Assembly (NCBI RefSeq): GCF_033153115.1
Contig: NW_026889763.1
Location: forward strand, 12,090,001-12,154,000
Source of the DNA: Saccostrea echinata
Lineage: Eukaryota
DNA: 64,000 nucleotides
Reading direction: 5' to 3'
Position numbers and translations under genes: made by a program. Numbering within the stretch: the first letter of the stretch is position 1; each line of letters begins with the position of its first letter. Positions 1-64,000 of the stretch are shown here, in pieces. A model generated the notes under the pieces. That model saw only the letters and a list, made by a program, of their open reading frames with translations, ran no database searches and was not told the DNA's origin.

Positions 1-3000
1 CTGAGGGTGTAGTACCCCTCCCCACGGGTGTCCCAGGATACGGCCTCACCCTGGGGTTCCTTCTTCTGTGGCACCTCCAAGGGCTCGGTCGTGTTTAGTG
101 TTGTGAGGTACTCCCTGTTATTGACCATCCAGTAATAGATCTTGTGGTGTGTCCTCAAGACAACTTCTCGACCATTGGGGGATATGTCCCCTCCTAGCGG
201 GTCCACGTCATCAGTTAGAGGAATATTCAGTGTAGTGGAGTTGGTGATGTTGTAAGATTGAGGAAATGGGAATTGTTGTGCAGTGTAGAATGCAATGGAG
301 GGTATATAGCCCACTAAGCCACGCCCTCCTTGTACCTTGGAGATCAGAATAACGTCCCCTGTGGGATCAATCATCAGTGTTTCTGTGTCGTACACATCCC
401 AGCTGTGAGAAAACAGCACTTACTAGTGTCAGGTCGATCAGAAACGAGAATGACGACAAATATACAAGGATTGATGCAAAAGTAATGTCACGTCACTTAT
501 ATTAAATCTTAAATTATTAATAAAATTTTATTTACTTGTACCTCTATTTTTCTGACTTACCTAAAAATTTCATTCAGACATATACTTTTTAAATATTCAG
601 GTAAATTTGTCACATTTCGTTTATCGTCGCACGACGACAACATTACCGACTTTAATTTGACGATACTAATATTTACAAATCTCTGTTAATACGTTTATTT
701 AATCTACACTGCAACCTCATGCTATACAACGCTCGCTTTGAGTTGTTTCATCCTTAAAATTATTCAAACATGAAACTGTTTCGAAGTTTATGTCATTCTC
801 CTGTTTTTCCTCTCATGTTAACTACGGTTTTGAGAAGATTTATAGTGGTTGTGACACTACTTTAATTTTGATCTGGAACTCTCGAATTAGTAGTATATAG
901 GTTGCTTTTAATTACTTTAAGTGAATGATAAAAAATGTAATTTTATAAACAACAGTTTTAACTATACTTATAATGAAGTTTTGCGAGGAGGGGTAGGGTG
1001 TCGTTCCCGGAAATAACCTTGGGTTCTTCTACCACGTAGATGTTCTTGACACTTCCAGCGTCTCCGTAGTTCCCGCCAACATCACCTATTTATTATAAAA
1101 AATGACATGAACAAGGTCATCTTTATAAAAAATTGCTTGGTTGCCCTCTCCCGACCGACTGGCTAAAAATGGCCCGACTCAAAACTTTTTTAAATCTCCA
1201 TGAAGCAATTATTTTTATGTATTCTGGAATATAGATTTTGAAAATTTAGCATTGAAATTGAATTTTTCTGAGAAAAAATTTTTCCTTACCTACCTACCGA
1301 CCCTATTTTGTCATCTTGAGTCTAGCTACAGATCTGTAGCTCGCTGGTCTGAAAATAATTGGGATGGACGACCAGAGAGCTACAGCGCCATCCATTGAAA
1401 AAAGTGTATATGATCTTGAGTCGGGAGACAAACAATATTTTAAAGTTGGCCCAAGCTAATTCAGAAAATTTGTTTCCCCGTTTTAGGAGAAAAGAATAGG
1501 GTGGAAGAACTGGGAAAAATATCCAGACGGAGAAAGAAAAAGATCAACCTTGACTTTTCAGCTTTTCGCATTAAAGGGGCTTGGACACAGATATGAAGTT
1601 AATATTTTTTTAAATTTTCAGTATAGTATCGTTACTTACACGTTGCTAGAGCATTTCACGCTGAAATAAAATACAAGCTGTTTAGAAACTTCATTCATCT
1701 GGAAATTTTGAAAACTACGAATTTCGGGGCGCGTTTGATTGACACATATCTTTGCATTTTTCACAAAGTAAACTTCATCCTTAATACTGGAAAAAAAAGT
1801 TGTGTATTAATGAAAAATATTGAAACTATAACCTAGGAAATTCAGAGTAGAAATGTGAGAAAGCAAAACCAACACACCGGTATTGTCAGTCCGTGCTCAA
1901 ACATGTGTGCAGAGTAAACAAATTGAACACACCCAGTAAAACGTAAACATTAACAATAACAGAGCTCGTGCCCTAATTACAAACACAGACGTTTAACGTG
2001 ATTTTAAGAAGAATTTCATTGTCGTTGAATTCTAAGAATGTTTATGCAAGTTCAATTCATTTAACTGAAGATATTTTTTGAATAAAAATAAATTTAAAAT
2101 TGTAAACAATGCAACTCTGTCCAGGCCCCTTTAAAGTCAATAAGGGTCTTTTAAAGTTTAAAGAAATTCGGAATGTACAGTAGTCGGACTAAATAGTGTT
2201 TTATTCTATATAAATTATAAAGAAATTTTTGGGAATAAAAAATGAGTTCAGAAAGTCCAGTGTGCCGGGTTGCCCAGTTGTCAGGTTGGACAGTGGGCAC
2301 TGTATTAAATTTTGCACAGCGTGAAACACAAATATCGTTTGCATCTAGTAGTGTACTGGACTTTGTTCAATGGATATAAATGTAGTTTTATGCCCAGCTC
2401 AAGTCCATGCGGTAAATTAAATTTTCTGGCGTTTTTGATATTAAATATTTGATCAAATACTATAGTATAAGAATAACTATGGTTCCAATAGGATTCTAAC
2501 AGGGTGTAAAAATATTCTGATGAAAGCATCAGCGCTAGTGCTTTTCCCAGGTGAGGTACTGACTCCTGACTAAAATCTGTTATATGGTGTTCAATTAATC
2601 AATTAATCAAGTTATGTTTTGGGAAGCAGAGGGCATTTTTACACCCTTTCCCCGTCAACTTAAATTACTCATTTTTTTCCTCCACCAAAGAGCTATTTCT
2701 GTAATTAATGTTTTTTTACCCACCAATGTATATACAAGATCCTGATCCTGAGGGACACACGCCAACAGCCATATCCTCCCAGTCATGATGAGTAGCTGAG
2801 GCAATATCGTAAACTGCTAACGTCCCACCATCCTCCGAGTCCACGGCGAAGATCCGCGCCCGGTCCCCGCTGTCATTGTGGGTGTACAGCACACCGGCAT
2901 GTAATCGGCTTGCAACTAAACCGGACGCCTCGTTTATTTGAATGTCGGTTACTGTAGCCAAGTTTATTCCGCGTCCAAATATGGGAACTGATAAAACACA

Positions 3001-6000
3001 AATTGTGCAAAAAAGAATAAAAAAACCCTTATTTTTTTTCTAAACATATTTGGTAAATTTAATCTTCTTGGCTCTAAACAAAATTGATCTTAAAGTATTC
3101 CTTATTTTTCCCCTTGTTGGGGGGTGGGGTAATCTTAAATGATATTGTTTCACATGTACCTAAAAGAGGACCCCCAGCCATTATGTTGTCTATGAAACAT
3201 TCAATAATAAATTCAAATTTCATTCCTTATTGGATGACATATGTATAGATATATTGTATGATAACTATTTTTATCGTTCCTTAATATATTAGTTTACATA
3301 TAAATTATAAAATTTGTATCATATATTGGTACAGGTATGTCAAATTGCTCAACGATCAAAGAAAAGAGAGAGGAAATACGCAGAGAACAAAAGAGAAAAT
3401 GGAAACAAAAACAAAAATTATTGAGACCAGCAAAGGAGTTGTCTCAATCTATAGCTGCTGTAAAGAAGAGGCAGCAGAGAGAGAGGCTTGCTCGGAAAAA
3501 AGAGGAAGAACGTGAAAAAAGACAACAAGCTACAGAAAGAAAGCGGAAAAGTAGGGCAGTCCTTAAGAGTAAACAGATTCAAGAGAAATTAAAGAAGGAA
3601 GAAAAACGCAAGAAAAACACAGAGAAACAAAGACGATGGCGAGAAAAGAAAAAAATACTCAAGCAACACAATCTTCCGCTCACACAAGAGGAACAACAAA
3701 TATTTCAAAATAAAATGAGCAAATCCCGTGCAATAAGAAAGTTAAAGGAAGCTCTTCCTAGGACACCTCTAAAACGTATTGCAACTGTAAAGGCGTACTT
3801 GTCCTCAAAGAAATCACCCACGGTTAAGGAACTACAGCGTAGAAAGGTTGTACCATCACCGGAAGAACGCAAAGAATTGGAAATGAATGAATCGGTTATA
3901 CAGGATGTGAAATCTTTCTTGAATTCGGTGAAATTTAAGAGGAGTGATAAGTCGCGGGAAGTCGTCGACATTCTAGCTGCATCTGTATCAGGACCATTAG
4001 TTCAAAAATCTAGGGCCAAAGTTGACCTTGCGAGAAAACTCGGAATGCCAGTTAGAAGGATCTCAAAGGGTGTTCGAATCCGACAACGAGTTTTGCATTC
4101 AGAACAATCATCCTTTGAGTTTACAAAAAGGAAAACAAGGTCAGATAAACTAACTGAAGAAGTTCAAAAAACAGTATATGAATTTTAGTGTCTACCTGAA
4201 AATTCGCGGCACACTGGAAATAAAACTGATGTCAAGCGTGTCCGAATAGGTCCAAAAACTTACTGTAGCCATGCTATTCAAATTCTAGAAAAAACACAGA
4301 GTGAACTGTTCATGTCTTTTAACCAACATTATCCTGAAATTCAGATTTCACAGAGAACATTTGAAAAATGTAAGCCATATTTTGTCCGATCTGCAAGGAA
4401 AAAGGATAGAACAACATGCTGCTGCAGGTATCATCTAGAGAGCAAGTTTTTGTTCAACGCTTTCAAGGCACGTAGAAATCAGTTGGCAAACGATGGGTTG
4501 CTGGACGAAAACACATTTAAGGTTTACAAAACAATTTCGGAATTATGTGAAGATACGATGTGCCATACGGAGGATGGAAATTTACATTTGAAAGACTGTT
4601 TAGAAAGAAGCTGTGAAAAATGCGGTGTTCATTTGCTGAAATTTTGTGACGCTGAATTAGATATGTGTGACGATTCGCCAGATGTAAACTGGAAAAAATT
4701 CGAGTATGTTGACATCAAAACAAAAAATGGCACCAAGAAGAAACTGACATTGGTAGACAAAATAACAAAGTCCGGTGAGATGATAAAGTATTTTAAGAAG
4801 GTGTTGGGGTTTTTCCCAGGTCATCATTTCAGGGCCAAATGGCAAACGGATCAGCTGAAAAATCTTGCCGAAAACTTACCGGAAAACGAATGTTTAACAG
4901 TTCATGATTTCTCGGAAAACTACCGATGTAGTGAGCAGATTGAAATCCAGTCAAACTATTTTCAACGAACTGAGGTTTCCATTCACATTTCACTGATTTA
5001 TAGACATGCTATTTTAGAAGTTGACGGTGTATCGAGCACCCCCGATGACCCTTATATTATTTGTGAACATTTTTTTCTTATTTCTCCTGACGAAAAGCAC
5101 GACCATCATTTTGTTAAATGTGTTCAGAAATTGATATCTGAATATTTGCAGTCCGTCAATTACCCGCTCTCTACAATGCATGAGTTTTGTGACGGATGTC
5201 AAAGCCAATATAAAAGCAGGAACTGTTTGGGAAATCTCGTTCATTCCGTTGACGAGCTTGGATATCAGAAAATGATACGAAATTATTTTGAAAGTAGCCA
5301 TGGTAAAGGACCACAGGATGCAGCGGGAGGTTTACTTAAGAACCAAGCTGATATGGCCGTTATCCGCGGGAAAGCTCAAATAAGATCTGCGCTTGATTTA
5401 TTTAATTTTGCAGAGGCTAAACTCAGGACACCGCGATCTCATGCCTGCAAAAGAAGAATATTTCGATATATTGAAGAAATCCCGATGTTTGAAGAGAACT
5501 TTCAGCCAATTAAAGGAATTCGAGCCGTACATCGAGCAGAAACATCTAAAGACGGGAAAATCATATTACGTAATATGTCGTGTTACTGCGACAGTTGTCT
5601 AGAAGGGGAAAAGTGTGAAAATTTACCTCAAGTTGGACTTTCCAAAGAAATGAAAATGAAGTCGAATAGCGAATCTACACATCAGGATCCTGACATTTCT
5701 GAGGAAGAATATACCGAGGCAGAAACACTCTCAGATTTTATTACTGAAGGAACAGTGTTTGCTGTTCTGTGCACAGGGGATGACGACAATGACTTTTATC
5801 TTTTACAAGCCACATCAAAGAGCAAAACTCTACGGAAAGCCAAAACAGACAAGTGGGGTGGATCGTTTGTTGCAGGGTCAACAGTCATCCACGGAAAATA
5901 TTTTGCTAAAAAGGAAAACTCAATCTTGGACTATAAGCTAATAAAACGCCCAGTAGCCATGGTTCCAAGTGCATCTTTACTGTTTATATGCCAAAATGTA

Positions 6001-9000
6001 TCTATACAAAACGAAATTCTTCACCTAACCGAAGAGGAAAATGAAGATATCCTGGAATGCGTCGATTTGTGCGTGTTAACACACTAAATTGATATTAAAT
6101 GGCATCTAAATATTTTTTAGAATTGATTTCAAACCTGTATTTTTAACAAATTTAAAGAAAGTTAATTAATACGGTAAAGAACAGTTTTGCCTGTTTTTGA
6201 CATGAACGTTTTTCACGCTACATAATAAACATATTCACTCATTAAACTTCCAGTTTCTTTTCATTTTATTTTATTTTATTTTTTTACTTTTAACATAGAA
6301 ATGGATTTAAGGGAACTCTAAATTCTAATGAAAACTTTTTTTTTTACTTTGAGATCTTTTATATAAACGTGTAGATACTTCAATTTCAACAAGGGTACTA
6401 GTACCTAGCTACAACATTCACCAAGAAAAAATATATAAAGATGTTTAAAGAAAATGAAGTATTCGCTCATGTTTACGTACATTCAATTAATGTATTCAGG
6501 GTTTTTTTGGTCAATATTACTTTCATTTTATTTCAAATTGTGTCATTTACTGAAGATTTCCATTTATTCCAACTTACATAAAAGGGCAGATCACTTTAAA
6601 TTCATAAAACATATGGATTAGAACTCTTCAGTATGCAGTTAAACCTTTATGAAAGTTTTACTAAGTCGCTGATTGATATGAGTAATTTTTACGTCCCGTT
6701 TACGTGACGTTAAACGTCATTTATAACGTTACCAAATGTGACACCAACACCGTGCGTAACGTCAAGTTTATATATGTATTATAATGTCTGTTTTTTTTTC
6801 CTCTAGTTAGGGCAATAAATAACAGTTCCAAATTTATTATTATTCAAAGGTAGAAGGAGACAGTTAATCATGTCTTTAATAATTTATCAGAAATAAGTAT
6901 GTTGTATAAGTTAGTCTGTGTGTCGTTCGACGTTCGTCAAACTTTAACATTTTCGACCTCTTTCCCAGTATCACAAGACGAATTTTAACCAGATTTGGCT
7001 TAGTAGGGATTGTTTTGACATGGAAGAATAGAATGGTTGCAGTTAGTCACATTATTCACATATCCATGTAGTGAAGATTAAAGTTTGACCAAATCATGAC
7101 CCATCTTAATAGAATTGGATCACAATAGGGGTCAAAGTTTTATATTTGGATTGTGGAATACGGTGTGATTTGGTAGAATAAAAACTTTAATAAAAATCTG
7201 TTAGCGAGATAACCGAGGGTAGAAGTCAGTACGTCGTATTGATATGCCCATACATGTAGATTTATGTTCACTAGTATTCAAAGCATACATAGGCTAGGTG
7301 AAGGCACAATATGGGATCAGCGTCTTACATACGAAGATATGGGGAAAATTCTTCAAAACTCTCTCTTTTGTAGAGCAGAGAGGCAACAATAAATATGATA
7401 GCATGTATCTCCATGTAGTTTACATTTAAGATTAATTGTCCCCTGACTAGGATGACGTCCTAAAATCATGGAATGTAAACTAATAGCTACCTTTAAGGAT
7501 TCTATCTATATGCTCTGTGAGTATATACCTATTATCTCATGAAAAAGGTTAGGTGAGCACTGTGGCCCATGGGCCTCTTGTTTTTATCCCCATTACACAC
7601 TTACTACTGGCGTTGCCATCTGGCCGGATGTTTAAGGCACAGCAGTCTTCGTTGTAGCACGCAAAAAGATGCAGAGAGTAGCACTGTTCCGAGGGACAGG
7701 AGGCGTGCAGGTCCCGAAAGCGTGGGGGAGGGGTTTTAACACATAACCAGTGTTTCTCCTGACCAGCTGACACACAGTGAAACAGGACCAAGAAAACTGT
7801 TGATAAAAGATGGTGTCCGTATAGTTTAAGGATACATAACACAAATAAAAATTTGATGCCTGGATTAATATATATTTTTTAACTGATTTCGAATAGAAAT
7901 TACATTAATAATAAATCCCTAAGATATAAAGAAATCGTAAGTTTTCTTTGGTGCTTAAATATTCGACTTTGTTTTGTTTTCTACATAATTCTATACAAAA
8001 TTTTGCACATATTTTTAACATTGCGACAAAATCTTACAAAGTTCTCCCACTTTGCCTGGTAAACATCTTTGAATATAAATCTATGAGAAATATTGCTGCT
8101 TTGTGAAAAAAGTTTGTTATTTATCCTTAAAATGCATTGAATTTAAATCGTCAAACGTAATCATACATGTAAGCCTGAGGGAGGAAAGGGATCGAGGCGT
8201 ACATGTTACCGTGATATAATGGCATATATTTCAACATGGGGAAATGCTTGGCATTTACTTTTCTCTGACTTAATCATAGTTATAATAATTATTAAATGGC
8301 AAATTCGGAGAAAAGACGCAATTTAAATTATCAGAACCCAGGTTGCAACAACTTTAGAATTAAAATATTTCGAGTTTAAGTAAGGCATATTATTTTTTCT
8401 AATTAAGCATGATTTCGCCAATAACAATCACGAATTTAACTGTGTCGTAGTTTAAAACGTATCCGGAAATGGAAGGGAGGGTAGCTGCAGGTCTGTATAG
8501 CCTACTGGTCTAAAAAAAAACATTGGTAAAGACAACCAGAGACTTTGATTCTCCATTCCCATTTTTTAGGCCAGTGAGTCACAGCAAGGGTGAGGGTTAG
8601 CAAAAAATATAATAAATTAAATGGACGAATAAATAATTCACATGTATTTTGTTCCAAAAATGTAATTTTTTGCGCCTACACCGCTATGCAGTCCCTTCAC
8701 GACGGCTTCCATATATAAGTGTAATTTAGAAATATAATATTTTTCCAATCTGAGTAAAAATACAAAAATAAGAGAGAAAAGAATATCTGTTTGTTTTGTT
8801 TCAAATTGTGCTTTCAGGTTAATGAGAAAAAGAAATATCAAGATGTTGGTTTAAATGATCTACCAAATATGTGGTCTAGTACACCGGACCCTGGTACACT
8901 TAATAATTTAGAAATACATTGTCTATTGTATGCTGATGATGTTGTTCTGTTATCAACCTCAGCCAATGGTCTTCAACAAAACCTAAACACATTAGATGAA

Positions 9001-12000
9001 TTTTGTCAAAAATGGTGTTTATATGTAAATGTTGATAAAACAAAAGTCTTAGTTTTTAATAAATCTGGTTAATTGTTGAAGAATAAATTTTTATTGAATA
9101 ATACATGTAGTATACTCGAAAATGTTACTAATTATAAATATCTTGGTGTTTATTTCACTGCATCAGGTACTTTTTCGCAGGCTAAAGATGCATTGTACAA
9201 AAAAGGTTTGAAATGTTATTTTAAGTTATGTAAAGATATTTTAGCATTTCATACTCCTGTTAAAACTAGTCTACATATTTTTGACCATACAATTAAGCCA
9301 ATACTGTTATATGGCAGCGAAATATGGGGTGTGTTTAGTCCTCATTCATCACGATTCAGAAATGGTATCTCAATTGACAATGTATATACTTTTTCAGAAC
9401 ATGACAAGCTACATTTGAAGTTTTGTAAATTTATACTGGGTGTTCATAAGAAAAGTGCCAAATTTGCAGTAATGTCAGAACTTGGAAGATTTCCGTATTA
9501 TATTGATATCATAAAATCAATGTTTTATATTGGCATAGATTGGGAAATTCTGATAACAATTCTCTTCTGTACAATGCTTTTATCAATTCCAAAACACTTA
9601 GTACAAGTAGAGACTCCTGGTTCTCTTGTATACTTGAATTTTTGAATATTTTAGAAATATCAAAAAATGCCTCCTCTTTGAGTCTATCTAAATTCAAAAT
9701 TGTCATCAATAATCAAATCCGCAAAAAGTTTATTTGCTCTTGGTTCAACTCTAAAGAAAAAAGTTCTTCTGGAAAACTGGATTCTTATGTAAAGCTTAAG
9801 AGTAATTTCCAATGTGAAGAATATTTAACATTACTGAATAACTTTGACTTTAGAAGAGGCATTACCAGATTAAGAATATCTTCTCACAGGCTAAAAATTG
9901 AAACTGGTAGATATATTGGACTAGAAAGAGATAAAAGAATATGTGAAAAATCTAATTTGAATGTAGTGGAAAATGAAATACATTTTACCATAGATTGTCC
10001 TTTTTACAAAGAAAAAAGAACCAAACTTATAAATGAAGCACAGAAACATAATAAAAGTTTTAATAGCTTAGATAGTTCTCAAAAATATTTTTGGATCATT
10101 ACATGTGAAAATATGAATGTTTTACTTCAACTTGGAAACTACCTCTCTAATCATTTAATATGACATTGTAAAGCACAACAACTTTCTATGTATGTATTTT
10201 ACTTTAACATTTTTTTTTAAATATATCTCCTTATTGATAATGTACTGCCTTTGTCTACTAATGTATCTTTCATGCCTCTCTGGGGGCCCTTGATTGAAAA
10301 AAATAAATATTGTCTATTGAATTTCAAGTCAAACCGGGACCGAACTTTCTCCCCAATTTCCCAATCAATTCATCTCCCCAATTGTAAATACCTTCTTCCG
10401 ACGCCTCTGCATGAATTGAAAAAAAAAGACTGCACAAAATGAGGGGTAGGGACACATTGCCTCTACTTTGCAAGAAATTACATTCATTACCGCTACTTTT
10501 CACCTTGATTTCAGGTGTGCATTACCGATTCATTTTATCATTTGTACATCAAGTATACCGCGACATAAACAAACCTGCTTGCGATGTATATTAATTATGC
10601 ATGGGACAAAACATGGATTCTTGTACAAGGAAGGAAAATAAACAATACGAAACAGAAAAAAAGAAATGACAAGAGGGCTAAGGGCCTTAACGGTCACCTG
10701 AGAATAATACAACACTGTAAAGGATCCATTGAAGTAAAAAATAAAACAAAATAAACTGATAAATGAAGCTATATTGCCAAAGAGCAAAAGAGGATGATCA
10801 GGGATCAACAAAATAGGTGATCTAGTACATAACTGTTAAGGTGGCTCTATCTACATATACTTGCCTGTACTTGCCCATAGGTGTCATTATCACCATGCAA
10901 AGTAACAAAACATTAGTGCTTGAGCACTATTAGTGAACCCACCTCATTCCCACATTTATAGCTTCTCTTGGTCTTTAAAGAACATTTAATATGTAAGATG
11001 ATAAGGTATTTTTGTCTCGTTTTTATTTATCTATTACTTACAATATGTCAGTGACCATTAAAACCAAATGAAAGTACTTTTTGTATTGTATATTACAAAA
11101 ATTCTCGTATAATTCTCTTATTGAATTGACCTTTCAATGACATGCATTATTTACAGTGACTACTTAATCATTGGTCAATAGTAAAGGGACATAACTTCTC
11201 TCAAAAGAATACAAATTAGTAGAGCCCTGCCAAGCATAAGAACACCTGACCAAGTGGTCCAGAATTTCATAAATTTGGGTAAAAAGGACCTTTGCTTATT
11301 TTAAAATTGTACTCTGTTTGCCTCCTAAATGCCCAGCAGCAGAGCAGGAAGATTTTCAAGGATATATGCATTTCACTATATAATCAATACAGCCATGCCC
11401 TAACACAAGAGCCCCCTGATCCAGGGACCATGAAACTTCATTATTTTGGAAGAAACTTCACTGCACATCATAACCATGCAAATAGTATGTTTACTAAATA
11501 CCCAGGAACAAAGAAGTAGATTTTAAAATAATTTATGCATTTTCACTATGTGATGATACAGAGCCCGATCCTAACTCCAGTATCCCTGACCCTGGGGTCA
11601 GGAATTTCACAATTTTAGCAGAGGGTTCAATTACAATCACGTCAATAGTTCAACTGCTTGATGTCCACGAGCAAAAAAGATTTTTAAAGGTAGAACTAAT
11701 TTTGATGGTTTTAGCCCCACACCTCAAGTCCTGGGGGCATGATATTCACAATTTTTGTTCCCCTTCACTCAAGAATGCTCTACGCCAGAGTGGGTGATAT
11801 TGGTTCAGCGGCTCCCTATGACTTTAACTTTTCAATCGTCAACTTCCCTTACTTATGCAGCAATATACCCTTTATCGCCTGCATACAGGGTTTACATATC
11901 TCAGTTGATTCGATACGCTAGAGTATGCTTTACGTATGAACAATTTCTAAAACGAGGTAAGTTATTGACAAACAAGTTGATGAAACAAGAATATCAGCAG

Positions 12001-13344
12001 TCTCGTTTAAAGACATCATTTCGTAAGTTCTATGGTCGATACAATGACCTTGTCAGCAAATACAATCTAGCTCTCACTAAGTCAAATGCTGACTGACTTT
12101 TTTCATACTAATTGTTAGGCCATTATTTACATACTGAATTGTCGACGGATTTTCCGTTATTTCCCGATCATGACAAGGAACACACGGCGGGTGTGACCGG
12201 TCGGCAGGGGATGCTCACTCCTCCATGGCACCTGATCCCACCTCTGATGTCATAGAGGTCCGTGTTTGCTCTGCTCCTATTTTGTAATGTTTAATGGACT
12301 TCTGAGCTGGAATACTGTTCGTTATCTCCACATATTTCATCTTTATATATGTTTTTCAGTGTATAATCTGTGACTCTCTATTGTGATTCCAGGCCTAGCT
12401 TCCAGAGGCCATTACTTGAACAAATTTGAACATACGCTTGGAGGATGTTCGTTTTCTGTCACCACCTTGTGACGTCATGTTTGATCATTAAAAAAAAAGA
12501 TGATGTATATTTTTGAATAATTATTTACAAAAAAAATGCATGTCTCTTGTATAAAAATTTGACGCACTTGTCTTATTTATTTTTTTAATTACAAATCATA
12601 TGCTTTGAACCTATCAGTCAACAAAAATATTCAAAAAAATTAATTAAAATCTGACGGAATTTGACGCTGTCAAATATCAAAGGTTTCTCGTAGCGTTGTT
12701 AAGTGGAAAATCTTGTTTCAACTCGATCAAGTACAAGGAAATGAAATGTGTTGAAGACGTGTACAAATAGGCCGATAGGAAGCAGTTTCAGATGGGGGTG
12801 GGGGTTGGGGGGGGGGCACACAATCAAACATTTTCAGGGCATACCACACAAAAACTTCTTGACTAGCAAAATTAACAGAAAAAGTCATCAAGGGTAATTA
12901 TAGAGGGTACATTTATAAAGAAACTTTGTTTCCAAAGTATTCTTTATATCAAATGTTGGAGAGTGGCGGAGAGAGCGGGCACGGCCTGGACAATGCAAAT
13001 ACTAAGCCTTATAACATGCCGTATGCACCTTTATGTTAACTGAAATAATTCTGCAACACAAAATAATTCTAATTAGGCATTTGTAAGAATATGCCCCTTT
13101 TGTTTGCTAATAACTTTAAATTTAGATTTAAATGAAGATAAATAATGAAATTCATGTCGTCTTTCATTAAAAATCCAGCATCCACCCCACCCCAGCCCAA
13201 AGTTACACACTATTTTAAGAAACTTCATATCAGCTATGTCTGCTTCCGGTAAGTATTCCCACTAAATCTTTAGTTTACTGTACGTATGTACACGTATTTT
13301 CAAAACTGGTAAGAATGATACTCACGTGAAAGGTAGCTCAACAT
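1..13344 (-). CDS. Secreted protein: signal peptide + 6-Cys module + bacterial-type beta-propeller-like domain (3' end runs off the window)
   Basis: Exons 13344-13326, 7796-7605, 2987-2724, 1085-968, 402-<1 all have GT-AG boundaries and compatible phases. They join to MLSYLSLFLVLFHCVSA-GQEKHWLC...EASGLVASR..LYTHNDSGD..DWEDMAVG..IYIGDVGGN..DTETLMIDP..GGDISPNG..EPQGEAVSWD..GYYTLS. Exon 1 assignment is the least certain. Confidence 0.8.
1115..1451. mobile_element. Zator/Harbinger-like MITE
   Basis: GGTCA.../...TGGCC termini with imperfect TIRs (TCTCCCGAC core); 3-bp TSD CAA (1112-1114, 1452-1454); resembles the element at 13861-16455. Confidence 0.6.
1575..2130. mobile_element. Kolobok-type non-autonomous element (possibly a solo terminal repeat)
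   Basis: TTAA on both sides; TIR AGGGGCTTGGACACAG / CTCTGTCCAGGCCCCT; 556 bp. Confidence 0.75.
3337..6087 (+). pseudogene. Sola-superfamily-like (probably Sola2) DDD transposase interrupted by a single in-frame TAG at 4186-4188
   Basis: ORFs 3337-4188 and 4312-6087 are in the same frame and the gap is open. Motifs HDFSENY, FCDGCQSQYKSRN, YFESSHGKGPQDAAGG; Cys clusters CCCRYH, CLERSCEKCG, SCYCDSC; basic N-terminus; intronless. Lies antisense in intron 2 of the secreted-protein gene. Confidence 0.75.
6900..7583 (-). mobile_element. Degenerate Helentron-type non-autonomous element
   Basis: Ends in GGTGAGCACTGTGGCCCATGGGCCTCTTGTTT, the reverse complement of the terminus seen at 32231; degenerate internal repeats; left boundary approximate. 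Confidence 0.55.
8850..10320 (+). mobile_element. 5'-truncated non-LTR retrotransposon (RTE-X-like LINE), decayed
   Basis: RT motif LLYADDVVLLS..GLQ..L..FC.KW.L.VN..KTK; KPILLYGSEIWG; SELGRFP; C-terminal RLRISSHRLKIETGRY..RIC..HF..C. In-frame stop at 9070-9072 and a frameshift near 9520-9540; AATAAA and a short simple-repeat tail near 10303-10320. Confidence 0.85.
10668..12450 (+). mobile_element. Degenerate Helentron-type element with satellite-like internal repeats, interrupted by a Penelope-like fragment
   Basis: 5' terminus ACAAGAGGGCTAAGGGCCTTAACGGTCACCTGAG; loose internal repeats (CCTGACC..GG..CAGGAATTTCA) at ~11245, 11415, 11585; right boundary approximate. Confidence 0.5.
11812..12340 (+). 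mobile_element. Penelope-like retroelement 3' fragment (Naiad-type: RT/thumb C-terminus with no downstream GIY-YIG)
   Basis: Frameshifted translation DFNFSIVNFPYLCSNIP/LSPAYRVYISQLIRYAR..FLKRGKLLTNKL..FRKFYGRY; the ORF ends after the thumb and is followed by a GC-rich structured segment. Confidence 0.75.
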
Positions 13345-14491
13345 CGCTTTCTCCCAAATATATACTGACTCGACTTAGTGCAAAAGATTTATGTATGCTA
13401 ATTAATGCACATGTTGACATGGGAAAATGATGACATTTGTTTCTTACCAATCTGATTGTTTTACTGTTTTCAGGACATTTATTCGTCACATGATGTTTTG
13501 ATCATTTTTTTTAAACTTCTAAAGTCACTCAAAGAATTAAACCAATTATAATATATATATGGTAGTTAATCACAACGATGTAAAATACTTTTGTTATATG
13601 TATATGATTGTTAGTAGAGTTATTTATTTTATTCGGTACTTTATTTTATAATATATACAAGTATCAATATATATGTGCCACAATCGCGGACTTCAATTTT
13701 ATGACATTCCATTTTTTTCAAGGTTAAGTGTCAATCTATGTCTTTCTGACAGCCAAATCCAATAAGCGATGCAAAATCCATAAACAGAATTTAAGTGTTT
13801 TTATTTGTAATATTTAGAATTTACGATTATGTAACACATACATAAAAGATGCATGGATTGGGCCAAAATAAAAAATACCTTTGTTTCCCCTAACGCGACC
13901 GACCCAATTAAAATGCGCCGACTGGAATTTTTTTTTTACATAAGATTATTCAAATATTTTTTTTATGTTTGTTATTTTTCATAAAATAAAATTCCATCCA
14001 AATCCCTTTTTATCAGAACGACTGATTTTGTTCTGTGATTTTCAAGTGTTTGTTGTAAACAAAATGGCGCTCAAACATGTCGTCACGGAGGGCGTAGTTC
14101 GTCACTTCGTGTTTTAAAAGAAAGGCGACATATCAACCTTATGCCTTTAGCATATAAGAATCATACACTCTTGAAACACTTTGTTAATAAATTATAATAT
14201 GCAATGACTTATTACGAGTGTTTCGGTTGTATTTACTAACCTGTCTTAAAATTAAGGTACGTAGAGAGCATGCTAAGGTCCGTAAGCCCTCCTTATGATA
14301 CCCCTTATGAGCAGACAAAGGGCCCACCTTGTGAACACACCAATCAATTTCACTGCATTTTATTTGAGTTTCATCTTAAAAACAGTTCATCAATATTCCT
14401 ATGTTTACTATATGGGACCATCAGAGTTGAAAATAAGTCTGCATATTTCATCCTAATAAATACATGTAGAATTCAAACATCCTTTCTTTAT

Positions 14492-15601
14492 CACAGGCAC
14501 TTGGGGTATGGACCCCCCCCCCCCTTTTCCATTTTTTTTCTTTTTAAATCTGGGGTCGAGTCACCTTTTTCCTAGTTTTGTATTCTAATATGCACTGTAT
14601 GTTATCAATAATGTAACTCTTTTGTCTCTATAAGCTGTTTTTAAATATATCGTTTTCGACTGATACATAAAAAGAGAGGAGGCTTGCAACTCTTTTCTCA
14701 TCGTCTGCCTCACCTCGCTTAAACTTCGCCTGATTATTTATCGAAAGAATAAGAAAACATGGAATATGCATACATCAATAAATTCGTTATACATTCTTCT
14801 TCCTTTTCATATTTCCATTTAATTTTTATGTGCCCCCGATTTGTAAATATTTCGATTAAATCACCCGCATCTAGGGTAAATTTTGTTGATGTGCACCAGC
14901 TGGGACGGAAGTGCCCGGTATTTTCGGGTATCATCATTATGTGTAATGTCATTCGGAACATTAAATGCGAGAAGGAATAAATCCCGAATTTTCTCTTCAT
15001 ATGACATGTAACGGTAAGTTCTGTGAATAACAAGATAACTTTAACTAGCAAATTCTAATGGATGAATATTAACTTTTAACAGACGACCTAGACAACCAAA
15101 TTTCACAATACTGTTATTGCAAAGCCTTGAATTTTTTTTTTTAATGCAGAACATTTATAAAGTTAGAGTTACCGTTATTGCACTTCCGTCCCAGCTGGTG
15201 CACATCAACAAAATTTACCCTAGATGCGGGTGATTTAATCGAAATATTTACAAATCGGGGGCACATAAAAATTAAATGGAAATATGAAAAGGAAGAAGAA
15301 TGTATAACGAATTTATTGATGTATGCATATTCCATGTTTTCTTATTCTTTCGATAAATAATCAGGCGAAGTTTAAGCGAGGTGAGGCAGACGATGAGAAA
15401 AGAGTTGCAAGCCTTCTCTCTTTTTATGTATCAGTCGAAAACGATATATTTAAAAACAGCTTATAGAGACAAAAGAGTTACATTATTGATAACATACAGT
15501 GCATATTAGAATACAAAACTAGGAAAAAGGTGACTCGACCCCAGATTTAAAAAGAAAAAAAAATGGAAAGGGGGGGGGGGTCCATACCCCAAGTGCCTGT
15601 G
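14492..15601. mobile_element. Foldback-type non-autonomous DNA transposon with ~422-bp TIRs and 8-bp TSD
   Basis: 14492-14914 is a near-perfect inverted copy of 15180-15601; CACAG...CTGTG termini; TSD TTCTTTAT at 14484-14491 and 15602-15609. Confidence 0.95.
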
Positions 15602-15834
15602 TTCTTTATGCCTTTTTATTCATCGTTCATGGATTAAACTTCGTAACTTTGAATTGTTTATGACATTTCTTCATATTTTGATATGGTTTGTCTCAATTAA
15701 ATATTGTTAGCATACTTTTTCCAAATAGATTTGAAGTTATGATACACGTCTGTGTATTTTCCTTTAATAAGGCCCTCAAAGATTGGTTGTTTCTTTATTT
15801 GAACTCCTTTGATAATAGTTGGGACAAAAAACAT

Positions 15835-16080
15835 TTATTTAAACATTTGTCTGGAGAAGGGGCTCCAAACTAAGACTTGTACGCAGCACTTTAGGCCATT
15901 GAGCATTGGGGGATCTTTTTTGTGCCAGTATCCGCTGTGATACTGGACCTGATTAAGTTTTTTAAGTCTCATTCGAAGAACCGGTTTCAACGTCCCGCAT
16001 TTGGATATGAACCTGCAACTTATAAATAGCTCCCTTCTTCGAGACTCCAAAACGAAATGCTCTAGAACCACTGCACAAGT
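15835..16080 (-). mobile_element. Degenerate tRNA-derived SINE
   Basis: Resembles a common bivalve SINE body (AGGGGCT..GGCCATTGAGCA..GGGATCTT..GTGCCA..GCTGTGA), with remnant B-box/A-box-like head on the minus strand. Confidence 0.5.
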
Positions 16081-16791
16081 CGAAGGTCTTGAAAAATTAC
16101 ATTGCATGTGTAGTATAGGTATGAAAAATATACTCTTTGAGTACTGAAGAATCTTTTAAAGATGTATTTGATTTCAACAAATTTACTATGGTATGAGATA
16201 TTTCACAAGTTCGATTAAATAACAGTTGTGAATTAATATACCTTAAATGGTGAGTTTAAGGCATTTGTATGGTATTCTAGCTGTTAACAAATCGCTTTTT
16301 TGTACTTATTTATAAAAGTATCATTCCATTAAATTTTGAGAATGATTTTTCAAAGCTGCTGTCAAAAAAAAAAAAAAATTATTTGCCTACCTACCTACCC
16401 ACCTTGAGATTTTAGGGTCGGGTTAGGGGAAACAAAGATATTTTTAATGGTGGCCTTGACTTTTTTTAATGATTTTAAATAAAAATGACATAGATCTAAA
16501 TAATAGATTCCTAAAATATGAAGAAATCGTAGGATTTCTCTGTTTAAATATGCGACTTTGTCAGTTTTCTATGCAATTTTTTCATACATTTCATAACGTT
16601 ATTACAAATTCTTACAAAATTTGCACACTTTCCTTGGCAAAATTTTTTCAGGTTAATATATATATAAACATAATTCTAACAGATATATTGCCGATTTCTG
16701 AGAAAAAAAGTTTAATTGTGCACATTTTATCCTATTTCATCATATCACTGTCGAGAATTCGCAAAATTTTACCACGAGATATCCATATAAT

Positions 16792-16853
16792 AATTAGATG
16801 TTCCGAATTCGCTACCGTTTGAGAAGCGGTATAGCGGATTCGGAACATCTAAT
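16792..16853. repeat. Short palindromic element (~28-bp arms)
   Basis: ATTAGATGTTCCGAATTCGCTA..CCG / CGG..TAGCGGATTCGGAACATCTAAT. Confidence 0.85.
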
Positions 16854-17408
16854 ATTAATTAGATTGATATAATTAGGTAATATAGCTTAAAAAGTGCTTT
16901 AATATGACTTTTAATTAAATCTGTGTTTAATGTTTATGATTGGTAGTGTGAATAAGTAGGTATAGACTTTTAAGATTGATAAAATGCCCCTTTCCCGTCC
17001 GCCTTAAAGTATATCCACCCTTCTAGTCTAAGAGTAAGTTACAGAAGAACAGTCTGTCCGCAAAATATCTCAGAAAAGTTGTGAACATCGCGATCAATCC
17101 ACTCACTTATGATTATCCCTATAAAGAAACATACAATTTCTTTATAGATTTTCCCGTATCGTTTCAGACAATATTATTTGTTATACCTTTAAAAATTAGT
17201 TCCTGTATAAACCCATAATAAAAAAAGTCTAACATTTCTAATCTTTTACTGCGGGTCATAAAAATCGATGTTTGACCGCAGAGTGAGATGTTGGACCTAT
17301 GGACGAGATATTGGACAGCTTACGTCACACTGTGGGCGGGATCAGCTAAATCATATTTGCATTGGTTGGTTGGTATGGAAGCCAGCAAAAGATACATGTA
17401 TAACAAAA

Positions 17409-17439
<31 letters not shown>

Positions 17440-17471
17440 TAAATAAATAAATAAAAGGTATAACAAAATAT

Positions 17472-17606
17472 TTATTGACGGGGTTCTCGGGCAAAATGCA
17501 TTTTGTCGACCCCTCGAACCAAACTGTTTGCCTGAGGACCGAAGGCAAACAGTTTGGTTCCTGGGTCCGACAAATCGCATGTTGCCCGAGAACCCAGTCA
17601 ATAAAT
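17472..17606. repeat. Palindromic MITE-like hairpin
   Basis: ATTTATTGAC-GGGTTCTCGGGCAA...GAACCAAACTGTTTGCCT / AGGCAAACAGTTTGGTTC...TTGCCCGAGAACCCAGTCAATAAAT. Confidence 0.85.
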
Positions 17607-19047
17607 GTATAACGTATTCCTTTACAGTTGTACAAACTTTATACATGTAATTACATATATACGATCCGATGATGAAACTTCCCGACGGATTCATGAATAT
17701 GTCTAATCAAAATAACTTCAATCTCTTAACCCATTTTTTTTTTCATCCGATTCTCCAACTTACAAGAATATTTCATGCACTGAGATCAGTATACAATGTA
17801 CATTTATATATACGGACCGTTCCCGACACATTTATTTGCAGCATTTTATTTAAAAGGGGGGGGGGTCTAAAACACGATTTTGAATTTGACTTGTCCATTT
17901 AAAATGCAATGTTTGCATATCGTATAAAATACTGATTTACAACTAAAACATTTTTGAAGCACTTTTCTCCATTTTACTACTTATTTCCAACAAGTCTATC
18001 GGAGCATTGAATTCCATTTGAATCATAAATGCATCTGAATATAAATATTTTAAATATTTTATTCTGGACACATTTTGCACTTACAATCTCAACTTAATCA
18101 TAATTTCAAAAACTACATTGCAGCCTATAACAGTTATAAGGAATCATTCTAAAACATCTATCGGGACATAAATATGTTTTGCTAATTACATTAGAAATTA
18201 TTTGGTAATGATTTATACGTTTTTTTTTGTTTTTTTTTTGGGGGGGGGGGGGGGTTAGAAAGGAGGAAAGAGGATATAGCAGAATGAATTTACAAGTAAA
18301 TGATGCACATATAAGTTTCATCTGAAATTCCTAAATGAAGATTTACAAATACACACTAGTATTTCTGTGTCACTTTTAAACACATGTACACATATCACAA
18401 AAACAGTTTTTTTCATAGGTGTAAAAACGCTTCAAGTCAAAGGGGCGAGGTGTAAAACTCTGTAAACATCTTGTTGAATCTGAATGTACTCCCACTTAGA
18501 ACCCACAATTATCCCCACATATCCTGTGCATGAAAACTTGAGTGTCAATGACTTAATATTGCAATCCAACTTTTTGTACAATCAGATAAAAACATTCCAA
18601 CTGATAACTTATAAAACCTGCAGATCATGACTTTTACTTAAATGTAATTTATCTTGAAAACAATTTTACACTGTTCAGAGTAGCTCAAAAAATTTATGAA
18701 TTTGTGAATGAAACTCTCCTGATGATATACATGTATATGTCCTATATGAACACTTTTTAAAGTGAATAATATTTGTACACTCTTAATTACTTCTTCTCCA
18801 TTTGTCTTTTAGTGAGTCCATCCCACATGGATTCCAGACCGGCCTTTCTTCTCATACATTTTCAAATACTGAGTAAATTTCTAGTATGCCATTCAACCTT
18901 GATGAGTTGATCAAGTCTGCATTTTGTTCTGCTTTCGTGATTTTTAACAGAATTACATCATTAAGACTTTAAGCCTTTTAAAGGGAAACAAGTCTATGGA
19001 TGCTGAAAGGGGATTAATACTGCTTACACAATACTCTGAAGTATATG

Positions 19048-22000
19048 TTACTTTGACTGCTGTTGGGTTGTACCAATACTACATTGCTTGACCTGGAAAG
19101 AGAATATACAAAAGTTTATCTTAATTTTGTAAATAATGACATTTACATAAATGTTTATTTTGAATAATCTTGTAAATACAGTAAAACTTGGTTATAAAGG
19201 ACTTACTTATAAGGAAATCTCAGTTAATAAGGAAATGTTTCTGAAACCCTTAGGAGACTTTGCACTATGTCCTTATGTTCTTAATATGGATATAAACTGG
19301 GTTATATGGAGTCCCACTGACTTCATTATAACCAAAATTTGTTGTAATTATATTTACATAAATATAAATATTAAATAGGCAATGACATTTGCATATACTA
19401 TATAGATTTTTCTTTTTACATTATTTTGGTCATTTACTTGAAGCGTCAAGAGAACAGGAGAATATTGACCAATACTATAGCCCTCAAGGGGTTATGGCTT
19501 AAACAAACTTGAATCCACAATACACGGGGATTATATCAGTGCAACAGACCTTGTTGTTCTGGAAGAAGATTTTTTTATTATGTAAATTTGATCTCCTATT
19601 TTATTTAGCCTGATCTAAGCTTCAGTGTCCATAATTCATACAAACTTGAATTCATACAATATACAAATCTTCGCATATCAATATGACAGGGTGGCATCCT
19701 GAACTCTCATTTTTTTAATATTCCTACATGTATAAAAACTATATTCCCATGATCTTTGCTTGAATCAAGAATGTGTGACTGGGGCTATAAAAAGAAGCTT
19801 TTAATCTTTTCTAGCTCAGCAGTTCTTGAGAAGAAGTGATCCCACCCTATTTTTGCCTTTTCTTGATCATCTCCTCTTGGAAGAAAGCATGGCCCTTCAT
19901 TTGAACAAACTTAAATCCCCTTCAACCAGAGATGCTTTCCAAAAGTGAATGAATTTAATCCCTTGATTCAAAAGAAGACGATGAAAATGGGAAAAGTTTA
20001 AGATGACGATAGCAACAAAGAGGACATTAATAGTAAACAAATTTTGATCAGAAAAGCTCCCATGAGCATTTGGCTTTGGTGAGCTAAAGAGCATACATGT
20101 ACTTAGTTACAAAAAAATATTTGTAGACACTGACCCTTGTGGCAAACCTAAGGGAACTGAGGGTTTCCTCGAAACACTCCTCCTTGGGGGACACATTTAC
20201 AATCACCACAGTCTTACTGCTGTTTTCTCCCAGGGAGTTTTGGAGAAGGTATGTCAGTTTAGACTCCCTATATGGGATAAATCTATCCTGTGACAGGAAT
20301 TTCATCTTTAATCATTTTGACTAATACAGATTCACGTACATGCAATATGTGTAAAATCTAATAAACAATTTAATTTTGTTCAGAAAATAAAGTCTAAATA
20401 ATAATAATGCTGAGAAGTGATTATATTGCTCTTCACATTTTAATCTTAAACTGTGAAATCCTGATCAGACATTCCCCATGGATCAATGGCTTCATACTAT
20501 TATGAAATGGAGTAATGTTATTTATTTAGTCTGACAATGTTTTTACACTAACCTTATTAGCGATGGCCATGAAGACTTTACCCAGTGTATTACAACTCTT
20601 GCCGATGGATTGAGCCTCTTTAAGTCTGGCTCCCTCTAATCCTGATTCCTTTAGTCTCTCACTGCCATCCAAATCCACGAAGTTCAAGGTTCCTGGAAAA
20701 TGTAAGGATTTTCCATGAATAATAACCATAAGCATCAACAGATTGTGGTTAAAATATGAAAAATTAATCAATTAACATATTTAAAATCTAGTCTTACCTG
20801 TACAAGCCTCATGTGTGTTTTTGTTGACCCCTGAGATGTGGAGTCTGAATACAGTTTGGCTGCGAGATGATCGCTCGTTATACTTAACCTCTAATACATC
20901 ACGGTTGTGTGAGGCTTTACGTAGTAATTCACGCACCTAAATATTATTTTTACAACATATGTATGGACATACTAATAAAAAATTACAAAATATTTATACA
21001 GTCCATGTAGAGGAAGGGTTGTATGGATGTGTAGTGAAGTTTACACCAGAATCCTTGGCTATATATTTAATTTGAATTTTAATATGGATACCATAATTGT
21101 CTCATGTATAAGTTGTGGAATTTTAAGTAAATGTATATTGTACAGATGATACAGGTACATATAGTATACGTAGGTGTGACCATTTCATTTTGAGAGAGAG
21201 ATAAGGAGAGATAATGAGATAGAGAGATAAAGAGATATATAAGGAGAGAAACTTGCCCACTAAATACCTGTTCCTCTGATGTGACTGTCACAGATGTTAA
21301 ATCGGTCACCATCACATCTTTCTTATCCACTGACCCCGTCATCATGGACATCTTGATTTGGTGCTTTAGGTCATCACTGTTATTTCCAAGGAGATCTCGA
21401 ATTCTCTCTTTGTAAATTTTTAGGAATGAAGCCTCTAATTCATACTGTGAAAATATGAATATAAAAACTCATATAAATCTGTCAGCCAAAATTTGTATGG
21501 TAAACAGACAGCATATGAATGTACAATGCAAAATGTTCACAGAGAGGGATTGAATAGCAGACAAACTCTACTGGAGCCCTAACATATCTCCCACGGCACC
21601 ATCAGTTTTATGTGTTACATTATTAAATAGTTCTAGATACTGATAACATTCCACTTTCTTCCAACCACAGACAGTTTCTTGTCAGGGACCAACCTACACC
21701 CAAAGTTTGAAGAGACATGATCTCTCTCAGAGCAAATCACTGAGCCATAATACATTAGGGCTCAAAATAATTGATATGGCCTGCTGGTCTGGGGCCAGTA
21801 AATTTTGGATTGAGCTAGTGCTTTGTAGAAAGCATGTGTCATTGGGACCAGTGATTATTTCATTTTTTTATGCATATCAACATCAATTCACAGTCAGGCT
21901 AGTTAACTAGACAATTTGTGCATCCACTAGGTTCTATTTGGGTGCGAACAATTCCTTGTTTTGGTAGGTTGTACATGTACTATGATTAAATAACGCGATG

Positions 22001-25000
22001 TAAATTCAATACCACAAATATTTTTAAGAACAAATTTTCTTGAGGAGTATATTCTTAAACACTGTAATATTGTTTTTAAATGCTGTTTCATCATAGTGAA
22101 TAAGATATGATGCATCATAAAAACAAGAAATATGTGAAGTAAACAATTAAGAACATACACAACGTAGTTTGAAATTTATTGCCTTTTTCCCTGGAGTTGA
22201 AGAGTTCCAATACTTAACAAAACTGTGCTATATTTTAATGCCTATATAATATGCTGTTGTACACTTCTTCTAAAACAAGTTTGGATAAACAAAACATCTA
22301 GAATTTATGTTTAGTAATTTTTGTATATTTTCCCTTGAATTATACAAGAATTTTCATCAATCAAATTTTTTTTAAAACCCCTGATAATGCATGCTAATTT
22401 TTTGTCTACGAACATCTGATGGCATTTTAATCTTAAATTAAGAAGATCCTGAAAAATTATCAGTTGGTAAGATATGTTGCATATGTCCTTAAGGGCTATT
22501 CAGAATCAGAAAGTGGCACTACTAAAGGTGATTAAGAATAAAGATTCGGTGGTAATGAAATATGATTTATTTTAACTGTTGGTTATTAAAATTGGAAAAT
22601 AAACTCATGGTTACATTAAATGTAGTCTGATTTTTATCCCCTTTGCAACAAAGTTGGAGTGAATGTAGTAATATGCTTGTGTATGTTTAGGTGAATGTTT
22701 GCATAACGGAATTTACGCAAGGAATAATTTATATTGGGATTGATGTGCTCTTTTGCGAGTGGATGCTCTGCCTTGCAATGCCTTTGTTTGGTCTAGTCTT
22801 TTTCACACCTACTAGCCCAGTGGGACAGTGATAGTTATTGACTGACTAGTAAAATTTTAAGTTGATAGCCCAAGTGACCAGTGAAAAAAAATATCATTTT
22901 GAGCCCTGTTACATGTACTAAAGCTTTAACGTAGAACCTACGTCGTATGACGTCATAGTTAAGTGAACGAATGCAAGACTGTCTCAGCTAATGAAAATAC
23001 ACAACTGTGATAAGTGAATGACATGCAACTATTTTGAAGGAATGCAAAGTTGCAAAGAAATCTTCAGTCGACTATTAAATAGTGCAATATCTTGATGATA
23101 TATATCCTCTGAGTCTTAAATTTATCAAAGATTGTGTTTAATGTTTGTAATGTCTATTATGAAATGAAATGTATTTATTTTCATAATTATTTCTTAATTA
23201 TTTACTTGGATTTTTAGTGGTTCGTGTATAATAATAACATTTCGCTAAAATATTAATTTCTAAAGAGAGATTTTCATTTTTTGATAACTATTCATATTGT
23301 AAATCTGAAAGTATCACCAAAACATTCATTTAATCATGAAATCCTGTGTAAGTGCAAAAAGGTCAACATGTCTAGTATTGATAAAAAAAACACCTCTCTC
23401 ATTAGTTTGCGGGGTATGGTATATATTTTAATCATTTTTCGTAATCATTTGGGTATGTTCTTCATCATATTAAGGATTGAAAACACTGTCACAAAGACTT
23501 TTGCGAAATATTTACAAATTTAGGGTTGTAGATGGACTAAAAAATCCTTTAAAAAATACTGAGCACATTTGCGTATATTTATTGAAATGTGGATTTAATC
23601 TTTTATGTCAATTTAAGAATAACCATTTTAATTTTTAGTAATAGTTCTAACCATTCTTAGTTAAAGTCTATAAACAAAGGTGTTTGAAGAAGTATTTTTG
23701 TGATTTTCTGTATTCTCCTTATGACCATGTACCCCTAAAATGGCTGAAAATTATAGTTGCCGTGTATAATAATCATTCTAAATTGCACCGGCTGCACTAC
23801 ATTCAATAACATGGAAATATGCCATGTATTTTTAACTGATTAATAAGCAAGTGCTAATTACTCATTTAGAAAATCCTGTGACAAAGACTTTTCCGACATA
23901 GGTTCTACCTTAAACACATTCTTTTCATTTTTAGATCCATCTTCACTGACTTAATACACTAGATAATGCACAATATAATCCAAACTCCTACATGTACACT
24001 ACTACATGTACACTACTTGTCCAAACACCTACATGTATAACAACTATTTGTACTTGCATGAGAACAAAAATAAAGCCACCTACCTGCCAACCTTTGCTGA
24101 TCAGGTCCTGGGTACTCTCAAATATCTGAACCACAGCCCTGGGGATAATTCCAGCCTGCTCCGGGCTGAACTGCAAAGGTCCCTCCATTGTGTGTGTCTT
24201 ACCTGAGCCAGTTTGTCCATAGGCAAAAATACAGACATTGTACCCATCTAAAGCACTCTGTAGATGATACTATGTATATAAATTACTCATTCTGCATAGT
24301 AAACATGTATATTACACAATTCTCTGATATTTACAATGTGTTTTTTTTTCTCCTTTTTAGTGTGAAATAAATAAGGCTCTGTAAAGTTTGAGTTTTAAAG
24401 TAATTCTGTGAAAATTAAATGGTACGTCTCCTCCCCCAACCCCCTCTTGTGCAATCCTAGCTGTTTCAATTTTTTCTATCCCAAGGCATAGTATTTATCT
24501 ATTACCTTGACTTTCATATCACATTTCTGCTCATTTGAAATAAATCCCATATACTTTAATTCAAATTTCTATTTTGTTGCAATTGTGGTGAGAGAAAATA
24601 AAGTCAGTTAAAGCACTTAATCACTCATCTGTTTTCCCCTTACCCTCTTACAGGGATGTCATCCCTAGAATCCCCTTACACTCTTACAGGGAGGTCATTC
24701 CAAGAAAAATACCAGCAGAGGGGGGAAGGGGGAGGGAGATAAATGGTGTCAACTGCACCAGGCAGATATATGTATCCGTACCTGTACAAATTGACATATT
24801 TCCTCAAACACCTGAGCTTGGGTGCTGTCAGGGTTAAATACCCTGTCAAAGGTAAACTTGTACTTTCCTTTCCTGTTTTCTGTCAAACAACCCTATATGA
24901 TAATAACATGAAAATGATAGTAAACTCAGACTGGTGAAAACTACAAGGTACTTTATTATTTTTATCTAACATGATATTTTTTTTCAATCAAACTCTTAAA

Positions 25001-25219
25001 ATCATCTCTTAATGAGGCACTTTACAATCGTATACACTGTATTTTATAGTTAAGAGTTATATCCACACTGACCTCACTGGGTGGAGCATCTGAAATTTTT
25101 TCCAGCTCCAGTATCTTGCCGTCAATGTCTGAGAGATCCATGTGATGTATTATTCCATCATTTCCCAGTAATTCATCTCCAAGCAGAGGACGAACTCGAC
25201 AAAACACTTGGATATTTCC
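19048..25219 (-). CDS. Kinesin-14 motor-domain paralog (tandem partial duplicate of the KIFC1-like gene); 5' exons not identified
   Basis: Exons 25219-25073, 24892-24782, 24257-24084, 21444-21268, 20936-20798, 20692-20553, 20287-20135, 19092-19048 match parent exons 8-15 in phase. All are GT-AG with no stops or frameshifts; indels are -6, +9 and +3 nt. P-loop GQTGSGKT intact; SSRSQ, DLDGSE and IGKSC variants. Confidence 0.85.
19480..20087 (+). mobile_element. Degenerate Helentron-type element with ~166-bp-satellite-like repeats
   Basis: 3' end GAAAAGCTC..TGAGC.TTTGGCT..GGTGAGCTAAA and AACAAACTTGAATC repeats shared with 32231-33881. Confidence 0.7.
22930..23909. mobile_element. Kolobok-type non-autonomous element
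   Basis: TTAA on both sides; TIR CGTAGAACCTACGTCG / CGACATAGGTTCTACC. Confidence 0.75.
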
Positions 25220-28161
25220 CTATAAATTAATAATAATAATAAATATTTGTAATGATAATTATAGCATTCATAGAATTACAATCTTTTAAATATTTTGTAA
25301 AAAAAAATCTACACGATTGCAAAGAAATATTTCACATCCACTGAGTTATGTTTAGCATTGATCAATTTTACTAAATCCTTCTTGTTTTCTACAATTTTGT
25401 ATCAATTTAACTTCAGTGCTCTTAGCACAATTTAGCTGTATACAAGTCCCGCACAATCTCTTTTTTAGATGTATAGCTTGACTCAGCTATATAGCTTGAT
25501 ATAGGTCTTCAAAATACAGTTGAATTTCGGTATCTCGAACACTGATATCTCGATTATCATGGATATGTCGAAGTGATTTGGAAGTCCCAAATACTTATTC
25601 TTTAAGTATTTTACCCTCATATCTCGAATCCTCAGATATCACAAAGTTTTTTCTTGGTTCAATCAAGTTTGAGATAAGGATTTGACTTAGATTTATTTAC
25701 CTATCTTATCATACTTTTTTCTTAAATTTGAATTTTTTTTCAGTTACTATGTATAAGTTGCACTTTGGTGCAGTGAAAGTTTTCACCTTAGTACTTTCTA
25801 AATACAATGCATGAAAAAATTGCTCATCAAAATGTCTCCTTTATAGATTTTGCACTCAAAATTCTAAATGTTTTGGGGCTATATAAAAGAACTGATTTGT
25901 GTTCCAATCAATTGGACTAAGCAATTGATTTGTAAATAAAAGGAGGTCAATTCTGATCAAAAATACAGGGTTGTTCCTAAGAATTGAAATAGAAGGGAAC
26001 ATTAAAAAAGTAGAAGGGGGTTTAGGGTTCCACTCTCACAGGGAGTTGAGGAATACACTGTACCAGAATAACCGGGGAATTACATCATTATAGGCAGGGA
26101 GATTTCCCGGCCCCCAGGTCTTCGGGACAACCCTGATAATTGATTAGTAATAATTCAGCACAATTTTTAGCAATCATACTTATTCATGCCCAAACACACT
26201 CACAAGATGTATACAGTTATCCAAACAATGGAAATACATCTTTTGCTTAAAAGTGTTCAAATGCTGCAATGTTTAAATTATCTTTGATTTGGACATGTAT
26301 GAGTAGTTGTATACTTGGGATTTTTTAGTATATTTCTTGTAAAAACATATTTGTAAAAGACTGCAATTAAATATTTTAAATATCTATATTTAATAAAGCT
26401 ATACAACTAATTTAAGTATATAGCTAAATCAAGAGATTGTGCCAACCAATATTACAGCAAAACCTGACACCAGAATTATGATTCTGAGGTTCTGACTGGA
26501 AAGCAAAAAACCCAGAACATATGTTATGTGAATATTTGGACCATGATAATTGTTCAGGGCTGCGTTCAAGATGGTAGCAGCTAACAAAGCAGCTAGGTGG
26601 TAGATATCTAGCTCTATTGAATAGACATGCAGCTCGCCTAGCCACCAGATGTTAGATTTAAGATACAAATATCATAGTTGTAACTAATTTGGAACAAATT
26701 GAGCTGAATATGTATTTGAATATGTATATGTAAATAAACATTTAATTCACTTAGATGGAGAAAACAATCACAATTAATTTTTGTTCATATCAAATAAATC
26801 TCATGTGATCCGAGAGGGTAGCTTAAGAATTTAAGCCATTTTGATTTGGTACCTAGCATAAAAATAATTTTTTATACGTAGTGGCTAGGATAGCATATCT
26901 TTCAAGATCGTAGTTTTACGTAGAGGCTATGTAACAGCTATGCTCTTGAAGGCAACCCTGCCTGGTACATGTGTTTCCACCCTGAATTTGCCACAAAAGT
27001 TATCATTGGACTTGTAGGTCCTGTAAAGATGCAGAATTGTGTTTTCTGGTTAGTAGCATGTCTTTTTTTCTCATAGAGTAAAAAGTTAGGATTCTCTACA
27101 AGGTAGGCCCTTGATTGGAAATAAACTCTTTTATTTTGAATAAAACGGGTTACACTCATGTTTTTAACCTCTGACTCTGCCATGCTTTGTAGGGTTAACT
27201 CATCCAAAGTCCAATAAACATGTGCCAAAATCCCCAACTTGAAGTCCAGCCCATAGAAACATAAATATTAATCAAAACTGTAAACACTAAAACAGTTGTA
27301 ATCGGTAATAGAAGGATGAACGGAACTATCAAAACCCAATACGGTTTAACGTATTTTATTCCGATTTCCGAGATATTATAAAATATTCATATATGTAATT
27401 TTAATTTAATACAAAGTTTCAAACGATTAAAATCAATGGAACTGGTTTAGGCAGCATATTGGAAAGTGTATGTATGACATAAACGTTCATATACAGAGAT
27501 TCAAACAATCTGGATACAAATAAAATTCTAGACCTTCAGACTCAGTGTCCTGATTTCATGCACGGCCTCAGGTACTTGTGGACAGGACCTTCCATCTTCC
27601 CGATATTCCGGGGCTTGTTCACGTTGTTGGACGTTCCTTCACAAATCATATTTATTTCACATATTCATCATGTAGAATAGAATAGAATAGGATTTATTAC
27701 CAAATCAGGACCCAATGGGCATAAACATATAACATGTATAATTACAGATAAGATAACAGACAGAATACAACATATAATGAAGAGCAATTCTTCCCATTTA
27801 GTACATTGGTGGTGTTTTGAGTTTCATATGTAGACATAGGTTGTCTTGATTTAAGATATACCACAGGGAAAGCCCCCCCCCCCCCCCTAAAAAGATATAT
27901 ATTCAATTCTTTATTGACCAATTAAGGGCCCTCATGGGGCAAAAAGAAAGTACATTGTTAAAATGTATATAATGATTATGATCATACACACGAAATACAA
28001 TATACATACACATAAGAGGGAAAGAATTGCTTGATTGATAGAAAAGACATACAAGTAGGGGAATACCCAAAATATTTTATATGAACATAAGACTTGTTTT
28101 ATAGGTATATATATAGTACATATATATATATGCATTCATTACTAAACCATATACTTGAAAG

Positions 28162-28454
28162 NNNNNNNNNNNNNNNNNNNNNNNNNNNNNNNNNNNNNNN
28201 NNNNNNNNNNNNNNNNNNNNNNNNNNNNNNNNNNNNNNNNNNNNNNNNNNNNNNNNNNNNNNNNNNNNNNNNNNNNNNNNNNNNNNNNNNNNNNNNNNNN
28301 NNNNNNNNNNNNNNNNNNNNNNNNNNNNNNNNNNNNNNNNNNNNNNNNNNNNNNNNNNNNNNNNNNNNNNNNNNNNNNNNNNNNNNNNNNNNNNNNNNNN
28401 NNNNNNNNNNNNNNNNNNNNNNNNNNNNNNNNNNNNNNNNNNNNNNNNNNNNNN
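28162..28454. other. Assembly gap (N run)
   Basis: Run of N characters. Confidence 1.
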
Positions 28455-29954
28455 ACCAGCTAGACTTTCTTCGGATGCTGGATCTGACCTACATTTGCCA
28501 TATGAGTGACCAGGTTAAAGTTTCTGGAGTAGCTCTGTCCCCAAGTAACTTGCTTCAGATGCTGGATCTGACCTACCGAAACCAAATTTAAACTTGCATG
28601 GATATTGATTTCGAGATGCACATTGAAAAGTAAAGAAGTAAGGGAAAAAAAATGGTGTGATCGATATTTGCCTTACTTACGTAGATAACAATCGTCGGAG
28701 TGAGCATCGTAATCTATGCATGATTACCTATGTATTTACAACGTCAAGGATGTGTTTATTTGCTTTTCAAACTATTTTCAAAAAAGAAAAAAAATCTATC
28801 CCTGATCATATTGGGAAGAAATAAACTTCCTTAAACTGACATGAAAATAAATAATCTGACACGAGAAGCCCCCCCCCCCCCTCCCGAATCTGACTGTATT
28901 TCCGTTCTTATTTATTTTTACTACAAGCGCCTCTAAACCAAAAGATCACCACTATCATTATATACATCAATGTAAACATTTGAATATCTACCCAATATGT
29001 CTTAACACTCAATATACAGATTACAGAATAGAAGTCACTACCCATATTAGATATTCTTTGGCATAAAATAAAAGTCAAGAGTTTAGCTTGTTTAGAATCT
29101 AGATTATGATATCATCATTTGGACAAGTACTGAACACATTTAAATGCCTAGGTAAATTCAAACAATTGAGATATTTCCTAAACACGTACTTGCATAGTCG
29201 CAAAACGGGCATGGGCGCTTTGGCCCGTCTAATACACCCAGATTCTCTTATGAACATTTATAGATCTTTATAAATTCAAAAAATTACTGGAATATGATAA
29301 CTTTTAAAAATCGACCTGGAAGTATAGGCAGTGACACAATACTATCGTTCGAGTCATTCATTCATGAATATTCCTGTAAACAAGAAAATGCAATTTCTTT
29401 GTACAATCTTTTGCCGAGGCAATTCCGACAAATCCTGAACATTGTAGAAAACTTTTGCGAATTTGTTGACCTCTTCCACCAAGAATAAATAAAAATCTTA
29501 ATCATCATGCATGTTCCAATAAATTAACTTCAATATATTTTCAATATATATTGTATGATGTTTTATTTGCCCACGTACATGTATATCAAAAAAGCCGGGA
29601 TATTTATTTACATAATTTTATTTTACCAGGCATAATAATTTTTTGGGGGTGGGATGCTGGGATCTTTAAATTTTTTTTGGGAAGGGGTGGGTAGATCCAA
29701 CCCTTTTCCAAAAGAAATGTTTTTTGATACATGAACATGGGAGAATCCTGATACTACCTGCCTGCCTGAAATTTTTTTTTATAGCAAAATACATGTACTA
29801 TATTCCGAAAAAAGTCCCCCTTTTCCCATTCTTGTCTTTTCTAAAATTTTTTTTTTTTTGAACAATTTACCTATTTAAATAAAACTTCAATTACTAAACA
29901 TAAAACCTATTTTACTCATATTTAGTATAAGCATTGATTTCCTTTTATCATTAA

Positions 29955-30667
29955 AGGACTTATCGCATGATTTTTCAAAAATCTTAATTTTATGAAAAAT
30001 ATTATCTACAACCTTGTTTATTAAAATTCTGAATACAATAAACGTTGTTGAAAGCATATTTTAAGAGATATTGAGAGTTGAAATTCAAATACGGCAATAT
30101 GCATATTTCAGTCGGATTTCGGCGAAATACTGCTCTGACGTCATAGGCGACAATTCAGTGATAGAGAGATGAGAAGTTGCACACTATTTTCGAAGTTATC
30201 AACGACAAATGCAGCTTAATTATGAAAAATGCTGAAAAAAATTACTATAGAAACATTTTAAAACTAGTTCTAAGGTATAAGAATTTTGAGATATTTTCGT
30301 TTTTTATTCCAAACATTTAGAATCTGTAGGTCTGATTACGGCAATGTTTCGTGATCGGAAAATTATTTTTCAAGACCGCCATCCTTTACAAAACATATGA
30401 AAGCATACTCGCATAAATTAATATTATGTTAAAAACGAAGAATAACAAAGTTATGTAATATTAAATTTGTGAATCAAATAAGTTAATACATGTGATAAAA
30501 TGACAAATCAAATTGTATTGTGATGGCGAGTTTCTTCGTCTTCGCCGCGTCTCCCTCCCTATCGTCGCTGCTATTTTTACAATGTTAACGGATTTTTCAG
30601 ATTATTTCTTGCTGACAATTCTAAAATATAAGGTTGGATATTAAATTTCATATCAGTGATTTGGTTA
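29955..30667 (+). mobile_element. 3'-truncated copy of the Kolobok-type element at 41677-42663
   Basis: Starts TTAA|AGGACTTATCGCATG and aligns by eye along ~700 bp with 41677-42400; right TIR absent. Confidence 0.85.
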
Positions 30668-30974
30668 AAGTTTTTCAAAAAAAAATTGTTATACAAGAGA
30701 AACAGCCTTGAATTGACCAGTAAGTAAATATTTTTGACATTTCACACATTCAATCTCAACTACAAAATAATTTCACAAACCAAAATTATGTAATATTTTA
30801 TTTTGTAATGGAATCAGGTGACATTGAAATATTTGAGGGATAGAAAGGAAGAAAGAGTATACAGCAGAAAATTAGAAATGATATAATTTTACAATTGGTT
30901 TTTGATCCAAGATTCCTATATACAAAGCAGGACAAATATGCACATCACTAATAACACACAGACATGCAAGACCT

Positions 30975-31394
30975 TAGGAGTGAAACGGTTCACCGCGGTA
31001 TCGATGCACCGCGGTATTTTTTCTCGGTTTGATACACGGTGCAAAATCTCTAATTTTCGGTTCGGTTCATTTTTCGGTCGGGATCGTTATTCAATCGGGT
31101 TTGGCATAAGGTATAACACGTTACTCAGAATAAATAAGTATAGAAAACGTAAATTTTTGATGACTGATAGCTTGTAAAATAATTTTTGACAGTCAAATAA
31201 TTTTAATCAATTTCTTCTAGTCAATTTGCAAATAAAATTCGTAAAATATGTGACTAGATTTAGAAAAAGAAAGCATAAAACAACGTAGAATTTGTTTCCT
31301 TCTATCAATATGTATCGTATCGAAAATAACCGAACCGAGACAAAATTATACAATACGTATCGAACCGTGAAGGAGGTGTATCGTTTCACCCCTA
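30975..31394. mobile_element. hAT-like MITE
   Basis: TIR TAGGAGTGAAACG / CGTTTCACCCCTA; perfect 8-bp TSD CAAGACCT; CGGTT/AACCG-rich subtermini. Confidence 0.9.
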
Positions 31395-31924
31395 CAAGAC
31401 CTTAATGCAGCTTATTTTTGTGGTTTTAAAACATACATGTATTTGGGCTGAAAATTCAGTTTATATATTAGGGAATCTGAATATCAATACTTGTAGTTCA
31501 TTATAATTATGGGTGTAAAGAGTCACCAAATTGGGCACACATGCTCTGTACCCACAAATTAACTGCTTTGTATCATGCAAATAAAAAAATGAGCATCAAC
31601 AAATTTAGACAGCATTAAAAACCAACACCTAGGTAGGCAAAAACTGATAAAAATATTCCTTCTGACATTTTAAAAACTCTGGTTTAAAGGACTAGTACAT
31701 GTACTTACATGTTAACGTGCAATGAATTTTACCTAAAAACGATTTCATCATAGCCGTAAAGTAGCTACAATAATTCATGAACAGAACATTTGAAGTGTCT
31801 TTGCAGCAACATTATGGACTATTTGAAATGAAATGAAAATCTCTTGACAATACACATGTTCTACAAAGGTTTTCTACAATGTTTCTACAATGTGAATAAT
31901 ATTTCTTTATTCTACAATCAGTTA

Positions 31925-33675
31925 TTATTTTGATTTCTTTTGGGCTGTACCAATACTACACTGGTTAACCTGAAAAAAAAAAGTAAACAGATACAAAAAT
32001 GTATATCATGATCCTGAAAATAACTAGTACATAAATATTAAACACACATTAAAATACATTATTAAAATATTCTTTTACTATATTTTGGTCATTCAGTTGA
32101 AAAATTTATCAAAAAGGAAAAAAAAAAAGAAAAACAAGATGTGTTTGTGAAACACTGATGCCCCCATATGGTAGCTTATGGCAAAGGTTAAAGTTTCTCA
32201 AATGCAAGTCAAAATCCAGGCCAAAAGATAAACAAGAGGCCCAGGGGCCACATCGCTCACCTGAGCACTATGGCTAGGAAAATGCAGAAATCAGTTCAGT
32301 CTTGAAAGGTTGAAAAGTTTAAATAAAAAATTGGTTCGGGGGGGGGGGGGGGGGGGGGTCATGAATTGAACAAATTTGAATCTACATTATCTGAGGATGC
32401 TTCCATTTTAATATGACCAATCATGGCTTTGCTGTTCTTGAGTAGAAGAGTTTTAAAGATTTAACCTATGTGTTCCTATGTAAAACTTTGATCGCCCATT
32501 GTGGCCCCACCTGACCCCTGGGGGTCATGATTTGAACAAACTTGAATCTACATTATCTGTGGATGCTACCATATAAATATGACCATTCATGGCTTTGCTG
32601 TTCTTGAGAAGAAGATTTTTAAAGATTTTTCCTATATATTCCTATGTAAAACTTTGATCGCCCATTGTGGCCCCACCCGACCCCCGGGGGTCATGATTTG
32701 AACAAACTTGAATCTACACTATCTGAGGATGCTTCCATGTAAATATGACCAATCATGGCTTTGCTGTTCTTGAGAAGAAGATTTTTAAAGATTATTCCTA
32801 TATATTCCTATGTAAAACTTTGATCGCCCATTGTGGCCCCATCCGACCCCGGGGGGTCATGATTTGAACAAACTTGAATCTACACTACCTGAGGATGCTT
32901 CCATGTAAATATGACCAATCATGGCTTTGCTGTTCTTGAGAAGAAGATTTTTAAAGATTTTTCCTATATATTCCTATGTAAAACTTTGATCGCCCATTGT
33001 GGCCCCACCCGACCCCCGGGGGTCATGATTTGAACAAACTTGAATCTACACTATCTGAGGATGCTACCATATAAATATGACCAATCATGGCTTTGCTGTT
33101 CTTGAGAAGAAGATTTTTAAAGATTATTCCTATATATTCCTAGTATGTAAAACTTTGATCGCCCATTGTGGCCCCACCCGACCCCTGGGGGTCATGTTTT
33201 GAACAAACTTGAATCTACACTATCTGAGGATGCTTCCATCTAAATATGACCAATCATGGCTTTGCTGTTCTTGAGAAGAAGATTTTTAAAGATTTTTCCT
33301 ATATATTCCTATGTAAAACTTTGATCGCCCATTGTGGACCCACCCGTCCCCAGGGGGTCATGATTTGAACAAACTTGAATCTACACTATCTGAGGATGCT
33401 ACCATATAAATATGACCAATCATGGCTTTGCTGTTCTTGAGAAGAAGATTTTTAAAGATTATTCCTATATATTCCTATGTAAAACTTTGATCGCCCATTG
33501 TGGCCCCACCCAACCCCCGGGGGTCATGATTTGAACAAACTTGAATCTACACTACCTGAGGATGCTTCCACATAAATTTCATATTTTCAAGCACAGTGGT
33601 TCTTGAGAAGAAGATTTTTTAATGATGCCATTAATTTTTCCCGATTTCTTAATTATCTCCCCTTGGAAGAAGGCA

Positions 33676-33719
<44 letters not shown>

Positions 33720-33722
33720 ACT

Positions 33723-33762
<40 letters not shown>

Positions 33763-33823
33763 GAAGAAGATGAAATGTGAAAAGTTTACAACAACAACAA
33801 CAACAACGACGACAATGACGACA

Positions 33824-33865
<42 letters not shown>

Positions 33866-36800
33866 TGGCTCAGGTGAGCTAAAAATGTTGGTACCCAAAG
33901 AAAGGTCTTGCCTCGAGGAATATACCTGTGAAATTTGAAAGCCCTAGCTGCAACTGTTCAAAAGTTATGGCGAAGGTTAAAGTTTTTTAAAAGTAAGTAA
34001 AATGTCAAGGTCAAGGCTGTTGGAATCCAAAGGAAGGCCTTGCCACAAGGATTACATATGTGAAGTATGAATGCCCTAGCACCAACCATTCAGAAGTTAT
34101 GCCAAGGTTAAAGTTTTTTGAAAGTAGGTCAAACTCCTACGTCAAGGTCAAAGTTGTTGGTATCCAAAGGAAGGTCTTGTCACAAGGATTACATATGTGA
34201 AGTATGAAAGCCCTAGCACCAACCATTCAAATGTTATGGCCAAGGTAAAAGTTTTTCAAATCTAGGTCAAACTCCTAGGTCAAGGTCAAAGAGGTTGATA
34301 TCCAGAGGAAGGTGATGTCACAAGGATTACATATGTGAAGTATGAAAGCCCTAGCATCAACCATTCAAAAGTTATGGCCAAGGTTAAAGGTATTCAAAAG
34401 TAGGTCAAACTCTTAGGTCAAGGTCAAAAGGTCAAAGTGGTTGATATCCAGAGGAAGGTCTTGTCACAAGGATTACATGTGTGAAGAATGAAAGCCCTTG
34501 CTCCAACCGTTCAAACGTTATGGCCAAGGTTAAAGTTTTTCAAATTAGTTCAAACTCCTAGGTCAAGGTCAAAGAGGTTGAAATCCAGAGGAAGGTCTTG
34601 TCACAAGGATTATATATGTGAAGTATGGAAGCCCTAGCTCCAACCGTTCAAAAGTTATGGCCAAGGTTAAAGTTTTTCAGAAGTAGGTCAAACTCCTAGG
34701 TCAAGGTCAAAGGGTCAAAGAGGTTGATATCCAGAGGAAGGTCTTGCCACAAGGAATACACATGTGAAGATTGAAACCCCAAGCACCAACTGTTCAAAAG
34801 TTATGGCCAAGGTTAAAGTTTTTTCTAAGGAGGTCAATTCCAAGGTCAAGGTCAAAAGGTCAAAGTTGTTGGTATCCAAAGGAAGGCCTTGTCACAAAGT
34901 ATACACATGTGAAGTTTGAAACCCCAAGCACCAATTGTTCAGAAGTTATGGCCAAGGTTAAAGTCTCAAAAATTTTTGCAAAACTGGGTCAAACTCCAAG
35001 GTCAAGGTCAAAAGGTCAAATATGATGGTACCGAAAGAAAGGTCTTGTCACGAGGAATACACACATGAAATATGAAAGCCATAGCTCCAACCAATCAAAA
35101 GTTATGGGCAAGGTTAAAGTTGACAACAGACAGACAAACAGAAAGACAGGACAAAAACAATATACCCCCGGAATCTTTCGATCCGGGGCATAAAAAAGCA
35201 TTGTCTTTAAAACAAAGGAAAGAAAATTTGTAATTTACCAAAGAAAGAAGCTTCTAATTTACAACAGTAGACACTGACCTTTGTGGCAAACCTAAGGGAG
35301 TTGAGGGTCTCCTGGAAACACTCTTCCTTGGGGGACACATTGACAAACATCAGAGTCTTACTGTTCCCTCCCAGAGAGTTCTGGAGGAGGTATGTCAGCT
35401 TAGACTCTCTATACGGGATGTATCCGTCCTATAAAAGATTGTAAAGACCAATAATCAGAAAACATTGATTAACGAGGAAAAAAAAGCTACTGATTCCAAT
35501 GAAAGATTATTTTTACATAATCAATCACCAGATTCACTAATCTTATAGAATGCATTCTGGAATAAGGACATTTTCTTATCCACTTAAAATGTGCTGTAAG
35601 AATAAAAATGGCATCTAACATAAAGTTAAGGTGATTAATAATGAAAAAGTTCTCATAAAGTGCCACGGCAGCAAGACATGAAAATTACCCGCTAATGCAG
35701 AACTGAAGAAGCATTTAAAACCTTGCAAGATTATGCTTTATAAAATAAAGGTCTAACTTTTGATTATAATCAGCAAAATCACATCAGAAGTATGTGGCAA
35801 CTGATTTCAACCACTGATTGATTTTAAAAAAATAAACCCATGTCCCTTCACTAAGGACCATTTCAGATACATGCAATATGTGTAAAATACAAGTAGCAGA
35901 GTTTAATATCCATTGCATCCAAGTCCGGTAAAAGGACATTGTTCCAGTTTTTCTCCCGAATTTAGGTAAAAATTTCCAAATTGCAAGCATATTGAATTTT
36001 TTGGTGCTTTTCATATAAAACAAAACTTTAATTTTGAGATAATAATGATTCATAAAGATGTAAAAGGGGAATAAGCCTACACTCTTGCTCTTTAATCTCC
36101 AGTTAAACATACATGTTGTACAAGTCATCAACATTTCCAAATTTTGCTACTTTATTGATTTAAAATTCCCTACTGATAGGGTACAGGACCCTGTACAAAA
36201 AAGGGCCAATTAAGGACCGTCTATACACTAAAGAGAAAGATTTTTTGGACATTGAGAAAATTATAGTGTGTAAAGGTCTAAATATTGAGCTTATCTATTA
36301 CATTTTCAACACAGGGTACCTTGCATTTACCCATAGGAAAAATGTTCAGACAATGAACAACTGATAAAGAGAAATCTCTGTTGTTAACTTAAGTGGGCAA
36401 AATACATACAAGTGAAGTGTTCTATATATTCATCTTGGCCTATTAAAATGTTATGCTTGGTTTGATCACAAATTAAGTAATAAACTGAACATTTCAATTT
36501 ATTTTATTGTAAATCAAAGGGCAGATTACTCTTTCTGCATAAAAATACCAAGAACTCTTCAGTGTGCAGTGTATAGAGGGCTCTTAAGCCCTGAGTATAA
36601 TCATTAAAACAAGAAGTTAATTTGTAAATTAAAATGAAAGTCTAGATGATAATAGCAATAGCTGAATATTTGTACATGTATTGTTCTTTGTTTTTCCAGA
36701 TATAAAAGTAAAACAATTAATTAAAAGGCAAAATCCCATATACATGTACAACAATTTTGTTCTTGAAGAAATATAAAATCTCTGTAAAACAAAATTCCTC

Positions 36801-49300: not shown

Positions 49301-52300
49301 TTTTATAAACTTTCAGGATAAAGTCATTTGAGTTTGCCAAGCAGGGCCTGACATTTGAAATACCCAGAGTGCTATGTTTGTCAGACTGTGCAATTCGTGT
49401 GTTGGATCCTAAATATGACCACTATTCACCTACATGTAAAAGCTTCTACCCAAGACAAAAGGTCAAAAAAGGTAAGAAAAAACTCGCAAGTTCATTCTCT
49501 GTTGACTTCCAAAAAAAATTACATAAATATAGAGAGTTATTAAAAAAAATCTTGTCATTGTCCTGTACATGGGGGATAGATGCCAATCAACTAAATACAG
49601 TCAGATTTTGGTATGTGAAACTCCACAAAGCAAATTGAGCCCACATTTTCAACTACAGTTTGAGTTGTAACTAAATTATGTTGAAAACATGATCTCAGAG
49701 TTCTTTGTCAATCCTCATGATCCTTCTGAGTTTGAAATATGAAAGCTTAACTGTATTGAGAAGAATGTATAAATTTATGATCATAAAGGGAAAACTTTTA
49801 GAAAACAATTGGTAATTTTTAAACTGTTGTTGTAAGTTGAGACCCCTGTTGAGGAAGCCAAGCCTGAGGAAGGGGAGGAAAACAAGGAAGAGGAAAAGAA
49901 GGAGGAGGAGCCTGAGGAAAAAGAGAAGGAGCCAACAGTAAGTAGGGAGGGGCAGGGACAGGGCACTGACCCAGAAAAACGCTATCTTAATTTTTTATAA
50001 CTGAGTAGAGGGACAGGAACTGTTCCAGAAAAACTGTATCATATATTTCTATAACTGAGTTGAATTTATTCAGAGAAAATACATATACATTGTTTAAACT
50101 GTTTAATAGAAAACTAGCTAGGGTGAAATATGTAACTTATAGTTTGAATGAAAAGGAAAATTTTCTATTTCAGCTGATCTTTTTGGTTAATATAAAGAAT
50201 TAGAATGAAAAGAAACAGAATTGAAAACTTAGACAAATTTAAAGTAAAAAAAAGAAAAAAGCATAGCATTGGCATGTAAAAATCGAAAGAATTATAGAAT
50301 GATATTAACCTTCATTCACAATTTCTCTTTATATATAACAATACAAAAAAAACTGTCTCCCTTTGCATCTAGATTGTATTGATAGTGTCTAACAAAGTAC
50401 CGGTAAACCTCATTTCTTTGAAATTAATTATTAAAATTATATCATTATATATAAGTTGCTTTAAATACTTATCTTAGTATGCATGGAAGAGATACAGAAA
50501 TGAACTTTTCGTGTATAACAAGGTCCCTTGATGAGTTCCCTCCATTGAACATAAACTGCAAAAACATTATCATGTGAATTATACACATTTCTATTGAAGG
50601 ATTATGCACTTGAGTCAATTGTAAGTTTTCCATAAAAAGTTTGTAGCATCTATTTAGTGACTGGTATAGCTTTAACTTTATATTCATTTCACATTTTATA
50701 ATATATTACACATTTAGTATACATGTACTTTATTAAATATGTGATATTGTAGAGGTATATAATTATTATAACATATTGTTATTATTTCGACACTGTAAGT
50801 TATTATTTCATCACATCTTGTTGAATATGATTTTTTTAAGTGTAAATACATATAATGGTGTAAACCCATTAATTTGTGATTTTTTTAAGCAGTGCACATT
50901 TGGGAAAGGTTTTCTGTTTTGTTCTTTTGATCACAAAGGCTTCTTTGGGTGAACACACTTGTTAGGATCAGTAGGTTGTGGAAACGCACTTAACTGGACA
51001 AACTCCGGGAACACTTAGTACACTGCAAGAGTCTTCTATTTTTTTTTGTTCAAAGGATAGATCACTTTATATTGCAATTCAGTCATCTTCTTATATTTCC
51101 TAATTTTTCATTAATTCTGAGAGTATTTCAATGAATGACTTGGGGGAAAAAAATCATGACTGCTATACCTTCAACTGAGGATGATTTTATGTTAGATATA
51201 TTTTTGAAGTTGACCATAAAAATGACTGAGAAATCTAAATTTAGTCTCTACACATGTCAGTCATTCTCACTGTAATTAATGTTATACTGAGTGATGTTTG
51301 TTTGTAGCTCTTTGTAGGCATTGCATGCACATTTTTCTCTTGAATATTGTGTTAGATATTTTTGTTGAGTTACTATTGTTGTGATTAAATGGTGGTGAAA
51401 AACACCATTCACCTGTCATAAAAATGAAAATATTGAAGAGACTGCTTGAAGACTGAACTTTTAATTAATATTTTTTTTTGCAACAATTTTTAGACTGAAG
51501 AAGGAAACAAACCGGTATACAGGACCATATATTCTAGAATTGTTGAAACTAATCTAAAAACTAAGTTCTGGATTCATCTATTAATAGGGAAGAGTTTACT
51601 GTAAACATGCAAATGTTCCTTGTGGCAAAAACTTGGTACATTTAGTAGTTAACAAAAAAATACTGAAATTAACTTTTATGTTAAAAAAAATTGTGTTTTC
51701 TTTTTTTCATTCTATTCATAGTTCTTTATGAAAAAATAATTCTCATGCAGAAGGTTCAATACATAAAATACAATGTATATCCCTAATAAAACATTCATGT
51801 TTACAATAATTCCTACTAATGGAGTTCTACAAAAGACAAAATTTTATGAGCGTTCGACTTTAGTCATTTCCGAGTTGAAAATAATTGAAAATTAACAAAA
51901 ATTTATTGTTGAGTTTTTAATTTTGTTAACTATTGTACTGGACTTTGGTAGATTAAGTGCATGGGCATGTACGTTGTATGTAAACTATGTTCCAGATTTT
52001 CATAAATTTGCTTGGAGTGACATAAAAACAGTGAAGGAAAGGTGTTCCATTGAAATAATTCCATTTAACTCATTGCTTTTTTTTTGCACAATGAAATAAC
52101 CAGTTTCCATTTTAAATGCCTGTATTTTCAATATGTTAAAGACAAATTTCATTTTTATCTTTTTGAAGTATAGTACAAACTAAGAAAGTCATTTCCTCTT
52201 ATGATTGCAGATTGTCTCAAACTGTGTTTAATTTTTTTTTTATCTCTGATGTTCCTAGGATTTAATGGCTGCTCTGGCTGAATTGGAGGATGGACCAAAA

Positions 52301-55300
52301 GAAGAAGAGGAAGAAACAGAGAAAAAGGAGGAGGAAAAAGAGGAGGATATTGAGGAATATGAGGAGCCTAAAACTCCTGGTAAGTCCTACAGGACTCGAT
52401 AAAACTCCTAGTCATACAGGACCCAATAAAACTCCTGGTAAGTCCTACAGGACTCGATAAAACTCCTGGTCCTACAGGACTCGATAAAACTCCTGGTCCT
52501 ACAGGACTCGATAAAACTCCTGGTCCTACAGGACTCGATAAAACTCCTGGTCCCACAGGACTCGATAAAACTCCTGGTAAGTCCTACAGGACTCGATAAA
52601 ACTCCTGGTAAGTCCTACAGGACTTGATAAAACTCCTGGTAAGTCCTACAGCACTTGATAAAACTATTGGTAAGTCCTATAGGACTCGATAAAACTCCTG
52701 GTAAGTCCTACAGGACTCGATAAAACTCCTAAGAAGTCCTACAGGACTCGATAAAACTCCTGGTAAGTCCTACAAGACTTAATAAAACTCCTGGTAAGTC
52801 CTACAGGACATCATTGCACTCCTGGTTAGTCCTATAGGACTCAAGGGATTCCCATAATGATCCTTAAACTTTAGCTAAATCCTAGACACCAAAACATCAA
52901 GTATATCTTAGAGGACCTGGCTCGCTTAAATCCAGGTACATGTAAACAAAAATGATCCATTTGACATGTTGTGTCCCAGACATAGACGCAGATTTAGTTT
53001 CAAAATTCCAAGTAATTAATAGAGAGCTCATGCTTCAAAAATCTAGGTAAATTCTGAAGGAATCAGGTGCCAAAACCCATAGGTAATTCTTAAAGGACTC
53101 AGATCTTATATTTCCAGTTAAATTCTAGGGGATACAGGTTCCTAAACTTTGGTTCATTTCAAGAGAAATGGGATTTGGTTACTGTGGAATCATTAAAATT
53201 TGTGGGGGCCTTTTCGTCTTTGTAACTCTAATTTATTAATTCGTGGAGTATGTTAATTCATGGATGAGAGGTACCCCTGAATTAGAGCCACCACAAAATC
53301 TAATGATTCCACAGTATTTAGAAAAAATGAGCTGTCATAAGTCTTAATGGTTTATTCAAGTGAGAGCACCAAAAATCTTAATAAGATATTGCAAGACTGA
53401 AGGTTGAAACCAAACAGTCCATGAACAAGTTCTAGAGAACACAAGAAGATCAAAACTTATCAAATGCTAGTTTCATGAATCCACACATACTGTTTGATCT
53501 CTTTCTTTAAAGCAGTCAATATTTAACAAGTTCATTGATGCTGATGACATGTTATTTTCATGTTTACATGTATGTTTTAGAAAGTTTTTTGACAACTCCC
53601 TGTTTATTTTACAGAGCCTCTGGAATGGGAGGACTTTGAAGAGGATGAAGATGTAGTGGATCTAAGAGCTAATGATATTGTGGGGGGTGTATTCCACTTC
53701 GATCTTATGGCACTACCTCCCCAACCCAAAACCATGAACAAATGGATCGTTACTAGATGTAAGGACAGATTTTTGGAAGGGTTGTGTGTGGTTAAAATAT
53801 TGTCAAATTGTTTAGTATTATCTTGGACTTCTTGGTTTCATGAGTTAAGATGCCCCTTTTTGTAATTTATGAATTGTAAACATTAGATATATGCAAATGC
53901 ACCATGTGTCTATTATATGAAGGGCTCTTCCAATACAAAGTGTACTTGTCAATTTTGTAACAGTGGTGGATCCCCCAGAAATTGAGTACATAGATTATGT
54001 AGCTGACTCAGTCACACAGATGCCTAAGGAAAACCAGAGTTCTGGTAATACCCCAGTCCAGGGCGAGAAGAGAGATGATAAACCACCCATAGGAATCGCA
54101 ATGAAGTAAGAGAGAGAGAGAGGGAGAGAGTGATTCAGAGAGTGAGAGAAAGAGAAATGAAAAAATCCAAAATATTCTAATTGCATACCTTTTTCCGGAC
54201 TTCTGCTTACCTGTTTTATTTTTGGGGGAGACTTCTAATTCAGTTGTTTAATTTTCAGACTTCCAAGTCATGTTTTGTTTTCTGAGGAACCCCTCATTGC
54301 TCGCTGGGATTACAAGAAGAAATACTGGAGACAGGATGGATTTACAGATATGAGTTATGATGAAGGTCTGTGGCTCTGTACAACAGTAAATAAATAAATT
54401 TAATTTCAGCAGTCTGAGAATTGGTATATTGCTATTTAAACCTGGATTCATATCTAACTTTAAATAAAGTATTAGTTGATTCTAATAGTTTTTTTTTTCT
54501 TTGGCTTGCAGATAACAGGATTTTCTCCTTTAAGACAGCATACTTTGGACTTTTTGCCCTCCTTCAGGACTCTCATTTGAACATGCCATTCCAGTCCTGG
54601 GAGCTCCGCCCACATAAAACTAATGCCTGTGTCCTCACTATCATTGCTGCTATTGTAGAAGTGGAAATTGAAATAAAGGTAATCTTATAGACAGGATGAT
54701 ACAATGAAGTGATTTTATGATCTCCACATGGCATTAACTGTAGCATTTTAAGTTCTATGGTAAAAAGCAAATATACTGTAAATGATGGACACTCTGAGGA
54801 AGATATATTTTAGTAAATGTAGATACTTAGCTTGCTCTAGCTACAGCTGTAGTTTGTGCTATTAAATCAACAAATTCAATATTTATAGAAAATTTTTATT
54901 AGTTCTGCTTTTATGTTTAATTGTAATCTTTCTAGAGGACAGTTGTGAAGTACAATGTAGTAATACATTTTTTTAAATATATTTTTTTGGCTTTGCTCTA
55001 TAGGATGCCATGTGCTGTCTAAGTAAACCTGATGACAGACCAGAACTGGATGGAATCAGAAATAAGTGGGTCACACCTAAAGAACTTATTACGGTAACAA
55101 TTTAATTAACATTTTCATTTAAGTGTATGCTTGTTCATAATAGCAATAATGCTTGAACATCATTAGGTGCTTTGTTTGCAGTTTAAACTACATCATCCTT
55201 TTGAACTAATATATTTCATGTACTTAATTATATTTATATGACAATTTTCTATCTTCTCTTTATGGAGAAATAATGTCTGACCACAAAAAAATTATTTTCT

Positions 55301-56893
55301 TAGATCATGAAAGAGGCAGGCATAAACCTGTTCCCAGCTGATGACTCCTCCAAATATGTCAGCATTCAAAACAAGGTCAGGTGACACTCTGAGAAAATAC
55401 TTTGAGTTTTATTGTACTGTACAGTGCCTGAATTCAGAGGTTACTGTGAAGGTCCTTCATTTGTGATGCCAATTTTTGTTATAAACACACCCAGTAGCCT
55501 CAATTTAAACTCATTTTCTTAATCTCAGTTTTAAGAGAGAAGAATTAACAAGTTTGAAATCTTTCATAAGATTTCTCTACATTCAGTATTTTGTCTGAAT
55601 AAAGCAATCACTATTTGAATACTTCCTGTTTGTTTTAGAACCCTATCGTTACAAATTGGATGTATGAACAGATGGCGCTGCTGTCATCTGCTATGGCATT
55701 CTCCTGGTCCAAATGGAACAGTGAAATGGACACAAGTGATAAAGTTTTATTCCAGGGATCTGAGGCTCTAGAGGATGAACCACTGCTGGAGGTAGGGGCC
55801 ACAGAAGGGGTCAAAATATATACAACTATACCTTATAATATGAATTAACCAGTAGTGGTGATATTGTAGCAAATGACCAAGATCTGTCCCGAGTTATTAA
55901 TGTCCACATTTTTCATTTATTATCTACCAGGTAATATGTTTTACAGGAGAGTCTGATATTAAAATAAATGACTTAGGTCAAATTTTGATAAATGAATGAC
56001 AGATTTACTCAAAATTTGTTGTACAGGAGGACTGGGGTGTTTACATGGCCACGAAGAAGAGATGCATGAAACTGAATTGTACAGAGTTTGATGAAGAGTT
56101 CTCAGAGGATTATGCCGAGGGAACTACAGTGAGTTTCTAAGATTCTCAATGACATGCTTGTAGTCAATTAATACTTAATTTGGACTTGTGACTTTTCCAA
56201 GTGAAGTCAATACTTAATTTAGACTTGTGACTTTTCCAAGTGAAGTCAATACTTAATTTGGACTTGTGACTTTTCCAAGTAAAGTCAATACTTAATTTGG
56301 ACTTGTGACTTTTTCAAGTGAAGTCAATACTTAATTTGAACTTGTGACTTTTCCAAGTGTAGTCAATACTTAATTTGGACTTGTGACTTTTCCAAGTGAA
56401 GTCAATACTTAATTTGGACTTGTGACTTTTCCAAGTGAAGTCAATACTTAATTTGGACTTTTGACTTTTCGAAGTGAAGTCAATACTTAATTTGGACTTG
56501 TGACTTTTCCAAGTGTAGTCAATACTTAATTTGGACTTGTGACTTTTTCAAGTAAATTTCTTTATTGTAATGATGCAACTCTCTGGACTTTAAACATTGC
56601 TGATATTACTTATAAATAAATACTGACATTCAAATTTAATTTTTACATAATTAAAAATTTCATTGTTTAATATGTAAGAATTTATAAGAGGAAGGCATTG
56701 ATGTAATATAAAAGGGTAGTATTTTCTGATATCTATGGACATTCTTGTTTTTCAGTTCCGCTCGAATCTGTACCATACAGTGTTGACGCAGTGCTCTGAG
56801 GAAGCCAAGGAGAGAATTCTCAACTCAAGTTATCAGTATGTGGACTGTGTGGAGCAAATACTGAAAGCCACCAAAGTCCTCACGTATTCCTAA
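46400..56893 (+). CDS. CASC1: Dynein axonemal intermediate chain 7 / cancer susceptibility candidate 1 homolog
   Basis: Exons 46400-46402, 47156-47234, 47590-47681, 47811-47915, 48095-48235, 48524-48604, 48794-48963, 49317-49471, 49837-49937, (51494-51514), 52259-52379, 53615-53758, 53964-54105, 54259-54365, 54512-54678, 55004-55093, 55304-55375, 55639-55791, 56027-56128, 56756-56893. MPPKPKLSKAEKEKL, WNRYMRCDGSPDP, IWGNLSKNPR, LPPQPK, NMPFQSWELRP, AFSWSKWN, KATKVLTYS*; AATAAA at ~57044. Confidence 0.92.
46561..46630 (+). pseudogene. tRNA-derived SINE head / tRNA pseudogene in CASC1 intron 1
   Basis: A-box TAGCTCAAATGGTAGAGC and B-box-like GGGTTCGCTTCC; acceptor-like stem GACCT/AGGTC; anticodon arm does not pair properly. 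Confidence 0.65.
52369..52845 (+). repeat. 31/27-bp minisatellite (~16 units) made of the exon 3' end plus 5' splice site
   Basis: Unit TAAAACTCCTG|GTAAGTCCTACAG|GACTCGA; the first unit is the real donor at 52379/52380. Confidence 0.95.
53180..53317. mobile_element. Short TA-flanked MITE
   Basis: TACTGTGGAATCATTA.AATTTGTGG / CCACAAAATCTAATGATTCCACAGTA. Confidence 0.75.
56160..56553 (+). repeat. 39-bp minisatellite (~10 copies) in the last CASC1 intron
   Basis: Unit GAAGTCAATACTTAATTTGGACTTGTGACTTTTCCAAGT, head-to-tail with no spacers. Confidence 0.95.
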
Positions 56894-57441
56894 TGAGGTG
56901 CATTGTAAAGGGAGATAACTCCTGATCAAAGACTTACAGTGTGAAAATATGGGGAAGCATCTTTGTATTAAGGGAATAACTTTTAACAAAGAAATGTCTC
57001 TTCATGCTTCTTATTATATTATAAACTTGTTAAATGTATTTTGAATAAAGAAAATTGCTTGTGTCTTATATCATAAGTAAAGTGTGCTTTCAACACTCAA
57101 CTCTTCAAATGTGATATGCTCTGCTGCTAAGATTTTTTTCATGAAAAGGAAAGCAGTCATCCTTGATTCCTGTAAACCAAGCCTATTTACATTGTTATAA
57201 ATATATTAGTAACTTCTTCACATCAGATTTCACGGATTTATTAACACCTATGCAAAGGATGGTACATGTACATATAACATTTCAATGTTAAGATTGAGTT
57301 TGTAAATATTTCTTACAAAGTGCATAAAAATAAAATTGAATAAATATCTTACTACTAAATGTACAGGTAATGTTCTCTTGTGTCTTTATACCCCTACAGA
57401 ACAGTCTGGGGGTATAATTAGTTATATGGACACTGGACACA

Positions 57442-57560
57442 TAGAGGGGTAATATGGAAATATATGGGGTCCTTGAAAAAATGCATATTGTACATGGCAT
57501 AAGCGAAGGCCTAATATGCACTTTTTCAAGGACCCCATATATTTCCATATTACCACTCTA
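57442..57560. repeat. Palindromic MITE-like hairpin
   Basis: GGTAATATGGAAATATATGGGGTCCTTGAAAAA.TGCATATT / AATATGCA.TTTTTCAAGGACCCCATATATTTCCATATTACC. Confidence 0.9.
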
Positions 57561-58211
57561 AGTGTCTACATAAGGAATTTATCCTGTCAAAGGTTTTTTT
57601 TTTTTTAATAAAGACTTAGTTCATTTTCTCTGAGCTATGCAAACCCTTCCGTAACAATTGTTTACACTGTGACGTTGTTTGATGCTTATGTGACATCAGT
57701 TACTGTATAGGGGGAAATTAACTCGCGGTGTTAATATTCGCTATATTCACGGTGTTAATAAATCCGTGAAATCAAGAAACAGTGAATTAGTTTTCAATAA
57801 CCTCCATGTCTTATTTGGAAATTTGAGAATAGACTTCGATAGGTATATATACGTGCAGTACATGGTCATTTCAGTAATTACGAGTAGTACTTGTCATTCA
57901 ATTATTTTAATTATCACGCTTTACTTTAATTCAAATCTGCAGATAATAACCTGTATTTGTTAAAACGCTGTTTTAATAGCCAACACTACATGTTTTATGA
58001 ATCAGAACACGTGGGTCATGGGTTTTGATTACCCATGCGTAACTAATGTGTTACCTGCATTATCATGCATAGTAGTTTTTATCGTCATTTTGGTTTTTAA
58101 AAATCATTCAAATAACTATCGAACTTGCTGAAGATGTGGAAGGATATTATTTCGTCGACATACATTAACACATTTATTATCGTCCAGTGATATTTCGCCG
58201 CGGTGTATTAT

Positions 58212-60738
58212 CCCTTCGGAGGATTGCCGCTAGCTGCGATCTTGCGGCAAACATTGCAGCAATTGCTGTAAGCTTGCAGCAAATTCGCAGGAACTCAACA
58301 TTGTTTGCAGGAACATTGCAAGAAACATACACGCCAATCTGTTGTTCGCAGCAAGTTCGCAGGAAACATTTAACAAATTGAATGTTTGCAGGAAGTTTGC
58401 AAGAACAGTAAACAAGTCAAATCAGCCAATGAAATGCAGATATTATACTGGGGTCAACACAGAATTCGCCATTTTGAAATGTTTGAATTGAAGTTGTAGA
58501 TGTTTCAGTATTTTGTTAGGAATATATACCATTTTGAATGATCCCATACGGAAAAAAAGGGCAAACAAACTACTATAACAAATTACTAACAAACCACTGT
58601 GTTTTGAAAGTAGTTTAATAGTATAGCAAATCACATGCAAATGAGCTAACAAACTATAACAAACCATGAACAAACTACATCAACAAACTACTAACAAACC
58701 ATATCAACAAAGTACTAACAAACCACTCTAACAAACTACTAACAAATCATCTCAACAAACTACTAACAAACCACTCTAACAAAATACTAACAAATCACTG
58801 TTAACAAATCATCAACAAAACACTAAATTTGAATTTTCTTAACAAATCCACAAGTCTTAAAAACATCTAAACACAGTCACATTTTGAAATGTTCAACGCT
58901 TCTTGTTTCAGAGTATTTCAAATTCCAGGATCAACAAGTTTAGTAAATGCAAGTGCAACATTCTGACATTAAACACTATTAAGTTCCTTTAGTTTAGGAG
59001 ATGTTATTCTCAAGTCGACTGCCCACTTATCGTATTCTCCCGTGAATCACATCTCCATTGAATTGTTCACAAAAAAGATGTTTTTCATGTAATTGTATTT
59101 TAGCTGACATTTAAATATTCCCTGCTTCATATGGTATGGAAAATGCTGCAATCATCTTCCTTTCTCTTGCCTTAATTATTGCAACTCTGTAAGATCTTTT
59201 CTTGTCTAATTTTCAAGTATTCATCACTTAATCCGGTACTAAACTTATCTAAGCTAGTATAGGGATTATAAGTCAGTCTGAAAATAAATAAAAACCCAAT
59301 AAAAACATACATATCCAGATTCAATGAAGTTTACTGTAGCCCAGCCTTATTTGAGGTAAAAAAGAACTTAATGTCATGTAATAAATACCTCTTCTGTGTC
59401 CAGATCCATGCTTTAATATATTGTTGCTGCTTTCTCCAATCAGGGACCTAATATATACTAACAATTTGTATGTCCCTTCCCCAATTCCTTTGTTTCTGAC
59501 CTGCTGGTTGTTTGAAAATTGGCGCAAATAGTCTAAAACCGGATGTAAAGAGATAAGCCGTTCTTGGAAACTTTTACAACTCTAGATAATTCAACCCTAA
59601 ACATGTCTGTAAAGTAATTTCCCATGTGGTTAGATGCAAATGCTATACTAAGAAAACACTGTTGCAAGATACCAAGTCTAACAAACTATAAAGAAATCAC
59701 AATCAGCAGAAATGAAAGACTAACAAACCACTTCAGTTATTTTTAGAAACAGTGCTTTGTTAGTGTTTCATTTAATGCTTTACTATCAAACTACTTTAAC
59801 AAATCATAAAAGTATAGTTTGTTGGTAATTTGTTGATGTTTTATTAGTAGTTTGTTAAAAAATATTTTCCTTTGGGATTACAAAAGCAAAATTCTGGATG
59901 TAGGTGTACACTGGCATACACAACATCTAATTGGTAAGATCTGATTTTGTTTTATTAATTTGATATGAAACAATTATCTCTCTAAAACATACATGTTTAA
60001 GTAACTGATGTACTTGCTAGGTCAAATCTTAATCTATTTAAGAGTTTTAATATAACATTTGTGTGTTTCTTTAAATGTATTAAAGGTTCCAAATCAACTA
60101 TTATAAATGTTTATAAATATGTTTTCAAATAAATTGGTATTAACCGTAAAATTTTATTGTTAAAGTAATGTGCAAAGGTTTTTAAATTTCTGTACATGTC
60201 AAAAGAAATCATATTAAATTTTTATTAGGAATAGTATGTGAACATTGTCTAGGAACAAAGAGAGAGACTATCAACACTTCAGAAACTAGCTTGCATCATT
60301 TCAGACACAAGTGGTGGATTTTCTCTATAATTAACAGATTAACGTCAGGACAAAGGCTCTCTAGCTGCGAACTTGCTGCATGTACGCAGGAATGTGCCAA
60401 AACAATAATTTTATTCCTTGCCACAAGTTAGCGGCAATGTTTGCTGCAAGCTTGCAGCAATGTTTGCCGCAAGCTTGCAGCAACGTTTGCCGCAAGCTTG
60501 CAGCAAGGTTTCCATATTTGGAAAATCCAGTGTTTGCTGCAGACTTGCAGCAAACCTCATTTGCATGGTAAAATGTTTGCTGCAAACTTGCTGCAAACAC
60601 AAAGGCTTTGTATAGACTGCCATGGTTTCTTTAGCTTCATTGCAGCAAGCTTGCAGCAATGTCTGCAGCAAGTTTGTAACAATGTTTGCTGCAGACTTGC
60701 AGCAAATGTTTGCAGGAAGGCAATATTTTTGGTAAGGG
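58212..60738. mobile_element. CACTA/EnSpm-like non-autonomous element (outer)
   Basis: CCCTT...AAGGG termini; 3-bp TSD TAT; both subtermini packed with TTGCAGCAA/TTGCTGCAA motifs. Confidence 0.75.
58543..59876. mobile_element. CACTA/EnSpm-like non-autonomous element (inner, nested)
   Basis: CCCATACGGAAAA / TTTTCCTTTGGG termini; 2-bp TSD AT; subterminal AACAAACTACT repeats, inverted at the right end. Confidence 0.75.
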
Positions 60739-62829
60739 TATCTCTCTGTCCAGCTGTGACATCTAATTGACTCGAGATTAGGACTTTGAATTAAATGGAG
60801 GGTATACTAGAGTCACTGTCATTCATTTGTCTGTCCATCTGTAATATCCACCTTTACTACATTTTTAACTGTGAATAACAGTACTGTAATTAATTTGTTG
60901 AATAAGTGATATTTTGTCCCAGTGTGAAAAAATATCAGAAGTGTGGCACAACTCGAGATTTCCCTTCCCTTCATGAAGAATGTTGTAAAATACTCCCTGG
61001 TCTGTTATAAGATAGAGGGAGTAAATAAACCATCCTGATAGAGACTAAATCTATGATGTCTCGGCCTATGACACTGTTACGAAAAGAAAAAGGCAAAGGG
61101 AAAATGAAAGAAAATGTTATAAACAGAACAATTATTTTATTCTTGAATGTGGAATTTATTTCATTTTTGAGACAGGATTTTTTGATGTTTGCACCAATGT
61201 AAATACAAAAAAAAAAAAAGTCCCAGGTTGTGTCATGACACCCCCCCCCCCCCCAACCACTCATAAATTATCGATGACAAAGTTCAATAACAGTATTTCC
61301 ACATGAATTCATTTGAGTGAGTCTCTGGTTGAATTAATCCCATTAAGATTAATTCCATGTTAAGATTAAATGATCACAGGTTTACCTGCCTCATCATCTT
61401 AACTATACAATCAAGTACAAATATGACAATTTTTTCAGACTTTATTTTTCCATTCAATAAATATAGCATCATATGTCCTTAATAAATATACATGTAAGTT
61501 CCATAAAATAAGCCAGTGAAACGTAACAAAAATGTAAAGTTGTACCTAAAATATTGTACACTAAGCTAAGCTCATACAATAACACCTCACACATCCAAGT
61601 ACAAATTGAATCTGGTTATTTTATCACACCTAATTGTATATGGATGGCATCAGAGATTGTAAGAATGTGAGACAGGTAATGCAGTTGTTGCTATTGTGAT
61701 TAAAAATTAAAATTCACTGATGATAAAAAAAAGTGTTAAATCTATGTTATACATATATAACAACTTTAGGATAAAGCAAATAAATTCACACGTCCCTTGG
61801 ACTTCATTATAACAGAAATTTACTGTGGAGTTGAAATACACTGTACCAAATAAATCACAACCAGAAAAATGAAAGCTCTGATTTACAATGCCCCCTCCTC
61901 CTTATTTAATGACCTAGCTGTGAACACATGAACATTTGTCAAGAGAGGCAGTTGTCATGGTCAGAAAGCTTTAGAAAACACAACTGAAATATTAAACTTT
62001 ATATTCTTATAAACTTCACTAATAATGGCAGTTCTGAGTGTTACATCCAGACTTCTAAAGTGTAAGCTTAACCTGTCAAACTGGAAAAGGAATAAAATAA
62101 CTGGGTTCTACCCATAAGACAAGACTTTGCTGCCAATATTTCAACAGTTAATCACATGGCATAAAATAATAAAAACAAATGTTACATGTACATATGTGAC
62201 AATGTTAATTCATAGGACGGAAAACATTTCACTCAAAAAGCATCCGATGTGGGAGAAAATCCTATTTTGTGGATTTCCTGACAAGAACAAACTACATGTA
62301 CATGTATTTGTACAAGACCTGCCATTTCTTAAATATCTCTTATAACACAAACAACAGTGCAATTTGAAGTCCTAATTACTGGACAAAGCAGTTTGATGTT
62401 TACAACCTTTCAAACACATTGAATTTTAACAATTTGTTACAACTTAAATATGTTCATGTATGTACAGACCGAGATCTTTCTGACAAATCACTACAATATT
62501 GCCAATTCTTTGATAACAGAATGACAAATCTTAAACTACATGATGTAAAGCTCAGATTGTACAATAAATCTTCAGAAAACACCTTTAAGCATATTTTCAC
62601 TGGACAGCTGTCTTGTATACACAAAGCATTGAACTCTGTTACAGAATTGTGAGTTTTTATTGTGTGGTAAGAGTGGTTAGTACACCACCCCTCCTTTGTC
62701 CTCATTGTCACTAGCACTATCACTCCCCACTCCTACCTGGGGATCAGGGGAGATAAACCATGGTATAACACAGCACCAACCAAATGTCAGGAATGAACAC
62801 ATAAAATAATACACTGATGACTCAAAGCT

Positions 62830-63917
62830 TCAGCCCCAAGGATTATTGCCTCCACCAGGATCTAGAGAATCTGAAATGTACAATACATCAGGTACAAAAA
62901 TAATGTACAGTTATTAATTGGAAGCATGTGGTATACTTTGACTTTTATAATATATTATAAATGAAAGATGAAATACAAAGAATTTATTTGGGAAGTTTAA
63001 TTATAAGAGAATTAAAGAATAAATCTCTAAATGTTTGCTGATGATAATCACATAAAATTCATGGATCCACCTTACAAAAGAGCTTACATTTACAGTGAAA
63101 CTTATCTAATCCAGACACCACTGGCTCCATAGAAATCCCTCATTCTGAATTAGAGTTATGCTTTCGAGTGATGGAGATGTTTTTATTTACCCTGAGGAGA
63201 GGTCTAATCTAAAGTTACTCCACTAGGGGAATTGTGGTTAGACAGAGGAAGGGTGGGGGGGGGGGGGGGTTGAAGTTCCCACAGTCTGATCCAGAGTGAC
63301 TCTGTAAGGAGAGCTGTGGTAATCTTACCCTGAGGAGGGGGTGGTGTTCCCATTCTCTAATCTAGAGATACTTTGTCCAGGGGTGGGCGGTGAGTGGGTA
63401 TAACTTACCCTGAGGAGGGGTTGGAGATCCCATTCTCTAATCTAGAGATACCTTGTCCAGGGGTGGGCGGGTGAGTGGGTATAACTTACCCTGAGGAGGG
63501 GGTGGAGATCCCACACTCTGCTGGCTTGTACTGAGATTCGACCTCCGGACAGATACTTCTTTTTCTGTCATCAGACGGAGATTATTCCTAGAAATTTTCA
63601 CTGGAGTAATACTGGTGTGTGTCACAACAGCATTCCGTGCTGAACTTGGCCTTGAACCATGACCTTCACTTCTACCACTCAAGGGACGGATTTCTCTTTC
63701 CCTGCTTTAAAAGCAAATAAATATATTACATTTGGTGTATACATGTATTTATGGTTCATTAATAATAAATCTATCACGTTTCTAATTTTATTTTTTTCTC
63801 TTCAATCTCAACCTTGTACGTACTTGAGTGAGCTTGGAATGTGAGAGTGATTATTTGACATGGGAGGTAACTCTTGATCATCAACGGAGCTTTGTAGAGA
63901 GTTTAGGCCCACGTCAT
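62830..63917 (-). CDS. Last three coding exons of an unidentified gene (Ser/Pro-rich low-complexity C-terminus)
   Basis: Exons 63917-63824, 63701-63490, 62870-62830 splice in frame: DDVGLNSLQSSVDDQELPPMS...GSRPSSARN...GSPPPPQDSLDPGGGNNPWG*; candidate polyA signal at ~61441. Confidence 0.75.
63185..63512 (-). repeat. ~80-bp tandem repeat made of the exon 3' end plus 5' splice site
   Basis: CCTCCTCAGG|GTAAG recurs at ~63490 (real donor), 63409 and 63329, with a variant CTCCTCAGG|GTAAA at 63191. Confidence 0.9.
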
Positions 63918-64000
63918 CTTACAAAACAAATAAAAAACCTTAGAAACAAAGATTCTGTTATTTCCTGAACTACATGTATAATATTATATTACTAATATTC

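Follow-up and report, generated by a model that had tools for sequence, protein, structure and literature searches.

KIFC1 is a motor important in spindle assembly and sperm head shaping. In kinesin-1, asparagine N255 acts as a linchpin, and the N255K exchange lowers microtubule-stimulated ADP release up to 1000-fold (PMC4383081). Kar3 N650K and Ncd N600K are likewise uncoupled and have a dominant effect (PMC3000839). Mutants of this linchpin asparagine bind nucleotide and microtubules and lose microtubule-stimulated ADP release, and some of them are dominant (PMC4383081, PMC3000839). A different type of modified head is found in Vik1 and Cik1. Here the head binds microtubules, has no nucleotide-binding elements and is joined to Kar3 in a long coiled coil (PMC4338441).

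We analyzed a window of 64,000 nucleotides from Saccostrea echinata, which carries full-length KIFC1 (parent A) and a second copy of its motor exons (copy B). Both lie on the minus strand, with B downstream of A and 6.7 kb past the A stop codon. The features are as follows, in positions of the window.

31925..45798, minus strand: parent A, full-length KIFC1 / carboxy-terminal kinesin 2-like, 15 coding exons, 692 aa
45207-41238, minus strand: tail and stalk of parent A, exons 2-7
40861-31925, minus strand: motor of parent A, exons 8-15
27169..27183, minus strand: predicted first coding exon of B, ATG GCA GAG TCA GAG (MAESE), followed by donor GTTAAA, phase 0
25220..25356, minus strand: parent-intron remnant before B motor exon 1, with 40862-40992 as its homologous stretch; here the contiguous duplicated block has its 5' edge
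25073..25219, minus strand: B motor exon 1, beta1 with RVFCRVRP, then GNIQVF...; acceptor phase 0, without an in-frame ATG of its own
24782..24892, minus strand: B motor exon 2, -6 nt versus parent
24084..24257, minus strand: B motor exon 3, P-loop GQTGSGKT, 3/58 aa differ, dS 0.18, homogenized with parent
21268..21444, minus strand: B motor exon 4, LKIYKER; its +9 nt insertion is also in the S. cucullata orthologue
20798..20936, minus strand: B motor exon 5, switch I, NERSSRSQ
20553..20692, minus strand: B motor exon 6, switch II DLDGSE, L11 and helix alpha4 IGKSC
20135..20287, minus strand: B motor exon 7, L12/alpha5; its +3 nt insertion is also in the orthologue
19048..19092, minus strand: last exon of B, stop TAA
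18051..19047, minus strand: 3' flank of B, weak colinear homology to the parent 3' flank (30725-31924)

The product of parent A matched XP_061178033.1 of S. echinata exactly, and an AATAAA is located 13 nt past its stop codon. Minisatellites are present in the last intron of this gene. For B, the first-pass annotation had described eight open motor exons with GT-AG borders, three exon indels and heavily altered introns, and all of this was borne out. The joined frame of the eight exons (25219-19048) is open over 362 codons up to a stop at the parental position; every acceptor is AG and every donor GT. Compared with the parent, exon 2 differs by -6 nt, exon 4 by +9 nt and exon 7 by +3 nt. Introns have different lengths (A/B, in nt: 214/180, 408/524, 474/2639, 541/331, 1481/105, 1430/265, 3309/1042) and are 56-67% identical, counting alignable parts only. 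Despite introns diverged by ~35-40% around them, 30/30 splice dinucleotides are intact. B and the parent are 83% identical in the motor domain and agree in exon-intron structure and C-terminal end. Amino acid differences in motor exons 1-8 number 10, 5, 3, 8, 11, 10, 9 and 4. Within the 923-Mb genome, only two copies of the B/KIFC1-type exon were found. No AATAAA was detected in the 980 nt following the B stop codon.

An in-frame TAG is located just upstream of B motor exon 1, and thus a further 5' exon is required. The predicted start exon matches parent exon 1 (MAESQ|GTTATT, 45798-45784) at 17/19 nt, donor included, and MAESE resembles MAEPE, with which the S. cucullata orthologue begins. 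A mini-exon of this kind would arise by chance in the 6.4-kb spacer with P=0.0007. On this match, the B start exon is a relic of parent exon 1. Parent exons 2-7 have no homologue in 25357-31924. The predicted B product of ~367 aa consists of MAESE and the motor. Tail, coiled-coil stalk and the neck before beta1, which are needed for dimerization and the minus-end stroke, are absent. In the orthologue, merely 5 residues precede the motor.

A search for orthologues in related bivalves had been proposed, and S. cucullata indeed has an intact copy (XP_062591906.1, 364 aa), which is modeled by RefSeq as a separate gene. The two parent isoforms of S. cucullata, XP_062591904.1 and XP_062591905.1, have the accessions just before it and come from a contig of equal length; the orthologue adjoins its own parent gene. 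Both in-frame insertions (+3 aa and +1 aa) occur in the B copies of both species, which also have 23 derived residues in common. In a tree of exons 4-8, the two B sequences form a pair (100/100) that is nested in the Saccostrea A clade (96/91), inside the oysters (100/99). By this tree, the duplication is Saccostrea-specific and older than the split of S. echinata and S. cucullata. B evolves at ~7-18x the rate of the parent. The terminal branch of S. cucullata B (0.35) is five-fold longer than that of S. echinata B (0.071), and with branches this unequal, different regimes may act on the two copies. No S. echinata B protein was found among database entries of 200-637 aa, although the database has the S. 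echinata parent protein, and no B-type protein >364 aa was seen among database proteins.

The P-loop exon of B had been described as nearly unchanged, which is correct, and this had been taken as a sign of selected nucleotide binding. That interpretation was not supported. Synonymous divergence between A and B is low throughout exons 1-3 (dS 0.05-0.23) versus 0.42-0.88 in exons 4-8, and in exons 2-3 the paralogues within each species carry species-specific residues in common. Both observations point to exon-limited gene conversion between A and B in the 5' exons. The similarity of the P-loop exon to the parent is best attributed to this conversion rather than to special selection. In S. cucullata, B-like residues occur in exon 3 of the parent gene, and B appears to pass sequence back into the essential parent gene through conversion. 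Exons 4-8 of B were not repaired in this way, as judged from the derived states common to both species.

Selection was evaluated for all exons and for exons 4-8 separately. Of the 60 amino acid changes between A and B, 50 arose on the B side and 1 on the A side. Between A and B, pairwise dN/dS reaches 0.21 over all exons and 0.17 over exons 4-8. Neutral evolution was simulated in a single lineage, with the change placed on B and the synonymous divergence set to that observed. The simulated dN/dS was 0.33-0.40, and the observed values are lower (P<=0.003). An open frame survived in 0.07% of the runs with all exons and in 0.6-1.5% of those with exons 4-8. Neutral drift of B is rejected, and purifying selection purged roughly half of the amino acid-changing mutations. 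Of the dN/dS check suggested earlier, the pairwise part came out under neutral expectation. Stops, frameshifts and lost splice sites, as expected of an unprocessed pseudogene, are absent in either species, and dN/dS is about half the neutral value. The intact orthologue, the dN/dS below neutral, the preserved splice sites and the conserved start exon together argue that B is kept by selection, in agreement with the initial view that it is not a dead pseudogene. Substitutions in B exons 4-8 are spread evenly over family-invariant (18.6%) and variable columns (19.2%). This even spread fits a lost motor-specific constraint and also partial drift.

All residue changes listed in the first-pass annotation were present in B, and the residues listed as retained were kept. 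Relative to the parent, LEIYNET is changed to LKIYKER, switch II DLAGSE to DLDGSE, INKSL to IGKSC and LGGNSKT to LGENSSKT. The SSR arginine, the DxxGSE glutamate and IPYRESKLT remain. N1 (GQTGSGKT) and N4 (RxRP) are intact, with GQTGSGKT found in both species. N2 reads SSRSQ (ASRSQ in S. cucullata) and N3 reads DLDGSE (DSGGSE in S. cucullata). L12/alpha5 is identical between the two species. Near-invariant columns (n=113) were defined on 237 kinesin-14 motors. S. echinata B departs from 15 of them and S. cucullata B from 18, compared with 0 in the parent and 0 in the median motor. N279G, A257D/G, H229Q and L282C each replace a residue present in 237/237 kinesin-14 motors. The asparagine of INKSL had been pointed out as the uncoupling position, and it is this residue that is lost in B (PMC4383081, PMC3000839).

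Single B exons match PF00225 with E-values of 2e-20, 9e-07 and 2.7e-18. The orthologue scores 322 bits against Pfam Kinesin over profile positions 1-326/327, and the parents score 378-380 bits; Pfam Microtub_bd was also matched. Structure prediction, another of the proposed checks, gave a kinesin fold for the orthologue. The AF2 model of the orthologue has a pTM of 0.79, with low confidence at the P-loop and switch loops, where it is not diagnostic. In Foldseek, its best matches were Ncd, Kar3 and KIFC1, with a TM-score of 0.70-0.79 (query) and up to 0.89 (target). Among solved structures, KIFC1 5WDH, Ncd and Kar3 are closest.

Based on these data, we favor with moderate confidence the explanation that B is a real, Saccostrea-specific head-only KIFC1 duplicate encoding a microtubule-uncoupled, non-motile head, probably a 'pseudo-motor'. 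A tandem duplication of KIFC1 would have been followed by loss of coding exons 2-7 with tail and coiled-coil stalk. The copy of exon 1 (MAESE) would then be spliced in phase 0 directly onto the eight motor exons, giving a monomeric head of ~367 aa. This head would still fold and probably bind nucleotide, because the P-loop, RxRP, the SSR arginine, the switch II Gly/Glu and the closed-switch Glu/Tyr are kept. Microtubule binding is probable as well, since L12/alpha5 is identical in both species. The exchanges of the linchpin Asn to Gly, switch II Ala to Asp/Gly and switch I His to Gln are predicted to abolish most of the microtubule-stimulated ADP release and ATPase activity. For glycine, this effect is deduced by analogy from the studied changes of the asparagine to Lys or Ser. 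Without neck, stalk and tail, B could not dimerize, perform a power stroke or cross-link microtubules. Its likeliest role would be that of a non-motile microtubule- (or tubulin-) binding head that takes up kinesin sites or competes for them. This would modulate KIFC1-dependent spindle or manchette organization.

It is unlikely that B is a non-functional unprocessed relic, open by chance and occasional conversion repair and now decaying. Many invariant catalytic and coupling residues are gone, and the even distribution of substitutions, the parent-to-B conversion evident in exons 1-3, the long S. cucullata branch, the missing S. echinata protein model and the missing nearby AATAAA would all suit a relic. 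However, the unconverted exons 4-8 are open in both species, with the low probability of no stop in one lineage and the reduced dN/dS given above, and splice dinucleotides, start codon and start-exon donor are preserved. In addition, none of the three indels breaks the frame, and the orthologue has two of them as well. Just as improbable is a working microtubule-stimulated ATPase, that is, a monomeric kinesin-14 head with altered kinetics that is not uncoupled. The predicted motor fold and the intact P-loop, RxRP, SSR, switch II Gly/Glu, Glu/Tyr network and L12/alpha5 are in line with activity, as is the head-only KIFC1 paralogue of Pomacea (370 aa), which retains all catalytic motifs. Against this, none of the 237 kinesin-14 motors departs at the Asn, Ala, His or Leu that B has exchanged, and substitutions of the Asn abolish microtubule activation in kinesin-1, Ncd and Kar3 (PMC4383081, PMC3000839). 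[quoted passage not shown]

We consider it very unlikely that the B exons are an alternative 3' motor cassette of A, used by read-through splicing from the 41238 donor to the 25219 acceptor (both phase 0). The product would be full-length KIFC1 with a degenerate head, heterodimerizing with the normal isoform. The common strand, the distance of 6.7 kb from the A stop, the compatible phases and the lack of an in-frame ATG in B motor exon 1 would allow this. In contrast, the start exon is conserved (MAESE/MAEPE), RefSeq has S. cucullata B as a separate 364-aa gene, the parent AATAAA follows 13 nt after its stop, and B-type proteins longer than 364 aa were not seen among database proteins. The first-pass annotation had also considered a Vik1/Cik1-like partner of the neighboring gene, and this suggestion fared poorly, as B is without neck or stalk and its P-loop is intact. 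The driver-like and germline-specific readings of that annotation found no support in these data. A related reading, an early animal counterpart of Kar3-Vik1, is highly improbable. Here the B head and KIFC1 would come together via read-through splicing or direct association into an asymmetric motor in which one head is active and the other anchors to microtubules, with exon conversion in both directions. If true, it would reveal how motors give rise to non-catalytic kinesin partners.

As an uncoupled head-only duplicate, B would be of wider interest. Motor-derived pseudo-enzymes are known from very old cases (Vik1, Cik1), whose origin is invisible in sequence. B is young, and thus the order of events is readable: loss of tail and stalk, coupling-residue changes common to two species, then continued constraint. 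It may serve as a natural experiment on the alpha4 linchpin Asn and switch II and is a possible endogenous KIFC1 regulator. If B were unexpressed, it would be merely a slowly dying duplicate.

Compared with known systems, the B motor is homologous to KIFC1/HSET (kinesin-14A) and has the same fold and exon structure, but it is without exons 2-7 and has changed 15/113 family-invariant columns versus 0 in the parent. Pomacea canaliculata has an independent head-only KIFC1 paralogue, a 370-aa 'carboxy-terminal kinesin 2-like' protein with 12 departures at near-invariant columns. Unlike B, this protein of separate gastropod origin keeps SSRSH, DLAGSE, INKSL and LGGN. Maize KINDR and TRKIN are also lineage-specific, fast-evolving kinesin-14 duplicates (PMC7462060). 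However, these are functional motors that move knob repeats, whereas B is without a stalk or cargo-binding part and its coupling residues are degenerate; no connection of B with a repeat or drive haplotype was seen. With Vik1 and Cik1, B shares a kinesin-like head, in its case probably non-catalytic and yet microtubule-binding, alongside a catalytic kinesin-14 (PMC4338441). Vik1 and Cik1 have no detectable sequence similarity to motors and act only as coiled-coil heterodimers with Kar3; in contrast, B has kept the P-loop and 83% identity to its parent, and the coiled coil is absent. A parallel in a single residue is given by Kar3 N650K, Ncd N600K, kinesin-1 N255K and KIF5A N256S, in which the same alpha4 linchpin Asn is replaced as in both B copies. 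Those mutants carry Lys or Ser, whereas B carries a Gly that is natural and has been fixed for millions of years. In B, this Gly is combined with exchanges in LGGN and both switches and with loss of the dimerizing stalk.

Kinesin motifs were found twice on the minus strand of the window, and BLASTN matched 19048-25279 with 31925-40918. A spliced model of the parent, copy A, was built by script (15 coding exons, 45798-31925) and is exactly XP_061178033.1 (692 aa), annotated as 'carboxy-terminal kinesin 2-like' of Saccostrea echinata. Copy A is the KIFC1-type kinesin-14 of this species and carries a tail, a stalk, a neck and, at the C-terminus, the motor. For the tandem duplicate, copy B, exon borders were placed by visual inspection of the alignment and verified by script.

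25219-25073, minus strand, copy B motor exon 1
24892-24782, minus strand, copy B motor exon 2
24257-24084, minus strand, copy B motor exon 3
21444-21268, minus strand, copy B motor exon 4
20936-20798, minus strand, copy B motor exon 5
20692-20553, minus strand, copy B motor exon 6
20287-20135, minus strand, copy B motor exon 7
19092-19048, minus strand, copy B motor exon 8

All introns of copy B have GT-AG sites, and 362 codons are open in the joined frame. Exon lengths differ from those of copy A only by -6, +9 and +3 nt. Intron lengths are far apart (e.g. 474 versus 2639 nt, 1481 versus 105 nt), and identity is 87% in coding sequence versus 56–67% in alignable intron sequence. The first-pass annotation had described intact exons beside heavily rearranged introns, and this was confirmed; every residue change that it quoted is also present in copy B. 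When the whole 923-Mb assembly was searched in six frames with exon B4 (motor exon 4 of copy B), only A and B were recovered. The last intron of copy A contains a minisatellite at 32354-33577 (166-bp unit, 7.4 copies, 94% matches) and another at 33886-35121 (138/283-bp unit, 8.7/4.3 copies), which explain much of the length gap of this intron between A and B (3309 versus 1042 nt). Past the donor of motor exon 4, (AG)19.5 in A (39103-39141) and (AGAGATAA)n in B (21197-21237) occupy the homologous place; this microsatellite came through the duplication and diverged afterwards.

Upstream of motor exon 1, homology between the copies extends about 137 nt into the intron (25220-25356 versus 40862-40992), and downstream of the stop it is weak, over about 1 kb. 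No counterparts of the parent tail and stalk exons 2-7 were found beside copy B. An in-frame TAG stands ahead of motor exon 1, which therefore needs a further exon upstream. At 27183-27169 (minus strand), ATG GCA GAG TCA GAG is followed by GTTAAA, giving MAESE and a phase-0 donor. The first coding exon of copy A (45784-45798, minus strand) reads ATG GCA GAA TCA CAG, then GTTATT (MAESQ), and the orthologue from S. cucullata starts with MAEPE, with the motor directly after. A chance mini-exon (at least 4/5 identity to MAEPE plus a phase-0 GT) occurred in 0.07% of 20,000 Markov-shuffled spacers. Local alignment of the two start-exon regions revealed no homology outside a 19-nt core, the flanks being too diverged, and the core scored 15 against 13.9 ± 1.6 for shuffles, i.e. 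not above them. Support for the exon therefore comes from the peptide-plus-donor test. The best reading of copy B is a tandem duplicate of the whole gene from which exons 2-7 were lost; its start exon would be a relic of exon 1 of copy A rather than a newly gained exon, and the predicted product is a head-only protein of about 367 aa.

Over the 300 nt ahead of the start codons, CpG o/e is 0.91 for A (45799-46098) and 0.97 for B (27184-27483), compared with 0.49 for the window; these small counts give a weak hint that both start regions are promoter-like and unmethylated. As promoter and poly(A) cues, poly(A) variants and CpG o/e gave no decisive signal. About 1 kb 5' of the predicted start codon of B there is a stretch of 293 N (28162-28454), either an assembly gap or masked sequence, so the promoter region of B is incomplete. 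Two long unbroken ORFs with ATG starts (3337-4188 and 4312-6087, plus strand; 283 and 591 aa) are unusual in a genome so rich in introns; they may belong to a transposon or represent a single-exon gene. Pfam searches with the long neighbouring ORFs, these two included, gave no match.

When exon B4 was compared with 1.84 billion representatives, the best match was a 364-aa protein, XP_062591906.1, an automatic prediction from S. cucullata named 'carboxy-terminal kinesin 2-like'. It is recorded on a 940,897-bp contig, the size also recorded for the parent isoforms XP_062591904.1 and XP_062591905.1. Given this equal size and the next accession in the series, the tandem order appears to be conserved in S. 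cucullata. Both B proteins share the +3-aa and +1-aa insertions and 23 identical derived residues; the common derived states include LKIYKER, VLEVKY, SRSQT, IG[KR]SC and RF ahead of IPYRESKLT. In the maximum-likelihood tree of exons 4-8 the B pair has support of 100/100 and groups with the two Saccostrea parents (96/91) within the oyster clade (100/99). No B-type protein from Magallana, Ostrea or other taxa was among the best matches. Together, the tree, the common insertions and residues and the lack of B-type proteins from other taxa among the best matches place the duplication in the Saccostrea lineage, before the split of S. echinata and S. cucullata. The check for orthologues in related bivalves, proposed in the first pass, yielded this intact predicted gene of S. 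cucullata. The joined S. echinata B protein served for alignment, dN/dS and trees, and database searches were run with single exons or with database proteins. For S. echinata, no protein for copy B was found in the searched protein databases. Among fragments of 71-226 aa, the only match to exon B4 was parent-type and came from another oyster, and literature searches on oyster KIFC1 or Saccostrea kinesins turned up nothing on the copy B gene.

One further S. cucullata entry, XP_062591905.1 (parent 'isoform X2', 614 aa), shows scattered point substitutions around exons 3-4 when compared with isoform X1. A neighbouring pair of them (SHKH for SPEH) gives B-type sequence, and the C-terminal tail is frameshifted. 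The entry may reflect an additional, incomplete copy of motor exons in S. cucullata, or a model that mixes copies.

A dead pseudogene was weighed against selective retention. The two copies differ at 60 amino acids; B carries the derived state at 50 of them and A at 1. Pairwise dN/dS is 0.21 (NG86) or 0.28 (ML), and 0.17 in exons 4-8. In simulations, only synonymous changes were accepted on the parent lineage, and B was left to change without selection at the dS that was observed. Pairwise dN/dS was then 0.33–0.40 (SD 0.06–0.08), and no more than 0.3% of runs gave a value as low as the real one. An open frame survived in 0.07% of runs when all exons were counted and in 0.6–1.5% when only exons 4-8 were. 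The value below neutral simulation implies the removal of about half of the mutations on B that would change an amino acid. Constraint on B is far weaker than on the parent, yet it is not neutrality. Copy B also keeps its start codon, the exon-0 donor and all 30 splice-site bases beside heavily diverged introns. Its coding indels are all in frame (3/3), and two of the three are common to the orthologue. Conversion from the parent does not explain the intactness of exons 4-8, because shared derived states were kept in both species. With the open frame, the conserved splice bases, the low dN/dS and the intact orthologue, the first-pass view that the duplicate is not a dead pseudogene stands. Branch lengths for exons 4-8 are 0.18 for the stem, 0.071 for S. 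echinata B, 0.35 for S. cucullata B and 0.01–0.02 for the parents. Parents differ at 6/213 positions between the two Saccostrea species and at 10/213 between S. echinata and Magallana. These small counts suggest that a large share of the period after duplication lies after the species split. In that case, much of the change would have come early, and S. echinata B would have been fairly constrained since.

Conservation of the motor head was analyzed with 237 aligned kinesin-14 motors from animals and fungi, in which 113 columns are at least 97% conserved. Of these columns, 15 are changed in S. echinata B and 18 in S. cucullata B; the parent shows 0 departures, and the median is also 0.

Table. 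Departures at columns common to both B proteins (parent > S. echinata B / S. cucullata B) and conservation of the parental residue.
LEIYNE Glu, E>K, 236/237 motors
LEIYNE Asn, N>K, 235/237 motors
T219, T>V, 236/237 motors
Switch I His, H>Q, 237/237 motors
Switch II Ala, A>D / A>G, 237/237 motors
Alpha4 Asn, N>G, 237/237 motors
Alpha4 Leu, L>C, 237/237 motors
Beta8 Leu, L>V, 236/237 motors
Beta8 Phe, F>I / F>L, 235/237 motors
L86, L>F / L>T, 234/237 motors
A354, A>T, 227/228 motors

Both B proteins keep the switch I Arg, the switch II Gly and Glu, and the Glu and Tyr of the closed-switch hydrogen-bond network, as well as a parental L12/alpha5 stretch. In exons 4-8, B is changed at 18.6% of invariant versus 19.2% of variable columns. 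Constraint specific to a working motor seems to be gone from B, with general constraint left. The S. cucullata orthologue scores 322 bits on Pfam Kinesin. Structure prediction, suggested earlier as a check, was run on this orthologue and gave a model (pTM 0.79) with TM-scores to Ncd, Kar3 and KIFC1 of 0.70–0.79 (query) and up to 0.89 (target). The predicted fold is that of a kinesin-14.

The first-pass annotation had also taken the near-identical P-loop exon as a sign of selected nucleotide binding. This reading failed, as synonymous sites are homogenised too. Between A and B, dS is 0.23, 0.05 and 0.18 in exons 1-3 and 0.88, 0.73, 0.42, 0.54 and 0.77 in exons 4-8. Special conservation of the P-loop exon was rejected on this low synonymous divergence; the P-loop itself is intact in B of both species. 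For exon 3, paralogues within a species differ at 3/58 (S. echinata) and 4/58 (S. cucullata) residues, and orthologues between species at 6/58 (A-A) and 11/58 (B-B). In the tree of exons 1-3, S. cucullata B joins S. cucullata A (89/83). Judged by these counts and the tree, the pattern is one of concerted evolution. Introns beside the converted exons were not homogenised, and conversion tracts were therefore short and exon-limited. The converted exons of S. echinata B look as if returned to the state usual among oysters, pointing to conversion from A to B. In S. cucullata, exon 3 of the parent carries several states otherwise seen only in S. cucullata B, and 6 of the 18 motor differences of this parent fall in exon 3; here, conversion from B to A is suggested.

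The alpha4 Asn (kinesin-1 N255, Kar3 N650, Ncd N600) bridges the switch II backbone and alpha-tubulin; in yeast, the Kar3 mutant acts as a dominant negative, and in vitro the wild-type motor is inhibited by mutant KIF5A (PMC4383081, PMC3000839). Gly at this position would be unable to form the bonds of Asn. Added to this are Asp or Gly next to the gamma-phosphate-sensing Gly of switch II, His>Gln in switch I, and the loss of neck, stalk and tail. With these changes, the product of copy B should be a monomeric, non-motile head in which nucleotide and microtubule binding are uncoupled, and it may act as a competitor or modulator of KIFC1.

On sequence grounds, copy B is a real, selectively retained, degenerate head-only kinesin-14 paralogue. 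It belongs to the kinesin-14 motor family by sequence and, from the orthologue model, by fold, but lacks the tail-stalk-neck architecture of the family. Vik1 and Cik1 are without a nucleotide site and work via a coiled coil with Kar3 (PMC4338441). In contrast, copy B has a nucleotide site and no coiled coil. Membership in this group was rejected for that reason, and the Vik1/Cik1-like reading of the first pass falls with it. No link was seen between copy B and a drive system of the maize KINDR/TRKIN kind (PMC7462060). Like copy B, P0107, a 370-aa KIFC1 paralogue of the apple snail Pomacea canaliculata ('carboxy-terminal kinesin 2-like'), is head-only. It shows 12 departures at near-invariant kinesin-14 columns. 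Unlike copy B, it has kept the catalytic motifs SSRSH, DLAGSE, INKSL and LGGN. The head-only protein in Pomacea shows that stalk loss occurred independently there, and KIFC1 duplicates of molluscs may have lost their stalks repeatedly.
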